This document shows, piece after piece, positions 1 to 64,000 of a stretch of 64,000 nucleotides of DNA (position 1 is the first letter of the stretch; each line of letters begins with the position of its first letter). Source of the DNA: a virus; the IMG/VR virus record IMGVR_UViG_3300031911_000002, positions 11,956 through 75,955 of that record; one strand, 5' to 3'. The position numbers and the translations under genes were made by a program. The notes below the pieces were generated by a model. The model was not told where the DNA came from. It was given only the letters and a program-made list of their open reading frames with translations, and did no database searches.

Positions 1-390
1 GGCAACTCCGGCTCCCGGTTCTACCTGCACGCGCGCAACCTGGCGGACGCGTGGGTGTTCCTCGCGGAGCAGTACGCGGCGAACGGACCGGCCCTGTACG
101 ACGAGGGCGCGGAGCGGCCGGAGCGGTTCCACATCGTGGGGGAGCGGGAGATCTCGAACACCCGCCTGGTGCACTACGTCGGCCGGATCATGGGCCTGGA
201 CCGGTCCGAGACGGACGGCCTGATCCAGCCGGTGGGGTTCCACGCCACCCGGCCCGGTCATGATCTGCGCTACGCGCTGGACGGCTCCCTGATCGCCGGT
301 CTCGGCTGGAGCGCCCCTGTGCCATTCGACGAGGGCCTGCGGCGCACCGTGGCGTGGACCCTGGATCACCCCGAGTGGCTGGACCTCTGA
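1..390 (+). CDS. NAD-dependent epimerase/dehydratase, dTDP-glucose 4,6-dehydratase-like (5' truncated)
   Basis: Frame 1 is open from base 1 (GNSGSRFYLHARNLADA...). C-terminal RPGHDLRYALD...LGW...FDEGLRRTVAW is typical of RmlB-type enzymes. Confidence 0.8.
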   Translation, partial: GNSGSRFYLHARNLADAWVFLAEQYAANGPALYDEGAERPERFHIVGEREISNTRLVHYVGRIMGLDRSETDGLIQPVGFHATRPGHDLRYALDGSLIAGLGWSAPVPFDEGLRRTVAWTLDHPEWLDL

Positions 391-410
391 CGGGTTTGGG
401 GATCTCCCGG

Positions 411-420
411 TTTAGGTAAA
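411..420. promoter_or_regulatory. TTTA-NN-TAAA operator-like palindrome (first of about 12 copies)
   Basis: TTTAGGTAAA, intergenic. Other copies are listed in findings. Confidence 0.6.
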
Positions 421-553
421 TACCCCTCAGAGTGACGTCGGACCGCAGGATGGCGATGGGTCTGCGGCCCGACGTCCGGCGCCCTCCGCCCGGCCGGGTC
501 GTGGGTCCCCGGCGACGGGGGAGGGCGCCCTCCAACCGTGACCAAGGACCAGG

Positions 554-1375
554 ATGCCCAGCGAAGCCATGAACACTCCTCCTGAACGTCCGTATCTCTC
601 GCCCCTGGAGCGCCGGTACCTCTGGCTGCTGACCCAGGGCCACACCGTGGGCGAGGCCGAGAAGATCCTCGGTATAGGGCGCACGCCCACCCTCGGGATG
701 CGGGTCCGGGACAAGCTGGGGGCCGCGACCACGGCCCAGGCCACGTACAGGGCGGCCGTCCTCCAGCTGGTGGGCCCGGATCCCGAATGCGGCACGATGA
801 CCGGCTACCGCAGGCACAAGGGGCGCCAGGAGGACGTCTGCGAGGCGTGCCGTACGGAGTTCACCAGCTTCGTGGACCGGACCGGAGGTCTGTCGGCCCA
901 CCGTCGGCCGCAGCTCACGGAACCGGAGCTGTACCTGCTGCGCGCGTTCGACGCGGGCGCCAACTACAAAGCCCTGGCGCAGCGGTGGCGGATCAGCACC
1001 CGGACCCTGGACAAGGTGCGGGCCAGCCTGTACCGGAAGCTGGACGTCCTGCACCACCCGCTGAAGGCACGCCGACAGGCGGCCCTGGAGGTGGGCCAGC
1101 GCCTGGGGTTCCTGCGCCCGGACCCGCTGGGGGCCCCGCCCCCGCCCCCTCCGGCCGAACCGTCCCCGCTCACCGAGCTGGAGGTGCACACTCTCGCGAC
1201 GGTCGCCGACGGGACGTCCCTGTCACAGGCGGGCCGGAAGCTGGGCATCCCCGCGTCCTCCGTGGGGTCCCGTCTCGCGAGGGTCTACATCAAGCTGGAC
1301 GTGGCGCACCACGGCCGGGGCCGGTGCCGACAGGCGGCCGTCAGGGAGGCCCGGCGCAGAGGGTACGAGGTCTGA
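554..1375 (+). CDS. Regulator with three LuxR-like HTH repeats and a Cys/His Zn-binding motif
   Basis: Repeats LSPLERRYL / LTEPELYLL / LTELEVHTL, with YRKLDV and YIKLDV; CGT..GY.RH....EDVCEAC motif. Confidence 0.7.
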   Translation: MPSEAMNTPPERPYLSPLERRYLWLLTQGHTVGEAEKILGIGRTPTLGMRVRDKLGAATTAQATYRAAVLQLVGPDPECGTMTGYRRHKGRQEDVCEACRTEFTSFVDRTGGLSAHRRPQLTEPELYLLRAFDAGANYKALAQRWRISTRTLDKVRASLYRKLDVLHHPLKARRQAALEVGQRLGFLRPDPLGAPPPPPPAEPSPLTELEVHTLATVADGTSLSQAGRKLGIPASSVGSRLARVYIKLDVAHHGRGRCRQAAVREARRRGYEV

Positions 1376-1414
1376 CCGAGCGCAGCCCCGGCGGCCGTGG
1401 GGCATACTCCCGGC

Positions 1415-2806
1415 ATGGGTGATCTACAGCGTGCGGGAAGCCTGGCAGCGGACCTGCTGGCGCACCATGCCCGTCTCGCCACCCAGCCCCGGTGGACGCC
1501 TCTGGCCCACCAGGTGCCCCCGCCGGGGGACTGGTACGGGTGGCTGCTGCTCGCCGGACGAGGCGCAGGCAAGACCGACGCCTGTGCGCGCTACGTGCAC
1601 GAGCACGTCAGCGGACCGCCCTGCCTCCCCGGACCCGTCCCCCACTGGGTCGGCATCATCGCCCCGACCCTGGGGGACGCGGCGACGTCCTGCTTCAGCG
1701 GGCCCTCGGGACTCAGCGCCCACAGCCCCGGCGCCAAGATGATCACGTCCCCCGGCGGCACGATCGTCAAGTGGCCCAACGGCTCCATCGCCAAGCTGTT
1801 CGGCGCCAACACCGAGGAGCAGACCGAACGTCTGCGCTCCGGAGGCAACCGGTGCCTGGCGTGGCTGGAGGAGATGGCCGCGTGGCGCTACCTCGACGAC
1901 ACCTGGGCCCAGATGCGGTTCGGTCTGCGCTCCGGTCCCCGGCCGCACTGGGTGGCCTCCACCACGCCCAAGCCCCGCCCCCTGATCAAGAAGCTGGCAA
2001 CCGGCGGCGTGCGCAGCGTGGTGCTCACCAAGGCGTCCATGTACGACAACCCCCACCTGCCGGAGCACATCCGGGACGCACTCCTGGAGGAGTACGAGGG
2101 CACCGACCTCGGCCGCCAGGAGCTGATGGCCGAGATCCTCGACGAGGACAGCAACGCGCTGTGGACCCGCGAGTGGCTCAGCCGGTCCCGGCTTTCGGTC
2201 ACGGACCTGGAGCGGATCAAGCTGTCCCGGATCACGGTGGGGGTCGACCCGTCCGGCGGCGCCGGGGAGCAGGGCATCGTCGTCGTCGGCAAGGCGATGC
2301 AGGACCACGTCCGTACGCGCACCGTGCAGGGCGAGGAGCGTGAGACCAGGACCTCCCTGGCCCACGGGTACGTCCTCGGGGACCGCACCGTGCACCTCAA
2401 GCCGGAGGGCTGGGGCCGGGCGGCCGTCCTCGCCGCCAAGGAGTTCGACGCCGACGACATCGCCGTGGAGATCAACTTCGGCGGAGAGATGGCCGTCTCT
2501 ACCATCCGGGCCGCAGCCGACGCGGAGGGCATGAACATCCCGATCAGGATCGTGCGCGCGACACGGGGCAAGGTGGTCCGGGCGCAGCCCGTCAGCGCGC
2601 TCACGGCGCAGAACCGCTGGCACATGGTGGGGACGCACCAGGCTCTGGAGGACCAGCTCTGCACCTGGTACCCGGAGCTGGACTGGAGCCCCGACCGGCT
2701 GGACGCGATGGTGTGGCCCGCGTGGCACAACCGGATCGTCAAGCTGACCGGCACCGTGGCCCAGGGCGGGGGCGGCATGTCGCAGATGGCGCGTACGCTG
2801 GGTTAA
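1415..2806 (+). CDS. Terminase large subunit
   Basis: Walker A AGRGAGKT, Walker B AWLEE, STTPKP, nuclease motifs VGVDPS and SPDRLDA. CATACT 6 nt before ATG 1415 suggests a leaderless start. Confidence 0.92.
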   Translation: MGDLQRAGSLAADLLAHHARLATQPRWTPLAHQVPPPGDWYGWLLLAGRGAGKTDACARYVHEHVSGPPCLPGPVPHWVGIIAPTLGDAATSCFSGPSGLSAHSPGAKMITSPGGTIVKWPNGSIAKLFGANTEEQTERLRSGGNRCLAWLEEMAAWRYLDDTWAQMRFGLRSGPRPHWVASTTPKPRPLIKKLATGGVRSVVLTKASMYDNPHLPEHIRDALLEEYEGTDLGRQELMAEILDEDSNALWTREWLSRSRLSVTDLERIKLSRITVGVDPSGGAGEQGIVVVGKAMQDHVRTRTVQGEERETRTSLAHGYVLGDRTVHLKPEGWGRAAVLAAKEFDADDIAVEINFGGEMAVSTIRAAADAEGMNIPIRIVRATRGKVVRAQPVSALTAQNRWHMVGTHQALEDQLCTWYPELDWSPDRLDAMVWPAWHNRIVKLTGTVAQGGGGMSQMARTLG

Positions 2807-2815
2807 CGTAAACCC

Positions 2816-2995
2816 ATGCCTCTCACCCTCACGCTCGCCCTGGTCATCTTCGGAGCGGGTCTCCTGATCGGCCGGAAGCAGCCCATGGTGCTCGCGGCGG
2901 CCGTGGCGCTCGCCCTCGGTCTCTCCATCGCCGACGAACCGGCCGGAGTGTTCGTGCATACTCTGCTCGACGGGGCAGCCCGTCTCGTCCTGTAA
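2816..2995 (+). CDS. Small membrane protein (59 aa)
   Basis: Manually translated hydrophobic ORF MPLTLTLALVIFGAGLLIG... fills the intergenic gap. Confidence 0.55.
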   Translation: MPLTLTLALVIFGAGLLIGRKQPMVLAAAVALALGLSIADEPAGVFVHTLLDGAARLVL

Positions 2996-3012
2996 CCTCC
3001 GGGAGGACTTCC

Positions 3013-3375
3013 ATGGGGAAGATCTACGGCCGCGAACCGGCCGTCTGGCTGGGTGCGCTCGGCGCGCTGTGGCAGATCCTGTCCGCGTTCGGGCTCAACT
3101 TTGACCCGATGCTCCAGTCCGTCGTCACCGCTGCCGTCTCGACCCTGTTCGGCTTCATCGTCGCCGTGCAGGTGCACGACGGGATCTTCGCTGCGCTCAC
3201 GGGCCTGATCACCGCCGGTACGTCCCTCGTCTCGTACTTCGCCCTGGACTGGTCCTCCGAGACCCAGGCCAAGTTCGTCGGCGGCCTGATGATCATCCTC
3301 GGCATCTGGGTACGGGACAAGGTGGTCGCCCCGGTGCCCGCCGACGTGTCCCCTCCGGGCCGACTCGTCGCCTGA
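3013..3375 (+). CDS. Multi-pass membrane protein (holin-like)
   Basis: GGAGG RBS; about four hydrophobic segments. Confidence 0.65.
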   Translation: MGKIYGREPAVWLGALGALWQILSAFGLNFDPMLQSVVTAAVSTLFGFIVAVQVHDGIFAALTGLITAGTSLVSYFALDWSSETQAKFVGGLMIILGIWVRDKVVAPVPADVSPPGRLVA

Positions 3376-3435
3376 CCCCGAGCACGACCGGCCGGGCCCC
3401 GCGCCCGGCCGGACCCGTCCACAGATCAAGGAGCC

Positions 3436-3855
3436 GTGTCCATGCACATGACCCTCACCCTGGTGGTGCTGGTCCTCGCGTCCTACCGCCTCACCCGGCT
3501 CGTCGTCCGGGACACCTTCCCTCCCGTGCTGTGGCTGCGTGACCGCCTCGCCGGAGGATGGCGCCCTCTCACCGACCTGGAGCAGCACACCCTTCACACC
3601 CTGCGGGGGTCTCCGAAGCACGCGGAGCTGAAGACGGTCTGGGCCGTCGACGGGGAGCAGCGGTACGTCTACCGCTGGAAGTACTCGCCGTTCTGGCTCG
3701 CTGAGCTGATCACCTGCCCCTGGTGCGCCAGCGCGTACGTCTCCGGCGCCGTGGTCGCCGGAACCTGGTGGACCGTGGGCCTGCCGGTCCCGGTCCTGCT
3801 GTGGCCCGCCGTCTGGGGCGGAGCCGCTCTGATCGCCTCACAGGAGTGGGCATGA
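3436..3855 (+). CDS. DUF1360-like membrane protein
   Basis: ASYRLTRLVVRDTFP and LITCPWCAS motifs. Confidence 0.7.
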   Translation: MSMHMTLTLVVLVLASYRLTRLVVRDTFPPVLWLRDRLAGGWRPLTDLEQHTLHTLRGSPKHAELKTVWAVDGEQRYVYRWKYSPFWLAELITCPWCASAYVSGAVVAGTWWTVGLPVPVLLWPAVWGGAALIASQEWA

Positions 3856-4355
3856 GCCTGTACATTTGTTCCCTCGCCAACAACAACCGCCGGACCATCC
3901 CGCCCCGCAAGTGGGTCACGGTCCCGTTCCCGTACACCACCCCTCCCACCTCGTACGACGCCTGGGAGATGCACCGGCCCTCCCAGCCCGGAGGCGTGGT
4001 CTCCACGTACCCGGACCGGTACTCCGCCCTGATCCACCCGCAGGCGGACGGGTGGGGCACGCTGGAGGGCCACGTGGAGTTCGAGGAGGGGGACTACACC
4101 GAGATCCGCACCCGGTTCGTCCGGGACCCCTACGGGGACGGGGAGAAGTCCAACGACACCACGAACACCGAGCACCACGCGCCGTCCCCCGGCATGCAGT
4201 TCTTCACCGTGCTGCACAAGCTGTTCGTCCACCCCGGCGTACCGGTGGCGTTCATGGTCTACGTCGGAGGCGACGAGGGGGCCGTGCTGACCTACAGCCA
4301 GCTCAAGCTGGAAGTGGACGACGACGTGGCGGTGCCGACCGGGGAGGGGAGCTGA
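3852..4355 (+). CDS. Hypothetical protein
   Basis: ATGA overlap with the upstream gene; coding-like codon usage. Confidence 0.6.
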   Translation: MSLYICSLANNNRRTIPPRKWVTVPFPYTTPPTSYDAWEMHRPSQPGGVVSTYPDRYSALIHPQADGWGTLEGHVEFEEGDYTEIRTRFVRDPYGDGEKSNDTTNTEHHAPSPGMQFFTVLHKLFVHPGVPVAFMVYVGGDEGAVLTYSQLKLEVDDDVAVPTGEGS

Positions 4356-4356
4356 C

Positions 4357-4467
4357 GTGCCGGACTGGGCCGCGTACGCGATCGGCGCCGTCCTCGGGGC
4401 CGTAGCGGGCATGGGGTCCGGCTACCTGCTGCTGGTCTGGTACCTCACCCGGAGGCACAGCACATGA
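4357..4467 (+). CDS. Small single-pass membrane protein (36 aa)
   Basis: GGAGGGGAG RBS; MPDWAAYAIGAVLGAV...; ATGA overlap with the next gene. Confidence 0.5.
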   Translation: MPDWAAYAIGAVLGAVAGMGSGYLLLVWYLTRRHST

Positions 4468-4982
4468 TTCCCGTCCTGAACAGCCCGTCGGCCCCCTACG
4501 CCCACCTGCTCCTGAGGTCCCGGAACGCCGGGGCGCCCCCCTGGTTCGACCGGGCCGTGAAGGCACTGTGGGACGCCGGGGTGCAGACCGGAGCCGACCC
4601 GGTCGTCCTCGTCGCGCAGTGCGCCCTGGAGACGAACTGGGGCCGGTTCGGAGGCGCCGTGGACGCGACCTTCAACAACACCTGTGGCCTCAAGACCGTG
4701 GACGCCTCAGGCGACCGCCCCGAGGACCACCAGAGGTTCCCTGCGGACGCGGCCGGACGGCCGTGGCTGGGGGCCCTCGCGCACGCGCACCACCTCCGGC
4801 TGTACTGTGGGCTGCCGGTCCCGGCCGACTCCCCCGACCCCCGCGCCCGGTTCATCGCCCCCGGCTCCGTCAACTTCGGGTCCGTGCTGTACGTAGAGGA
4901 TCTCGGCGGCAAGTGGGCTCCGGCCGCCGACTACGGGGTGCGGGCCGCCCGTATCGTGACAACGGTCCTTACGCCGACGTAG
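4464..4982 (+). CDS. Glucosaminidase (GH73-like) cell-wall hydrolase
   Basis: VLVAQCALETNWG...FNNTCGLK and KWAP...YG motifs. Confidence 0.7.
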   Translation: MIPVLNSPSAPYAHLLLRSRNAGAPPWFDRAVKALWDAGVQTGADPVVLVAQCALETNWGRFGGAVDATFNNTCGLKTVDASGDRPEDHQRFPADAAGRPWLGALAHAHHLRLYCGLPVPADSPDPRARFIAPGSVNFGSVLYVEDLGGKWAPAADYGVRAARIVTTVLTPT

Positions 4983-5012
4983 CCTGAGCCAGGGCACCGC
5001 ACCCTGCCCCGG

Positions 5013-5049
5013 AAGCCCCGCCACGCCACCTCGTCCGGCGGGGCTTTCT
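5013..5049 (+). terminator. Putative intrinsic terminator
   Basis: AAGCCCCGCC...GGCGGGGCTT inverted repeat followed by TCT. Confidence 0.55.
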
Positions 5050-5115
5050 GCTGTCCGGGAGGTCCGCAGCGTTCCGGCCGGTACCATGCCCCCGAGATCA
5101 CGTCGGGAGGTCGCT

Positions 5116-6963
5116 GTGGGTCTGCTCAGTGCCATCGCACGACCGGGGCAGCGGTCCCTGGTCGCGTCCGCCGCGCCCCTGTCCGTCCCGGAAGCGCTGA
5201 CGGCCGCTGCCGCGCCTCCACGGGGCCCCGGCGCGCAGTTCATCCGTCACACCGAGAAGTGGCAGGACGAGGTCTGGCGGTACTACGACTCCCTGGGGGA
5301 GTTCAACTACGGGATCTGGTGGCTGAGCAACATGCTCTCCCGCGTCCGGCTCCGGGCGGGCAAGCTCCAGCCCGACACCGACGAGCCGGAGATCCAGACG
5401 GAGGGCCCTGCGGCGGAGCTGATGATGCGCCTCGGGGGAGGCGTCGGCGGCCAGGCGCAGCTCATGAAGCGGTTCACGGTGCAGCTCCAGATCCCCGGCG
5501 AGGGGTACCTGATCGGGGAGCAGGACGGCACGCGGGAGCGCTGGCAGGTCCGGTCCGTGGACGAGATCCGGGCGCAGTCCGGGACGTACTACGTCATGGA
5601 CGAGACGAGCGTCAACGCCGGTCAGGACTGGAGGCCGATCGCAGCCGACTCCCTGGTCACCCGCGTCTGGCGCCCGCACGACCGGTACTTCCACCTGGCC
5701 GACTCCCCGGCCCGCAGCGCGCGGGAGATCATGCGGGAGCTGGAGCTGGTCAACAGGAAGATCGCAGCGGAGTACCTCAGCCGCCTCGCGTCCGCCGGTC
5801 TCATCGGCATCCCCGACGACATCACGTTCCCTGTACGTGAGGAGTTCGCAGACGCCCCCAACCCCCTGGTGTCGGAGTTCATCGAGGTGGCCGCAGAGGC
5901 TATCCAAAAGCCCGGCACCGCGTCCTCCGTCATCCCCATCCCGGTCGTCGGTCCGGCTGATTCCATCGCTGCGATCCGGCACATTGACTTCACGCTGAAG
6001 ATCGATGAGACGATCATCGAAAAGCGGGAGAGCGCGATCAAGCGGCTGGCCACCAAGCTGGACATGCCCGCAGAGATCCTCCTCGGGATGGGCGACGTCA
6101 ACCACTGGGGGGCGTGGCAGCTGGAGGAGGGCGCGCTGAAGACCCACATCGCCCCTGTGGCCGAGCTGATCTGCGACTCCCTGACGCGCGGGTACCTCCA
6201 GCCCCGTCTGGAGGCGTCCGGCGAGGACGCCACGGACTATGTCGTCTGGTACGACATGAGCGAGCTGGCGCTGCGCCCCGACCGCAGCGAGAACGCCAAG
6301 GAGGCGTACGACCGGCTGGAGATCTCCGGCTCCGCCCTGCGCCGTGAGCTGGGGTTCGATGAGGACGACAAGCCCGACGACGAGGAGCTGACCGAGCAGG
6401 CCCTCAAGGTCATCATCCACACCCTCCCCTCCGGCGCCGCGTCCGCACTGGCGCAGCTCACCGGCAAGGCCGTCCAGCCGATCGTCCCGGTGTCCCCGCA
6501 GGATCCGGGGACGGCCGAGGCGGTGCAGGAGGGCAACACGCCCCCGCCCGGCGGAGCGGCCGGGCAGAGCGCACCCGAGAAGCAGCCTCCCGCTGCTCAG
6601 GAGAGCCCCGCAACCGGTCCTCCACCCGAACCCCAGGGGGCGGGCCCGTCGGCCGCAGAGAGGGCAGCCCGTGCCCGTCTGCTGATCCAGCAGGCGCAGA
6701 CTCAGCACGTCGTCCGCTTCACCGTGGGGGACAAGAGGTGGGAGCTGCTCCACCCGCAGCTCTGCCACGACCACGAATACTCGTGCCCCTACACCCACGC
6801 CGTCAGCCGGGACGCCCCTGTCGTCCGGCCGGGGTCGAGCGGGACCTACCTGTGCCACCTGGACGCGTTCGGCCGCCTGGCGGTCGACGGCCGGGCCCCC
6901 TACCTCGACACCCACGGCCTGATCAGCACGCGGCTCGTCCCGGCGGTGAACGGCCGTGGCTGA
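5116..6963 (+). CDS. Portal protein
   Basis: Position after terminase, size about 615 aa, actinophage portal-like motifs (WRPH, EILLGMGDVNHWGAW); GGGAGG RBS before GTG 5116. Confidence 0.85.
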   Translation: MGLLSAIARPGQRSLVASAAPLSVPEALTAAAAPPRGPGAQFIRHTEKWQDEVWRYYDSLGEFNYGIWWLSNMLSRVRLRAGKLQPDTDEPEIQTEGPAAELMMRLGGGVGGQAQLMKRFTVQLQIPGEGYLIGEQDGTRERWQVRSVDEIRAQSGTYYVMDETSVNAGQDWRPIAADSLVTRVWRPHDRYFHLADSPARSAREIMRELELVNRKIAAEYLSRLASAGLIGIPDDITFPVREEFADAPNPLVSEFIEVAAEAIQKPGTASSVIPIPVVGPADSIAAIRHIDFTLKIDETIIEKRESAIKRLATKLDMPAEILLGMGDVNHWGAWQLEEGALKTHIAPVAELICDSLTRGYLQPRLEASGEDATDYVVWYDMSELALRPDRSENAKEAYDRLEISGSALRRELGFDEDDKPDDEELTEQALKVIIHTLPSGAASALAQLTGKAVQPIVPVSPQDPGTAEAVQEGNTPPPGGAAGQSAPEKQPPAAQESPATGPPPEPQGAGPSAAERAARARLLIQQAQTQHVVRFTVGDKRWELLHPQLCHDHEYSCPYTHAVSRDAPVVRPGSSGTYLCHLDAFGRLAVDGRAPYLDTHGLISTRLVPAVNGRG

Positions 6964-9900
6964 GACGTTCCACCGCCGGGGGCACCACAGCCAGCGGGCC
7001 CACGGCCGCCGGGTCAGCCTCGCGACCGACACCAGCCACACCCAGGGCGGGATGATCGCGCTCATGCCGTCGGCGGCCGACGCGAAACGTCTCGCGCTCC
7101 CCGGCGGAGAGCCTGCGGCGGAACTGCACTGCACGCTGTTCTACCTCGGGGATGACGGCAGCGTCTGGGACGAGGACCAGCGAAACGAACTGGAGGCCCT
7201 GGTCCGCGCCCGCGTGGAGGAACTGCCCCCGGTCCCGGCACGGGTGTTCGGCGTGGCGCACTGGAACGGGGACGGCGACAAGCCGTCCTGGGTGTGGTCC
7301 GTGGGGGACGACCCGGAGGCCGGTCTGACCGACACCTGCCTGGAGGAGGTGCGGGCCGACGTCACGGACGCACTGGAGTCCACGCACGAGCGGCCGGAAC
7401 TGCCCGTGCAGCACAGCCCGTGGGTGGCCCACATCTGCGCCGCCTACGACAGCGACCTCACTCTGATGCGCGCCCTGGAGAAACGGATCGGCCCCGTTAC
7501 GTTCGACCGGGTCCGGCTCAGCTTCGGGGACGACGACCGGGACATCCCCCTTGGAGGTACAGCCGTCAGCCTCACCGCTTCCGCCTTGCGCCGGGACCCG
7601 CTGGATCACGAGTCGTTCTGTGACTTCGCCGAGCACAACCGGCAGTGGGAGAACGCCGTGTCGGCCGCGACCGGCCGCATGATCAGTGTCTACGCCGGGT
7701 GGCGCACCTGGATCTCCGAGCAGATCAAGGCCGGAGCCGACACCCCGGAGGAGCTGGCTGCGCTCACCCTCGGTCCGGAGCAGGGCGTGGACCAGGCGGC
7801 CGAGATGCTCGCAGAGGCCATGACCGACCTCGCGCGCCGGGCGGGACAGGCGCTCCAGCGCGAGGCGGAGCGCCAGGGAGTTGCCGTGCCGGAGTGGAGC
7901 CTGCCGGAGGACGCCGTCACGGCGGCCGTCGGCGGCCGGAGGCTGATCTCCTCCGTGGCGCGCATGACGGCGGACCTGATGGCCACCTCGGTGGTCCAGA
8001 CGGCCAAGCGGGTCGTCACGGGACTGTTCACGCGGGACGCTCCTCCCAAGCAGATCGCTGACGAGGTCGACCGCGTCCTGGCGGACAGCCAGGACAGCCT
8101 GATCAAGTCTCAGATCGGAACGGCGATGAGCACCGCGCAGACGGCCGGGCGTCAGGCGGTCCTGGAGGCCGCTTCTCCGGGGGAGTACTACGCCTCCGAG
8201 ATGCTCGACAAGAACACCTGCTCCCCCTGCAAGGCCGTGGACGGCGAGCAGTTCGGTTCGCTGGAGATCGCGATCAAGGCGTACCCCGTCATGGGGTACA
8301 AGGACTGCATCGGCCCTCGTTACGGCAACTCGTGCCGGGGGATGATCGTGGCCCGGTGGACGCCGGGGGAGACCGGCGACGAGGACGAGCCAGAGGCGCA
8401 GACCGCCTCAGCCGCTACCATGCGCGCAGACGCCGAGATGATCGGGGAGGGCACCGTGCCCTGGCACACCGTGAAGGACCACTCCGAGTGCGACGGCGGA
8501 TGGGCCGTCGTCAAGGACTCCGACGGGTCCGTGGCGGGGTGCCACGACTCCAAGGCGGACGCCGACAAGCAGATGGCCGCCCTGTACGCGAACGAAGGAG
8601 ACAGCGCCGTGACGACAGAAGCTCTCCGCCGGGGTGAGCCCAGCGAGGGGACCAAGAAGGACAAGAGGCTCAAGGAGAACAAGTACGGCGACGGCATGGA
8701 GCACGACTGCCCGCCGGGGATGGAGCCGGACCAGCAGACCGGCAAGTGCGTGGAGATGTCCGGCACGAGCCAGGCCCTGGAGGTACAGGGACCGGCGCCG
8801 GAGGACATCGGGGGCGAGAACACCGCGCCCTGGCGCGGCCCCCTGACCGTGGAGGGCATCGAGACCGGTGACGGCCGAGAGTTCGACTCCGGAGCGCTCA
8901 CGTGGGCCGACCTCCCCCTGCCCCTGCGCTGGAACAAGGAGGACAGCCACGGGGGCGAGCCCCACACCGTGGCCGTCAACGTCGGCCGGATCGACAAGAT
9001 CTGGCGCGAGGACTCCGGCCTGATCATGGGTGAGGGGCTGCTCGACCTCAGCGACGACGACGGCCGCCGGGTCCACGCCAAGATCGAGGGCAAGTTCCTG
9101 CGGGGCGTCTCGGTCGACGTCGACTCCGTCAAGGACGCCGACATGGAACTGATCTACCCGGTCACGGACCCGGACGGCGAGGACGACCCGGACCCGTTCG
9201 CGCAGCTGTTCGCCGCGCCGGAGAAGGTGGTGTTCCACCGGGGCCGGATCCGTGCGGCCACCCTCGTCGACATCCCCGCGTTCGCAGAGGCGTACATCGC
9301 CCTGCTCGGGGAGGACGGGGCCGTGGTTGCAGGCGGGGAGCCCATTGGGGCGATGCGCGCGGTGTACGGAGTCCGCACCCGGACCCTGACCGTGGAGGCG
9401 CCGGAGCGTCCTCCGGCCGACTGGTTCGCCAACCCGGACCTGTCCGTGCCGACCGGCATCACCGTGACCCCCGAGGGCCGTGTCTACGGCCACGCCGCCC
9501 TGTGGGGCACCTGCCACATCGGGCAGGCAGGGCTGTGCGTCACGCCCCCGCGCGAGGACTCGCACCCGTACTTCATGACCGGCAACGTGTGGACCGAGGA
9601 CGGCGGCTCCGCGTCCGTCGGCCAGATCACGGTCGGCACCGGGCACGCCCCGATCAACCTGGGGCACCGTGCAGCGAGCGACCACTACGACAACACGGGG
9701 TCCGCCGTGGCGGACGTCGCCGTCGGCAACGACAGCCACGGCATCTGGGTCGCCGGATCGATCCGGCCCGGATCGTCGCCCTCCCGCATCCACGAGCTGC
9801 GCGCGGCCGGTCAGGTCTCCGGGGACTGGCGCCGAATCGGCGGACAGCTGCGGCTGGTGGGCCTGCTCGCCGTGAACGTCCCCGGATTCCCGGTCCCGAA

Positions 9901-10054
9901 GCTCAGCACCACGTACGCCGGGGGCCAGCAGCTCGCCCTCGTCGCGGCGGGCATCCCGGCCCTCACGGAACAGCTCGGCGAGGATGAGCTGGACCAGTGG
10001 GCTTACGATCGGATCATGACCAAGATGGCCCAGCGAGTGCACGGAACGAGGTGA
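6956..10054 (+). CDS. 2H-phosphoesterase / MuF-like / capsid maturation protease fusion
   Basis: N-terminal LHCTLFYLG and WVAHIC (two 2H motifs); central CSPC...C...CRG MuF-like motif; C-terminal GIETGDGR, GVSVD, ATLVDIPAF, SGDWR. Confidence 0.75.
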   Translation: MAETFHRRGHHSQRAHGRRVSLATDTSHTQGGMIALMPSAADAKRLALPGGEPAAELHCTLFYLGDDGSVWDEDQRNELEALVRARVEELPPVPARVFGVAHWNGDGDKPSWVWSVGDDPEAGLTDTCLEEVRADVTDALESTHERPELPVQHSPWVAHICAAYDSDLTLMRALEKRIGPVTFDRVRLSFGDDDRDIPLGGTAVSLTASALRRDPLDHESFCDFAEHNRQWENAVSAATGRMISVYAGWRTWISEQIKAGADTPEELAALTLGPEQGVDQAAEMLAEAMTDLARRAGQALQREAERQGVAVPEWSLPEDAVTAAVGGRRLISSVARMTADLMATSVVQTAKRVVTGLFTRDAPPKQIADEVDRVLADSQDSLIKSQIGTAMSTAQTAGRQAVLEAASPGEYYASEMLDKNTCSPCKAVDGEQFGSLEIAIKAYPVMGYKDCIGPRYGNSCRGMIVARWTPGETGDEDEPEAQTASAATMRADAEMIGEGTVPWHTVKDHSECDGGWAVVKDSDGSVAGCHDSKADADKQMAALYANEGDSAVTTEALRRGEPSEGTKKDKRLKENKYGDGMEHDCPPGMEPDQQTGKCVEMSGTSQALEVQGPAPEDIGGENTAPWRGPLTVEGIETGDGREFDSGALTWADLPLPLRWNKEDSHGGEPHTVAVNVGRIDKIWREDSGLIMGEGLLDLSDDDGRRVHAKIEGKFLRGVSVDVDSVKDADMELIYPVTDPDGEDDPDPFAQLFAAPEKVVFHRGRIRAATLVDIPAFAEAYIALLGEDGAVVAGGEPIGAMRAVYGVRTRTLTVEAPERPPADWFANPDLSVPTGITVTPEGRVYGHAALWGTCHIGQAGLCVTPPREDSHPYFMTGNVWTEDGGSASVGQITVGTGHAPINLGHRAASDHYDNTGSAVADVAVGNDSHGIWVAGSIRPGSSPSRIHELRAAGQVSGDWRRIGGQLRLVGLLAVNVPGFPVPKLSTTYAGGQQLALVAAGIPALTEQLGEDELDQWAYDRIMTKMAQRVHGTR

Positions 10055-10059
10055 TCATC

Positions 10060-10134
10060 ATGTGTGGCTGCAACAAGCCTGCGCCCCCTCCGCCCCCGCC
10101 CCCTCCGGGTCCCGGTGGTCCCAGCGGATCCTGA
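10060..10134 (+). CDS. Tiny Cys/Pro-rich peptide (MCGCNKPAPPPPPPPPGPGGPSGS)
   Basis: GAGGTGA RBS; 24 aa ORF between protease and capsid genes. Confidence 0.45.
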   Translation: MCGCNKPAPPPPPPPPGPGGPSGS

Positions 10135-10246
10135 CCTGCGAATTCCCTGAACCGGTTCGTCTAAATGACCTCATTTGGGCGGGCCGGTTTCGTCTGCTAC
10201 GGTGCGCGCGACAACGATCATTCGGCCGTCACCCACGGAGGTTACA

Positions 10247-12034
10247 GTGCCGGAGCCTCAGCTGTTCGAAGCACCCGCTGACCTCACCCTGGTGGGGGAC
10301 GTGGATCTCCAGTCCCTGGAGACGCAGGCCGTGGCGGAGTTCGACCGGGTGATGGGTCTGGAGACCCGCACTCCGGACGACGTCATCTACGCGCAGCGTC
10401 TCACCGGGGACCTGGACAAGATCCGGGCGGAGCTGCGGGTGCGCAAGACCCGCGCCGACGAGCAGGCAGCCCTCGCGCGCCAGGAGACCGAGCGCCAGAT
10501 GGCGTCCCTCAGTGAGCGGGTCCACGGCCCCGGCGACGGCGGTGAGCCCACGGCGGCCGTCACCGCCGGAGGCGACCGGGTCGACCTCGCCGCACTCACC
10601 CAGGCGACCGCCCAGGGTGTCGCCCTTGCGCTGTTCGGGGACGACCAGGGGAAGCTGGAGCAGGCCAAGCGCCGGTTCGCGACCCTGTCCGCCACCCGCG
10701 ACCGTGCCCCGGACCCGCGCGTCCCCGAGCGCACCGACGCCATCACCGCCTCCGTCGACATCCCCGGCGTACAGGCCGGTCAGACTCTGCCGACCCTGGA
10801 GGCCCTCGGGGAAGCGTTCCGCTCCAAGGCCAAGGCCATCCCGGTCACCATGGCCGGACAGGGCGCCGCGCGTCACCTCGTGGCGTCCGTCCGCAACCGG
10901 TTCGAGCACACGGTGGACAACCGGACCGCCCACGCCGAGGTCGAGCGCCTGCTGCGCTCGATGGTGGACGGGGTCGACTCCGCCGACGCTCTCGTGGCCG
11001 GTGGTGGATGGTGCGCCCCCTCCGAGGTCAAGTACGACTTCTTCAACATCGCGTCGGCCGCACCCCGGATGATCGACCTGCCGACCGTCGGCGTGAGCCG
11101 GGGTGGCATCCGCTTCCCGGTCTCCCCCGCCATCGGTGACACGTTCTTCCAGGCCAACGCCGGGTCCAGCCCCGCGTCCGGCTTCGGCGGGTTCGCGTTC
11201 TCGATGAGCAACGCGACTGACCCGTGGCTGTGGACCGAGTCTGACGACGCCCTGACGGTCACAGGCTCCGTCAACAAGCCGACCCTGCGGGTTCCCTGCC
11301 CCTCGTTCAGCGAGGTCCGGCTGGAGTGCTACGGCATCAGCCTCACGGCGGGCAACCTGACGGACGACGCCTACCCGGAGAGCACCCAGAACTTCATCCA
11401 GCTCCTCCGCGCCGCCTACGCCCACGCCATCAACGCGCGCCTGATCAGCCTGATGCAGACCGCATCGGAGTCGGCGGTGAGCATCGGTACGGCCGCCCAC
11501 GGTGTCATCCCGCAGCTCCCCAACGCCGTGGCCCTCGCCGCGACCGACTACCGCACCCGGTTCGCCATGGACGAGAACGCCGTCCTGGAGGTCGTGCTCC
11601 CGTACTGGGTGCTGGAGATGGCCCGCTCCGACCTCGGCTACAAGCCCGGCAACGACAGCCCCGACGACATGGCTGTGGCCGACGCGACGATCGTTTCGAT
11701 GTTCACCGCGCGCAACGTCCGGCCGCAGTTCGTCAGCGACTACCAGGTGCGCGGCACCGGCCTGCCGGGCGTGAGCACCAACAACCTGGCCGCCTGGCCC
11801 ACGAGCGTGGAGTTCATGCTGTACGCGGCAGGCACGTTCGTCCACGGCAACGGCCTTCAGCTGGACCTCGGCGTCATCCGGGACTCCGTCCTCAACGCGG
11901 AGAACGACTTCACCGCGCTGTGGGCGGAGGAGTGCCACCTGATCGCCAAGGTCGGTCACCAGTCCCGCCGGTACACCGCAGCCATCCGGGTGGACGGCAC
12001 GGTCGGTGCCGGGGTCGCGGCTGCGAAGGTGTGA
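10247..12034 (+). CDS. Major capsid protein (hexamer type, with N-terminal scaffold-like region)
   Basis: GGAGG RBS; ALVAGGGWCAPSE, LDLGVIRDSVLNAENDF motifs; position in the head module. Confidence 0.85.
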   Translation: MPEPQLFEAPADLTLVGDVDLQSLETQAVAEFDRVMGLETRTPDDVIYAQRLTGDLDKIRAELRVRKTRADEQAALARQETERQMASLSERVHGPGDGGEPTAAVTAGGDRVDLAALTQATAQGVALALFGDDQGKLEQAKRRFATLSATRDRAPDPRVPERTDAITASVDIPGVQAGQTLPTLEALGEAFRSKAKAIPVTMAGQGAARHLVASVRNRFEHTVDNRTAHAEVERLLRSMVDGVDSADALVAGGGWCAPSEVKYDFFNIASAAPRMIDLPTVGVSRGGIRFPVSPAIGDTFFQANAGSSPASGFGGFAFSMSNATDPWLWTESDDALTVTGSVNKPTLRVPCPSFSEVRLECYGISLTAGNLTDDAYPESTQNFIQLLRAAYAHAINARLISLMQTASESAVSIGTAAHGVIPQLPNAVALAATDYRTRFAMDENAVLEVVLPYWVLEMARSDLGYKPGNDSPDDMAVADATIVSMFTARNVRPQFVSDYQVRGTGLPGVSTNNLAAWPTSVEFMLYAAGTFVHGNGLQLDLGVIRDSVLNAENDFTALWAEECHLIAKVGHQSRRYTAAIRVDGTVGAGVAAAKV

Positions 12035-12079
12035 TCCCTCCTGCCCAGCCGTCCCACAGGACCGAAAGGAGGGTGACCA

Positions 12080-12979
12080 ATGGCTGGAGCACGGGACTTC
12101 ATCAACGGCCCGGAGTTCACTCCGCTCCCCAACTTCCTGTGGGACGCGGCGCAGCACCCGGCGACCGAGGACGCCCACTGGCAGAACGGTGTCACCTGGA
12201 TCGAGCGCTGCGGGGGCGGAGGCACCGCGTACGACGAGTGCATCGCCGTCACTGGGACCGGAGGCACTCCGGCCGCACAGGCTGCCCTCGCCGACAACGT
12301 CGATCAGTCCAACCGGGGCGCCACGGCCTTCACGGTGTACGCGGAGTTCGACTGCGCGCCGGTTGGTCAGGACTACATGCAGGACAAGGCCGTGGAGGCC
12401 CTGGCCAAGCGTGAGCCGTACCTGGTCAGCCGTGCGTTCTGGACGGGAACGGCCGGATCCTCGAACGGGACCGGTCAGACCACGGTTTGGCCTCACCTCG
12501 CCGCCAACGCGACGCTCGACGACCCGCAGGGGATCCGGCTCCAGACGGCGGCCAGCCCGCTCGTCACCGGGGGCGAGGATCCGGCTGTGGCGCTCGGTCA
12601 GCTGGAGGCCCGGCTGGTGGAGTGCTACGGCGGCCAGGGCGTGGTCCACATGGCGTACGAGGCTCTGCCCACGTTCGTCGCTCGTGGGCTGGTCCGGGTC
12701 GACGGAGACCGTCTGGTCACCGTAGCGGGCAACATCGTGGTTCCTGGACAAGGCTACGCCGGAACGTCCCCAGCGGGCGCGGCCCCAGCCGCCGGAACCT
12801 CCTGGGTGTACGCGACTGGCGCCCTGTTCGGGTTCCGGTCGGAGGTGTTCGCACGGGAGTTTCCCGACACGTTCGACCGGGCCGAGAACACGGTGCGCAT
12901 GCTCGCGTCCCGTACGTACCTGTTTGGATACGACTGCTGCCACCTGGCGGCTCTCGTCAACCTCGGTGTTCCCACGTAA
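12080..12979 (+). CDS. Second capsid protein (pentamer type)
   Basis: Follows the major capsid gene; HWQNGVTW...C, FTVYAEFDC. Confidence 0.65.
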   Translation: MAGARDFINGPEFTPLPNFLWDAAQHPATEDAHWQNGVTWIERCGGGGTAYDECIAVTGTGGTPAAQAALADNVDQSNRGATAFTVYAEFDCAPVGQDYMQDKAVEALAKREPYLVSRAFWTGTAGSSNGTGQTTVWPHLAANATLDDPQGIRLQTAASPLVTGGEDPAVALGQLEARLVECYGGQGVVHMAYEALPTFVARGLVRVDGDRLVTVAGNIVVPGQGYAGTSPAGAAPAAGTSWVYATGALFGFRSEVFAREFPDTFDRAENTVRMLASRTYLFGYDCCHLAALVNLGVPT

Positions 12980-12989
12980 GGGGTGAACA

Positions 12990-13688
12990 GTGGTAGCAAC
13001 AGTCTCTGCGTGCGCAACCCCGATCAAGGGAACGCACATGCGCGTGGTCCGTCTGGACTCCTGCGGTCTCCCGGTCACCGGCACCGGCTCCCTGGTCGTC
13101 GTGACCAAGGGATTCGTGCAGGTGCAGAACGAGCCGCAGTACGAGGACGGAGAGGAATTCTTCGAGCGGACCGCCGACGGCACCGTCTGTGTCAACCAGA
13201 AGGACGACCCTGTCCTCAAGCGCTTCCAGCTCACGATGGATTTCTGCGAGGTCAACACGACCATGCTGGCCTTCATGACCAGCGCTCGGGAGCTGACGGC
13301 GTCCGGAGCGGGGGTCACCGGGTCCGGCATGGCGTTCGCGGAGGGGTCCCCGTCGAACCGGTACTCGCTGGAGGTCTGGCAGAAAGTCGCCGGATCCGGG
13401 GCGTGCGACGCGTCCGGCGCGCAGCGGTACATCTACAACGCGTGGCCGAACCTCGGGGCGAGCAAGCTGGGCTCGTACTCCATCGAGAACGGCCGCTCCA
13501 CGTTCCAGCTCATGAGCGAGTCCCAGGCCGGGTCGACCACGGCGACCGTCGGCTGGCTCAACGGGCCGGGCTCCAGCACGAGCTGGCTGCCGTCCGGGGA
13601 GACGCTCGGGACCGGGGAGCACTGGCTGTGGAACATCACGACCACGGCTCCGCCGACAGCGGCGTGCAACCCGACCACCCTTACGTGA
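12990..13688 (+). CDS. Major tail protein
   Basis: RVVRLDSCGLP, YEDGEEF, DFCEVN motifs; position. Confidence 0.75.
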   Translation: MVATVSACATPIKGTHMRVVRLDSCGLPVTGTGSLVVVTKGFVQVQNEPQYEDGEEFFERTADGTVCVNQKDDPVLKRFQLTMDFCEVNTTMLAFMTSARELTASGAGVTGSGMAFAEGSPSNRYSLEVWQKVAGSGACDASGAQRYIYNAWPNLGASKLGSYSIENGRSTFQLMSESQAGSTTATVGWLNGPGSSTSWLPSGETLGTGEHWLWNITTTAPPTAACNPTTLT

Positions 13689-13996
13689 TCCTTCACGCGG
13701 AGCAGCGCTGGGTCTGCCCCAACTGTCCGGCCACGGCCGTGACGGAGGGGCGGACCAACCGTTTCCACCGCTGCACGGGCCTGCGCCTGCTCCTCGCGCC
13801 CATGGTCCTGGAGGGAACCCGCTGCAAGGTGGTGGCGCGGGAGCGCGAGGACTACGTGGGCCGGGAGACCGTACAGTGCGATGGCGAGGGGCGCCCGGTC
13901 GCCGCCATCATGACCGTGCGGGACGATGGCGAGGACTGCACCGTGCTGGCGCCTGCGGCCCGTATGAGGATGGTGTCCGATGGCGTGGAGCGCTAG
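13685..13996 (+). CDS. Hypothetical Cys-containing protein
   Basis: GTGA overlap with the major tail gene; WVCPNC...FHRC. Confidence 0.6.
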   Translation: MILHAEQRWVCPNCPATAVTEGRTNRFHRCTGLRLLLAPMVLEGTRCKVVAREREDYVGRETVQCDGEGRPVAAIMTVRDDGEDCTVLAPAARMRMVSDGVER

Positions 13997-14486
13997 CGCG
14001 ATCTTCCGGGAGTGGCCCCGGTCCGTGATGGGACAGGGACAGACGGCGGCCGTTCTCCCGGCCGGGTACGCCGGACTGGGAGCCGACACCGTCAAGTGCG
14101 CCCTGTTCGGAGGCAACACCCCGGACAAGGACGCGGTCCTCGCGCAGACCGGCTACAACTCCGGCTCGTCCCAGTGGGTCACGGCGAACGAGAAGACGGG
14201 CGGGGCCGACTGGGTCTCCGGCGGCCGGACTCTGGGATCCAAGACCCTGACCACCCCGTCCTCCGGGGTGTTCATGTTCGACGCGGCAGACCTGACGAGT
14301 GCGGCGACCGCCACGATGTCGAACGTCGAGGGGGCCCTGATCTACGACGACACGATCACCGCCGGGACCGGCGGGGTGGCGGACCAGGGTGTCTGTTACC
14401 TCTGGTTCGGGGGCGCTCAGTCGGTCACCTCGGGGACGTTCTCCGTGATCTTCAACGCCGACGGACTGCTCCGGATCTCGGTTTAG
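13980..14486 (+). CDS. Virion structural protein
   Basis: Gly/Thr-rich; FDAADL...ALIYDDT...FGGAQSVTSGTFSV. Confidence 0.65.
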   Translation: MAWSASAIFREWPRSVMGQGQTAAVLPAGYAGLGADTVKCALFGGNTPDKDAVLAQTGYNSGSSQWVTANEKTGGADWVSGGRTLGSKTLTTPSSGVFMFDAADLTSAATATMSNVEGALIYDDTITAGTGGVADQGVCYLWFGGAQSVTSGTFSVIFNADGLLRISV

Positions 14487-14507
14487 TTTATTCGTCCCGC
14501 CGGATAC

Positions 14508-14675
14508 CTATCCGGTTACCCGGAGTCGCTTTAGCTAAATCTACCGATGCGTAGCGTAGCGGAAGCACGAGGTTGCGTTCTCCGCAGCGATCTGCGGACA
14601 CCCTGTCTCCCCGGACACCCGTCCGGAGTTCGTTGTTCGGCCAGGTCGGGCCACAGATCGCTACCGGCCGGTAAG
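14508..14675 (+). repeat. 168-bp dispersed non-coding repeat, copy 1
   Basis: Ungapped match to 37399-37566 (8 mismatches by manual alignment) and to 48121-48288. Confidence 0.95.
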
Positions 14676-14720
14676 AGGCCGTAGGCCACGGCCCGTATAT
14701 CCTTCCGTCGGGAGGTCGCC

Positions 14721-15512
14721 GTGACTGCTGACTTCGGGCCCTGTGAGAACTGGCCGATCCACTGGACGTGCCAGACGTCCTCGCTGGATCCGGCCGTGAC
14801 CGGGTACGCCGTATCGATGGCGACGCGGGTGCTGTGGTCGCTCTCCGGCCGCCGGTTCGGCACTTGCCAGACCACGCTCCGCCCGTGCCGCAAGGACTGT
14901 TACGACTCCTGGCCGTGGGGGTGGACCGAGTGGGACAACTCCGTGCTCGGGACCTCGGTCTGGTCCTCGTACCGCTACTGGTTCCCGCTCGCCTGCGGTG
15001 CCTGCACCACCGGCTGCTCGTGCTCCCGCGTCTCTGAGGTCGTCCTCCCCTCCCCCGTCAACAGCATCGTCCAGGTGAAGGTCGACGGCACCCCGCTCGT
15101 CACCGGGGCGTACCGGGTCGACAACAACCGGCTGCTGGTACGTACGGACGGCCAGGAGTGGCCTCTCTGCAACGATCTGAGCAAGGACGACACAGAGGCT
15201 GGCACGTGGTCCGTAACGGCCCTGTACGGCGAGGACGTGCCGGAGGGGGCCCGTCTCGCGATGGGTGAACTGGCCTGCGAGATCAGCAAGGCCGGAGCCG
15301 GTCAGGACTGCCGCCTTCCCCCCGGCGTCACCCAGCTCGTCCGGCAGGGTGTGACGATCCAGTACCCGGATGTCGGCCAGCTCCTGAAGGACGGCCGCAC
15401 CGGCCTGTACCTCGTGGACATGTTCATCGCGGCGGAGAACCCTCACGGCCTCACCCAGCGGGGCCGGGTCTACAGCGTGGACCGGGCCCTGAGCCGGAGG
15501 ACGAACACATGA
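14721..15512 (+). CDS. Head-to-tail adaptor
   Basis: LWSLSGRRFGTC..TLRPC, LACEI, CRLP..VTQLVRQGVT, TGLYLVD motifs. Confidence 0.75.
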   Translation: MTADFGPCENWPIHWTCQTSSLDPAVTGYAVSMATRVLWSLSGRRFGTCQTTLRPCRKDCYDSWPWGWTEWDNSVLGTSVWSSYRYWFPLACGACTTGCSCSRVSEVVLPSPVNSIVQVKVDGTPLVTGAYRVDNNRLLVRTDGQEWPLCNDLSKDDTEAGTWSVTALYGEDVPEGARLAMGELACEISKAGAGQDCRLPPGVTQLVRQGVTIQYPDVGQLLKDGRTGLYLVDMFIAAENPHGLTQRGRVYSVDRALSRRTNT

Positions 15513-16012
15513 TCACGGGATCGGCGCGCTGGTACACCGTGGGGGCCCGGATCGTCACCGCCGTCCGCACGGGACTCTCCGCGTCCGTCGCGCGCGCGGG
15601 ACAGGTCCCCGGAGAGATCACCTGGGACGAGTGCAACTGTGACGGAGCCCTGTACGTCACGGTGCCCCGCGTCTACCTGTCGGAAGCGTTCCCCGCCGAG
15701 CAGGAGACGCCCGTGGGGGCCCGCTGCCGGGCTCCGTACGAGGTCGGGGAGTACACCGTGTCCGTGGTCCGCTGCGCCCCGCAGGCGGACGGTCAGAGCC
15801 TCGCTCCCTCCGTGACGGACCTCGACAACGCAGCGGGCCTGCTCCTCCAGGACATCGCCGAGACCATGGACGCCCTGGCGGTCCTGATGTGCTCGATGGA
15901 CGACGCCGACGAGATCAGCGACTACCTGGTGACCCCTGCGGAGTCGGCCGGACCGAACGGCGACTGTGTCGGCTTCACCCTCCGCGTCCTCGTCGCGCTG
16001 GAGCGTCCCTGA
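15509..16012 (+). CDS. Neck / tail-completion protein (putative)
   Basis: Position and ATGA coupling; WDECNC...G.GDCVG. Confidence 0.55.
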   Translation: MITGSARWYTVGARIVTAVRTGLSASVARAGQVPGEITWDECNCDGALYVTVPRVYLSEAFPAEQETPVGARCRAPYEVGEYTVSVVRCAPQADGQSLAPSVTDLDNAAGLLLQDIAETMDALAVLMCSMDDADEISDYLVTPAESAGPNGDCVGFTLRVLVALERP

Positions 16013-16371
16013 TGCCCGCAGCGAACATCGAGTGGCGGCCGGGCCCCGGCGCGCAGGCGCAGCTCGACGCCGAGGTGATGAAGTTCCTCCTCAGCCGCGC
16101 CCGGAGGGTGCAGCGCAACGCGCGCCGGATGGCCCCCGGCCGCATGGGCAAGAAGGTCAACGCCGTCATCGTCGGCAAGCACGTGCGCATCGAGTCGTCG
16201 CACCCGGCGACCATGTACGTGATCAAGGGGACCCGCAAGCACATCATCCGGCCCCGGTACCGCAAGGTGCTGAAGTTCACCTCCAGGGGCAACACGGTGT
16301 TCGCCAAGGTCGTCCACCACCCTGGCACCAAGCCGAACGACTTCCTGACCAAGGCCCTGCGGATGGGGTAG
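16012..16371 (+). CDS. HK97 gp10-like neck protein
   Basis: Basic protein; GTRKHIIRP...KVLKF...VHHPGTKPNDFL. Confidence 0.65.
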   Translation: MPAANIEWRPGPGAQAQLDAEVMKFLLSRARRVQRNARRMAPGRMGKKVNAVIVGKHVRIESSHPATMYVIKGTRKHIIRPRYRKVLKFTSRGNTVFAKVVHHPGTKPNDFLTKALRMG

Positions 16372-16409
16372 CGAGCGATCATGGGCACCCCGTGCCCTAT
16401 GCTCCGCCC

Positions 16410-16844
16410 ATGAGCGAGATCAAGGACTTCACCCGCAGGCGGAAGGCTCCGCAGTTCCGCATCGACGAGGACCTGTTCACGGCCGTCGCCGCGATTCCGG
16501 CGGAGGAGATGATCTCTTTCGCCGAGCAGATCACCACGGCCGACCCCACCCAGATGTCTCCGCGCGAACAGGTGAGCCTCCTGCGCAAGACGCTGGAGAA
16601 CATGCTCGTGCCGGAGTCCCTCCTCCGGTTCCAGCAGCGCATGGCGGACAAGACCAACCCCATCGACATGGAGCAGCTCAACGACGTCGTTGAGTGGCTG
16701 TTCGAGGAGTACGGGCTCCGCCCTACGACCGGATCCAGCAGCTCGTCCAGTGGGGGCTCGCCCCCGGTACCTGGCATTACCTCGACGGACAGCATGCCGG
16801 ACGTGGTGTCGATCTCCGCAGCCTCCCCCTCGACAGCTTCCTGA
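16410..16844 (+). CDS. Tail assembly chaperone (G)
   Basis: Precedes tape measure; ends in RPT plus Ser-rich tail; TATGCT 6 nt before ATG (leaderless-type). Confidence 0.75.
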   Translation: MSEIKDFTRRRKAPQFRIDEDLFTAVAAIPAEEMISFAEQITTADPTQMSPREQVSLLRKTLENMLVPESLLRFQQRMADKTNPIDMEQLNDVVEWLFEEYGLRPTTGSSSSSSGGSPPVPGITSTDSMPDVVSISAASPSTAS

Positions 16845-17092
16845 ACATCCTGTACGCCGCACGGGTCGACGCGCGCGAGGTGCGCGAGAACGAGAGTGCG
16901 GAAGCGGTGTCCCGGCAGCTGGACAACGAGATGGGCGTGGCGGAGTGGTGGACGCCGCTGCACACGCGCAGGCCCGGTCCGGTCCGGCCAAAGGTCACGG
17001 AGGACGGGCTGAAGGTTCCGTCGTGGTGGACGGACGACGAGACGGAGAGCCAGCAGATGCTGGCCGCACAGGGGGTGACACTCGATGGCTAG
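16721..17092 (+). CDS. Tail assembly chaperone T portion (probably via -1 frameshift)
   Basis: Overlapping -1 frame (PYDRIQQLVQW...LPLDSFLNILY) with no good own start; CCCTAC at 16721. Confidence 0.6.
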   Translation, partial: PYDRIQQLVQWGLAPGTWHYLDGQHAGRGVDLRSLPLDSFLNILYAARVDAREVRENESAEAVSRQLDNEMGVAEWWTPLHTRRPGPVRPKVTEDGLKVPSWWTDDETESQQMLAAQGVTLDG

Positions 17093-20000
17093 CATCCTGG
17101 TCGCCACAGGGTTCGTCCGGATCGAGTCGGACACCAAGCCCGCCCTGAAAGCGCTCAAGGGCTTCGGGTCCATCGCCGCCAGCGCGCTGACGACCACGCT
17201 CCTCCCGGCCACGGCTCTCGTGGCCACGGGGATCGGCGCGATCGGCGGCGCGCTGGCGTCCGCCGGAGCGGCGGCCGGAGCGTTCGGCGCTGCTGTCATC
17301 CCGCAGTTCCAGAAGATCACGGACGCGAACGAGAAGTACAAGACAGCCCAGGAGAAGAGCGCCAAGGCGGACCAGGCCAAGGCGTACGCCCAAAAGGTCG
17401 CCAAGAAGTTCGGCGTGGAGTACGGCGCCTCCATCAAGATCACGTCCAAGATGACGGACACCGCGCGCGAGGAGGCGCTGAAGTACAACAAGGCCCTGTC
17501 GGAGTCCAAGACGGCGTCCAACGCCGCGCGCAAGGCGCAGGACGAATACAAGGCCAAGATGGCGGAGATGACCCCGGCGACGAGGGCGACCGCCAAGGAG
17601 TTCCTGGGGCTCAAGGACGACTTTGAACGGTGGTCCGACTCCCTCAGCGGCGCCACGATGCCGATCTTCACCCGCGCCCTGCAAGGGGTCCGCCGACTCC
17701 TGCCCAGCCTCACCCCGTTCGTCAGGTCGGCGGCCGGAGCGATCCAGGGATTCATGGACACCCTGGGGGAGGGGTCCGCCGGGCGGATCTTCCGCGAGTT
17801 CGGCGACAACATGCGCAAGAACGCCGGGGGTGCGCTCCGCGACTTCCTGTCCTTCGGCAAGGACATGGTGGCGGGGATCCTCGGGATCCTGAACGCGTTC
17901 GCCCCCTTCCAGGAGCGCGTGGGAGGGGGCATGGCCGAGATGGGCCAGCGGTTCGCCGACTGGAGCGCCAACCTGGGCTCCAGCGGGGGCTTCCAGACCT
18001 TCGTGCAGACCGCCGAGAACGCCGGGCCCAAGCTGGGGGATCTGTTTCGCTCCATCGCCGAGGCCATGGGGAAGATCTCCGACTCCGCCGGACCCCTGGC
18101 CGGGGTCGGAATCACCATCGCCGGTATCTTCGCGCAGATCATCGACGCGATCCCCACCCCGGTCCTCCAGGTGCTGGTCCCCGCGATCCTCGCGGTGAAC
18201 ACAGCAATGAAGCTGTACGCGATCTACTCCGCTGCCGCGACAGCTGCCACGTGGCTGTTCACCACGTCGGTCACCACGAGCACGGGCGTGACCTACGCCA
18301 GCCGGGTCGTCCTCGTCGCGCACCGGATATCCCTCGTGGCGCACGCGCTGGCCAGCCGGATCGCGGCAGCTGCAACCGCCACCTTCAGCCTCGCGATGCG
18401 GGTCGCCTCCGGCGTCATGCTCGCCTTCCGGTACGGCCTCGTCGCGCTCCGTCTCGGTCTCGTGCTCACCGCGACCGGGTTCCGCCTGCTCGCCATCGCG
18501 ATCATCAGTAACCCCATCGGACTGATCATCGCCGGAATCGCGCTGCTCGTGGGCGCCTTCATCCTCGCGTACAAGAAATCCGAGACGTTCCGCAACATCG
18601 TCAACAAGGCGATGGAGGGCGTGAAGAACGTGGCCGCCGCGATCGGCCGCTGGTTCGCCGGTCCCTTTGTCGACTTCTTCAAAAAGGCTTGGGACCTGTA
18701 CTACAAGTTCCTGGTCCGGCCGTTCTTGTGGTTCTACACGGAAGCCGTGCCCGCAGCGGCCAAGTTCGTCTGGAACATCATCGTCCAGTACTGGAACTTC
18801 ATCTGGGGCGCCGCTAAGACGGCCTGGGGTCTGTACTACAAGTTCCTGGTCAAGCCGTTCCTGTGGTTCTACCTGGAGGCCGTGCCGGGGGCCGCCAAGT
18901 TCGTCTGGAACAAGATCGTCCAGTTCTGGAACCTGATCGTCTCGGGGGTCCGGGCGGCGTGGGGTCTGTACCAGCGGTTCGTCATCCGGCCCATCATCAA
19001 CTTCTTCACCCAGACGATCCCCGGCGCCGCGCGCGCCCTGCGCGACCGGGTCGTGGGCGCCTGGAACGGCCTGCGCGACCGGGTCTCCGGAGTCTTCACC
19101 AGCATCAAGAACCGCGTCTTCAGTCCGATACGTACCTTTTTCACCCAGACGATCCCTGGCTGGGCCCGCACCCTGCGGGACAAGGTCAAAGGGTTCTTCT
19201 CCGACATGCGCGACGGCATCGGGGTGATCTGGAACGGGATCAAGAACAAGGCCAAGTCGCCCATCAACTGGGTGCTGCGCAACGTGTGGAACAAAGGGAT
19301 CGTCTCGGTCTGGGGGAAGATCGCAGGCTGGATCGGGATCAAGAACGGGCTGAAGACGGTCAAGGAGCTGGCGGCCGGAGGGACGGTCGGCCGGTCCGGC
19401 ATGGGGATCTTCAACCGGCCCACGGCCATCGTCGGCGAGGGCAACCCGGCGTACCCGGAGTACGTGATCCCCACGGACCCGAAGTACGCCACCCGCGCGC
19501 GCGGGCTGTGGGAGGCGGCCGGAGCGCACTTCATGGAGGACGGGGGCATCCTCGGGACCCTCGGCAAGGCGGCCAGCAAGGTGACCGGGGCCGCGACCGG
19601 AGCGGCCAAGGGCGTCGCCGACTTCCTCGGGGACCCTGTCGGCAAGGCCAAGAAGCTGCTGCTGGCCTCCCTGTCGGGCATGTCCAAGCTGGGCAACTCC
19701 CCCTGGGTCAAGATGGCCACCAAGCTCCCCCGGATGGCCGTGGACGGGCTCATCAAGGCGGTGAAGGACTCCGCCGGGGACATCCTCGGGGGCATCGGCA
19801 GCGCGGTCGGTCTCGGCTCCAGCGGGGGCTCCGGAGTGAAGAGGTGGGCCGGGGTCGTGCAGATGATGCTCCGGCAGGTCGGCCAGCCCGCCGCGTACAC
19901 AGGCATCACGCTGCGCCGGATGAACCAGGAGTCTGGCGGCAACCCGACGATCGTCAACAAGTGGGACAGCAACTGGAAGGCCGGTCACCCGTCGGTCGGG

Positions 20001-20426
20001 CTGATGCAGGTGATCGGCCCGACGTTCCGTTCGTATGCGGGCAAGTACCGCAAGACGGGCCCGTTCCTGTACGGCGTGTCCGTCAATCCGGCCGCCAACA
20101 TCTACTCCTCGATGCGGTACGCGCTGGCGGCCTACGGCTCCCTGCCCCGCGCCTACAACCGCAAGGGCGGGTACCGCAACGGGACCAACGGGACGGTCGG
20201 AGGCTGGCACCTGTTCGGGGAGGACGGCCCGGAGATGGGGTACAGCCCGGCAGGCTGGCGCGTCCTCAACGCGCGCCGGACGGCCGCTCTGGCGACCGGG
20301 GGCGGAGGGCTTACCGTGGAGCGGCTCGTCATCGAGAACCACGGGGTGATCGGCAGCCGCCAGGAGACCGAGGACTGGCTGGTGGAGTCGCTGACGTCGA
20401 TCAAGCGGAAGGGGAGGCTGCCCTAG
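17085..20426 (+). CDS. Tape measure protein with C-terminal lytic transglycosylase
   Basis: 1113 aa, Ala-rich, aromatic repeats; QESGGNP...WDSNW...GLMQVI SLT motif. Confidence 0.92.
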   Translation: MASILVATGFVRIESDTKPALKALKGFGSIAASALTTTLLPATALVATGIGAIGGALASAGAAAGAFGAAVIPQFQKITDANEKYKTAQEKSAKADQAKAYAQKVAKKFGVEYGASIKITSKMTDTAREEALKYNKALSESKTASNAARKAQDEYKAKMAEMTPATRATAKEFLGLKDDFERWSDSLSGATMPIFTRALQGVRRLLPSLTPFVRSAAGAIQGFMDTLGEGSAGRIFREFGDNMRKNAGGALRDFLSFGKDMVAGILGILNAFAPFQERVGGGMAEMGQRFADWSANLGSSGGFQTFVQTAENAGPKLGDLFRSIAEAMGKISDSAGPLAGVGITIAGIFAQIIDAIPTPVLQVLVPAILAVNTAMKLYAIYSAAATAATWLFTTSVTTSTGVTYASRVVLVAHRISLVAHALASRIAAAATATFSLAMRVASGVMLAFRYGLVALRLGLVLTATGFRLLAIAIISNPIGLIIAGIALLVGAFILAYKKSETFRNIVNKAMEGVKNVAAAIGRWFAGPFVDFFKKAWDLYYKFLVRPFLWFYTEAVPAAAKFVWNIIVQYWNFIWGAAKTAWGLYYKFLVKPFLWFYLEAVPGAAKFVWNKIVQFWNLIVSGVRAAWGLYQRFVIRPIINFFTQTIPGAARALRDRVVGAWNGLRDRVSGVFTSIKNRVFSPIRTFFTQTIPGWARTLRDKVKGFFSDMRDGIGVIWNGIKNKAKSPINWVLRNVWNKGIVSVWGKIAGWIGIKNGLKTVKELAAGGTVGRSGMGIFNRPTAIVGEGNPAYPEYVIPTDPKYATRARGLWEAAGAHFMEDGGILGTLGKAASKVTGAATGAAKGVADFLGDPVGKAKKLLLASLSGMSKLGNSPWVKMATKLPRMAVDGLIKAVKDSAGDILGGIGSAVGLGSSGGSGVKRWAGVVQMMLRQVGQPAAYTGITLRRMNQESGGNPTIVNKWDSNWKAGHPSVGLMQVIGPTFRSYAGKYRKTGPFLYGVSVNPAANIYSSMRYALAAYGSLPRAYNRKGGYRNGTNGTVGGWHLFGEDGPEMGYSPAGWRVLNARRTAALATGGGGLTVERLVIENHGVIGSRQETEDWLVESLTSIKRKGRLP

Positions 20427-22814
20427 ATGGCCATCGCCTTCAAAGCTGCGGGCGCCCGGACCAAGCTGGACGTGGCCACGCTTCCTCCTGGCGGAGGGTC
20501 CACGAGCGTGAGCGTCGCGCTCCCGGCCGGACACGCCAGCGGGGACTGGCTCATCCTCGTCTACCTGGCGGACAACAACCTCAACCCGCCGACCCCCGCC
20601 GGGTGGACCCTGCTCGCTGTATCCAACCCCGCCCCGTCCACCCAGTCCCCGTACAAGGGGTACCCCCGCCTGATCGTCTGGCACCGGGTCGACAACGGGT
20701 CCCTGGGGGCATCGGTCAGCCTCTCCGTGAGCACACAGACGTGGCCCACCGGGGACCCGTACCTGATCGCGTTCACGGCCGCCTACACGGGCGTGGACAC
20801 CACGGGTCCGATCGATACCTGGTCGCAGTCCTCCACGGTCTCGACCGACGCGGCGTTCGCGCACCCGCAGCTCACCACGGCGGTGAACCAGGACTGGCTC
20901 CTGACCGTCCGGGCGGGCAGCTCTGGCGACACGGCGCAGACGTTCACGATCTCGGGCGGCACCAACTCCGAACGCGTTGACGACAATGACGGGTTCGGCG
21001 AGCTGGGTGCGGCCCTGTACGACTCGAACGGGGGCCTGGCGCCGGGGCTCCAGACCCAGCGCACCACGACGTCCAGCGATGCGTTCCTGGAGTACGGGTC
21101 CGCAGGATTCTCCATCGCCCTCAAGCCCGCCTCCACGGCCACCGTGGTCAACGCGTCCGCCGGGACCGCGACGGCGGCCGGGACCGCGTACGACGCGACC
21201 GTGCAGGCCGTCTCGGGTCCCTGGGACCTGTGCTCCGTAGGAGGTCTGCCCCAGTACGCGTTCGAGGTGGACTGGGACGGCGACGGGTCGTTCAGCCCCG
21301 GCGACGACGTGACGCCCGACCTGATCTCCGAGGTCACCGCCACCTACGGCCGGGACCAGGAGCGTCAGCTCAACCCGGCGGCCGTGGGCTCATCGGCGTT
21401 CACGCTCAACAACTCCAACGGGACGTACTACCCGGACGACCCGTCCTCGCCCCTGTTCGGGGACCTCAACCCCGCCCGCGAGATGCGGGCACAGGTGCAG
21501 TACGACACCACCACGTACCCCATCGCGCGAGGCCGGATCGACGACTACGACCTGCGGGTGGACCGGGCCAACCGCACGGTGGAGTTCACGTTCCTGGACG
21601 GGCTCAACGATCTCCAGGGCGTGAAGCTGTCGACCGGGGTCTACACAGCCATGCGGACCGGCGCGCTCATCGACACGATCCTGGACCTGGCCGGATGGAC
21701 CGGCGGCCGGGACATCGACCTCGGGGCCACCGTGGTCCCGTACTGGTGGGCGGAGGGCACGGACGCGTTCGCCGCGATCAATGAGCTGGTGAAGTCGGAG
21801 GGCCCGCCGTCCATCGCCTACGTCGGCCCGGACAACACCTTCATCTTCCGGGACCGGCACCACCGGCTGCTGCGGACGGAGTCGGTCAGCGTCCAGGCGG
21901 AGTTCTCCGCACAGGCCGTGGGCTGTGACTCCCCCGCGTCGACCGGCCTGGACTTCACGGCGCCCTTCACCTACGCCCACGGCTGGAGGGACATCATCAA
22001 CTCCGTCTCGTTCGACGTGCCGGAGCGGATCGTCAGCGGGGACCTGGAGGACGTCTGGACGTCGGAGGACACGATCTCCCTCGGCATCGGCCAGAGCACG
22101 GAGATCGCAATCTCCACGTCGGATCCGTTCGTGGACGCCGTCACCCCAGTGTCCGGGACGGACTACACGGTGTCCGGCGCCGGGACCCTGAACGTGGTCA
22201 TGTCCCGGACCTCCGGCCAGTCCGTGAAGATCACCCTCCTGGCTGTGGGCGGCGCCGTGGTCGTGTCGTCCCTGAAGCTGCGCGCCAAGCCGATCACCGT
22301 GACCAAAACGATCAAGGTCACCCGCCAGGACACCGGCTCGATCACCCTGCACGGCGAACGCGCCTACCCGGACGCGGCCCCGTGGGCGAACGCGAACGAC
22401 GCCGACGCCATCGCCGGAATGGTCCTGCTCCAGTACGCGCAGAGGCGCCCCACGGTGCAGCTGAGAGTGGTCTCCGAGAACCCGGAGCACTTTGTCCAGC
22501 TCCTCACCCGGACGGTCAGCGACCGCATCCACATCACGCACGGCGAGGCCAGTCTGGACGCGGACTTTTTCGTGGAGAGGGTCACCCACACGGTCCGGCG
22601 CATCAACCAGGACGGCAAGCCTCCCGTGCACGCCGTGGTCTTCGGCTGTGAGCGGGACCTCGTCTCCACGGCGAACCCTTTCCGGTTCGACGTCCGTGGC
22701 TCGGGATTCGACCAGGGCGTGTTCGATCCGATCACGGCAGATAATGCCTCGACCGTGTTCATCTTTGACCACCCCGCTCAGGGCGTGTTCGACACGGGCC
22801 TGTTCGGGACCTGA
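20427..22814 (+). CDS. Minor tail protein
   Basis: Follows tape measure; VDWDGDG, GRDQE, FRDRHHR tail-hub-like features. Confidence 0.8.
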   Translation: MAIAFKAAGARTKLDVATLPPGGGSTSVSVALPAGHASGDWLILVYLADNNLNPPTPAGWTLLAVSNPAPSTQSPYKGYPRLIVWHRVDNGSLGASVSLSVSTQTWPTGDPYLIAFTAAYTGVDTTGPIDTWSQSSTVSTDAAFAHPQLTTAVNQDWLLTVRAGSSGDTAQTFTISGGTNSERVDDNDGFGELGAALYDSNGGLAPGLQTQRTTTSSDAFLEYGSAGFSIALKPASTATVVNASAGTATAAGTAYDATVQAVSGPWDLCSVGGLPQYAFEVDWDGDGSFSPGDDVTPDLISEVTATYGRDQERQLNPAAVGSSAFTLNNSNGTYYPDDPSSPLFGDLNPAREMRAQVQYDTTTYPIARGRIDDYDLRVDRANRTVEFTFLDGLNDLQGVKLSTGVYTAMRTGALIDTILDLAGWTGGRDIDLGATVVPYWWAEGTDAFAAINELVKSEGPPSIAYVGPDNTFIFRDRHHRLLRTESVSVQAEFSAQAVGCDSPASTGLDFTAPFTYAHGWRDIINSVSFDVPERIVSGDLEDVWTSEDTISLGIGQSTEIAISTSDPFVDAVTPVSGTDYTVSGAGTLNVVMSRTSGQSVKITLLAVGGAVVVSSLKLRAKPITVTKTIKVTRQDTGSITLHGERAYPDAAPWANANDADAIAGMVLLQYAQRRPTVQLRVVSENPEHFVQLLTRTVSDRIHITHGEASLDADFFVERVTHTVRRINQDGKPPVHAVVFGCERDLVSTANPFRFDVRGSGFDQGVFDPITADNASTVFIFDHPAQGVFDTGLFGT

Positions 22815-22823
22815 GGAGGGACC

Positions 22824-23183
22824 TTGTTCGAGACACCCAGCGAGGTGCAGACCGTCGCCCGCGCGTACGTCTACAGCGGCGAGTGGGTGGCCGACTGCCC
22901 CCGTAGCTGCGGCAACGTGGAGTTCCTGTATACCCCGTCCCGGATGAACGGGCCCCGTGACGTCCGGAGGCCGTTCTACCTGTGCTCCAACTGCGGGATC
23001 CAGTCGGGCATCGACTGGCCGGAGAGGGAGCACGAGATCATTCAGGTGCTCGCGCTCCGGCCGGTCCCCCAGACGCGGAACTGGTACCCGCAGGATCACC
23101 CGGTTGCCGTCAACTTCCGGATCCCCCACGGGCAGAGTGTGCGTGACCTGCTCGATGAGAACGAAGCGCACGGGGTGCACTGA
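22824..23183 (+). CDS. Hypothetical Zn-finger protein
   Basis: WVADCPRSCG and CSNC motifs; GAGGAGG RBS. Confidence 0.6.
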   Translation: MFETPSEVQTVARAYVYSGEWVADCPRSCGNVEFLYTPSRMNGPRDVRRPFYLCSNCGIQSGIDWPEREHEIIQVLALRPVPQTRNWYPQDHPVAVNFRIPHGQSVRDLLDENEAHGVH

Positions 23184-23722
23184 TGACCTGGTCCGCGCCC
23201 ATGACGGCGGTCGCCGGAGCGACCTTCACGGCCGCCGAGTTCAACCAGTACGTCCGGGACAACCTCAACGAAACGGCCCCGGCGAAAGCCACAGCCGCCT
23301 CCCAGCTGTTCGTCTCCACCGGGGCGAACGCGATCACGACCCGGTCCCCGAGCACCACGTCGATATCCACGAACGAGAACACCACGAGCACGAGCTACAC
23401 CGACCTGACGACACCGGGTCCGTCCCTGTCCGTCGCCTGCGGGACGATCGCGCTCGTCTACTTCGCCGCCAGCCAGGCCAACGACACGGCCAACTCAGCG
23501 TGCCTGTCCTCCGTGGAGGTGACCGGCGCGTCCTCGGTGTCCGCGTCCGACAGCTGGGCTCTGCTCTCCGACGGGGTACAGGCGGGCAACTTCGTGAGGT
23601 ACGGGATGTTCCATGTCTTCACGGGTCTCACCGCCGGGACGAACACCTTCACGATGAAGTACCGCGCCGGGTCGTCCACGGCCCGGTTCCAGAGGCGAGA
23701 GATCGCCGTCATCCCCCTGTGA
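23183..23722 (+). CDS. Minor tail/fibre protein, paralogue 1
   Basis: N-terminus TWSAPMTAVAG...FNQYVRDNLNETAP; Ser/Thr-rich. Confidence 0.7.
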   Translation: MTWSAPMTAVAGATFTAAEFNQYVRDNLNETAPAKATAASQLFVSTGANAITTRSPSTTSISTNENTTSTSYTDLTTPGPSLSVACGTIALVYFAASQANDTANSACLSSVEVTGASSVSASDSWALLSDGVQAGNFVRYGMFHVFTGLTAGTNTFTMKYRAGSSTARFQRREIAVIPL

Positions 23723-23729
23723 GGATCCC

Positions 23730-24026
23730 GTGGCCACCGTCAAGCAGTACGCGCTCCAGGTCTGGCGGACCCAGACCGCCGTGAGCCAGAAACTCGGGTA
23801 CGACCTGCGTCAGGCCGATCTGCCCCTGCGGGCATTCGCCGTCTCCGGGGCTGTGATCACCGGCTGCGTCCTGCGGATCCTGTTCCTCAAGGGGACCGCC
23901 ACGGACAACGAGATGAGCACCGTGTTCACCAACGCGCGGGACGCCGACTACCCGCAGCTCCCCTACGGGCCCCCGGTCATCGACGAGGACAACCTGGAGC
24001 CTCCGGACCCGGATCTGGGGTCCTGA
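23730..24026 (+). CDS. Hypothetical protein
   Basis: GAGGA RBS; coupled to the next gene. Confidence 0.6.
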   Translation: MATVKQYALQVWRTQTAVSQKLGYDLRQADLPLRAFAVSGAVITGCVLRILFLKGTATDNEMSTVFTNARDADYPQLPYGPPVIDEDNLEPPDPDLGS

Positions 24027-24598
24027 TGGCGTGGACAGCCCCGTTCACAGCGGTCGCCGGGTCCGTCTTCACGGCGGCGCAGTGGAACACCTTCATCCGG
24101 GACAACCTGGCCGAGACCATGCCGTCCCGAGCGACGTCCGCCGGGTCCTGGTTCGCCGCGTCCGACACGAACCGGATCGTCCAGCGCACCCCCGCGTCGA
24201 TCATCGACACCCAGTCCGTCGACTTCACGTCCACGTCGTTCGGGGACCCCGAGAACGAGAACTCCACGGAGCGCCCCTCCACCCCCGGCCCGGCCGTCAC
24301 GGTCCTGACGGGGGTACAGGCTCTGGTGGGGTACCGCGTCAACATCCGTAACGCGTCCGTCAGCGCCCGGTGCGAGGCCAGTTACGAGATCTCGGGGGAG
24401 ACGAGCGTGGAGACGTCCAAGACGAGGTCCATCGGCTACTCCGTGTCCAACTCCGCATCCGGCCTGAACCTGCGGGCCGGGTGGATGGACCTCGCGACGG
24501 AGCTGACTCCGGGCCTGAACACCTTCACCCTCAAGTACAACGTCAGCTCCGGATCCGGCGTGGTCAACGACCGGCGCCTGTTCGTCGTCCCGCTCTAA
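24026..24598 (+). CDS. Minor tail/fibre protein, paralogue 2
   Basis: AWTAPFTAVAG...WNTFIRDNLAETMP; LTPGLNTFTLKY. Confidence 0.7.
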   Translation: MAWTAPFTAVAGSVFTAAQWNTFIRDNLAETMPSRATSAGSWFAASDTNRIVQRTPASIIDTQSVDFTSTSFGDPENENSTERPSTPGPAVTVLTGVQALVGYRVNIRNASVSARCEASYEISGETSVETSKTRSIGYSVSNSASGLNLRAGWMDLATELTPGLNTFTLKYNVSSGSGVVNDRRLFVVPL

Positions 24599-24608
24599 GG
24601 AGACCGCC

Positions 24609-25160
24609 GTGGCCTGGACAGCCCCCATGACTGCCATTGCCGGAGCCGTGTTCCAGGCCGCGCAGTTCAACACCTACGTCCGCGACAACCTCAACGAGAC
24701 CGCACCGGCCAAGGCCACCACGCCCGGCTCCATCTTCGCCGTCTCGGGGACGAACCAGATCGCGGAGCGCATCCCCGGCGCCGCCATCGACACCGGCACC
24801 GCCACCTTCACGTCCACCACGTTCGCCGACCCGGCCACCGGCTCCGCCGGACCGTCCGTCACGGTCACGACAGGGGTGCAGGCGCTCGTCGGATACCGTT
24901 CCTACCTGGAGGTACCGTCCACGACGGCCCGTGTGGAGGCCAGCTACTCGATCTCCGGGGCGACCACGCGCGCGGCCTCCACGACACGGTCCGTCGGGTA
25001 TTCGGTGTCCAACAGCGTCAACGGCCTCAAGACCCGGACCGGCGTGGTGGACCTGGCCACGGGCCTCACGCCCGGATCGAACACGTTCAAGCTGGAGTAC
25101 AACGTCAGTTCCGGGACCGGCACGGCCGCCGACCGGAGGCTGTGGGTGCTCCCCCTGTGA
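24609..25160 (+). CDS. Minor tail/fibre protein, paralogue 3
   Basis: AWTAPMTAIAG...FNTYVRDNLNETAP; LTPGSNTFKLEY. Confidence 0.7.
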   Translation: MAWTAPMTAIAGAVFQAAQFNTYVRDNLNETAPAKATTPGSIFAVSGTNQIAERIPGAAIDTGTATFTSTTFADPATGSAGPSVTVTTGVQALVGYRSYLEVPSTTARVEASYSISGATTRAASTTRSVGYSVSNSVNGLKTRTGVVDLATGLTPGSNTFKLEYNVSSGTGTAADRRLWVLPL

Positions 25161-25169
25161 GAGGGACGT

Positions 25170-25481
25170 ATGGACTACACAGCGATGCTCACTCCGTCCC
25201 TCGGGGCCGGGGGCCTGCTCGCCGTCGTCATCTACATGATCTTCACGGGGAGGCTCGTCCCCCGGAGTCAGGTCGACGACATGCGCGCCGACAAGGACCG
25301 TCAGATAGACCTGTGGAAAGCTGCGTACGACAAGGCCATCGAGGGCCAGGAAGTACAGCGGGACCACATCACGGCCCTCATGGAGGCGAACCGGACGACC
25401 ACCCGCGTCATACAGGCGCTGCCGGTGGGAGCAATGAACGAAAGGGGGCCTCATGCCCTGGCTGAGGCGGAGGAGGAGTGA
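25170..25481 (+). CDS. Membrane protein of the lysis cassette
   Basis: N-terminal TM segment, TGRLVP, coiled coil. Confidence 0.65.
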   Translation: MDYTAMLTPSLGAGGLLAVVIYMIFTGRLVPRSQVDDMRADKDRQIDLWKAAYDKAIEGQEVQRDHITALMEANRTTTRVIQALPVGAMNERGPHALAEAEEE

Positions 25482-25668
25482 GCGTCTCCCGGCCGCGACC
25501 GCCGGGCAGGCCGAGGCGTCCAAGGCGCTCGGCAAGGCTGAGGAGTCCCTGGAGGACGCTCAGGACGCCGGTCGTGAGATCATGGCGGCCGTACGGAGGC
25601 TGAAGCGCCTGGGAGACGACAACGACTTCGCCGCGCGGATCTCCAGAGCGATGGGAGGCTCCCCGTGA
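25453..25668 (+). CDS. Hypothetical lysis-region protein
   Basis: Overlaps both neighbours; ends NDFAARISRAMGG. Confidence 0.6.
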   Translation: MPWLRRRRSERLPAATAGQAEASKALGKAEESLEDAQDAGREIMAAVRRLKRLGDDNDFAARISRAMGGSP

Positions 25669-25982
25669 CCTGGTTCGAAATCCTGTACCTCTGCTTCGGC
25701 ACGTTCGTGACGGCGTCCGGGGTGGCCATGATCTCGGTCTACTCCGCGACCTATGCGTGGTGGAGGAACCACGTCGGCCGGATGATGGTGACGTACGCCG
25801 GGGCCGAGGTGCTGATGTCGCTCCTGCTCCTCCTCACGGTCGTCGGGCACGTGAGCCCGCTGTGGTTCCGGGCCGTGTGGTTCGGGCTCCAGGCGGCCGT
25901 GGGCGGGGCATTCTGTTTCCAGACAGTCCTGCTCGTCAGGCTGCACCGGCAGCGCCGGGACCGAGAGAGGAGCGCGGCATGA
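25665..25982 (+). CDS. Putative holin
   Basis: Three TM segments and a basic C-terminus; directly upstream of the endolysin. Confidence 0.6.
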   Translation: MTWFEILYLCFGTFVTASGVAMISVYSATYAWWRNHVGRMMVTYAGAEVLMSLLLLLTVVGHVSPLWFRAVWFGLQAAVGGAFCFQTVLLVRLHRQRRDRERSAA

Positions 25983-26878
25983 GCTGGTGCCCGTTCGCCA
26001 AGAAGATGGAGTTGCAGCCGGAGTCCGACGCTCAGGCCGCGATCCAGCCCACGCAGTTCATCGCCCACAGCATCGCCGCTCCGTGGACCGTCGAGCGGCT
26101 GTATCAGTACTGGCGGGACAGCACGAACCTAGAAAGTCATTTCGGCCTTGGGTATGACGGCCGCCTGGCGCAGTACATCGGGACCAACACACGGGCCGAC
26201 GCCAACGCGCAGGCGAACCCGAGGGCCATCAGCCTGGAGTCGGCCGCCAACACGTCCAACTCGGATCCCTGGACGGATGCGCAGATCAACACCCTGGTCC
26301 GGGCCATGGACTGGGCCGCCGAGGAGCACGGCATCCCCCGGCGCAAGTGCCGGAGCTGGACCGACCCCGGATTCGGCTACCACAAGATGTTCCCCGAGTG
26401 GTCCACCGGGGGCACAGCTTGTCCGGGTCCGATCCGGACCGAGCAGTTCAACGACATCGTCCTGCCGCGACTGATCGCCGGGGACGTGGGAGGAGACGAG
26501 GACGTGGCACTCACCGACGCCGACGTGACCAAGGTCGCGGACGCCGTGGTCAAGAAGCTCATCGCCGGGGGAGGCGTCCTGGAGGGGTCCGACATCGAGC
26601 GGATCTTCACCACGGACGGTCTGCTCAAGGCGCCGCCGGACGCGGAGACCGCCGAGACGAACCCGTTCTGGACGTTCGCGTCCCACGTGCAGGCGCAGAC
26701 CACGACCGGCCGCGCCACGGCCAAGGACGTGGACGACATCCTCGCGCAGGTGCGCGCGAACGGCGAGGCCCTCACGGCGATCCGAGCCACCCTGGGTGCG
26801 ATCGATCTGTCCCGGCTCCCGGCCGACATCGCCGACAAGCTGAACGGCCTCGCCTTCCGGCTGGAGGGCCCCCAGTGA
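25979..26878 (+). CDS. Endolysin, N-acetylmuramoyl-L-alanine amidase
   Basis: FIAHS, SHF, AISLES, GYHK, TACPG Zn-amidase motifs. Confidence 0.85.
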   Translation: MSWCPFAKKMELQPESDAQAAIQPTQFIAHSIAAPWTVERLYQYWRDSTNLESHFGLGYDGRLAQYIGTNTRADANAQANPRAISLESAANTSNSDPWTDAQINTLVRAMDWAAEEHGIPRRKCRSWTDPGFGYHKMFPEWSTGGTACPGPIRTEQFNDIVLPRLIAGDVGGDEDVALTDADVTKVADAVVKKLIAGGGVLEGSDIERIFTTDGLLKAPPDAETAETNPFWTFASHVQAQTTTGRATAKDVDDILAQVRANGEALTAIRATLGAIDLSRLPADIADKLNGLAFRLEGPQ

Positions 26879-27087
26879 GCGCCGCCGCACAGATCAGGGA
26901 GATGGTGGAGTCCGTGGTCCGCGCCCTCACGGGCGAGACGGACCGGAGACTGGACGCCCTGGAAAAGGACGTGGCCGACCTGAAGGACCGGCTGAGCCCT
27001 CCGGAAAAGGCGGCGCGGGCGCAGACCGCCAGGGGCTCCGGCTCCGCGTCCCGGCCCCGCACCGTGAAGGATCCGGGCACGCCGTGA
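26875..27087 (+). CDS. Hypothetical coiled-coil protein
   Basis: GTGA overlaps at both ends. Confidence 0.55.
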   Translation: MSAAAQIREMVESVVRALTGETDRRLDALEKDVADLKDRLSPPEKAARAQTARGSGSASRPRTVKDPGTP

Positions 27088-28181
27088 GGATCAAGGTCTA
27101 TCCGGCCGACACGACCGGATGCGGACACTTCAGGCTGATCTGGCCCGTGGAGGCGCTGCGTGCCTCCGGCGCGCTCCCGGACGACGTCACGGTGGAGGTC
27201 CGGCCGCCGACCGAGCGCGACCTCAAGCTGCGCATGGAGGGGGAGCGCGTGGTGGAGGTCGTGGACGCGGACCCGGACGCCGTCTACGTGTTCCAGCGCC
27301 TGACTCACTCGTGGATGGCGCAGTGCGTCCCGCTCCTGAGGGAGGCCGGGGCCGCCGTCGTGGTCGACATCGACGACCACCTGGGGTCGATCCACCCGAG
27401 CAACCCGGCGTACGAGGCACTGCACCCCCGCAACAGCGGGACGTGGGACCCCGTCAAGCGGGAGGTCACCCGGCACAGCTGGCTGCACCTACAGCAGGCG
27501 TGCCGGGACGCGACCCTCGTGACGGTCTCCACCCCGGCCCTGCTCGCCCGGTACGCCTCCCACGGGCGAGGCCAGGTGCTGTTCAACTACCTGCCGGACA
27601 TCTACTTCGGCGTGCCCCACGAGGACTCCGCCGTCGTGGGCTGGCCCGCGTCCCTGCACTCCCACCCGGACGACCCGTCGGCTGTAGGGGGTGCCGTCGC
27701 GCGCCTCGTGGCCGCAGGGGAGGCTTTCAGGGTGGTGGGTGACCCGATAGGTGTCGGGGCCGCTTTCGGGCTGCGAGAGGACCCACAGGGAGCTTCGGGC
27801 CCCGTAGGGGTTGCACAGTGGCCCGCAGCGGTCGCGGAGCTGGGGGTGGGGATCGCACCTCTGGCGGACACCCGCTTCAACGCCTGCAAGTCGTGGCTCA
27901 AGCCTCTGGAGCTGAGTGCGCTCGGGGTCCCGTGGGTCGCGTCCCCGCGCGCGGAGTACGAGCGGCTGCACCGCCGGGGCGCCGGAGTCCTCGCCGACAC
28001 CCCCCGGCGCTGGCACCGGGAACTGACCCGTCTCACGCAAAATGCCCGCTTCCGCCAGGAGCTGGCGGAAGCGGGCAGGGGGGTGGCCGAGGGTCTCAGG
28101 CTCCGGGAGCACTCCTGGCGGTGGCTGGAGGCGTGGAGCCGGGCCCGCGATCTCCAGCGGTCTCAGGCGGTCGCCGTCTGA
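27084..28181 (+). CDS. Glycosyltransferase (GT-B)
   Basis: GCGHFRLIWP, VDIDD, VTVSTPAL, GIAPL..TRFNACKSWLKPLE...GVPWVAS. Confidence 0.85.
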   Translation: MRIKVYPADTTGCGHFRLIWPVEALRASGALPDDVTVEVRPPTERDLKLRMEGERVVEVVDADPDAVYVFQRLTHSWMAQCVPLLREAGAAVVVDIDDHLGSIHPSNPAYEALHPRNSGTWDPVKREVTRHSWLHLQQACRDATLVTVSTPALLARYASHGRGQVLFNYLPDIYFGVPHEDSAVVGWPASLHSHPDDPSAVGGAVARLVAAGEAFRVVGDPIGVGAAFGLREDPQGASGPVGVAQWPAAVAELGVGIAPLADTRFNACKSWLKPLELSALGVPWVASPRAEYERLHRRGAGVLADTPRRWHRELTRLTQNARFRQELAEAGRGVAEGLRLREHSWRWLEAWSRARDLQRSQAVAV

Positions 28182-28378
28182 GGGAGCTGAAGGCGGTCGA
28201 TCACCTCCAGCTCCGCGAGGATCTCGTCCACCCGGTTCGCCAGCGCATCGCACTGGCGGGTCAGGGTGGCCCGGTCGTAGGTGCTGAAGTCGCGGTCCCG
28301 GATCTCCCGGCGCTTGTGCGCGAGGTCATCCTGGAGCCGGTGCGCGTGCTCCCTCAGTTCGGCCACGGTCAGTGTCAT
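28163..28378 (-). CDS. Hypothetical coiled-coil protein
   Basis: GAGGAG RBS; MTLTVAELREH... Confidence 0.55.
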   Translation of the reverse strand: MTLTVAELREHAHRLQDDLAHKRREIRDRDFSTYDRATLTRQCDALANRVDEILAELEVIDRLQLPQTATA

Positions 28379-28754
28379 CCGGTCGCTCCTCAGGCTCCGG
28401 GGTTTTCCGGGCGGCCGACGTCCAGGACACCCCACATGCCTGGCATATCTCGTGACCGTCCGGCGTGATGACGAGCGTCTTGCTCTTGCATACCGGGCAT
28501 CGCGCGCGCTCCCGCGCGTACCCGAGGAGGCGCCGCTCCACGGTGTCCGTCCCGCCCCAGTAGCCGGACATCCGGTACAGCAGGGCGTACGCAAGGCACT
28601 CCGCCCGGACCGGGCAGGCATTGCACCAGCCGGTCCGGGCGGTCTCCTTTCCTGAACGGGTCTCCACGTTCGGCGTGAAGTCGAACGGGGCCCCGTTGCA
28701 GTTCGCGTCCCTCTGCCAGCCGACGTCGGCGGCGCGAAACGCATCCTGGGGCAC
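28326..28754 (-). CDS. WhiB-family transcription factor with C-terminal Zn ribbon
   Basis: WQRDANC...CNACPVRAECL...GYWGG; then CPVC...CQAC. Confidence 0.85.
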   Translation of the reverse strand: MPQDAFRAADVGWQRDANCNGAPFDFTPNVETRSGKETARTGWCNACPVRAECLAYALLYRMSGYWGGTDTVERRLLGYARERARCPVCKSKTLVITPDGHEICQACGVSWTSAARKTPEPEERPDDTDRGRTEGARAPAPG

Positions 28755-28849
28755 CCAGCCTCCCTCTCATCAGCGGTGTTGTCTCTGTCCTCAACGATCC
28801 ACCCCGATTGAGAGAAAGTCACTAGGTGCCCCAGGGGTCTACAGGCCGG

Positions 28850-29413
28850 TCACGGGTGCGACCGGCCGCTCCAGTGCGGCCCCGGTGTGTAGTGCATCGC
28901 GTCCCCGGTGACACCCTCGTACGCGGACCGACGGCCGACGACGTCCCCCGGCCGGACGCCGTCCACCCCGCCGGAGCGGGCCCGGAGCGTCCGGCCGTAG
29001 ACCTCAGCGTTGCCGGGGACGCGGATGACCTCCCGGTGGCGGCCGGGGCCGCGCCGGTAGTCGCCCTGGCGCCGCAGGTGCGCCTCCCAAGCCTCCAGGC
29101 ACGCGTACTGGTGCTGGCCCGTGGTCGGCGAGTAGCCGACGTCCGGGACGTGGAACCAGTGGTCGGCCCCTCGCCCCGCGTCGTCCTCGACGGCCCACGC
29201 GATCGGCGTGCTGTAGCTGTAGACCACGTACACGGCCGACCGGGCGGAGGCGTGGAACCGAGCGGGCAGGTGCCCCAGTTCCACGGCCGGACCGGAGTGA
29301 GCGGACCACAGCCGCGTCCCGTCCGGCAGCTTGCCGGTGGACAGGAACGGCCGCAGCTCCGCGATCAGTCCGGGGATCTCCGCGTTGCGGTACGTCGTGC
29401 GCGTCCTGCTCAC
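28850..29413 (-). CDS. Hypothetical protein (paralogue of 30041-30862)
   Basis: YVVYSYSTPIAW...PDVGYSPTT..HQ. Confidence 0.7.
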   Translation of the reverse strand: MSRTRTTYRNAEIPGLIAELRPFLSTGKLPDGTRLWSAHSGPAVELGHLPARFHASARSAVYVVYSYSTPIAWAVEDDAGRGADHWFHVPDVGYSPTTGQHQYACLEAWEAHLRRQGDYRRGPGRHREVIRVPGNAEVYGRTLRARSGGVDGVRPGDVVGRRSAYEGVTGDAMHYTPGPHWSGRSHP

Positions 29414-29784
29414 GATCCCTCCTCCGTCCGGATGATGCGCCGGATCTCGTCGGTGTCCCTGTCGTCGGTCTCCGCCCCCTCGGCCGCCTTCTGCCGGAGA
29501 GCTGTGATCAGCTGCTGCTCCTTGGAGATGATCGCCCGCAGGTGCTCGATGTGGGCGAACAGATCCGTGACGATCTGCGGGTCACCCTTCATCGGCTCCG
29601 GATTGGCGATCAGCTCCCGGTGCCGGTCCAGGTGCTTGGCGTAGTCCCGGTCCCACGCCGTCCACTCGCTGCGGCGCGCGTAGGTCTCCGGGTGCGGGAA
29701 CAGGTGGCCTCCCTTGGAGTCGTGGAAGTTCCTCCGCTCCCGCGATCCTTCGATGAGCCCCATCAGAACGTCCTCCCTCCGCAC
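29410..29784 (-). CDS. Hypothetical protein
   Basis: Coupled ORF in the operon. Confidence 0.6.
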   Translation of the reverse strand: MRREDVLMGLIEGSRERRNFHDSKGGHLFPHPETYARRSEWTAWDRDYAKHLDRHRELIANPEPMKGDPQIVTDLFAHIEHLRAIISKEQQLITALRQKAAEGAETDDRDTDEIRRIIRTEEGS

Positions 29785-30044
29785 CAGTCCGACACGGCGC
29801 CCTGGAGGACGGCCTCCACGGTCACGCCCTCGTCGTCCGTCCAGTCGGCCCAGACGTTGCTCAGCCAGTCGGCGAACGACCGGGCGGAGCGCTCCGGCAG
29901 GCTCCCGTGCTCGGGGTCACGGGCCCACGCGAGGATCTTGTTGTACGGGTCAGGGTTGGAGCCCTGGTCCGCGTCGTAGTCGGCGGCCGGAGCGGCGAGG
30001 AATGCCTTGAGCCGCTCCTTGTCCCTGGCGCTGAGGACGGTCAC
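29763..30044 (-). CDS. Hypothetical protein
   Basis: GTGA overlap; GGAGG RBS. Confidence 0.6.
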   Translation of the reverse strand: MTVLSARDKERLKAFLAAPAADYDADQGSNPDPYNKILAWARDPEHGSLPERSARSFADWLSNVWADWTDDEGVTVEAVLQGAVSDWCGGRTF

Positions 30045-30862
30045 GGCCTCCACCTCCGCCCCGCGCGCTCGTCCGCCTCGATGCGGTCGGCGTCCCGGCT
30101 CTCCGCGCCCGGAGGCAGGTTGGTCCCGCCCTCGTTCCACGGCGTCCAGTCCGGGTCGCTGTACCTCCGGTCCAGCAGGTACGCAGGGGGCCCGGACGCC
30201 TCCGCCATGTCGCGCTCGTATGACGTGTCCCGTTCCACCAGGGAGTCGTACCGCACACCTCGGTGGTCCGTGCGGAAGCGGGAGGTCCCCTCGTCGTGAG
30301 CGGCTTGCACTTCCGCTCGGGTGAAGATGCCGGAGGGAGCGGTGCGGGACGGCTGGCCGGTCCGCTGCACCATCCGTCGCGCTACGCCCGGAAGGTCAGG
30401 GGTCTCACGGGCCGGTACCCGGCCGTAACGGACGTCGGAGTACCGGCCGCGCGCCGTGCCCCGGTTGTCGCGCCGGGACTTGCGGGGGTCGGGGTCCACG
30501 AACTTGCCACCCCACGCCTGCATCACCAGGCTCTGGTAGTAGGTCGTGGTGGCGCTGTACTGCCAGTCCGGGACGTAGTTGACGCGGGGGGTGTCCCCCT
30601 CGAACCGGGCCCCGTCGGCGTTGCTCACCCACGCAATGGGGGTGCCGTAGCAGTAGACGACATACTCCGCCTCGTCCAGGCCCACGGCGTACTCACGGGG
30701 CAGGGCGCCGTACCGGGCGCCCGTCAGGCGCCGGTACGGGCCGGAGAGCCCCACCAGGCCGTGGCTCAGGTCGGTCCCCTCATTGGCCTGGAACGTGCGG
30801 AGGTTGGACAGGGAGCGGATCACGCGGTCCCGCGTGCGCCTCCCGAATGCGAAGGTACCCAT
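30041..30862 (-). CDS. Hypothetical protein (paralogue of 28850-29413)
   Basis: YVVYCYGTPIAW...PDWQYSATT..YQ; GACCAAGGA motif upstream. Confidence 0.7.
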   Translation of the reverse strand: MGTFAFGRRTRDRVIRSLSNLRTFQANEGTDLSHGLVGLSGPYRRLTGARYGALPREYAVGLDEAEYVVYCYGTPIAWVSNADGARFEGDTPRVNYVPDWQYSATTTYYQSLVMQAWGGKFVDPDPRKSRRDNRGTARGRYSDVRYGRVPARETPDLPGVARRMVQRTGQPSRTAPSGIFTRAEVQAAHDEGTSRFRTDHRGVRYDSLVERDTSYERDMAEASGPPAYLLDRRYSDPDWTPWNEGGTNLPPGAESRDADRIEADERAGRRWRP

Positions 30863-30951
30863 TGGATCTTCCTTGGTCTCTTGAGATGTTAGGGACCCGG
30901 CCCCGCCCCTGGAGGGGGCGAGGCCGGTGGCTGTGCTGTGGTGCGGGTAGG

Positions 30952-31158
30952 TCAGACCTGCACGCCGCGCGCGAAGTCGACGAACGCGCTGAAGGCGCCC
31001 GGCGAGACGCGGAAGTTCGTGCGCTCGACGGCGGTGGTCTCCTTGCTGTCCGACACGGCCAGGGCGGACGGGTCGGTGGAGCGGATCTCGATGCACGCGC
31101 CGTTGCCGGTGGAGTAGGACGACTTGGTCCACGCGTCCTGGCTGCCGAGACGGATCAT
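30952..31158 (-). CDS. DUF397 protein
   Basis: WTKSSYSTGNGACIEI...VSDSK...AFSAFV signature. Confidence 0.85.
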   Translation of the reverse strand: MIRLGSQDAWTKSSYSTGNGACIEIRSTDPSALAVSDSKETTAVERTNFRVSPGAFSAFVDFARGVQV

Positions 31159-31368
31159 GGTGTTCTCCCTCGTACCGTTGTGGTCCGGCCGGGACCGGGT
31201 CGGCCCCGGCCGGTCGTACGCCCCGCCCCGGAGGGCCGGATACCCGTTGCTCCGGGCGCAGAGAGGCCGGTTACGGGGCCCACCCGGCGACGACTTCCCC
31301 TTTACCCTCGTGCCCCGCTGGCTGCGGCGAGGGAGGCTGTCTCGCGTCGCTGAACGATCTGCCTTGCG

Positions 31369-31441
31369 TGCCGCCCGCAGGGATCGAACCTGCGGCCTCC
31401 GGGGTTTCACTCCGGCGCTCTCCCGACTGAGCTAGGGCGGC
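31369..31441 (-). tRNA. tRNA-Phe(GAA), no encoded CCA
   Basis: Cloverleaf: GCCGCCC/GGGCGGC acceptor, GCTC/GAGC D-stem, loop GTGAAAC, GCAGG-TTCGATC-CCTGC T-arm. Atypical A31:C39 and G32. Confidence 0.8.
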
Positions 31442-31476
31442 GACCCGGCCGGACCCCGGAGGGTCCGGCCGGTGGA

Positions 31477-31686
31477 TCAGGAGACCTCGTCGGCGGAGTG
31501 CTGGCGGAGGAAATCCGCCACCTCCTCCGCTGTGGCATCCGAACGGTACTTGCCGATGTGCCAGCTCATGCCGCCCGTCACGCGGGTGACGCTCCAGCAC
31601 GGGACGTTCTTCCAGCTGTCCGGGTCCAGGGGGTCGCCCTCCGTCGCGGTGTCCTCCCGGACGATGTACTTGGGGCCCTTTTGCAC
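31477..31686 (-). CDS. Hypothetical protein
   Basis: GACCGAGGGAG leader; flanked by two identical hairpins. Confidence 0.6.
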   Translation of the reverse strand: MQKGPKYIVREDTATEGDPLDPDSWKNVPCWSVTRVTGGMSWHIGKYRSDATAEEVADFLRQHSADEVS

Positions 31687-31735
31687 GGCCGCTCCCTCGG
31701 TCGGGGCCGGACCCCGGAGGGTCCGGCCGGGTCGG

Positions 31736-32932
31736 TCAGCGGAGCAGGAGCGCGGTGGCGCGCTCCTCCATCTGGAACGCCAGGTCGGCGTCGATGTCGG
31801 CGGACTGCGCCGCAGCGGTGACGGCCTGGACGAGGCCGCCGCGCGTGGTCTGCCCTCCCTTGATGAACGCGGTGAGGACGTCGTCGTACAGGGCCGGGCA
31901 CTCCAGCTTCTGAGTGATCTCCTTGACGGCCCGCTCGGTCTCCTTGACCTCGTGGCCCGCCTGCTCGGTCAGCTCCGCGAGGACCTTGCGCATGTAGTCG
32001 ACGTCCAGGAACGTCCGCACCGCGTCGGCCGCCTGCGAGGTGATGAGCTGGAGGTTGGCCTGCCGGGTCTCCTCGCTGTAACGGATCAGTCCATCGTCCA
32101 GCCGGGCCCCGAGGTGACGGGCCGCGACCGCGTCCCGCTTGATCGTCATCCCGTTGGTGCAGACCTCCACGACGAGCCGGGGGGTGACGGAGAACGAGCC
32201 GTGGCCGGTCTCGCTGTTGGAGAGGACGAATCCGGCGAACACCGTGGGGTTGTCGGAGCCGGTCTGCCCGGTGAACGGGGAGCGGTACCCCTTGAGCAGC
32301 TCCGGGGCGAGGGCCTTGATCTCCGGCGCCGTGACCGTGACGTACATCTTGCGGCCGGTGAGGTCGCACTGGGCGATGTTGTCGGCCCCCAGACCGGCCG
32401 CCTGCATCCCCCGCAGGGCCGCGCGCAGGGTCTCGACGTGGTCCACGATCTTGTACGAGTTGGACAGGAGCGCGCGGGCCGTACCCGTCTCCCCGCCGTC
32501 CGCGTCCTTAAGCGCGCGCACGAGCACCGACTTGTCGAGCGGCTCCCGCATCCACTCGCTGCCGTCCCCGGTCGCCTGGACCAGGGACCCGCCCTTGCGC
32601 TTGCCATGGATCAGGCCGTTGAGTGTGCCGTCCACGATGTCCGTCCAGCCCTCCGCCCGCAGCTTGCGGAGCATCCGGCCGGTGACGATCCCCCGGCCGA
32701 GACGCTCGGCCAGTCCCTCGTCGAACACGTCCGTGGAGGTGAATTCCTGCACGACCGGCGTGACTCCGTCGGCGGTGAGCCGGGGCTCCAGGTCGGAGCG
32801 GAGGACGCGGAGGTTGCCGCCCCCGAAGCAGAGGTTGGTCGCCGGGACGACGACGTCCACCTTGCGGTCCTGCTGCTCGTCCAGCGTCGCCAGGAGGGTC
32901 TCGAAGTCGGTCTTGCGCAGGGTGTCGGTCAT
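31736..32932 (-). CDS. DUF932/DUF945-like protein
   Basis: RALLSNSY, GFVLSNSETGHGSF...VCTNGM...RHLG. Confidence 0.75.
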   Translation of the reverse strand: MTDTLRKTDFETLLATLDEQQDRKVDVVVPATNLCFGGGNLRVLRSDLEPRLTADGVTPVVQEFTSTDVFDEGLAERLGRGIVTGRMLRKLRAEGWTDIVDGTLNGLIHGKRKGGSLVQATGDGSEWMREPLDKSVLVRALKDADGGETGTARALLSNSYKIVDHVETLRAALRGMQAAGLGADNIAQCDLTGRKMYVTVTAPEIKALAPELLKGYRSPFTGQTGSDNPTVFAGFVLSNSETGHGSFSVTPRLVVEVCTNGMTIKRDAVAARHLGARLDDGLIRYSEETRQANLQLITSQAADAVRTFLDVDYMRKVLAELTEQAGHEVKETERAVKEITQKLECPALYDDVLTAFIKGGQTTRGGLVQAVTAAAQSADIDADLAFQMEERATALLLR

Positions 32933-33023
32933 GATCTGGTCTCTCTTCCTTGGTCGGTTGTGCTTTACCTAAATCGTCCCCCGGTCCCGGAGGGCGAAAC
33001 CTCCGGGACCGGGACTCTACCGG

Positions 33024-33404
33024 TTACAGATCCGTCGGGCCGTCCGTATCGGCGGAGTGATGCGCCCTGTACGTTTCCGCGTACTGATCGGGGCTCATCC
33101 CGTGGCGGGCTGCTTCCTCCTCGATTGCCATCCGGATACGAGCTGCGAGATCGGCCACCCTGTCCGGCGGCCAGCAGAGCCCCTGCGCCTCGCGCCATGT
33201 GCGCCACTCCTCAGGAGTTGCGTCACTCTTTTCGGAGTTGCAGGGCCAGCAAGCAGGCGCCAGGTTGGTGCGGTCGTTTGTGCCGCCTCGGGACACCGGT
33301 ATGACGTGATCGACCACAACGGCGTTTTCCCGGCCGCAGTAGGCGCACAAGGCGCAGTCGATGATCTCCCGGCGCAGAGACGCTGCAATGTGCCGGGACG
33401 CCAT
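33024..33404 (-). CDS. HNH endonuclease
   Basis: CAYCG...DHVIPVSRGG....NLAPACWPCNSEK; lower-GC codon usage. Confidence 0.88.
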   Translation of the reverse strand: MASRHIAASLRREIIDCALCAYCGRENAVVVDHVIPVSRGGTNDRTNLAPACWPCNSEKSDATPEEWRTWREAQGLCWPPDRVADLAARIRMAIEEEAARHGMSPDQYAETYRAHHSADTDGPTDL

Positions 33405-33754
33405 CAGTCGCGCACCAGACGGACCCACCGGGCGAACCGGTCCGTCACGGTGGCCCCCACGAGGAGCGCCGTGGTGAGCCGGATCCCCTCGTGCTGGGCT
33501 CCGTCCAGTCCGGCCCAGGTGATCAGTCCCATGCCTATCCCGGCCGCCACGACCGCGAACAGAGCGGCGAAGTGCCACCACCCCCACATGTGCGGGTCCT
33601 GCACCGGCTCCAGGCTCTCCGGGGGAGCCCAGTATCCGTCCGACCTGTACGCCGGACGGACCAGGATGTCCCGGCCGCCGGACTCCGCCACCTTCACCAC
33701 GGCCCCGGTCCGCCTGTCGCGGACGAAGCCTCCACGCTTGATCTTCTGCTCCAT
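33404..33754 (-). CDS. Membrane protein
   Basis: GAAGGA RBS; two C-terminal TM segments. Confidence 0.6.
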   Translation of the reverse strand: MEQKIKRGGFVRDRRTGAVVKVAESGGRDILVRPAYRSDGYWAPPESLEPVQDPHMWGWWHFAALFAVVAAGIGMGLITWAGLDGAQHEGIRLTTALLVGATVTDRFARWVRLVRD

Positions 33755-33879
33755 GTTCGGTCCTTCCTTGATCCGGATCGGCCGTACGGCCGCCTGAGGG
33801 CCGTTCTCCGGCCCCGGTGACCCGAGGGCCACGGAGACGGAGAACGGCCGGGAGGCGGCAGCAGGGACGTGCGGAGGGG

Positions 33880-33984
33880 TCAGTCCTGCCCGGCGTACTC
33901 CGCGCCCCAGCGGCCGTAGTCGTCCACGTGGATCGGCACCGTGACGCCGCTGTGCTCGATGGACCCTGCGGGGTACTTGTCCAT
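33880..33984 (-). CDS. Small hypothetical protein (34 aa)
   Basis: GGAAGGAAG RBS; MDKYPAGSIEHSGVTVPIHVDDYGRWGAEYAGQD. Confidence 0.45.
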   Translation of the reverse strand: MDKYPAGSIEHSGVTVPIHVDDYGRWGAEYAGQD

Positions 33985-34014
33985 GATCTTCCTTCCGTTG
34001 ACCGGATGCTTGCG

Positions 34015-34083
34015 TGGGCCTGGCCGGGTTCGAACCGGCGTCACGGGAGGGGTCCCCCTGCTCTGCCTCTGAGCTACAGACCC
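34015..34083 (-). tRNA. tRNA-like gene with truncated anticodon loop
   Basis: Acceptor GGGTCTG/CAGGCCC, D-arm GCTC/GAGC and T-arm GCCGG-TTCGAAC-CCGGC are intact; the anticodon stem GGGGG/CTCCC closes only a 4-nt loop. Confidence 0.75.
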
Positions 34084-34119
34084 ATGCTCGGGATCGCGGC
34101 TCCCGGCGGCCGTCGTGCG

Positions 34120-34425
34120 TCAGTTCCACTGTGCGGAGCGCTCCATGCGGCCGGTCGCCTGTGCGGCCCTCTGCGAGCGCATGTCGCCCGTCAGGCACTG
34201 CTCGGCGATGGATCCGCCGGAGCACATGTCGCAGGCCGCGACGTGGGCCAGGTACAAATCGAATGCCGGACGGTACGGCAGGGCCAGGGACACCTGCAAC
34301 GCGAACGGCTCCGCGTCCGGCTCGTCGGGGTCCATCTCGGGGATGGCACCGGCCCGGCGCCAGTAGGTGTCGTGCTGGTCCTCCCAGTCCTCGTCGGTCA
34401 GGGTCTCGAACGTCCTCGCCGTCAT
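34120..34425 (-). CDS. Hypothetical protein (His/Cys motif)
   Basis: HVAACDMC...C; RBS present. Confidence 0.6.
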   Translation of the reverse strand: MTARTFETLTDEDWEDQHDTYWRRAGAIPEMDPDEPDAEPFALQVSLALPYRPAFDLYLAHVAACDMCSGGSIAEQCLTGDMRSQRAAQATGRMERSAQWN

Positions 34426-34563
34426 GGTCGTCCCTCTCTGGTCTGTGGTCTGCGTGCCCCCGGCCCGACTTGAACGGGCCGTACTCTCTACGCTCCGCCG
34501 GACAGCCGGTGATCACTCGTAGCGGGGGCGGCCGGATCACGGGCTCCGGCCGGGCCGTCGTGC

Positions 34564-34965
34564 TCAGCGGTTCAGGTTGTGGTGCTGCGCCCACACGGGG
34601 CACGTCCCGGCGTGCAGGGTCGGGCTGGGCTCCCCGCGACGGCCGCAGGTGCAGGACGCGCCCTCCGACATCTGGCGGACCTCGTCCCGGTACTCACCCT
34701 GGTAGTAGGCGAGCTGGTGCCGCGCCATGTCGGCCGCCGTGGTGTCGCCCCACTCCGCCGGGTCCACGGCCGCGACCGCCTTGGCGGCCGACTCCGCGAG
34801 GATCTCCGTGGCGCTGGCGTAGTCGGTCTGCTCGTCCAGAGCGGCGAATACCCCGGAGTTGTCCAGGGTGTTGAAGGCTGCGATGACCTCCGGCCGCTCC
34901 CGGTCCTCCGACGTGATGGAGCGGAGTACGGCCAGAGCCTTGATCGTCTCGTCGCTGTAGGTCAT
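34564..34965 (-). CDS. Hypothetical protein
   Basis: GACCACGGA leader; C-terminal CTC...H..TCP. Confidence 0.6.
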   Translation of the reverse strand: MTYSDETIKALAVLRSITSEDRERPEVIAAFNTLDNSGVFAALDEQTDYASATEILAESAAKAVAAVDPAEWGDTTAADMARHQLAYYQGEYRDEVRQMSEGASCTCGRRGEPSPTLHAGTCPVWAQHHNLNR

Positions 34966-35048
34966 GGTCGATCCTTCCGTGGTCGCCTGGCTCATCAGGA
35001 CCGGGTGGCGCCCGGCCGACGGCCCCGCCGGAGCGGGGCCGTTTCGCC

Positions 35049-35288
35049 TCAGTCTCGCGAGTCGCGCTCCAGGCGTCCCTCGTACCCGGCCGCCCACCCG
35101 TTCCCCCAGTGGTGCCACTGCACGGCCGACATCAGCCGGAGGGCCTCCACGTAATCCAGTCCGGCCGCCTCCGCCAGCCGGACCAGGACGTCCTCGGCCT
35201 CCGACCCCTGCTTGCCCTCCGTCCGGTCTCCGACCGGCTGACCGGCGATGCGGCGCGCTTCGTCCAGGATGTGCGTGATCTCGGGCAT
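35049..35288 (-). CDS. Hypothetical protein
   Basis: GACCACGGA leader; MPEITHIL... Confidence 0.6.
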   Translation of the reverse strand: MPEITHILDEARRIAGQPVGDRTEGKQGSEAEDVLVRLAEAAGLDYVEALRLMSAVQWHHWGNGWAAGYEGRLERDSRD

Positions 35289-35374
35289 GTGGTCCTCTTT
35301 CCGTGGTCCGGGGCCTGAGCAGACCCTCACAGGGGGCACGGGTGGCGGAAGCCTACCGTGCCCCCGAGCGGGGC

Positions 35375-35992
35375 TCAGCGGGTGTAGTTGTCCGAGCAGA
35401 CGGGGCCCTTGCCGTAGTCGATCGACCGGCGGTCCGTCAGCAGCTTCCCGCAGTCGATGCAGGTTCCAGTGAGCTGACCGAAGGACTTCTCGAACTCCAG
35501 GGAGACGCGGTGCTCGGGGCGGATCCCCCTCATGGCGCCCTTGGCGTAGACGAACCGGAGCGGGGTGCCGTCCTCGTCCGCGACCGGCAGCCGGTCCTCC
35601 CAGTGGAAGCCCGTCAGCTCCTTGGCGTAGTGCCGGTCGGAGCTGCGGGAGGGGAGCACCTTGAAGATCCGGTCCCCCACCCTGTAGATCCCGACCTCGG
35701 TCACGTACTGCGGCTCCGACAGGGTCGGCTCGTCCGGGGCCCCGAGGGACTTCAGTTCGTCGCGCAAAAGCTGGTTGTTGTCCTTGGCGTCCTGGATCGC
35801 GGCAGACGCCTCCAGGCGGGTCATCGTGTCGACCTTGCGGACGACGTCGGCGACCGCGCGCCGCGCCTCCGGCCACTCACAGCCGGTGGCCGCGTCCCGC
35901 CGGTCGAGCAGGCGGGATGCTTCGGCCAGGAGCGCGTTCAGGAACGTGATCTGCTTGGGCGTGACGTCGGAAGGGGCGTAGGTGCTGTTCAT
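35375..35992 (-). CDS. DUF6011-like Zn-finger protein
   Basis: GTCIDCGKLLTDRRSIDYGKGPVC. Confidence 0.7.
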   Translation of the reverse strand: MNSTYAPSDVTPKQITFLNALLAEASRLLDRRDAATGCEWPEARRAVADVVRKVDTMTRLEASAAIQDAKDNNQLLRDELKSLGAPDEPTLSEPQYVTEVGIYRVGDRIFKVLPSRSSDRHYAKELTGFHWEDRLPVADEDGTPLRFVYAKGAMRGIRPEHRVSLEFEKSFGQLTGTCIDCGKLLTDRRSIDYGKGPVCSDNYTR

Positions 35993-36075
35993 GGTCGTTG
36001 CTCCTTGGTCTTCGGGATGAGCCGGTCGGCCCGACAGGGCCCACGTACGAGACGCGGACCCGACTGGAAACCGGA

Positions 36076-36315
36076 TCAGTTGGTGGCCATGCCGCTGAGT
36101 TCGGCCATGATGAACATGCACTCCGTCAGGGTGCGCAGGTCGCTGTAGTCGATCCCTCCGCCGTGCTGCTCGTCGGAGAACTTCTGGATCTGCGCACGCA
36201 GCTCGTCCAGCTTCAGGTGGCCGTACTCCGCCCACAGCGCGTCGAACGAGGCGATGTCGGTCTGGTAGGCGCCGTGGTCGGTGATCCGGAGCGAGACGTG
36301 TCCGGGACGGGCCAT
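36076..36315 (-). CDS. Hypothetical protein
   Basis: GACCAAGGAGG leader. Confidence 0.6.
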   Translation of the reverse strand: MARPGHVSLRITDHGAYQTDIASFDALWAEYGHLKLDELRAQIQKFSDEQHGGGIDYSDLRTLTECMFIMAELSGMATN

Positions 36316-36413
36316 GGGGTCCTCCTTGGTCGGTGTTCTTCGGTGCGGGCTGATCCACCCGATAGGGCGCAGGCACCCGGCCCGTGAAGGCCGGTCCTGC
36401 ACCCGACTGGAGA

Positions 36414-36650
36414 TCAGCTGACGAACAGGTCGCCGTAGCGGACGGTGCTCAGCAGCCGCCCGGCGTCCCGCTGGCTGATACCGAGACGCTCCGCGACATC
36501 GCTGCGTAGCTTGGTGAGACCGAGCGCGTTCGTCCGGGGCGAGGCGCCCCTCAGGTTCGCGCGGCGAGCCTCCACAAGAGCGACCGTGCCGTGGTCCATC
36601 GTGATCCGGCGTCCGTCGATGACGCGGGTGATCGTGTTGCGAAGATTCAT
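36414..36650 (-). CDS. Hypothetical protein (possible HTH)
   Basis: VAERLGISQRDAGRLL; GACCACGGA leader. Confidence 0.55.
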   Translation of the reverse strand: MNLRNTITRVIDGRRITMDHGTVALVEARRANLRGASPRTNALGLTKLRSDVAERLGISQRDAGRLLSTVRYGDLFVS

Positions 36651-37075
36651 GGTGTTCTCGTTTCTGGTCCGTGGTCGTCGTGCTGTACGTCCATCCAACC
36701 CGTCGAGCGGTCCCCTCGGGGGTGCTTGCGTCGGTCGGAGCGCCGTGGCCCTCGCGAGGTACGCTCCCGGTTTCTCTCCGCCGTGGGTGGGTTCCGTGTG
36801 TCCCTCACCGCGCGTCGGCCGTCCGCCGTTTTGCGATCTCGCTACTACCCGTAGCTTCCCGGTTTCTTGTGGAGGGTCCGGTGCCCTGTCTCCGGAGCTG
36901 CGCTGCCGCTTCGGGATCTCTCCCCGGACCTGTCCGCCTGGCCCGCTTCCGGAGGGTGGTAGCTCGTCCTGCCCTCCGCCTTACTGGTTTAATTAAAGCG
37001 CGATTCCGCACCCGCGTCTATACCCATCTACCTGCGTCTTTACGGGTAGTTGAGACCGGGCCCCGGCACAGAACA

Positions 37076-37100
37076 GCCCCGACGATCTTCCGTCGGGGCT
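37076..37100 (-). terminator. Hairpin terminator
   Basis: AGCCCCGACG...CGTCGGGGCT stem, followed by GTTCT on the minus strand. Confidence 0.6.
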
Positions 37101-37117
37101 GATTCGTTACGCGTCCG

Positions 37118-37354
37118 TTACCGGATGATGGTGACGAACTGGTCCGCTACGGCCAGCCCCAGGAAGGGACGGAGGGTGGCGGTGTCGATGCCGCAGACCT
37201 CCACGGCGCTGTGGACCTCGTCCCGGTACGGGATCGCGACCGTCTGGGGCTTGTCGGCCGCCACGATCTTGCGGCCGTGGATCCGGACGATGTCGCCGGG
37301 GAGCACGTTCTCGATCTTGTCGCGCAGCTGGTTCAGCATTCCGATCTTCCTCAT
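37118..37354 (-). CDS. Hypothetical protein
   Basis: GACCACGGA directly before the ATG. Confidence 0.6.
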   Translation of the reverse strand: MRKIGMLNQLRDKIENVLPGDIVRIHGRKIVAADKPQTVAIPYRDEVHSAVEVCGIDTATLRPFLGLAVADQFVTIIR

Positions 37355-37398
37355 TCCGTGGTCTCCGCCTCAACGCGCTTATACGTAAGGCGGTATAT

Positions 37399-37566
37399 CT
37401 ATCCGGTTACCCGGAGTCGCTTTAGCTAAATCTACCGGTGCGTAGAGTAGCGGAAGCACGAGGTTGCCGTCTCCGCAACGAACTGCGGACACCCTGTCTC
37501 CTCGGACACCCGGCCGGAGTTCGTTGTTCGGCCAGGTCGGGCCACAGATCGCTACCGGCCGGTAAG
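37399..37566 (+). repeat. 168-bp dispersed non-coding repeat, copy 2
   Basis: See copy 1. Confidence 0.95.
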
Positions 37567-37613
37567 GAGCCAGCCGGTCCGGGGCCGGATGGATATACGG
37601 CCCCGGATGCAGC

Positions 37614-37982
37614 TCACGATCCGGACACCTCGCCCTTGCCCCGCTTCCGCAGGGTGGTGACCGGCTCCAGGGCACGGACGGAGTCGGCGAATAGACCCGT
37701 GGCACTGAAGCGGACCCGACGGACCTCCGTGGGCATCACGGCCCCCTCCGCACGCTTCCCCGGCAGTCCGCCTTCCGGGACCCGGCGCCACTGCGGGGTG
37801 AACGACCCGAAGTTGGTGAGGCTGACGCGGTACCCGGCGGCCACGTGGCGGCCGATGATGTCGAGCACGGCGTGCAGAACGTCCTCGGACGTCGCCGTCC
37901 GGAGGTCCACCTCGACGTCCAGCAGCTCCGCCAGCCGGGTGAAGTTGAGGTTGGTCTCAGGGCGTGCGATCTTCTTTTCCAT
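37614..37982 (-). CDS. HU/IHF-like DNA-binding protein
   Basis: G.RVSLTNFGSF...RRVRFSA. Confidence 0.75.
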   Translation of the reverse strand: MEKKIARPETNLNFTRLAELLDVEVDLRTATSEDVLHAVLDIIGRHVAAGYRVSLTNFGSFTPQWRRVPEGGLPGKRAEGAVMPTEVRRVRFSATGLFADSVRALEPVTTLRKRGKGEVSGS

Positions 37983-38015
37983 GATCTGTTCCTCTCTGGT
38001 CCGGTCGGCCGCCGG

Positions 38016-38303
38016 TCAGCGGTCGACACACTTGGGGTAGCTGGACCCCCGATAACAGCGGTCGAATCCGTCGTGGCTGACGTCCAGCTCGTACGTGGTG
38101 CCGTCCGGCCGCCGGATCGTCAGGTCGTAGTCGTAGTGGACCGTGGTCACCCCGGCGCTGCGGGTGGTCCAGATGCTCTCCTCCCTGTCCACGACCCGGC
38201 CGGGGTCCCCGCGCTTGTCGTCCGGGCCGCAGCCCGTCAGCGCGAGGGCGACGGCCGCCGCGACGGCGACGAGGGCGCCCGTCCGGCGCTTCATCCGTCC
38301 CAT
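38016..38303 (-). CDS. Lipoprotein
   Basis: Signal peptide with lipobox LTGC. Confidence 0.7.
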   Translation of the reverse strand: MGRMKRRTGALVAVAAAVALALTGCGPDDKRGDPGRVVDREESIWTTRSAGVTTVHYDYDLTIRRPDGTTYELDVSHDGFDRCYRGSSYPKCVDR

Positions 38304-38380
38304 GATCTGTACCTCCGTGGTCTCCGGCCTGAGCACCGGGTCGGACGGCCGGGCGGGGTCCGGCCGTCCTGCTCACCTGC

Positions 38381-38923
38381 TCAGAACCCGTACCCGCGCT
38401 CCCATGTCATCGGGTAGCTGTTGCGGTTGCCCTGCTCGTCGTGGTACCTGCCCTGGGGCACAGGCCGGACCGTGGCCGACACGACCTCGTCATCCCCCGC
38501 GATCTCCTCCACGATCCGGTCCCAGCTCGTGTCCGTCTGCTCCGGGCCTGTGTAGTACAGGTCCGTGTCGCCGTCGGCCAGAGCCCCCGTCCCCCGGTCC
38601 ACGACCACGTTCAGGTGCCAGTCAGCCCGCTGGGTCCGCTTGGCCGGGCGAAACGACTCCTCCGGGACGTCGTGCTCTTCTCCCCAGTAGCCGTCCACGC
38701 TTTCCCGGATGTGGATGCCGTGCGCCGCCGTCGCGCCGCACCGGAAGTTGCCCTTGCCGACGTGCATCTCATTGTCCGGCGCCGGAGGCGTCAGGCACGT
38801 CCAGGAGCAGTCCTCAGCGGCCTTGGCCGCCAGAGCCCCGGCCCTGTCCAGGGAGCGGAGCGGGCGTTCTCCGGGGTTGAGGACTCCGGAGCCCTCGTCG
38901 ATGACGTAGTACGTCGTGGCCAT
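38381..38923 (-). CDS. Hypothetical protein
   Basis: GGAGG RBS; MATTYYVIDEG... Confidence 0.6.
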   Translation of the reverse strand: MATTYYVIDEGSGVLNPGERPLRSLDRAGALAAKAAEDCSWTCLTPPAPDNEMHVGKGNFRCGATAAHGIHIRESVDGYWGEEHDVPEESFRPAKRTQRADWHLNVVVDRGTGALADGDTDLYYTGPEQTDTSWDRIVEEIAGDDEVVSATVRPVPQGRYHDEQGNRNSYPMTWERGYGF

Positions 38924-38925
38924 GG

Positions 38926-39291
38926 TCAGACCTCCAGGATGGTGTAGTGGGGTGTGGTTTCCAGCGACTTGCGGGGCGGGCCGTCGCAACCCGTGATCTG
39001 ACGGGGTGCTCCCCCGTCGTCCGGGACCTTCCAGTGGACGACCCCGTGATGCATCTGGACGGCGACGATCAGGCTGCCGTCGTCGTCCCGCGCGAACGCC
39101 GGATCGGTGTCCAGGGCCCCCAGGGCGGCGAGGACCTGATTGCGCAGGTCCACGGCCGCGTCCCGGTTCGTCCGGCCCCACCCGGTCAGCGGCCCCAGGC
39201 GCATCTGCACCTTGCGGGCCGCCGTGGCCGCCCCGGTCCGCAGCACCTTGACCGGGAATGACAGCCGGGTCTCGTCGGCAGCCACGGTCAC
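38926..39291 (-). CDS. Hypothetical protein
   Basis: GTGA overlap; GGAGG RBS. Confidence 0.55.
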   Translation of the reverse strand: MTVAADETRLSFPVKVLRTGAATAARKVQMRLGPLTGWGRTNRDAAVDLRNQVLAALGALDTDPAFARDDDGSLIVAVQMHHGVVHWKVPDDGGAPRQITGCDGPPRKSLETTPHYTILEV

Positions 39292-39437
39292 CACCTCCAG
39301 GTCGGGGCGGAGTCGTCTCCGCCCTGGTACATGCCGGGCGCGTCCTCGGGTCCGGCACAGTTGGCCGCCGCGCCCGCGAGGAGCGCGACGAGCAGGGTGA
39401 GCGAGGCGAGGGTGCGCCTGCCGATGATCTGGGTCAT
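39288..39437 (-). CDS. Small secreted/lipoprotein-like peptide (49 aa)
   Basis: MTQIIGRRTLASLTLLVALLAGAAANC... Confidence 0.5.
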   Translation of the reverse strand: MTQIIGRRTLASLTLLVALLAGAAANCAGPEDAPGMYQGGDDSAPTWRW

Positions 39438-39460
39438 GGGTCCCTCCGGGAGCGGGCTGG

Positions 39461-40414
39461 CTAGATGGCGATGAAGGCGTACGGGTGGCCCAGGGCGTAC
39501 CGCTCCGCAAGGACGTCCTGCACGTTCTCCGGGGCGTCCAGGGCGACGGCCGTTCCGGGGGCGGTCGAGTAGACGTCGGTCTCGCTGACGATCCAGGACG
39601 TCCGCTCGTCGCGGGCGCGGGGCTCACGGGGGTCGCGCGCGCTCATCAGCCGGTCGTACGCGTCCCGGCCGATCGTCTCGGGGGAGCCGTCCCAGTTCTG
39701 CACCTCCATCGTGGTGCAGACCTCCAGCTCCCCCTCGCTGGCGCGGGTGGTGCCTCCGGCGGCCAGCGAGGGGTCGTCCAGCTTCACGATGACGCTCCAG
39801 CCGGACGGGCCGAACGCGCGGGTGCCCTCCACCACGGTCCCCGTGAAGCCGTGCCGCGTGTGGCGGACCGGGCCGGTGACCGGAGCGGTCTGCGCCTGCG
39901 CTACGAGGGCCGCCTTGGTGGGGGCCGCCTTGCGGACCCGGCGGTGCAGGGTGGTGTGGGTGACCCTGTCGAACCGGAAGCTGCGGACGTCGCCGTCACG
40001 GCGGTCGTCCTCGGCCCGCACGATGTAGTCCCCGCCCTGGGTGCGGTACAGGGACTGCGGGCGGACCCGGCGCCGGGAGACTTCGCCGGTCGGCTTGACA
40101 TACCGGATGCTCATCTCGCGGCCGGTACGGATCGCGGTGGTGACGCGTAGCATGTCGTCCTCGCTGGCGTAGACGACCGTGTCGACGACGCCGCCCGTGA
40201 CGAGCGCCCACACGGCGAGGCCGGGGAAGTCGTAGAACCAGACCTCCCCGGCCTCGTTGAAGTCGGCCGCCGTCTCCAGGTGGGCCGTGGCCATGTCGTC
40301 CACGATCCACTCCGCCTCGCCCGCCTGCTTGGGCGTCCACACGGCCTCCACGCTCGCCTGGCCGTTCACGAAGTTGATGGTGGCGACGGTCCGGCTTCCG
40401 GTGTTCTCTCGCAT
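39461..40414 (-). CDS. WYL-domain protein
   Basis: IRYVKPTGEVSRRRVRP...YIVRAEDDRRDGDVRSFRFDRV. Confidence 0.85.
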   Translation of the reverse strand: MRENTGSRTVATINFVNGQASVEAVWTPKQAGEAEWIVDDMATAHLETAADFNEAGEVWFYDFPGLAVWALVTGGVVDTVVYASEDDMLRVTTAIRTGREMSIRYVKPTGEVSRRRVRPQSLYRTQGGDYIVRAEDDRRDGDVRSFRFDRVTHTTLHRRVRKAAPTKAALVAQAQTAPVTGPVRHTRHGFTGTVVEGTRAFGPSGWSVIVKLDDPSLAAGGTTRASEGELEVCTTMEVQNWDGSPETIGRDAYDRLMSARDPREPRARDERTSWIVSETDVYSTAPGTAVALDAPENVQDVLAERYALGHPYAFIAI

Positions 40415-40508
40415 CGTCCTGGTCCCTTGGTCTGTGGTCGGTTGTTGTACTCCCCCAATCATTCCCGATTTAGGTTAATCCGTAAACCTCCGTTTTACCT
40501 GGGGAAGT

Positions 40509-41429
40509 TCACTCGTTCAGCTCCTCCAACGATCGCCGGATACCCTCCTCCAGGCTGATCTTGGGGGCGTAGTACCCGAGCAGGAGCCGGTTGGGGTCCC
40601 CCACCCGGTACGCCACGCCCTGCGGGGCGTCCGGGTTCGGGCGGATCTCCGCTGTCTTCCCCGCCTCCCGGAGCATCATCGTGGCCAGCAGGGTGAACGG
40701 TGTCGGCTCTCCTGTGCAGAGGTTCACCGGCTGCACGGTGCCGGACTCCGCGACCGCGAGGGCCCCGGCGACGATGTCATCCACATGGATCCAGTCCCTC
40801 ACGCAGTCCCCGCACCACAGCTCCAGGGGTTGACCGGGTTGCAGGGCGCGCACCCGCTCCAGGATGGCCCGGAAGGGATACGACGGGTCCTGGTCGGAGC
40901 CGTACCCGCTGAAGGGCCTGACCACGGTCACCGGCACCCCGGCCGCACGCAGCTTCCCGGCGAGCATCTCCCCGGTGACCTTGCTCCAGCCGTAGACCTC
41001 GTCGGGCGGTCCCAGGCTGAGCCGGGCACAGTCCTCGTCCAGACGGCTCTCATAGGTCACGGCCTGCTGAAGGGCCACCGGGTACGCCGCGCTGGAGCTG
41101 ATGTACAGCACCCGGCCCGGCCGCGCGACGGCCGCCCACCGGAACATCTCCGCGTCGATCGACAGGGACTCCGCCGTGGCCAGCGGGTCCCGCTCGATGG
41201 TCTCCCGGCCGCCGACGACGGCGGCGCAGTGCACGACGAGGTCGAATCCAGGGCTGTTCTCCCCGGCCCTCCTGTGGATCAGGTCGTTCTGGAAGTACCT
41301 CCGGCAGTCCTGCGCAGAGGACGCCTTGACGTCCAGGCCGTAGACCTCCCAGCCCCGGCGCCGCAGCTCCGTCGTGAAGTGCCGCCCCAGGAAGCCCCGG
41401 TCGCCCGTGATCAGTGCGCGCATCACCAT
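40509..41429 (-). CDS. NAD-dependent NDP-sugar epimerase/dehydratase
   Basis: LITGDRGFLG, SSSAAY, YGWSK, RPFSGYG, RDWIHVDD. Confidence 0.9.
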   Translation of the reverse strand: MVMRALITGDRGFLGRHFTTELRRRGWEVYGLDVKASSAQDCRRYFQNDLIHRRAGENSPGFDLVVHCAAVVGGRETIERDPLATAESLSIDAEMFRWAAVARPGRVLYISSSAAYPVALQQAVTYESRLDEDCARLSLGPPDEVYGWSKVTGEMLAGKLRAAGVPVTVVRPFSGYGSDQDPSYPFRAILERVRALQPGQPLELWCGDCVRDWIHVDDIVAGALAVAESGTVQPVNLCTGEPTPFTLLATMMLREAGKTAEIRPNPDAPQGVAYRVGDPNRLLLGYYAPKISLEEGIRRSLEELNE

Positions 41430-42022
41430 CTGTCGTTCCTTCCGCTCGTGTTGCCGGGGTGCCAGTGCCAGGTCCACGTCCGGCGGGGCAGGTGGGAGAA
41501 CGTCGCTCCGGCGCCCACGAGCCGCTCCCAGGTCCCCCAGTCATCGCACGGGTTCTCCGGAGGTCCCTTGGGGGTGAACCCGCCGATCTCCCACAGCAGG
41601 TCCGTACGGGCGAGGACCGTGATCGGGATGTAGTTGAACTCCCGCAGGCGCTCCTCGCTGAAGGGGGACCCCTCCACGCCGGGCCACGGGTCGAATCCGC
41701 CGGAGACGTTGAACCAGGGGTAGACGACGTCCGCCCCCGTCTCCTCCGCGTGCGCCAGCAGGCACTCCACGTGGTCCGGGTTCCACTCGTCGTCGTCGTC
41801 CAGGAACGCAGCCCACGTCGTGCCGACCCCGGACACGGCCCGCGTCCGGTTCAGGGCGGAGCCCCGGCGCGCGTGGTCCACGCTGACGCTGATCGCGTCG
41901 ACCGGCCGCGTCTGGCTCAGGACCGAATCGAGAGCACGGCGCAGCTTGCCGTCGGCCGCCCGTGGCGGGATCGCGGGGATGACGGCCGTGACGCCGGGCC
42001 GCATGCGCGAGGGCCGGGTCAC
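41423..42022 (-). CDS. Glycosyltransferase family 2
   Basis: VTAVIPAIP, AFLDDDD, DDWGTW. Confidence 0.85.
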   Translation of the reverse strand: MTRPSRMRPGVTAVIPAIPPRAADGKLRRALDSVLSQTRPVDAISVSVDHARRGSALNRTRAVSGVGTTWAAFLDDDDEWNPDHVECLLAHAEETGADVVYPWFNVSGGFDPWPGVEGSPFSEERLREFNYIPITVLARTDLLWEIGGFTPKGPPENPCDDWGTWERLVGAGATFSHLPRRTWTWHWHPGNTSGRNDRW

Positions 42023-42672
42023 AGCGAGACCGCCATCCACAGCTGGAAGACGTAGGCGTCCTCCCACCCCTTGGTCGCCTCCGGTCGGAGGATCTTCAGC
42101 TCCAGGGGGTCCCACCCGTTGTCCTGGAGCATCCGGTGCAGGTCCGCCTGGTCCCAGCCCCAGTAGTGCTCGGTGTTGCCGGACCCCACGCGCTCCCCGA
42201 GGGGCGTGGACAGGAACAGGTACCGGGACCAGTCGGCCGCGTCCGCCAGGATCCGGTCGGGATCCTTCACGTGCTCCAGCGTCTCGCTGAGGATCAGCAG
42301 GTCCACCGGAGCGTCTACCGGGAGCTGATGCAGGCTGTCCGGCAGAGGCTCCGGCCTCAGGATCGTCGCCGGGGCCCGGCACGACACGGCCGCCGACGCG
42401 GGGACCCCGTTGAGGTCCCCGAACCAGGCGTGGTCCAGCTTGAGGGTCGTGCTGATCATGTTGAGCAGGGCCCCGTCCCCGCAGCTGAGATCGGCCGCCG
42501 TCCGGATCCTCGACCCGTACCGCTCGATCAGGTCGGCCGACGCCTTGATCCGCTCGATGTGATCGGCCCACCGGTCGTGCCGGTAGCCGTCCGGGTACGT
42601 CCGGCGGTAGAGGGCGCGCTCGTCCCCAGGGGACCGGAAGTCCTCCTCGGGGCGCAGTCGGTACTTAGCCAC
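42019..42672 (-). CDS. SAM-dependent methyltransferase
   Basis: ADLSCGDG, SETLEHV.DP, LSTP. Confidence 0.85.
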   Translation of the reverse strand: MAKYRLRPEEDFRSPGDERALYRRTYPDGYRHDRWADHIERIKASADLIERYGSRIRTAADLSCGDGALLNMISTTLKLDHAWFGDLNGVPASAAVSCRAPATILRPEPLPDSLHQLPVDAPVDLLILSETLEHVKDPDRILADAADWSRYLFLSTPLGERVGSGNTEHYWGWDQADLHRMLQDNGWDPLELKILRPEATKGWEDAYVFQLWMAVSL

Positions 42673-43369
42673 GGCCGTACTCCTTGTTGACGGTCCTCAG
42701 CAGAGCCTCGAACTTGACTCCGTCCCTGAACGCTTCCCACGCCAGGCGGTCCGCCTGGTCCACGGAGGAGTCGTTGACGGCGGCGTAGCGGTCGTCCCAC
42801 TGAGCCTTACCGGCCACGGGGTGCAGGTGCTCGATGACGACGTCGTCCCGGTACCGCAGTCCGCCCACAGCCTCCCCGAGGTGCTTCCAGAAGTTGTCGA
42901 GGTACAGGTGGCGCATCACCTGCGGAGCCATGATCCCCATCGCCCGGATCATCCTCGACTGCATGAACACCGCTGTCGGCAGGGCCGCGCCCTGGAGCAG
43001 ATCGTTGCCGTAGGCGATGCGGGGCTCCAGGCTGTCCAGCTCCGTGATCATCTGCTCGTCCCACCCACGGGTCCGGGGCAGGTGGTCGTCCCCCATGAAC
43101 CCGACGTAGTCGAACGCGGCGGCGTACCGGCGCGCAGTGAAGTTGAGCGGGAAGCACAGCCCTCCGCCTCCGGCCTGGTCCATGACGAGGAGCCGCGTGA
43201 GGGCCCCGTCATCGAGCAGGGCCCTGTACTCCTCCAGCTTCGGGTCGTCCGGGTCGGCCACGAACACGGCAGCGGCGCCCAGGACGGTCGTGTCCCTGAA
43301 CGCCGCTTCCAGCCGGGCCGCATTCTCCGGCCGTCCCCTGGTGGGGACGACCACAACGAGATCGGTCAC
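42665..43369 (-). CDS. Glycosyltransferase (GT-A)
   Basis: VVVPTRGRP, FMGDDH, HLYLDN, IEHLHP. Confidence 0.8.
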   Translation of the reverse strand: MTDLVVVVPTRGRPENAARLEAAFRDTTVLGAAAVFVADPDDPKLEEYRALLDDGALTRLLVMDQAGGGGLCFPLNFTARRYAAAFDYVGFMGDDHLPRTRGWDEQMITELDSLEPRIAYGNDLLQGAALPTAVFMQSRMIRAMGIMAPQVMRHLYLDNFWKHLGEAVGGLRYRDDVVIEHLHPVAGKAQWDDRYAAVNDSSVDQADRLAWEAFRDGVKFEALLRTVNKEYGRG

Positions 43370-43749
43370 CTGGTCCTCTTTCCTCGGTCACGGGCTGCGG
43401 CCTCTGCCAGCCCGGCGTTGATCTGTGCCTCACGGGCGGTCTTGATCAGGAACGCCAGCGCCACGGCGAACAGCGTAAGCCCGATCAGGCCCATCAGCAG
43501 CGCCATCATCGCGACCGCCAGGAGCAGGGCGCAGATGGTGAGGATGATGGTCGACCCGAGGGCGAGCCAGACCCACGGCAGCGCCTTTTCGGCGAACGAG
43601 GGTCCGCCCCCCTCCGGCGCCGGAACAGGTGCCGGGGCCGGAGGGTAATGGTGGTGGATGTGGATGTGCTGGCCACCGGCCGGAGGGGTCGGGTTCGCCC
43701 GGAGGTAGTCCACGATCTCCGGCAGGCGGTCGCTGTTCGGCTGGTCCAT
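43366..43749 (-). CDS. Membrane protein (possible spread protein)
   Basis: HIHIHHH-Pro linker followed by two TM segments; downstream of traB-like gene. Confidence 0.55.
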   Translation of the reverse strand: MDQPNSDRLPEIVDYLRANPTPPAGGQHIHIHHHYPPAPAPVPAPEGGGPSFAEKALPWVWLALGSTIILTICALLLAVAMMALLMGLIGLTLFAVALAFLIKTAREAQINAGLAEAAARDRGKRTR

Positions 43750-43766
43750 GGTCCGGCGCTCCTTGC

Positions 43767-43991
43767 TCAGGCGGTCGGGTTGATCCGCCGCTGGACGTAG
43801 AGGTCCAGGGCGACCCACGGGAAGATGCAGGCGGCGATCATCACGAGCGATCCGGCGACGTTGAAGTTGACCCGGTCGCCGGGGATGAGCCCCGTGATGA
43901 GCAGCCAGGTGAAGAATCCGAGGACCACGTCCAGGGCGATGAGCCCGTACGTGATGGCCTCCCGGACGGCCCACCGGACGATTGCTTCCAT
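43767..43991 (-). CDS. Small membrane protein
   Basis: GAGAGGA RBS; two TM segments. Confidence 0.55.
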   Translation of the reverse strand: MEAIVRWAVREAITYGLIALDVVLGFFTWLLITGLIPGDRVNFNVAGSLVMIAACIFPWVALDLYVQRRINPTA

Positions 43992-44018
43992 GATCGTTGT
44001 TCCTCTCTCGACGGCGTC

Positions 44019-44155
44019 TGACACGCTCTGTGACAGCCGCACGGTGATCGCCCAGGAATTCCCTAGGTCAGGGCCCGTGTCAGAAAGTGACTGACACCCT
44101 CTGACACGGACCCTGACACAGGGAGTGACACTAGGTGTGACACCCCTTGTGACAT
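44019..44155. repeat. clt-like array of TGACA(C) repeats
   Basis: TGACA at 44019, 44031, 44092, 44102, 44114, 44126, 44138, 44150 (mostly 12-bp period) plus an inverted copy at 44077; immediately 3' of the traB-like stop codon. Confidence 0.8.
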
Positions 44156-44159
44156 GCGC

Positions 44160-46148
44160 TTATCCGGTCTGCGGGTACCTCTTGATGATCTCGTAGACCA
44201 CCCCGCCCTCGGGCGGCCGGATCTCCCGCAGACGGCCCGCGTCGACCAGCAGGCCCAGGTTCTGGTACACCCAGCCCCGCTTGCGGCCCACCTCCTCCGG
44301 GAGGTCGGCGAGGTCGGCGAACCGGATCTGCATCCGGCCGCTGGCCTCCAGGACGTCGATGCGGTTCTGGAGCCGGGCACGGGCCTGCTCCGTGGACATC
44401 GTGACCTGCGGCCCCGGCGCGTCACTGAAGCTGATGTCCAGAGCCTGCGCCGGAGGAGGCCGCAGAGGCTCGTTGACGTCAGCTCCAGGGACCCCGGAGA
44501 ACATCACGCTCCCGCTCATCTCCTCGTCCTCCTCTCCGTATTCGTCCAGGTCAGCGTCCTGGTCCTCGTCCGCCGGGGTGACGGCCGGGTCGATCCCGAA
44601 CGCCAGCCGCTCGTAGGTGCCCCCGTCGATCTCGGCCCAGTACTGCCGGGACTGCTCGATGCACATGCGCTTCTCGGCGGCCTTCATGTAGACCGTCCGG
44701 CCGTCGATCGGCCAGTGGACCTTGTCCGTGCCCGTGACCTCGGCGTACAGGCTGCCGGGATGGTCGGGCCCCCACTTGGTGGGGTCGGCTCCGGCCTCCA
44801 GAGTCTCCGGCCGCAGGGAGTACTTGGCGTCCTGAAACTCGTTCTGCCCGTGGGCCAGCGACTCGCTGAACTGACCCCTGACCTTACGGGGGATGTCGTC
44901 GTGCGGCATGGTCTGCATCGACAGGTTCAGCTTGACCCCAAGGGACCGCAGCTTGCGCACCGCCTCGTAGACCTCCTCGTCACGGTCCATGATGACGTCG
45001 GCCGCCTCCTCGATGTCCACGAAGATGAACGGGACGCCGTGCAGGGAGTAGCACTCCGGCTCCCACTGCTTGTAGCCGGTGCCGCCGTCCGACCTGGTCA
45101 GGGACCCCAGGAGGTCGGAGCGGTAGGTGACCACCGGTCCGGCCAGGTTCTCGAACAGCTGCATGACCTGCTCTTTTGTCTTGGCCGCCAGGCCCAGGCA
45201 CTCCTCGATGTCGCTGAAGGACTGCGCGAACTTGGCCGGGTCCCCGACGACCGGGACGATGTCCGTCCTCCAGCGCATGTCCAGGATCGCGGTGCAGACC
45301 GTCTCGGTCTTGCCGGATCCGGGGACGCCGGTCGTCTTGGAGTGGGTGACGTTGCGGGGATTCTTCGGGTCCGTGGACCCCGGCATCCACCACTCGATGT
45401 CCGATCCGTCCGTCCGGCGTCCCAGCCACAGCGGCGCTGCGGCGCAGGACTGTCCCGGTGCGGACGGCCCCCGGTAGACGAGGGGACGGGACGTGTCCTG
45501 GGCTCGGGTGAGGACAACGTCCACCTTGGACTCGTCCCCCTTCACCTTCAGGATCTTGACCTGGTCCTTGCCGACCCCGGCGACGGCCGCCACCTGGGAC
45601 GCGGCACGCTGTGCGTCCTCGGCCGTGGTGGGGGCCGCGAGGGACTCCGTCCAGCGCATCTCCTGTCCGTTGTCCTTCGGGCTGGAGCTGCGGCTGTTCT
45701 TGAAAACGGAGATCTTGTCCCCGAGCCAGGACCCGGAGCTGTCCCCTGTCCTGTCCCGGTCGTGTCCCGCGACGATGCCCGCGTGACGGATCATCCAGAA
45801 CGAGGACAGGGACACGCCGCCGATGACCCACGCCTTGAGCATGTCCCCGCGCCACGGTGTCCCTGTCCCGGCGAAGACGATCCAGGACAGGAGGACACCG
45901 ACGAACAGGGTGGCTGTCACGCGTGTCTCGCTGCGGCGTCCCTTCCACGTCACCCATGTCCCGTAGGTCATGGCGGTGCAGATGACTCCCAGGACAGCCA
46001 TCCACCGGCCGTCGCCCCCCACCGTGAAGTGGATGACCACGGCCACCGGCATGGCGACGAGGGCGAGCCCCCACGGCGCCAGGTACGGCGCCGTCTTCTC
46101 TCCGATGCGCAGCCCCAGGGAGCCGCGCCGGTAGCCGTGGCCAGCCAT
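44160..46148 (-). CDS. traB: TraB-like FtsK/SpoIIIE DNA translocase
   Basis: N-terminal TM helices, Walker A GVPGSGKT, DPAK, Walker B VDIEEAA, RKLRSLG, C-terminal wHTH (RKRGWVYQNL..LVDAGRL). Confidence 0.8.
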   Translation of the reverse strand: MAGHGYRRGSLGLRIGEKTAPYLAPWGLALVAMPVAVVIHFTVGGDGRWMAVLGVICTAMTYGTWVTWKGRRSETRVTATLFVGVLLSWIVFAGTGTPWRGDMLKAWVIGGVSLSSFWMIRHAGIVAGHDRDRTGDSSGSWLGDKISVFKNSRSSSPKDNGQEMRWTESLAAPTTAEDAQRAASQVAAVAGVGKDQVKILKVKGDESKVDVVLTRAQDTSRPLVYRGPSAPGQSCAAAPLWLGRRTDGSDIEWWMPGSTDPKNPRNVTHSKTTGVPGSGKTETVCTAILDMRWRTDIVPVVGDPAKFAQSFSDIEECLGLAAKTKEQVMQLFENLAGPVVTYRSDLLGSLTRSDGGTGYKQWEPECYSLHGVPFIFVDIEEAADVIMDRDEEVYEAVRKLRSLGVKLNLSMQTMPHDDIPRKVRGQFSESLAHGQNEFQDAKYSLRPETLEAGADPTKWGPDHPGSLYAEVTGTDKVHWPIDGRTVYMKAAEKRMCIEQSRQYWAEIDGGTYERLAFGIDPAVTPADEDQDADLDEYGEEDEEMSGSVMFSGVPGADVNEPLRPPPAQALDISFSDAPGPQVTMSTEQARARLQNRIDVLEASGRMQIRFADLADLPEEVGRKRGWVYQNLGLLVDAGRLREIRPPEGGVVYEIIKRYPQTG

Positions 46149-46150
46149 GG

Positions 46151-46660
46151 TCAGCGACCTCCGAACGGGTCGAATCCGCCGCGTGAGCTGCGGTGGGGGC
46201 GGACGGTCTGCATGCTCTCCAGCCGGTCCAGGAAGTCCTCCATGGGCGCGTAGGCGTCCATGGCGTCCTTGGCCACGGCGAACAGGTCGTCGTGAGCGTT
46301 GGCGAGACGGCGGGAAACCTTCCTCAGAACCAGGCGCAGTTCAGCTTTCTGCGCGAGGGTGAGACGGCCGTCCGCACTGTCACGGGCGCCCTTCTTCATG
46401 GCGCGCTCCAGCTGGGTGGCGGCCGACTCCGTGAAGAACGCCGCGCCGGTCGCCAGCGCCCGCAGGGCCTCCAGGAACTGGTACAGCCCCTGGGGGTCGA
46501 GCACCTCGCCCTCGGTCAGGGTGTTCAGCGCCGCCGGGAGGTCCGTGCGGCGGCCGGGGCCGCTCGGGGCGGCCGGGGCCGCCGGGGCGGCCGGAGCTGC
46601 GGCCGGGGCCGTCTTGGAGGCGGCCGTCTTGCGGGCGGACCCGCCGGTTGCAGTGGTCAT
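46151..46660 (-). CDS. TraA-like accessory transfer protein
   Basis: Helical protein directly upstream of traB-like gene; ends ...RGGFDPFGGR. Call is mainly from synteny. Confidence 0.5.
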   Translation of the reverse strand: MTTATGGSARKTAASKTAPAAAPAAPAAPAAPSGPGRRTDLPAALNTLTEGEVLDPQGLYQFLEALRALATGAAFFTESAATQLERAMKKGARDSADGRLTLAQKAELRLVLRKVSRRLANAHDDLFAVAKDAMDAYAPMEDFLDRLESMQTVRPHRSSRGGFDPFGGR

Positions 46661-46681
46661 GATCTGTCCTTCCGTGTGCGG

Positions 46682-47641
46682 TCAGGGCCGGGACAGCTTG
46701 TCCTTGGCCCGGTTGATGGACTTGTTCACCGTGTTGGTCTTGGGAGGTGTCCCGTCCGGGGACGCGTACTCCGCCATGAGCGTCTTGGCCACCGTGTCCT
46801 CCGGTGTACCGGCCTGGAGGAGGGACAGCGCCCGCGATCCCATCGACGGACGGGACGTCCCGAGGGACACCGGCACCGGGACGGCCGCTGCGGGGGACGT
46901 CCCGGCGGACAGGGCCGGACGGGACACCGGGGCCGGGACAGCGGACGGGACAGCCGCCGGGGAGGACGTCCCTGTCCGCGTCAGGGACACGACGGGCCGG
47001 GACACAGGGACGGCCGCCGGGGACGCCGGAGGGACAGGGGCTGTCCTCGGCGCCGGGGACGTCCTGCGGGGCCGGGACGCGGCCACGGGGACAGTGCCCT
47101 GGATGTCCTGTCCCGCAGCGTCCCCGGCGGGGACGGCGGGACGCGGCGGCATGGCGGCGAAATGCAGCAGGTGTCCCAGGATCAGGGGCGGGACGGAGGA
47201 CACCGTGACGACGAGCCACACGGGCGGCCGGGGGTCGGCCGACAGGTACCCCGTCACGAACAGGTGGCTGACCGGCTGGGCCCCCATCGCCAGCGCGAGG
47301 GAGAGCACGGCGCCCCAGATGGACGACGACTTGCCCCGCGCCCCCTTGGGGAGCTGGGTGGAGATGACGGCCGCCAGACCCGCATACAGCGTGAACAGGC
47401 CCGCCATGCCCCAGCTCAACCGGTAGCTGAACCCGGACAGGTCCGCCAGGTGCTGCTCACCGGGCGCGCAGAGGACAAGGACGAGGATGGCGGACACCGG
47501 GACACCCCAGCGCCGGAAGTGTGACACCCAGGAGGGGACACCGGCCGTGGACGGGACACCGGCCGTGGACGGGACACCGGCCAGGACAGCGGCAGGGGAC
47601 GTGTCCTCGGGGGACACCGAGCGTTTGAAGGGACGCCTCAT
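46682..47641 (-). CDS. SpdB/DUF2637-like spread protein
   Basis: About four TM segments (GEQHLA..SGF, VSSVPPLILGHLLH), Pro/Ala/Val low-complexity linker, C-terminal HTH-like end. Confidence 0.65.
   Translation of the reverse strand: MRRPFKRSVSPEDTSPAAVLAGVPSTAGVPSTAGVPSWVSHFRRWGVPVSAILVLVLCAPGEQHLADLSGFSYRLSWGMAGLFTLYAGLAAVISTQLPKGARGKSSSIWGAVLSLALAMGAQPVSHLFVTGYLSADPRPPVWLVVTVSSVPPLILGHLLHFAAMPPRPAVPAGDAAGQDIQGTVPVAASRPRRTSPAPRTAPVPPASPAAVPVSRPVVSLTRTGTSSPAAVPSAVPAPVSRPALSAGTSPAAAVPVPVSLGTSRPSMGSRALSLLQAGTPEDTVAKTLMAEYASPDGTPPKTNTVNKSINRAKDKLSRP
47535..47582. repeat. 18-bp tandem repeat GGGACACCGGCCGTGGAC (about 2.7 copies)
   Basis: Seen directly; encodes AGVPST repeats. Confidence 0.85.
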
Positions 47642-47761
47642 GACCCTGTCCTCTCTTCCGTGGTCCGGTTTCCTTAAATCGGTTGGTCGAGTATGGCATG
47701 TCCGCTGGGACGTCCCGGTAAACCCGGACAGTCCTGTCCCGTGTCCTGTCCCCGGACACAG

Positions 47762-47795
47762 CAGAGCCCCGGAGGGACGTCCCTCCGGGGCTCTG
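47762..47795. terminator. Perfect 34-bp palindrome (terminator or operator)
   Basis: CAGAGCCCCGGAGGGAC|GTCCCTCCGGGGCTCTG. Confidence 0.65.
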
Positions 47796-47801
47796 TCCGG
47801 A

Positions 47802-48083
47802 TCAGACCCCGAAGCTCCTCAGGGCCATGTCCTCCTCCACGACACCGGACAGCTCCCGGACAAAGAACGCGAGCAGCGCCTTGTCCCGCAGGGACATCTT
47901 CCGGACGAGACGCACGGCCTTGTCCCGGTCGTCCGCGAGGACAGCGAGGAACACCTGCACCGCGCCGACGTCCTCGCGCGGGACGGCGAGGGTGTCCCCG
48001 GTGAGTGTCCCGCCGACGGGACTGAAGGGCGGGTAAGCGTCCTGGGGACGCCGGGGGATCTCCGGCTGACGGTTTTCGCTCAT
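47802..48083 (-). CDS. Hypothetical protein
   Basis: GACCAAGGAG leader. Confidence 0.6.
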   Translation of the reverse strand: MSENRQPEIPRRPQDAYPPFSPVGGTLTGDTLAVPREDVGAVQVFLAVLADDRDKAVRLVRKMSLRDKALLAFFVRELSGVVEEDMALRSFGV

Positions 48084-48120
48084 GATCTCTGCTCCTTGGT
48101 CTATTCGGTCCGGCGGATAC

Positions 48121-48288
48121 CTATACGGTTACCCGGAGTCGCTTTAGTTAAATCTACCGGTGCGTAGCGTAGCGGCGTCACGAGGTTGCCGTCTCCGCAA
48201 CGAACTGCGGACACCCTGTCTCCTCGGACACCCGGCCGGAGTTCGTTGTTCGGCCAGGTCGGATGGCAGATCGCTACCGGCCGGTAAG
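48121..48288 (+). repeat. 168-bp dispersed non-coding repeat, copy 3
   Basis: 10 mismatches to copy 2 by manual alignment, no indels. Confidence 0.95.
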
Positions 48289-48313
48289 AAGGGGCCGGTC
48301 GGCCGCCGTATAA

Positions 48314-48964
48314 CTACGCGCTCCGGCCCGCTGTGTGGGCGTGGTGCACGTGCCAGTACCACGTCGCCTCCGGCAGGTGCTCGAACGCGTCCTGAGGGGC
48401 GCGGAGACGCGTGGCGGAGTCGTCCAGGAGCCGGATCAGGTAGTCCTCGTCCTCTCCCCTGTACCGCCCGTCCACGGCGTACCCCGGCCGGAAGCCTCCG
48501 ATCCGGCGCACGCACTCGGTGCGGACCAGGTGCGTCATCGGGATGAACGATCCCCGGACCCTCAGGTGGGCCGCGTGCTCCGGCGTGAACCGCAGTCCCC
48601 ACGGCGAGACGGGGAACCGGCCCTGGTGGGTGACGGCGGTCGGATCGGTCCCTCCCACCATCTTCGGCACTGGGTAGACGAGGTCCGGCCGGGACGGCGA
48701 CTGCTCCAGCACCCGCATGCAGGCCATCAGGTGGTTGGGCTTGAGGGTGTCGTCGTCGTCCAGCCACGCGATCACGTCCGTGGTGACCCGCTCCAGGGCC
48801 CGGTTGCGGGCGGACCAGGCGCCTGTGCGCTCGCTGTCGCGCTCGACGACGATCTGGTCCGCCCGGCGGCGCTGGGCCCGCACGGACGTCAGGGCCCGGT
48901 CAAGCAGGGCCTCCCGTCCGGGAATGGTGGGGATGACGACGGCGACCGTGAGCCGCTGCTTCAC
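48314..48964 (-). CDS. Glycosyltransferase family 2
   Basis: VAVVIPTIPGR, ARNRAL, AWLDDDD, GEDEDY; paralogue of 41423-42022. Confidence 0.85.
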   Translation of the reverse strand: MKQRLTVAVVIPTIPGREALLDRALTSVRAQRRRADQIVVERDSERTGAWSARNRALERVTTDVIAWLDDDDTLKPNHLMACMRVLEQSPSRPDLVYPVPKMVGGTDPTAVTHQGRFPVSPWGLRFTPEHAAHLRVRGSFIPMTHLVRTECVRRIGGFRPGYAVDGRYRGEDEDYLIRLLDDSATRLRAPQDAFEHLPEATWYWHVHHAHTAGRSA

Positions 48965-49518
48965 GGGCACGACCGCACCTCCACCCCGTCCGCCGGGGGA
49001 GTCCACCGCATCGGGCCGGGCGGGGAGATGCGGCCGTAGCTGTACGGGTCGTCCGGGAACTCCGCACGGGTCTCCCGCATCAGCCGCTCCCGGTCTTCGT
49101 ACCGCCTCCGGGACAGGCCCAGACTCCGGGACAGTCTGGCGTGCTGAGCGACCTCGTCCGCCCCGAACGCCAGGAACGCGCGGACGTCCTCGGCGGGCAT
49201 CAGCCCCCGGTCGAACAGACGCTGTGCGGCCTCCAGGTCGTCCCCGTACAGCCGCTCCAGCCGGGTCAGGTCCGCCATCGTCGGCTCGTCGCCCCGGCCC
49301 CCGGCGACGCCGTCGAACGTCAGGCCCCAGCTCCGGGGGTCGTCCCCGTCGGGCACCCTGACACCCGCCAGCACCCGTCCGGTCTCGGCCAGGACGGGCG
49401 CCGCCTCTGCTGCGACACGGCCGATGTCCCTCCAGGACCCCCGGAGAGCCTCCGTCGCGGGACGGATGGTCTCCCTCAGGAGTTCCTGACGGTTTACTGT
49501 CCCCGGCTCCGGCGTCAC
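48961..49518 (-). CDS. Hypothetical protein
   Basis: GTGA overlaps at both ends. Confidence 0.55.
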   Translation of the reverse strand: MTPEPGTVNRQELLRETIRPATEALRGSWRDIGRVAAEAAPVLAETGRVLAGVRVPDGDDPRSWGLTFDGVAGGRGDEPTMADLTRLERLYGDDLEAAQRLFDRGLMPAEDVRAFLAFGADEVAQHARLSRSLGLSRRRYEDRERLMRETRAEFPDDPYSYGRISPPGPMRWTPPADGVEVRSCP

Positions 49519-49772
49519 GGGCACGGCTGGTCCACCTCCGCCGTCCACACCATCTCCGACGACCCCTCGGCCGCCGACGTGCACTTGCGGATCAGGCCAT
49601 CGTTGCGCAGACGGTTCAGGCTGAGCCAGACGCGGGACTTGTTCTCCCCGAGATCCTCGGCCAGGGCGTTGCGGGTCTGGGGGCCCTGTGCCCGCAGGCG
49701 CTCCAGGATCTTCCGGTCACGGTCGATCGTCTCCTGGGGGCGGGGACGCCCCCTGGGCCTCTGCTCGGACAT
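49515..49772 (-). CDS. Winged-HTH DNA-binding protein
   Basis: GPQTRNALAEDLG....VWLSLNRLRNDGLI; operator-like motif upstream. Confidence 0.7.
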   Translation of the reverse strand: MSEQRPRGRPRPQETIDRDRKILERLRAQGPQTRNALAEDLGENKSRVWLSLNRLRNDGLIRKCTSAAEGSSEMVWTAEVDQPCP

Positions 49773-49844
49773 GGTCTCTCCTCCGTGGTCGTGTCCGTCG
49801 ATTTACCTTAACCGGTGGTACCCGGTCTGGGGCCCCCTCACCCC

Positions 49845-50747
49845 TCAGGGTGCGTAGCGGTAACAGCTGATCCAGGTCGTGTCGATCACGACGCTGCTCC
49901 CCGGCGCCGCACCGGCCACGTACCCGAGAGCCGACTCGTTCTGGAGGATCCAGTCCGCCGACGAGGGGAAGTCGGCGTTGACGGTCTTGAACAGGCGGCC
50001 GTCGAAATAGAACCTGATCTTCCCCGGCACGATCTCCGTGGAGTAGGTGTGCCACGACGTCCACGCGCTGTTCGGCGCTGCCTGAGCGGAGCTGGACGCG
50101 AACCCGTGGGTGAACTCCATGACCGGGTCGGAGGCGAACGTGCTGCCCGCCTCCGGATAGTCGACCTCGTGCGGTGTGTAGCGCAGGTGCGCCATCTTGA
50201 AGCCTGGGGTGCGGGTGCGGACGACGAGCCGTTCGCTGAACTTCCCGTACCGCAGGTTCATGCACTTCAGAGGGACCGGGGCTGCGACCCGGTTGGAGCC
50301 CCCGGCCGCCGGGCGGTACATCCTCACCCGCATCTGGCCGTCACCGTTGGACTGCTTGACCACGCTCATCGTGTCCTGCGGTTGGTAGTACCCCGGCACA
50401 GGCCCGTTGTTGCCGTCGGCCCCGGAGGCGGCCGTGTCCGGCCAGCCGCTGGGGTACGCCCCCAGCGTGGAGTAGTACCGGGGGTACGCCGTCTTCAGCC
50501 CGGCACAGCGGTGGTCGCCGTCCCCGGCACAGGAGCTGAAGGCTCCGACGGGGACCTGCACGGCCCCGAAGTCTTCCGCGTACAGCTGTTTGAACGGGCC
50601 GCAGTCCCCTCGGGGCGTGTTGTTGTCCGTGACGTGGCAGGCGTCCTCGGACGGGAACGTGTCGGCCGCCGGGGCCGGGGCCGCCAGCGCACAGACGAGG
50701 GCCCCGGCCGCCGCACCGGCAGCCAGGGCCCTGTTTCGGATCTTCAT
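49845..50747 (-). CDS. Secreted GH16-like glycoside hydrolase
   Basis: Signal peptide; YGKF, EVDYPE (ExDxxE), WHTY..E..PG.IRFYFDG. Confidence 0.75.
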   Translation of the reverse strand: MKIRNRALAAGAAAGALVCALAAPAPAADTFPSEDACHVTDNNTPRGDCGPFKQLYAEDFGAVQVPVGAFSSCAGDGDHRCAGLKTAYPRYYSTLGAYPSGWPDTAASGADGNNGPVPGYYQPQDTMSVVKQSNGDGQMRVRMYRPAAGGSNRVAAPVPLKCMNLRYGKFSERLVVRTRTPGFKMAHLRYTPHEVDYPEAGSTFASDPVMEFTHGFASSSAQAAPNSAWTSWHTYSTEIVPGKIRFYFDGRLFKTVNADFPSSADWILQNESALGYVAGAAPGSSVVIDTTWISCYRYAP

Positions 50748-50799
50748 GGTCTTCCCTCGGTCGTCGAGATGGTCTGACGCGAGGGTAACCCGGACGTGC

Positions 50800-51060
50800 T
50801 CACGCCTCCCGGTGCAGGTAGAGGTGGATCAAGGAGTCCATCTCCGTCTGCTCCGCGTCGCTGAGGACACGGAATTCCTGCTCCGCGATCAGCTCCTTGA
50901 GCCGCTCCCGGCGCGTGGCCACGAGGTTGTTCCGGCGCGAGGCGTGGTCCAGTCCCGGCCCCGGCTGGCACTCCGGGCAGCCGCACCCCGGCTCCGTGGC
51001 ACCTCGTGGGCGGCACCCACAGCCGCAGTGCGGGGACAGGAGCACGGCCTGCTCAGCCAC
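50800..51060 (-). CDS. Hypothetical Cys-rich protein
   Basis: CGCGC...CGCPEC; coupled ORF. Confidence 0.5.
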   Translation of the reverse strand: MAEQAVLLSPHCGCGCRPRGATEPGCGCPECQPGPGLDHASRRNNLVATRRERLKELIAEQEFRVLSDAEQTEMDSLIHLYLHREA

Positions 51061-51244
51061 GACGTGCCTCCTTCGGGCCGATCGGACAGAACGCCTTGTC
51101 CCCCTTCACAGTCCATCCGTTCTTGCGTGCCTGCTGGAGAACGAACGTCCCGGACAGGTAGTGCACGGTTTCCCATTGGAGGGACGAGGGGCAACCGTAG
51201 GTGTCGCAGTGCAGCGTGGTCTTGTGGACCCGTTCGACGCTCAC
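51053..51244 (-). CDS. Hypothetical protein
   Basis: CDTYGC...ARKNGW...FCP. Confidence 0.55.
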   Translation of the reverse strand: MSVERVHKTTLHCDTYGCPSSLQWETVHYLSGTFVLQQARKNGWTVKGDKAFCPIGPKEARRG

Positions 51245-51411
51245 GACCCGATCACCCCCAGGTCGCTGAGGACCCACACGACGGCGAGGACGACGCAGAG
51301 CCAGCCCCAGAACCCCATCTGCCCGAACACGGTGCGCTGGCGCCGGTAGGGCTGCCGGGACGCCCGGCGGCGGGCGCTCGTCCCGCCGCAGTTGCGGCAC
51401 CGGCCGCTCAT
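51241..51411 (-). CDS. Small membrane protein
   Basis: MSGRCRNCG..., C-terminal TM segment. Confidence 0.5.
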   Translation of the reverse strand: MSGRCRNCGGTSARRRASRQPYRRQRTVFGQMGFWGWLCVVLAVVWVLSDLGVIGS

Positions 51412-51878
51412 GACCGGGTCACCGGACTGTTGATGTACGCGTCCCGCAGTCCGCTGCTGTAGGACGCGGCCTGCGCCAGTGCCCGCCGTGCGGGCATCGG
51501 CAGGTCCCGCCGACGGGTGCGCCGGTCCACGGTCATCAGGGACTCCGCCAGCTCGAACGCGGTCCCGACCGGGGTGACCCGGATCAGGTCCCGCTCGCCG
51601 GGGACGTCGGAGGCGCCGCAGTTGACGACGTAGAACCGGCCGGAGGTGTCCTGGAAGATCCGGATCTCGGTCCACCGGCAGGTGGAGCAGTGGACCCCCT
51701 GCGGAGCCGACTGCTCCTCGGGGTGCCCCTTGTGCTCCGGCCGGTGGCTGGACCCCATACCCAGGAACGTGCCGTCGATCGTGCTCAGGCGCCCGTCCCG
51801 GTCGACGATGTTCCAGACACCCTCCGTGCCCGCCTCGTCCTCCACGGGCAGTTCGTCGTACACAGGCTTGCCGGTCAT
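51408..51878 (-). CDS. Hypothetical protein (start may be 51938)
   Basis: CSTCRWTEIRIF; GACCAAGGGAG leader before ATG 51878. Confidence 0.6.
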   Translation of the reverse strand: MTGKPVYDELPVEDEAGTEGVWNIVDRDGRLSTIDGTFLGMGSSHRPEHKGHPEEQSAPQGVHCSTCRWTEIRIFQDTSGRFYVVNCGASDVPGERDLIRVTPVGTAFELAESLMTVDRRTRRRDLPMPARRALAQAASYSSGLRDAYINSPVTRS

Positions 51879-51934
51879 GGTCTCCACTCCCTTGGTCAGA
51901 TGATCCCCACAGGGGATGGTACCCAGCGGAGTGC

Positions 51935-52768
51935 TCATGACCGGGGCTCCAGGCCCCGGCTGCGGCGGCCGGAGTTGTAGACCTTGATCACGTAGCGGTA
52001 CGCGGCCTCCGTGCGGCTGACCCCCATCGTCGCCCGGTAGGCGAGGACGTTGGCCTTGAAGGTCTGCGGGGTGTCCGTGGAGGCCAGCTTGCGGGCGAAG
52101 CCGGGGACGTCCACGGCGGTGCCGTGCCGGTGGAACAGCAGTCCCAGCCCGTCCACGGCCTCGGCCGACGCGGCGTTGGGCCGATGCCCCCAGCTCCGCG
52201 CGATCAGGTCGAACGCCTTGTCCAGGGCGTCCATGCCCTCGGGGAGTTTGATGATCCGCTGTGCGGTCGAGATGGCGGTGAACCGGCGCTCCGCCCCGAT
52301 GTAGTCGTTCGCCTCGAACCCGTGGCGCTTGACCAGCTTGTCCAGCTCCACGGCCCACTCCTGCCCAGCCACGAGGGCGAGGCGGAACAGGTCCAGCTTG
52401 CGGACGGCGGCCCGGTCGTTGTGCTCCAGGAAGATCTCCGCCTCCTCGGCCCTCGTCAGACCGTGGAACACCTGGCACACGACCGGCATGGTGGTCGCCT
52501 CCGTGCCGGTGAACTTCCGCAGCGCCGCCAGACGGGTCTGTCCGTCCAGCACGACGTAACGGATCTCGTTCGTGTCCGACAGGACGGGCAGGGTGACGCG
52601 GGCGCTCACGATCAGCACCCCGAGGGCGCTCTCGTGGAAGTTCTCCGCGATCCGGGCCACGCGCCCCTCGTTGAGCCTGCGCTGGACACCGGGGTCCACG
52701 TCCAGCAGGTTGGCGGCCAGGGTCTCCACCGTGAACCGGCGGCCCTCGGCCTCTCCGGGAATCGTCAT
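51935..52768 (-). CDS. ParB/Srx-like (DUF6551-type) protein
   Basis: VDPGVQR, YVVLDGQTRLAA, EEAEIF..HN. Confidence 0.7.
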   Translation of the reverse strand: MTIPGEAEGRRFTVETLAANLLDVDPGVQRRLNEGRVARIAENFHESALGVLIVSARVTLPVLSDTNEIRYVVLDGQTRLAALRKFTGTEATTMPVVCQVFHGLTRAEEAEIFLEHNDRAAVRKLDLFRLALVAGQEWAVELDKLVKRHGFEANDYIGAERRFTAISTAQRIIKLPEGMDALDKAFDLIARSWGHRPNAASAEAVDGLGLLFHRHGTAVDVPGFARKLASTDTPQTFKANVLAYRATMGVSRTEAAYRYVIKVYNSGRRSRGLEPRS

Positions 52769-52860
52769 GATCCCACTTCCTTGGTCTGTGGTCGGGTGGT
52801 GTGTACTCCCACTGGGTACCCTTTAACTAAATCGGCGAAACCGCAGGAGAGGACCACGGA

Positions 52861-53463
52861 ATGAGGATCATGGGAGCGGACCTGAGCATCACCTGCACCG
52901 GCATCGGGCTGCCGGACCGGACCACGCTGGCGGTGATCCCGCCGAAGACAGTCACGGGGGACGACCGGCTGGAGTACATCGCGGACCATGTGGGCGTCGC
53001 CGCACGCACCTGCCGGGCGGAGCTGGTGGTGGTCGAGGATCTCACCGGTCTGTACAAGGGCGAGGCCGCGCGCACGATGCCGATGGTCCACGGGGCGATC
53101 CGGCTGGAGCTGAAGAGGAGCCGGATCCCGTACATGCTGCTCAACGCCTCCAGCCTCAAGAAGTTCGCCACCGGCAAGGGAGTCGCCGACAAGACGGCGA
53201 TGGCCCTGGCGGCGCTGAAGCGGCTGGGCCGGGAGTACCGCACCGACGACGAGTGCGACGCCGACTGGCTGCGGATCGCGGGCCGGTTCGTCTACGGCTA
53301 CGGGGAGCTGCTGGACGAGCCTCGCTCGACCGGAGGTCTGATGTACCTGGAGATGCCCCAGGAGCAGCTCAGGGCGCTGCGCTACGGGGTGCGGGGCAAG
53401 CCCGTCGAGTGGCCCGTGGTGGGGAACCACAGCCCGTGGCCGAAGCTGTCCCTGGGTGCGTAG
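52861..53463 (+). CDS. RuvC-like Holliday junction resolvase
   Basis: MGADLSITCTG, VVVED, LKKFATGKG.ADK, DDECDA. Confidence 0.8.
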   Translation: MRIMGADLSITCTGIGLPDRTTLAVIPPKTVTGDDRLEYIADHVGVAARTCRAELVVVEDLTGLYKGEAARTMPMVHGAIRLELKRSRIPYMLLNASSLKKFATGKGVADKTAMALAALKRLGREYRTDDECDADWLRIAGRFVYGYGELLDEPRSTGGLMYLEMPQEQLRALRYGVRGKPVEWPVVGNHSPWPKLSLGA

Positions 53464-53474
53464 GGCAAAGAGAA

Positions 53475-53507
53475 GCGCCCCACCCTCCGGGAAGAGGGGT
53501 GGGGCGC
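53475..53507. terminator. Hairpin between convergent genes
   Basis: AGCGCCCCACCCTC...GAGGGGTGGGGCGCT. Confidence 0.55.
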
Positions 53508-53566
53508 TCGGTCGACACCCTGACGGAGGGTGTCTCATCGGAGGCGGCGCAGACTGCGCCTCCGGG

Positions 53567-54010
53567 TCAGGCGGACGCGAACGGGTCGGCGGGCTGGCGC
53601 TTCTTGTCCGCGAGGTACTCGCGCGCAGCCTGCTTCAGCTCGTCGCTGGGCTCCGCCAGCTTCCACGGGGCGTTCTGCCCCTTCTTCTGGTTCGGGGTGT
53701 CCTTGATCAGACGGCCGAGGACCATCTTGGGGTGGCCGGTGGCCGGGTCGACGTCGTTGCGCTCGTTGTACTGCGCCATGCGCTTCATGGCGCCGATGAG
53801 CGTCATCGAGAAGATCCGGACCCCGTCAACCTTCTCCGGCCCGTCGGGGCCGAACACGACCACGTCGGAGTCGATCGCGTCTTTCTCGCCGTTGGTCGTC
53901 TTGACCGAGGGCAGGTACTCCAGCGGGGTGACCAGGATGTCCTGGTCCTCGAACTGCGCCAGCCCCTGGGCTGCGCCGGATCCGCTCTTGAACGGGTCGT
54001 CGTTGCTCAC
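53567..54010 (-). CDS. Hypothetical protein (possible ssDNA-binding protein)
   Basis: Downstream of the exonuclease; VLGRL...GQNAPWKL. Confidence 0.55.
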   Translation of the reverse strand: MSNDDPFKSGSGAAQGLAQFEDQDILVTPLEYLPSVKTTNGEKDAIDSDVVVFGPDGPEKVDGVRIFSMTLIGAMKRMAQYNERNDVDPATGHPKMVLGRLIKDTPNQKKGQNAPWKLAEPSDELKQAAREYLADKKRQPADPFASA

Positions 54011-54164
54011 TGTGCTCTCCTGTCGGTCGGACGATCGGTCGAACGGTGGGGTGAGGGGCGGTATCAGACCGTGGCCCGGAACCTTTACCGGGCCCGGTCA
54101 CCCGGTCCCGCCCCTCGTCGTGCACATCTGGACAGTACCCTGACCAGCGGTTTATCTAAACCCG

Positions 54165-55340
54165 CTACGCGCCCTGCTCGACGTGACTTTCCAGCTTGCG
54201 CTTCATCACGTCGATGAGCTGGTCCAGCTCACGCCGGGACACCTTGGCCGCCGTCGCGGCCTGGAACACGGCGGACGCCTCGCCCTTGTTGCGGACCGCC
54301 TGTGCGCGCTCCAGGAGCGTCGGGGGACGTGCGGCGACCTCCGCCCTGGGGGCGGCCGTCGCAGGCTCGGAGGCGGCAGCGGAGGGCTGCTGCCGGGTGG
54401 GTTCCGTCGCGAGGTCCGCGACCGTCAGCGGAGTGGCCAGCTTGCTCTCCTTGCGCCAGCTGCGGACCTGCCCGCACAGGACGCACGCCGCCCACCCGGC
54501 GGAGAGATCGACGGCGTACAGGGTCGCCAGGGGCGCCCCGGTCCGCTCCCGGTCCACCGGCAGGTGCGGGACCACGCCGACGTCTGTGCGCACCTGGATC
54601 TGCACGCCGGGCTGGTCCGGGTCCTGCGGCCGGGACCACGTCCTCGTCCCCCAGTCCCACACCCCGGAGGTGTTCAGCCCCTGCGCGTAGATGGCGAGCT
54701 GGATCGCGATCTCTTGCCAGCCGTAGCTCAGGTCCGCCCCGGTCTTGACGTCCCCGATGACGTACTCCCCGGCGTACAGGGTGACCGGACGGCCGTTGAG
54801 GTCGATGGTGATGTCCCGTGTCACCCGGTAGCAGCGGTCCGAGGTCCCCACGATCTCGAACTGGGTGACGGCCGTGGTGAATTCGATCAGCCCCGGCACC
54901 GGCTCCAGCCCGAAGTCGGCGAGCACCTGGGTGTAGGCGTCCACCGTGGGCCGGTGCTCCTCGGGGATGTCGATATCCTCGCCCCGGTCACGGTGCTCGG
55001 TGTAGCTGTGGACCGCCGTCCCGAGGTTCGCCGCAACCTTGTCCCCGGCCGCCTTCTTGGCGTCCTCCACCAGGCCGTTCATCTGGGCCCGGTCCTCCCG
55101 GACGTCCAGCGTCCGGGCGACGTCCACGATGTCGGAGCGCAGAGCGGCGCCCTTGAGCGTCATGCGCTGGGCCCACTGCGACAGGGCGAACGTGTCCTGC
55201 ACCGACTTGGCGAACGTGGTGGCCCGCGTCCACGCGACCTTCTTGGAGCTGGAGGGGTGCAGCAGCTTGTACCGGCCGAACCGGTCGTACTTGTCCGACT
55301 CGCTGACGGTCTGCTTCGGAGTGCTGAAGGCGTCAGTCAT
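54165..55340 (-). CDS. PD-(D/E)XK / Cas4-like exonuclease
   Basis: TRATT, GTAVH, GTSDR, IGDVKTG, QLAIYA; own GGAG RBS at ATG 55340. Confidence 0.8.
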   Translation of the reverse strand: MTDAFSTPKQTVSESDKYDRFGRYKLLHPSSSKKVAWTRATTFAKSVQDTFALSQWAQRMTLKGAALRSDIVDVARTLDVREDRAQMNGLVEDAKKAAGDKVAANLGTAVHSYTEHRDRGEDIDIPEEHRPTVDAYTQVLADFGLEPVPGLIEFTTAVTQFEIVGTSDRCYRVTRDITIDLNGRPVTLYAGEYVIGDVKTGADLSYGWQEIAIQLAIYAQGLNTSGVWDWGTRTWSRPQDPDQPGVQIQVRTDVGVVPHLPVDRERTGAPLATLYAVDLSAGWAACVLCGQVRSWRKESKLATPLTVADLATEPTRQQPSAAASEPATAAPRAEVAARPPTLLERAQAVRNKGEASAVFQAATAAKVSRRELDQLIDVMKRKLESHVEQGA

Positions 55341-57044
55341 CGGCGTCTCCGCAGTCCTCGCAGAGGTACCTGCCCTCGCCGTCCGCCCGGATGCGGTCGC
55401 CCTCGTCGATGACGTCCCAGCACCCGGCGCACTCGCTGGAGCGGCTGGCCGTGAACCAGGGCCCGTACCCGTCCCCGGCGCTGTCGGAGCCGGAGCTGAA
55501 GGGGTCCGCCGGGGACGCGGGCGCCCCTGTGCGTCGGTGCATGTGATCTCCTCGGTCAGGTTGGTGAACGAGCCGGTGGCCCCAGCATGAGGTCCGGCAC
55601 TGACAACGACGGCGTCCACGGCGTCCGGCCGGACCCTCTGGACGCGGTAGACCAGGCCCTTGATCCGGGTCCGGGACGTGTGCCGGACGAACAGAGCCCC
55701 CTCGGCCAGGTTGCCCAGGCGGTCCTCCCACGGCGCCTGCGGGCGGCACGGGCCGCTCTTGTGCGTGGGGCAGGCGTATCCGGCCCCGGCCGCAGAGCAC
55801 GTCCAGACGACGTGCTGCACGGACCCGTCCGGCTCGAACCGGTCCGCCAGAGGCGTGACCTCGTGGCCGCACTCCCAGCACTCCGGGTTCGCGGCGGCGA
55901 GGTCCCTCACGGCGGACGGCATCTTCTCCAGGATGTCCGGCGGGCAGTGCCAGTCCGGCTCCAGGGCTCCGCAGTCCGGGCAGCGGAGACTGATCCCTTC
56001 CCCGTCATCCTCCTCGGGGTCGCTGTAGGTGAAGCCGTCCAGGTGCTTGCACGGCTCCGGCTCCGGGCCCCCGCAGACCGTGCAGACGGAGCCGCTGTGG
56101 CCCTTGCCGTCATCGCCGTAGACGAACCCTTCCGGGTGCGTGCAGCAGTCCGGCAGGGTGCACCGCTCGGCCCTGCCGGGGTGGATCCACTCGATGCCCG
56201 ATTCGTCGGTCAGCCTGTGGACGACGTCGAACAGCTCCCCGGCTCCCGGCTCCGGGACGTCCGGGTGGGGCAGCGGGGCGTCCTCGCACGTCATGTCGCC
56301 GTGACCGGCCGCATCCCTGGCCGTCGCGTTGCGCCACCGCAGGTTGCAGGCGCACTCCACGGGGCCGCTCCGGTCCAGAACCGTGCCGGGGTCGCCGACG
56401 GCGTCCCTCAGCAGGGGGATGAGCGCGTCCGCCGGGGCCGCACGGTCCTCGGGAGGCAGGGTCCGGATACGGGAGATCTCGTCTGCCGTCCGGCGCCGGG
56501 ACTCCTCCAGCCCGTCCCGGACGGACTGCTCGTAGGCGGCGTCCTGCTCCCGCTGGATCCGCTCCGCCTCCGCGATGGCGATGTCCGCCTCACGGGCGTG
56601 CGGGTCGGCCGCGCCCCGGTCGTGAGGCAGGTCGATCGTCTGCACGGGACGCGGCTGCACCGTGGCGTCGCGCGCGTCTTCGGACGGCGGAGCGTGGTCG
56701 GTGTAGCCTCCTCGGCCGTCGTGCCACAGCGGCCAGTCGGAGCCACCCCCGCAGGGCTGCCCCGCGTTGTTCAGATGCGAGCGCGCCCGGCCGTTCAGGG
56801 TGAGCTGGACGGGACGACCGCAGCCCTCCGGTCCGGCCGCGACCCGGCAGACGTAGCCGGACCCGGTCCCCTCCGTCGGCTCCGGGGCCCCGGCCGGACG
56901 CTGGCCGACCCCACGGCACTTCCGGCTGGAGGCGTCCTCGGGGTCCTGGCACTCCGGCTTGTCCGTGATGTGGTACCGGACCGTGCCGTCGGCGTTGATG
57001 CTGTAGCTGTTGCCGCAGCAGCTGCACGTGCCTCGGTCAGCCAT
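54165..57044 (-). CDS. Large Cys/His-rich multi-Zn-finger protein, reading in frame into the exonuclease
   Basis: GGGAGG RBS at MADRGTCSCCG; many CxxC motifs; no stop before 54165. Confidence 0.6.
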   Translation of the reverse strand: MADRGTCSCCGNSYSINADGTVRYHITDKPECQDPEDASSRKCRGVGQRPAGAPEPTEGTGSGYVCRVAAGPEGCGRPVQLTLNGRARSHLNNAGQPCGGGSDWPLWHDGRGGYTDHAPPSEDARDATVQPRPVQTIDLPHDRGAADPHAREADIAIAEAERIQREQDAAYEQSVRDGLEESRRRTADEISRIRTLPPEDRAAPADALIPLLRDAVGDPGTVLDRSGPVECACNLRWRNATARDAAGHGDMTCEDAPLPHPDVPEPGAGELFDVVHRLTDESGIEWIHPGRAERCTLPDCCTHPEGFVYGDDGKGHSGSVCTVCGGPEPEPCKHLDGFTYSDPEEDDGEGISLRCPDCGALEPDWHCPPDILEKMPSAVRDLAAANPECWECGHEVTPLADRFEPDGSVQHVVWTCSAAGAGYACPTHKSGPCRPQAPWEDRLGNLAEGALFVRHTSRTRIKGLVYRVQRVRPDAVDAVVVSAGPHAGATGSFTNLTEEITCTDAQGRPRPRRTPSAPAPTAPGTGTGPGSRPAAPASAPGAGTSSTRATASGRTARAGTSARTAETPMTDAFSTPKQTVSESDKYDRFGRYKLLHPSSSKKVAWTRATTFAKSVQDTFALSQWAQRMTLKGAALRSDIVDVARTLDVREDRAQMNGLVEDAKKAAGDKVAANLGTAVHSYTEHRDRGEDIDIPEEHRPTVDAYTQVLADFGLEPVPGLIEFTTAVTQFEIVGTSDRCYRVTRDITIDLNGRPVTLYAGEYVIGDVKTGADLSYGWQEIAIQLAIYAQGLNTSGVWDWGTRTWSRPQDPDQPGVQIQVRTDVGVVPHLPVDRERTGAPLATLYAVDLSAGWAACVLCGQVRSWRKESKLATPLTVADLATEPTRQQPSAAASEPATAAPRAEVAARPPTLLERAQAVRNKGEASAVFQAATAAKVSRRELDQLIDVMKRKLESHVEQGA
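55333..55542 (-). CDS. Small Zn-finger protein nested in an alternative frame
   Basis: GACCGAGGAG RBS; CAGC...I..GDRI...YLCEDC. Confidence 0.6.
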   Translation of the reverse strand: MHRRTGAPASPADPFSSGSDSAGDGYGPWFTASRSSECAGCWDVIDEGDRIRADGEGRYLCEDCGDADD

Positions 57045-57441
57045 GGGTCCTCCCCTTGCGGTACGGGGCGCCGCACTCGATGCAGTTGGTGGGTTCGCCC
57101 TCGGAATCGTCGTGAACGTGCTCGTGGGGCTCCGCGAACGGGTTGACCGGCTCAGGCTCCGGCTCGCCGCAGGCGCCGCAGCGGGCGGGACGACCGCTGT
57201 AGTAGCTCCGGTACACCTCGTGCTCGCAGGTGAGCCGGGCGACCGCTCCGGCCGCGACCTTGCCGATGGCGGACAGGGCGCTGGACTCCAGCTCCCCGGT
57301 CTCGTACGGCATGTCCTGGTACTCCGCCTCACGGGCGAGGGCCCCCAGCGCATTCACGATCTCCTCGCGCACGATGGCGCGGAGGTGCGCGTCCTCCAGT
57401 TCCCGCCTCTTGCGGGCGGTCACGGGGTCGTTCAGCCTCAT
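57037..57441 (-). CDS. Hypothetical Zn-finger protein
   Basis: CEH...CGACGEPE, CIECG. Confidence 0.6.
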   Translation of the reverse strand: MRLNDPVTARKRRELEDAHLRAIVREEIVNALGALAREAEYQDMPYETGELESSALSAIGKVAAGAVARLTCEHEVYRSYYSGRPARCGACGEPEPEPVNPFAEPHEHVHDDSEGEPTNCIECGAPYRKGRTHG

Positions 57442-57520
57442 GGTCATCCTTCCATGGTCGGTTTAGCTAAACCGGGTCTACCCGGCCGGACCGGTGGTGA
57501 ACCGGTCCGGCCGGGACGGG

Positions 57521-59218
57521 TCAGGTGCGGCGCGCCACCTTGTCGATCTTCCGGGACGCGAGGGCGATGGAGATCAGGTCCCCGACATCCCCGGCCCGCA
57601 TGCCCTCCTCGACCGGGCAGCGCAGGGACTCCGCGTACCCGAGCTGTGCCTCCGATGCCTTCTTCTTGCGCCAGCTGGCCGAGCGGCCGGTGTTGATGGC
57701 GGAGCGCTCCTCCGCCTCCGACTCGCCCCAGGCCATGGCCATCCCGAGGTCGAGGCCCTCGTGCAGGCGCTGCCACGGCTCCCGTGACTTGTCCGGGACC
57801 CAGGCCACGTCCCACAGGGACTCCTCGCGCGAGGGCCACAGCACGATCTCTCCGTTGCCCCCGAGGGGGATGAACTGCACGCCCCCGGCGGTCCGCAGCC
57901 ACTGGTACGCCGGGGACGCCTTGAACAGGTCCAGGTCCCGGTGCTTCAGCTCGAACCGGACCGACCCGGCGGGGACCCTGGTCTCCTTGCGGGCCTCGGA
58001 ACGCTCGTACGCCTCCGTGAGCGACTCCCCGTCCTCCATGTCCGGGACGTCGACGGGGCTGAGATCGACGAGGGTGCGGATCGACCCTCCCTCGCCGGAG
58101 AGCAGGAGCACGAGCGCATCCGTCTTGCCGGTGGCCGGGGACGGGCGCAGGACCCGGCCGACCATCTGGATGAACAGCGACTCGTTGCGGGTCGGCCGGG
58201 CGATCACGGCGCAGTCGGCGTAGGGGAAGTCGGCCCCCTCGGTCAGCACCATGCAGTTGACGATCACCCTCAGGTCGCCGGAGGCGAACCGCTTGTAGGC
58301 CAGCAGCCGCTCCTCGCGGGGGGTGCCCCCGTGGACCACGGCGGAGCGGATCCCCGCACCGTTCAGGGTCTCGGCGGTCTCCTGTGCCAGGGACACCGTG
58401 GGGGTGAAGACGATGATGGACCGGCGCCCCTCGGCCTGCTTGGTGATGACCTGCCGGATGATCTCCGGGGCCCCGGCCGCTTCCATCGCCTCCCCGAGCG
58501 ACGCGGCGGTGTAGTCGCCCCCGGACCGCTTCACGCGCCCCAGGTCCAGGTCCGCGATCTCGATCTGCCGGGCCCGGACGTCGGTCAGGTGCCCCTTGGC
58601 GATCATCCACAGGATCGACCGGGTGAAGACGACGTCGTTCCAGACGTCCCCGAGCCCCTTTCCGTCGCCCCTCTGGAGGGTGGCGGTGAAGCCGACGGCG
58701 AGGTGGTCCGTGCCGCCGTCGTAGCACCCGAGGGCCGCCATGATGTTCCGGTAGCTCTCCGCCACGGCGTGGTGGCACTCGTCCACGACGACGAGGCCGA
58801 TGTCTCCGGCGTACGCCTGCGCGTCCAGGAGCTGTTCGATGCGGCTCCGGCGCGCGAGGGTTTGCACCGAGCAGACCATCACGTCGGCGGTGACCTCGTT
58901 GTCGGCCGCCTTGACCTTGCCGACGTTGAGGGCGGGGGCGATGATCCGCAGCTTGGCCAGGGTCTGGTCGGCCAGCTCGTCCCGGTGGACGAGGATGACC
59001 GTGCGCCGGGGCCGGAGCGGGTTGCCGTCGCACGCCGTGCGCCAGTCCCAGAACCGGTGCGCGAGGTGGCTGAAGACGACCGTCTTGCCCGCCCCGGTGG
59101 GGAGCACGACCGCCGGGCGCTGGAGGCTGTCCTGGGTCCACGCCCGGAACACGGCGTCGATCGACGCTTCCTGGTAGTCGCGAAGATTCAAGAGACGCTG
59201 ATTCACAGGTGCCCCCAC
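57521..59218 (-). CDS. Superfamily II DNA helicase
   Basis: LRDYQ, LPTGAGKT, DECHH, GFTAT, LTEGAD, QMVGRVLR. Confidence 0.92.
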   Translation of the reverse strand: MGAPVNQRLLNLRDYQEASIDAVFRAWTQDSLQRPAVVLPTGAGKTVVFSHLAHRFWDWRTACDGNPLRPRRTVILVHRDELADQTLAKLRIIAPALNVGKVKAADNEVTADVMVCSVQTLARRSRIEQLLDAQAYAGDIGLVVVDECHHAVAESYRNIMAALGCYDGGTDHLAVGFTATLQRGDGKGLGDVWNDVVFTRSILWMIAKGHLTDVRARQIEIADLDLGRVKRSGGDYTAASLGEAMEAAGAPEIIRQVITKQAEGRRSIIVFTPTVSLAQETAETLNGAGIRSAVVHGGTPREERLLAYKRFASGDLRVIVNCMVLTEGADFPYADCAVIARPTRNESLFIQMVGRVLRPSPATGKTDALVLLLSGEGGSIRTLVDLSPVDVPDMEDGESLTEAYERSEARKETRVPAGSVRFELKHRDLDLFKASPAYQWLRTAGGVQFIPLGGNGEIVLWPSREESLWDVAWVPDKSREPWQRLHEGLDLGMAMAWGESEAEERSAINTGRSASWRKKKASEAQLGYAESLRCPVEEGMRAGDVGDLISIALASRKIDKVARRT

Positions 59219-59703
59219 GTCTGCCCGGTCCGGATCTGGCTGATGGTGCCGACGGATACTCCGTACCGAGCGGCCAGGTCCCGGCGGTACCCGTAGTACG
59301 GGGGAGCCGACCGAATGGCCCGGACGTCAGATGCCGTCAGCTTGGCCTGGGGGTGCAGTTCCCCGAGCAGAGCCGTTCCGTGCAAGATCTTGTCCGCCTC
59401 GTTCTCGGCACCAGTCCCCCAGCACAAGTTGTCGGCGCGGTTGTTCCGGGGGTTCCCGTCCAGATGCCGTACCACCTGTCCATCCGGCCGGGGTCCGTGG
59501 TAAGCCGTGCAGACTGCAATGTGGACGCCGTGCTGGGACCATCGCCCCTGCCCTCGGTACAGGTTGAACTTCAGGTACTCCGTCTTGTCCCTGAACGGCC
59601 GGAGTCGCTTGCCTGACGGGCCCCACAAGGTCCCGTCATCCGCGATCACCAGTCTGGGGAACTCCGGGGTGAGACGCACTCTCACCGTGTTCGTCCTGGT
59701 CAC
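59203..59703 (-). CDS. HNH homing endonuclease
   Basis: VHIAVC..YHG.RP....VRHLDGNPRNN..DNL.WGT..EN..D...HG. Confidence 0.88.
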   Translation of the reverse strand: MTRTNTVRVRLTPEFPRLVIADDGTLWGPSGKRLRPFRDKTEYLKFNLYRGQGRWSQHGVHIAVCTAYHGPRPDGQVVRHLDGNPRNNRADNLCWGTGAENEADKILHGTALLGELHPQAKLTASDVRAIRSAPPYYGYRRDLAARYGVSVGTISQIRTGQTWGHL

Positions 59704-60206
59704 TGGTCAGGTCCCTTCTCAGGGTCGCTGTGGTGGGCCCGCGCGACCGCGTCGGCCCGTCCGGCAGCCCACCGGGGGCCCTGGGAAGGGCTCCAGCGGT
59801 CCGTCACGGTCCAGCCGCAGGTGCAGGTCACGCTGAAGTAGCCACCGGGGATGGACCGGTAGGAGTAGACGCGGCCGGTCGTGACGTGGGCCGGGTCCGG
59901 GCCCTGGATGACCTGCGGGACGTACTCCGCGCGCTCCGGGGGCGTGCCCCGGTCCTTGCAGGCGCAGCACGGACGCTCCGGCGTGCAGACGCACGTGGGG
60001 CAGTGCTCCAGCTGCGGGCGCATGTCGACGGTCCGGCTGTGTTCCTCGCCGACGATCAGGTGCGGGAGGACCGGCGGAGGTCCGGCATTGGCCGGGGCGG
60101 TCTCGCCGGGGGCCGGGCGGAACGCGTCCAGCAGGGCTGCCCGGCACGGGCCGCAGTCCAGCTCATCGCCGTCGTGCAGCCCGAACGGGGTGTGGTGCAC
60201 GCTCAT
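59700..60206 (-). CDS. Hypothetical Cys-rich protein
   Basis: CGPC, CPTCVC, CTCGW. Confidence 0.5.
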   Translation of the reverse strand: MSVHHTPFGLHDGDELDCGPCRAALLDAFRPAPGETAPANAGPPPVLPHLIVGEEHSRTVDMRPQLEHCPTCVCTPERPCCACKDRGTPPERAEYVPQVIQGPDPAHVTTGRVYSYRSIPGGYFSVTCTCGWTVTDRWSPSQGPRWAAGRADAVARAHHSDPEKGPDQ

Positions 60207-60493
60207 CAGACGGTCTCCTCCCGGACCCGGCGGCGCCGCCGGATGCGCAGGCGGTCCGCCAGGGACCGGCCGGTGCGCCACAGCACCCAGTTGTTGAGGT
60301 ACACGGCGAAGTACGAGCACGTGCCGAGCAGGAACCCGTACTGGCCGGTGCCCACGGCGTAGACGGCCCACAGGCTCTGGGTGCCCATGCTCAGCACCCA
60401 CCCCCAGGTCTTCTTGCGGCCGACGACGACCATACCCAGCAGGCCGAACGGGGCGAGGCACCAAGAGCCGTAGGCGATCAGCCACTCAGCCAC
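60206..60493 (-). CDS. PnuC-like small membrane protein
   Basis: GRKKTWGW...QSLW..YA...GQYGF. Confidence 0.6.
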   Translation of the reverse strand: MAEWLIAYGSWCLAPFGLLGMVVVGRKKTWGWVLSMGTQSLWAVYAVGTGQYGFLLGTCSYFAVYLNNWVLWRTGRSLADRLRIRRRRRVREETV

Positions 60494-61007
60494 GGCTCTC
60501 ACTCTCCACCCAGTTCAGAATCCTCAGCAGCCGCTCCCTGTACCCGTCGCGCTCATCGGGGCCCATGACGCCGATCAGCTCACGGGCGCGTGAGATGTCG
60601 CCCTGCCTCACGAACCAGAGGACGGCGGTCTCCGTGGAGGCCGTCACCTTGGGGACGATGCCCTCGTTCACCGGTCCGCCTCCGGGTCCCTCCACGGCCC
60701 TGCGGACGACCGCAGGCACGAGCCGGGTCCACATCTCGTGGATCCACTCGTACGCCCACTCGTCCCCGGCCCTGCCGGTGGAGTCGATGTCCTCGTACAC
60801 GGCCCGCAGCGCGCTGAGCGTCTTGCCGAACGTGAGCTGCTCGGCCTCCTGGAACACCTGCTCGTGCACCTCGGGAGCCGGGCAGTCGGGCAGCGGGTGC
60901 CCTTGCCCGGAGCACGCCGTCCGGCGGTGCCCCATGGCCTCCCACTCCTTCAGCATCTCCTCGTGCCTGCGCACGGCCTCGTCCATGCCAGTGTCTCGGT
61001 CTACCAT
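60486..61007 (-). CDS. Hypothetical protein
   Basis: GACCACGGA leader. Confidence 0.55.
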   Translation of the reverse strand: MVDRDTGMDEAVRRHEEMLKEWEAMGHRRTACSGQGHPLPDCPAPEVHEQVFQEAEQLTFGKTLSALRAVYEDIDSTGRAGDEWAYEWIHEMWTRLVPAVVRRAVEGPGGGPVNEGIVPKVTASTETAVLWFVRQGDISRARELIGVMGPDERDGYRERLLRILNWVESESRG

Positions 61008-61117
61008 CCTGCGCACCCCTTCCGTGGTCGGTGGTCCTGGTGGCACCTATACCCTCCACGCGTAAAAACGAACCGGAACGGGTAAAGACGCACCACGCAC
61101 ATCGGAAGGGAGAGACC

Positions 61118-61309
61118 GTGGAGAACGAGCTGATCACCGTGCGTGAGGCGGCAGCGCTCGCCCATGTGCACGACCGCACCATCCGGCGGTGGTTCCGCGA
61201 GCAGAGACTGACCAAGCACGTCACCGGCACCGGTCGCGTCCGGGTGGACCGGGGGGAGGTGGTGGCGCTCGCCACCGCCACCCCGGCCGTTACGGGGGCC
61301 GGGGCATGA
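61118..61309 (+). CDS. Excisionase/MerR-like HTH protein
   Basis: LITVREAAALAHVHDRTIRRW. Confidence 0.8.
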   Translation: MENELITVREAAALAHVHDRTIRRWFREQRLTKHVTGTGRVRVDRGEVVALATATPAVTGAGA

Positions 61310-61698
61310 CCCTGAGAGTCGTACGGGCGTACCCGCCGGATGTGCTGACCCGTATGGTCGGTCAGCTAGAGACGGCGTCGGTAGAAATCCAGTGCCTGGA
61401 GCCTGACCTGCACCCGACCTGCTGGGTGAGGAGCAGTGCTGTTCAGCGGGGGTACCTCGTGGGGTACTCCCAGGTAACCGTGAAGGGGCACGTCACTCTT
61501 CCGGGGCACTGGGCTGCTTACCTGGCGCTGATCGGACCGGTGGACGACCCCGCGCTGGAGCTGGACCATCGGTGCTTCACACCCCCCTGCTGGAATCCCT
61601 GGCACATGGAGCCGGTTACCCGCGCCGTCAACAACGGCCGGAAGCTGTCCGTCCCGCAGCTCCGCAGGCACCGGGATGCGTCCGGGAGGCTGCTGTGA
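61306..61698 (+). CDS. HNH endonuclease (Zn-loop type)
   Basis: CW...GY...H..AY...GP....LELDHRC..PPCWNPWHMEPVT..VN. Confidence 0.8.
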   Translation: MTLRVVRAYPPDVLTRMVGQLETASVEIQCLEPDLHPTCWVRSSAVQRGYLVGYSQVTVKGHVTLPGHWAAYLALIGPVDDPALELDHRCFTPPCWNPWHMEPVTRAVNNGRKLSVPQLRRHRDASGRLL

Positions 61699-62183
61699 CC
61701 GGCCGGATCCCCGCCATCGAGACGCGCGCGTACGGATGCCGCTTCCGCTCCCGGCTGGAGGCGAGGTGGGCGGTGTTCTTCACCCAGGCCGGGTTCGACT
61801 GGGAGTACGAGCCGGAGGGCGCGGCGCTGAGCAGCGGCAACTACCTCTGCGACTTCCGGGTGACCGGGCCCACGGGCGTGTCGGTGTGGGTGGAGGTCAA
61901 GCCGAAGCTGGAGCAGGACCAGGCGGACGACCCGAGGTGGGCTGAGCTGGCCCGGACGAGCGGCCTGATGCTGTTCACGGTCCGGGGCATGCACCGCACG
62001 GGAGATCGCTGCGACACGGCCCACAGCGCGCGGGTCTGGCTGCCGGACGGCACGGTGGCCGACGTCCACCGGCTGTGGCAGGGACAGACGTACGCGGCGG
62101 CCTGGGACCGGGCGAGTGAGGCAAGGTTCGACGGCACGGACCGGCTGGGGCGTGGGCCCCGGCGCAAGGGCCGCAGGAAGTAG
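61695..62183 (+). CDS. PD-(D/E)XK nuclease-like protein
   Basis: FRSRLEARWAVFF...WEYEPEG...YLCDF...VEVKP. Confidence 0.75.
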   Translation: MTGRIPAIETRAYGCRFRSRLEARWAVFFTQAGFDWEYEPEGAALSSGNYLCDFRVTGPTGVSVWVEVKPKLEQDQADDPRWAELARTSGLMLFTVRGMHRTGDRCDTAHSARVWLPDGTVADVHRLWQGQTYAAAWDRASEARFDGTDRLGRGPRRKGRRK

Positions 62184-62198
62184 GAAGGGAGGGACACC

Positions 62199-64000
62199 GT
62201 GACCGAGGTGGACGAGACGGGGGCCGCCCGCACGTTGATGCCGGGGCACCTGCGGGAGTTGCAGGAGAGCTGCATCACGCCGGACGTCATCGCCGCACGT
62301 GGGTACGAGACGCTGTACGGCACCGACGAGGACAAGGCACGGCTCAAGGAGCTGAGGATCCCGAGGTGGGCGTGGCGCGACGACCTCGCGTTCCCGGCCC
62401 TGCTCCTGCCGATGTACCGGGTGACCGGGGAGGAGATCGGGTTCCAGTTCAAGCCCGCCACGCCCCAGGAGGCACCGGGCGGCAAGCGGCAGAAGTACGC
62501 CAGCCAGTCCGGCACCCCCAACCGGCTCGACGTGCCCCCGGCGGTCTCGGATGCCGTCCGGGACCCGAGCGTGCCGCTGTGGGTGACGGAAGGCATCAAG
62601 AAAGCCGACTGCCTGGCCAGCCACGGCAAGGCCGTGCTCACGCTGACCGGGGTGTTCAACTGGCGTTCGAAGCTGGGGACCCTCGGGGACTGGGAGGACG
62701 TCCCGCTCCAGGGCCGTACGGTCGTGATCTGCTTCGATGCCGACGCGCGGGAGAAGCGGACCGTGATGCTGGCGATGCAGCGCCTGGGGCGGTGGCTGGA
62801 GTCCAAGGGCGCCCGGCCCATGTACCTGATCGTCCCGGCGGAGGTCGAGCGCGAGGACGCCAGCCGGGTGCCGGTCAAGGGCGTGGACGACTTCCTGCAC
62901 GCGGGCGGCACCATGGACGGGCTCAAGGATGCCTGCATGGCCCAGCTGCCGACCGGATCGCAGGACGCGGCGTTCAGTGACGCCGTGCTCACGGACACCC
63001 TCGTCAACGAGGCCCTCGACGGCCGGTTCAGGTGGTCGAGGGGGCTCGGGTGGATGGAGTGGAGCGGCAAGGTCTGGCGCGAGGCGAGCGACGCGACCGT
63101 GCTGGAGGCCATCCGGCAGTGGGCCCTGGAGCAGTTCAACCGTGTGCTCGACGAGCAGCGCCGGGACGCCAGCCGGGACATGCAGAGCCAGATGGAGGGC
63201 TGGAGGAGCACCCTGTCCACGGCCAAGCTGAGCAACCTCATGAAGCTGTCGAGGGGGCCGCTGGAGTGCTCGGCGGCCGACTTCGATGCCGACCCGGACC
63301 TGCTCAACTGCCCGAACGGCATCGTGGACCTGCGCAGCGGGGTGCTCACGCCCCACGACCCGGACCAGCTGATGACGAAGATGGCGGGCGCGGACTTCGT
63401 CAAGTCGGCGAGGCACCCCGACTGGGACCTGGCACTGGAGTCGGTCCCCGAGGACGTGCGGGACTGGTACCAGATCCGGGTCGGCCAGGCGGCCACCGGC
63501 CACATGACGCCGGACGACCTGATCCTGATCCTCCAGGGCGGGGGGTCCAACGGGAAGGCTCTCGACGTTGCCACTCCCATGCTCACGGCCAACCGGGGCT
63601 GGACGACCATGGGCGGCCTGAAGGAGGGTGACGAGGTCTACGGACCGGACGGCCAGCCGACCAAGGTCACCCACGCGTTCGGGGTTCTGCACGGACGTAC
63701 CTGCTACCGGGTGACGACCTCGGACGGCCGGTCGGTCGTGGCTGACGCCGACCATCTGTGGACCGTCCGGCTGAGCAAGGGCACGAGCAAGCTGAACCTG
63801 CCTCGCTGGGTCACCCTGACCACGCAGCAGATGGTGGACCGGGGCGTCACCGTGGCCTGGAGGGACCGGCCCGAATACCGGTTCCGGCTGCCCGTACAGC
63901 AATCCGTGCAGGCACCCGAGGCGGACCTGCCGCTGGACCCGTACGTGCTCGGGGCCTGGCTGGGGGACGGCTCGTCCGAGGGAAGCCGGTTCACCTGCCA
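62199..64000 (+). CDS. Primase/helicase (DUF3854 Toprim plus D5-type helicase), intein-containing, 3' truncated
   Basis: Manual translation: LWVTEGIKKAD, ICFDAD, KGVDDFL, LLNCPNGIVDL, QGGGSNGK. Absent from the ORF track because it runs off the end. Confidence 0.88.
   Translation, partial: MTEVDETGAARTLMPGHLRELQESCITPDVIAARGYETLYGTDEDKARLKELRIPRWAWRDDLAFPALLLPMYRVTGEEIGFQFKPATPQEAPGGKRQKYASQSGTPNRLDVPPAVSDAVRDPSVPLWVTEGIKKADCLASHGKAVLTLTGVFNWRSKLGTLGDWEDVPLQGRTVVICFDADAREKRTVMLAMQRLGRWLESKGARPMYLIVPAEVEREDASRVPVKGVDDFLHAGGTMDGLKDACMAQLPTGSQDAAFSDAVLTDTLVNEALDGRFRWSRGLGWMEWSGKVWREASDATVLEAIRQWALEQFNRVLDEQRRDASRDMQSQMEGWRSTLSTAKLSNLMKLSRGPLECSAADFDADPDLLNCPNGIVDLRSGVLTPHDPDQLMTKMAGADFVKSARHPDWDLALESVPEDVRDWYQIRVGQAATGHMTPDDLILILQGGGSNGKALDVATPMLTANRGWTTMGGLKEGDEVYGPDGQPTKVTHAFGVLHGRTCYRVTTSDGRSVVADADHLWTVRLSKGTSKLNLPRWVTLTTQQMVDRGVTVAWRDRPEYRFRLPVQQSVQAPEADLPLDPYVLGAWLGDGSSEGSRFTC
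63558..64000 (+). mobile_element. Intein with LAGLIDADG-type endonuclease (truncated)
   Basis: After GSNGK: ALDVATPMLT..GWTTMG.LK.GD.V, ADADHLW, LDPYVLGAWLGDG. Confidence 0.85.

Follow-up and report, generated by a model that had tools for sequence, protein, structure and literature searches.

The gal, lac and ara systems are known for paired operators with DNA looping. The repeated phage element described here, which we call the cassette, likewise has two dyad sites at a fixed distance, with length variants lying about one helical turn apart (about three independent changes), and an HU-like gene lies beside one of its copies. It differs in that only candidate binding proteins can be named, the intervening DNA is conserved and carries hairpins, and four to five units occur per genome. 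The REP and BIME elements of Escherichia coli and the Correia elements of Neisseria are chromosomal and occur in tens to hundreds of copies in both orientations. The cassette resembles them as an intergenic, multicopy mosaic of palindromes with similar ends, placed to be co-transcribed with its neighbours and polymorphic in presence and absence, but it has only four to five copies in a phage, syntenic sites, a strict orientation rule and a strict length. In Cluster K mycobacteriophages, start-associated sequences (13 bp) and extended start-associated sequences (roughly 35 bp) are repeated just before a subset of gene starts. These are also actinophage-specific motifs, and a GACCA(A/C)GGA motif occurs in the phage studied here too, but they are short, whereas the cassette is a 214-bp unit bounded by palindromes.

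In T4-type phages, the promoter-early stem-loop (PeSL) elements are described in two reports (PMC2839356, PMC4122927) as small cassettes that combine a strong sigma-70-like promoter with a terminator stem-loop. Set against these accounts, both elements are repeated, non-coding, intergenic composite phage cassettes beside variable genes, and both form dispersed blocks of homology, so that recombination between copies could reorder or remove the genes that they enclose. The present cassette differs from PeSL in being ∼214 bp, locked in length and bounded by two dyads, and no sigma-70 promoter or U-tailed terminator was found in the copies scanned here. The KorA and KorB operators of plasmid RK2 (PMC11790492) are short palindromic operators dispersed over a mobile genome at operon starts, a pattern shared by the internal palindrome P2 described below. 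The central 10 bp of P2 (TTTAGCTAAA) equal the core GTTTAGCTAAAC of the OA oligonucleotide given in the methods of that report, and a ParB-family gene is present in our phage as well. The cases differ, relative to that description, in that our phage has no KorA-family protein and P2 is general to the clade, including a relative without cassettes. A KorA-type repressor was considered and rejected, as PF16509 gave no match in this genome at E values up to 1, and the likeness of P2 to the RK2 operator may be chance.

Four copies of a non-coding cassette in one genome

The window analysed is a 64,000-nt stretch (positions 11,956 to 75,955) of the IMG/VR virus record IMGVR_UViG_3300031911_000002, the genome of which is called G000 below. 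A first-pass annotation had pointed to three ungapped 168-bp cores, and their positions at 14508-14675, 37399-37566 and 48121-48288 are borne out. Core identity is 160/168 (95.2%) between copies 1 and 2, 158/168 (94.0%) between copies 2 and 3 and 152/168 (90.5%) between copies 1 and 3, and in a repeat search the three form the largest direct-repeat family of the window. The TTTAG(C/T)TAAA motif reported for them was found in each. The real unit is longer than 168 bp, however, spanning ∼213-214 bp between two bounding 16-bp palindromes.

Copy 1 (14498..14710, plus strand) lies in the sense direction, with a 168-aa gene (13980-14486, plus) before it and the head-tail adaptor gene (14721-15512, plus) after it. 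Copy 2 (37389..37602, plus) is antisense to both of its neighbours, a 78-aa gene on the left (37118-37354, minus) and the adjoining HU-like gene on the right (37614-37982, minus). Copy 3 (48111..48323, plus) is likewise antisense to a 93-aa gene on the left (47802-48083, minus) and a glycosyltransferase gene on the right (48314-49006, minus). A distance of 10,722 bp separates copies 2 and 3, which are direct repeats, and each cassette occupies the entire gap between two co-directional genes. A fourth copy lies just left of the window, on the minus strand, at genome positions 11077-11284 (L004:1498-1710). The earlier count of three is thus one short for the genome, and because copy 4 is inverted, the accompanying claim of a single orientation fails genome-wide.

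The non-coding nature of the element was upheld, as no reading frame survives in it. Stop codons argue against a coding sequence, the sole open frame, on the reverse strand, has substitutions that all change residues, and a 1-nt indel separates two subfamilies inside a conserved block. A ribosome-binding site and start codon belonging to the cassette itself were also rejected: CATGATC..TCCTTGGTC, conserved on the left side, belongs to the generic start-associated motif GACCA(A/C)GGA, which has 21 exact sites in this phage.

Related phages carry the cassette at the same junctions

A profile search with nhmmer gave 49 hits, which reduced to 34 distinct copies in G000 and in related uncultured phage contigs, with four to five cassettes per genome. 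By this search and the shared positions below, copies 1-3 are members of a conserved, ∼214-base non-coding cassette family of an uncultured high-GC phage clade. The adaptor-gene junction of copy 1 carries a cassette in six contigs. One relative, G006, has cassettes at the junctions of copies 1, 2 and 3 and a further one beside the gene left of copy 4, its orthologues of copies 2 and 3 following the HU-like gene and the glycosyltransferase gene, respectively; another, G002, has the cassette of copy 4. Genes to the right of the cassette are conserved in G006 and those to the left are not. The portal proteins of cassette-bearing phages that share junctions are 54-76% identical, and at common junctions the order of the blocks, their sequence and their length are kept across phages.

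Among themselves the G000 copies share 75-80% identity, falling to ∼50% against their same-junction counterparts in G006. Within G006, paralogues are as low as 50% identical with all distances retained, and they are closer to their positional counterparts (72% for a G003 copy, 63% for a G012 copy) than to each other. Modules appear to be shuffled among copies. Eighteen clear cases are antisense to both neighbouring genes, and the copy at the adaptor site is always sense; the same non-palindromic blocks are thus found in sense (adaptor) and antisense copies relative to the flanking genes. Around the circular map, orientation falls into two blocks in both G000 and G006. The complete related phage G004 has neither cassettes nor end sites of the type described below. 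At the adaptor junction of G004, only 9 bp lie between the upstream stop codon and the adaptor start, and this junction is too diverged from the filled sites for a target-duplication comparison.

Similar DNA was found neither in cultured phages, queried with three different copies, nor in plasmids. No IMG/VR record other than the phage's own contains the exact G000-type 21- and 24-mers, and a 19-mer scan of bacterial species-representative genomes gave 16 hits, all of them chance matches of ∼24 nt as judged by nhmmer. With Rfam 15, searching the window at the gathering threshold gave nothing at the element, its sole matches being two tRNAs and one type II hammerhead at other positions; four loci searched with divergent copies at E ≤ 10 gave no match at the element either. 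The literature searched, including that on intergenic repeats and palindromes of Streptomyces phages, held no description of the cassette. Within these databases and this literature, no described family matches it.

End sites and fixed spacing

Both ends of the cassette are formed by the same 16-bp dyad site, CCGTATA-NN-TATACGG (7-2-7), with the family consensus CCGKATR-NN-YATMCGG at either end. In copy 1 the left dyad, P1, lies at 14500..14515 (CCGGATACCTATCCGG) and the right dyad, P1', at 14693..14708 (CCGTATATCCTTCCGT), starting 193 bp after P1 and with its left half-site intact. The corresponding sites are at 37391..37406 (CGGTATATCTATCCGG) and 37585..37600 (CCGGATGGATATACGG; start 194 bp after P1) in copy 2, and at 48113..48128 (GCGGATACCTATACGG) and 48306..48321 (CCGTATAACTACGCGC; start 193 bp after P1, left half-site intact) in copy 3. 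When up to one mismatch is allowed, seven end sites are found in G000 against 0.15 expected, six of the seven at cassette ends, and none in G004. Since a 2-nt spacer cannot form a loop, the end sites are not RNA hairpins. The first-pass annotation had read the flanks as co-varying inverted repeats, but they form no helix: at columns 15/218, the variable position, 10/25 members are unpaired, and TATCCGG is matched by CCGGATG in only 2/5 cases. A terminal stem between the flanks was rejected on pairing and on G.T and A.C counts across the family (9:9 for the terminal pairing).

Spacing within the cassette is nearly invariant. The distance from P1 to block B1 is 41-42 bp, and that from B1 to GGTC 100-101 bp, in 31/31 copies. 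From start to start, P1 and P1' are 192-195 bp apart in 26/31 copies, 183-184 bp apart in three and 204 bp apart in one; a spacing of 176 bp occurs in one copy, which is truncated by a contig end. The exceptions differ by ∼10-11 bp and therefore by about one helical turn, an argument that rests on about three independent indel events. Internal segments keep nearly invariant lengths even where their sequence is free; over the final 40 bp ahead of P1', median identity between pairs of copies is down to 35%, though the length is fixed. The conservation profile itself showed no 10-11-bp (10.5-bp) periodicity.

The internal palindrome P2 lies at 14530..14539 in copy 1 and 37421..37430 in copy 2 (TTTAGCTAAA in both), and at 48143..48152 in copy 3 (TTTAGTTAAA). 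P2 (TTTAGNTAAA) is usual in cassettes, several copies being without it, and is the general operon-start motif of the clade, with 12 occurrences in G000 and 14 in G004 against ≤0.5 expected. In G000 it is always intergenic, typically between a GC hairpin and a ribosome-binding motif. As P2 is also found in the cassette-free G004, it does not define the cassette. The palindrome TACCGGCCGGTA emphasised earlier is indeed present in the window copies; family-wide it occurs in 5/25 members, in the G000-type subfamily only. Pairing of a 5' TTTAGCTAAA with a 3' TTTTACTAAA was tried and rejected, since by eye the copies that lose one motif show no compensation in the other.

Hairpins and signs of a possible RNA

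Three hairpins, given here for copy 2 on the plus strand, were followed through the family. H1 (37432..37445, CTAC-CGGTGC-GTAG) lies within the most conserved block, TACCGGTSCGTAGNGTA, and is almost invariant, with 99% of cells paired and a ratio of G.T to A.C of 6:0. In H2 (37463..37479, GTTGC-CGTCTCC-GCAAC), 90% of cells are paired, 13 copies have C-G and 10 have G-C at the pair 79/89, and the ratio is 15:2. H3 (37480..37522, GAACTGCGG ... CCGGAGTTC) encloses a variable insert of fixed length; five of its nine pairs have changed on both sides, and a stem of 8-22 Watson-Crick pairs is present in 26/31 copies examined. Its G.T to A.C counts, 10:12 in a fixed register and 13:19 in a free register, give no strand bias. 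Overall, 83% of cells in the hairpins are paired, against 31-47% when the partners are slid, and the covariation score of 0.186 compares with 0.116 ± 0.010 for shuffles, 0/500 of which reached it. As judged from the alignment, two or three short hairpins carry compensatory changes.

A partly structured transcript may thus exist, with support for the local hairpins H2 and H3 and none for a global consensus fold. No such fold is shared, the consensus energy for 27 copies being -28.5 on the plus strand and -28.2 on the minus strand; folding z-scores average -1.5 and -1.3 on the two strands, plus folds more stably than minus in just 14/25 copies, and minimum-energy folds vary between copies (z from +1.0 to -3.6). 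Two structures proposed from the window copies did not carry over to the family. Full pairing of the CCGCA..TGCGG hairpin is limited to 3/25 members, its "loop" serving as the 5' arm of another hairpin that is better conserved, and the long-range GTAGCG/CGCTAC pairs are confined to the G000-type subfamily, with CGCTAC in 6/25 copies. Consensus scans of the tested copies gave no sigma-70-type promoter and no U-tailed terminator, actinobacterial and phage-specific signals lying outside the scope of these scans.

A proposed DNA-level regulatory junction and its alternatives

Among the three options put forward by the first-pass annotation, a structured RNA, a MITE-like element or a DNA site, the last fits best. 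A DNA-level site is favoured because the palindromes are poor in spacer, spacing is fixed through free sequence, and the non-palindromic blocks are found in both orientations to transcription. Our tentative preference, held at somewhat less than even confidence, is that the cassette is an operator-bounded regulatory junction that would act mainly as double-stranded DNA and have a transcribed hairpin core. A phage-encoded dimeric DNA-binding protein would occupy both end sites and bridge them, looping ∼194 bp, and the looped complex would gate transcription across the junction, between the conserved gene right of the cassette and the more variable genes left of it. Once transcribed, the hairpin core may serve as a stop or processing part, the whole being a composite cassette of terminator, operator and restart. 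Dispersed copies would also act as homology blocks that recombine with one another; such recombination within a genome would account for the similarity of the four G000 copies, which far exceeds that of same-junction copies elsewhere, and could move genes lying between copies.

Candidates for the binding protein are a WYL-domain protein (39461-40462) and a ParB-like protein (51935-52768; DUF6551, phrog_1033), each of which has a homologue in G006 and lacks one in G004. This distribution holds for about 20 genes of G000, and G008 has a homologue of the ParB-like protein (39%) yet no P1 site; both facts count against the junction. So do the long conserved non-palindromic blocks (TACCGGTSCGTAGNGTA, AGGTT..TCT, GTTCG and CCAGGTCAG), which two end operators leave unexplained, and the combined G.T to A.C ratio of 21:2 in H1 and H2, which fits a plus-strand RNA. 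The adaptor-site copy runs opposite to all others, and a simple promoter facing the next gene fails to explain this. The copies that lack P2, and the consensus scans without promoter or terminator, likewise stand against it.

The 21:2 ratio also counts in favour of a different explanation, possible in our view though doubtful, which takes the cassette for a small RNA gene present in several copies or for a cis-acting leader. A plus-strand core of ∼110-120 nt, from B1 to the AGGTCR hairpin, would be transcribed from within, the end palindromes would be its operators, and the RNA would either work in trans or, at the adaptor junction, serve the tail-gene operon as its leader. This proposed transcript matches the most conserved stretch, H2 and H3 have compensatory changes, B1 contains a conserved TAGNGT, most copies of the second subfamily have, on the plus strand alone, TTTT after an AGGTCA hairpin, and signals of its own would allow either orientation between genes. 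However, the G.T excess of H1 and H2 may stem from one or two events and H3 has no strand bias; a common global fold is absent, with consensus energies near-equal on both strands, z-scores are modest and folds differ from copy to copy. The scans gave no promoter or terminator, the G000 subfamily has no T-run, Rfam gave no match even at E up to 10, and a tail of fixed length and free sequence would be unusual for RNA. A 16-bp palindrome is also the classic form of parS, and the cassettes could be DNA sites beyond transcription control, either dispersed parS-like sites for loading ParB, with KorB-type silencing or plasmid-prophage partition as models, or strand-specific signals for priming or replication in which the hairpins would work as single-stranded DNA. 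Such a role is rather improbable. The ParB-like gene is present in G000 and missing from the cassette-free G004, no integrase was found, so that a plasmid-like lifestyle is conceivable, H3 pairing without strand bias is expected of DNA hairpins or cruciforms, and the two-block orientation around the map recurs in G000 and G006. Yet with five copies that pattern has a ∼50% chance of arising, G008 pairs a ParB-like homologue with the absence of P1, and loading would not require the ∼180 bp between two such sites to be conserved and locked in length. A parS-like site for the ParB partner of a thymine dioxygenase was set aside on the properties of that ParB, which is described (PMC13229309) as having no evident DNA-binding domain and functioning in E. 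coli.

Similar ends could also mark a non-autonomous mobile element (MITE-like, or Correia- or BIME-like) or a selfish recombination module whose regulatory role is secondary, an explanation we regard as improbable. The 16-bp site at both ends recalls terminal inverted repeats, although each of the two is a palindrome in its own right, unlike typical MITE ends; copies are multiple per genome, the complete G004 is empty, modules seem shuffled among copies, and the four copies of G000 resemble one another much more closely than do copies at the same junctions of other genomes. Against this, G000, G002 and G006 share junctions, so most copies are old at their sites, and G006 copies are nearer to positional counterparts than to each other. 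No TnpB-type or IS200-type transposase was found in G000 or G006, no tyrosine or serine recombinase in G000, and no true copy in the 19-mer scan of species-representative bacterial genomes. Syntenic positions and a non-random orientation (18 antisense cases, adaptor site always sense) make recent MITE-type mobility unlikely; insertion at unrelated sites in either orientation, as such an element would show, was not seen. Recent neutral duplication without function, named at the outset as what would overturn the annotation, would suit window copies that are 90-95% identical and ungapped. It was examined and excluded, and retains barely a trace of probability, because block order and length, as well as sequence, are conserved at the same junctions in phages whose portals are only 54-76% identical; the G006 paralogues, down to 50% identity, also keep all distances.

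An extension of the regulatory junction, unlikely as a whole, would make the cassette a loop-forming, operator-bounded, helix-phased insulator that splits conserved genes from swappable cargo and adds a plus-strand RNA of ∼110 nt, its copies being homogenised by gene conversion. If true, this would describe a regulated gene-exchange platform of actinophages that mixes features of PeSL, integron platforms and looped repressors.

Implications

Whatever its mechanism, the cassette is a strongly constrained non-coding element missing from Rfam, from cultured phages and from the literature searched, and its two conserved blocks and fixed distances make it a marker for relatives in metagenomes. If the reading as a regulatory junction is true, a soil-type high-GC phage clade runs several operon junctions by one repeated, precisely sized nucleoprotein module. 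The junctions controlled would include the entry to the tail genes, others bordering an island of glycosylation and DNA-transfer genes. This would be a natural case of paired operators constrained in helical phase and repeated around a genome, would account for the exchange of cargo genes at fixed junctions, and would give a handle on regulation in phages without a cultured relative.

Family extent and genomic setting

Alignment confirmed that the three repeat cores, at window positions 14508-14675 (copy c1), 37399-37566 (c2) and 48121-48288 (c3), are ungapped and ~94-95% identical to c2 (c1-c2, 160/168; c2-c3, 158/168), with c1 and c3 agreeing at 152/168 positions. They form the largest direct-repeat family found by a repeat search of the window. 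Their shared orientation, remarked on in the first-pass annotation, holds for the window but not for the genome (G000), where a fourth copy (c4) lies on the minus strand at 11077-11284, just outside the window. Five of the six reading frames are interrupted by stops and the sole open frame, on the reverse strand, varies between copies only by residue-changing substitutions; the ~214-bp repeat, here termed the cassette, is thus non-coding.

When nine related records were searched with the element by BLAST, one good copy and fragments were recovered, and an nhmmer profile search found full-length diverged copies in the uncultured phage records G002, G003, G005, G006 (five copies) and G008. Further copies came from pattern scans of IMG/VR and metagenome contigs, after which whole records were fetched, reducing 49 hits to 34 distinct copies. 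Two subfamilies are separated by a 1-nt indel within a conserved block. The element was unmatched in Rfam, cultured phages and plasmids were without a match, and screening one genome per bacterial species yielded 16 hits, every one a chance match. A 35-kb viral contig (L046/G010) contains a 20-mer, TTCCCTTCTGAGGAGCGAAC, that matches the conserved block exactly, yet nhmmer recognises no cassette in it.

The virus record is 75,955 bp (window, bases 11956-75955), is rated 92% complete and has a G+C content of 70%. Judged by third-position G+C, gene direction switches from the plus to the minus strand at genome position ~40.1 kb. Among portal proteins of cultured phages of Streptomyces, Gordonia and Arthrobacter, identity to that of this virus reaches no more than 41%; IMG/VR holds uncultured relatives with 54-85% portal identity. 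A search for a tyrosine or serine integrase found none. Elsewhere in the window, a type II hammerhead ribozyme (34981-35049, minus strand; Rfam match 44.6 bits, gathering score 37) sits among small genes of the minus strand; tRNA-Phe (31368-31441) and a tRNA-Gly(ccc)-like gene (34014-34083) are close by. A 30-nt inverted repeat (31441-31470 / 31705-31734; 87% complementary) surrounds a 69-aa minus-strand gene beside tRNA-Phe, and three paralogues lie in tandem at 23184-24832, inside the tail region (starts 23183, 24026 and 24609; DNA identity 62-71%).

Anatomy and spacing

Read from left to right in the annotated orientation, the aligned copies begin with a 16-bp dyad site, P1 (CCGTATA-NN-TATACGG), followed by a spacer of ~15 bp and then, for the majority of copies, by the palindrome P2 (TTTAGNTAAA). 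Conservation is highest in block B1 (TACCGGTSCGTAGNGTA), which contains a 4-bp hairpin, H1; this block is followed by H2, with a 5-bp stem and 7-nt loop, and by the longer H3, in which the outer arm CGAAC/GTTCG is kept while the inner stem and loop vary. A CCAGGTCRG block flanked by short complementary arms, a tail variable in sequence and a second dyad site, P1', complete the cassette. It takes up the whole intergenic gap, with P1' against one neighbour's stop codon and P1 ~25 nt from the other neighbour's ribosome-binding motif.

Spacings were measured in 31 copies, in two of which the right-end site was placed by hand from alignments. The distance from P1 to B1 is 41-42 bp and that from B1 to the GGTC block 100-101 bp in all 31, despite the variable part of H3 inside the latter. 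From GGTC to P1' the distance is 50-52 bp in 26 copies, 40-41 bp in three and 62 bp in one, the remaining copy ending at a contig end; the P1-P1' start-to-start classes (192-195 bp in 26, 183-184 bp in three, 204 bp in one) therefore derive from this segment. Since median pairwise identity in the final 40 bp ahead of P1' is 35%, length is preserved where sequence is not. There have been about three independent length changes, each of about one helical turn, and we take this step size to reflect a geometric requirement acting on the double helix. The events are few, and the conservation profile has no 10-11-bp period.

The P1 site is specific to the cassette: G000 has seven sites with at most one mismatch (0.15 expected), six of them at cassette ends, and G006 has four, with none in G004 or G008 at the same threshold. 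P2 is generic, with 12 sites in G000, all intergenic and typically between a G+C-rich hairpin and a start motif, and 14 in the cassette-free G004. Stand-alone copies of P2 lie at operon starts, often right after a G+C-rich hairpin (window 411, 32964, 36988, 40469, 47669, 49802, 52822, 54151 and 57462). The central 10 bp of P2 are the same as those of an RK2 KorA operator oligonucleotide given in PMC11790492; because G000 encodes no KorA-family protein, we treat this as resemblance only. The sequence CATGATC..TCCTTGGTC, found left of many copies, was rejected as part of the element, GACCA(A/C)GGA being a start-associated motif genome-wide. It has 21 exact sites in G000, mostly 5-15 nt ahead of start codons (e.g. 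window 32947, 36002, 36323, 47657, 48093, 49782, 52778 and 52852), and is similar to the start-associated sequences known from Cluster K mycobacteriophages.

Position and neighbours

Orientation relative to the adjoining genes was judged for 33 copies from the third-position G+C of their flanks. A clear antisense placement with respect to both neighbours holds for 18. Six are sense (G000 c1, L087, G006, L051, G005 and G008), and each of these occupies the same junction, immediately upstream of the head-tail adaptor gene; the others have short or ambiguous flanks. Comparison of flanking genes places the G002 copy at the c4 junction. In G006, one copy follows the HU-like gene, in the position of c2; another follows the glycosyltransferase gene, in the position of c3; a third follows the left gene of c4; and a fourth precedes the adaptor gene, in the position of c1. 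The right-side neighbour is conserved in every compared case, while G006 lacks homologues of the genes to the left of c2 and c3. At the adaptor site, G006 and G005 have extra DNA on the left of the cassette. G004, a complete genome, is free of cassettes, and its adaptor junction is a compact gap. The extra genes at the adaptor site, between a 168-aa gene and the cassette in G006 (524 aa, L041:4942-6516) and at the same junction in G005 (783 aa, L036:14953-17304), are missing from G000 and G004. Copies c2 and c3 are direct repeats 10,722 bp apart (window 37399-48288), with HU-like, WYL, epimerase, methyltransferase, glycosyltransferase and TraB-like genes between them; both junctions also bear copies in G006.

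Pairing and covariation

Four proposed helices were scored on a 25-sequence alignment. Standard pairs occupy 83% of cells, against 31-47% with partners slid by 1-3 columns, and the covariation score of 0.186 (shuffles, 0.116 ± 0.010) was reached in 0/500 shuffles. In H3 both sides have changed in five of nine pairs, and its stem was present in 26 of 31 copies in a free-register search; in H2 one pair is split between C-G (13) and G-C (10), and H1 has almost no variation. The pairings originally proposed fared less well. The CCGCA/TGCGG hairpin, said to be kept, is fully paired in just three of 25 copies, the supposedly co-varying inverted-repeat flanks lose pairing at the variable position in 10 of 25, and the long-range GTAGCG/CGCTAC pair is found in one subfamily and absent outside it.

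DNA element or RNA

A double-stranded, protein-bound DNA element fits better than RNA, given dyad sites with a 2-nt spacer, a palindrome with no spacer, the length lock in sequence-free DNA and the fact that identical non-palindromic blocks serve with transcription running across them in either direction. Compensatory changes in the hairpins indicate that part of the cassette matters single-stranded too, most simply as a transcript. The main rival reading, which we consider rather unlikely, is that the plus strand encodes a small RNA whose gene is flanked by operators. The conservation of blocks, a hairpin plus TTTT in one subfamily and the excess of G.T over A.C in H1 (6:0) and H2 (15:2) speak for it, but the strand evidence is mixed: H3 (10:12) and the supposed terminal pairing (9:9) lack this excess. 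The consensus structure obtained from 27 copies is weak and favours neither strand (−28.5 and −28.2 kcal/mol). Mean shuffle z-scores are modest (plus, −1.5; minus, −1.3), the plus strand is more stable in only 14 of 25 copies, and six individual folds are mutually inconsistent (z from +1.0 to −3.6).

Copy identities, taken over ~235 bp with flanks included, bear on the history of the element. G000 copies are 75-80% identical among themselves and ~50% identical to same-junction G006 copies; G006 copies are 50-73% identical among themselves, and some are nearer to counterparts elsewhere (72% to a G003 copy, 63% to the adaptor-site copy of G012). This pattern indicates that the sites are old and the element under selection, and copies in the G000 lineage appear to have been homogenised or replaced. 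Recent neutral duplication, raised in the first-pass annotation as a refuting case, is excluded. Among that annotation's three options a DNA site fits best, with a partly structured transcript retained; a MITE-like history is less likely, as is a ParB-type or replication role.

A proposed composite junction module

The combination of DNA-level signs and compensatory hairpins leads us to favour, tentatively and at somewhat short of an even chance, a composite junction module with bridged end operators gating transcription and a hairpin core. A phage protein would bind and bridge the two end operators, looping the DNA between them. The resulting complex would gate transcription across the junction where a conserved gene meets a more variable one, and the hairpin core would supply the stop or processing function. 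Candidate binders are the WYL-domain and ParB-like proteins, whose genes each have a homologue in G006 but lack one in G004, a pattern shared by about twenty other genes. A 46-nt leader precedes both genes (window 40412-40457 and 52766-52811; the two copies 74% identical), which suggests that they are co-regulated.

Literature searches found no description of the cassette, and there was no database match either. Interspersed, palindrome-built intergenic cassettes are known as a kind; the phage-borne, 214-bp, length-locked, operator-bounded and syntenic form is, as far as these searches go, new. The PeSL cassettes of T4-type phages, as described in PMC2839356 and PMC4122927, have the same junction-cassette logic, and the cassette described here would share their potential for gene shuffling.
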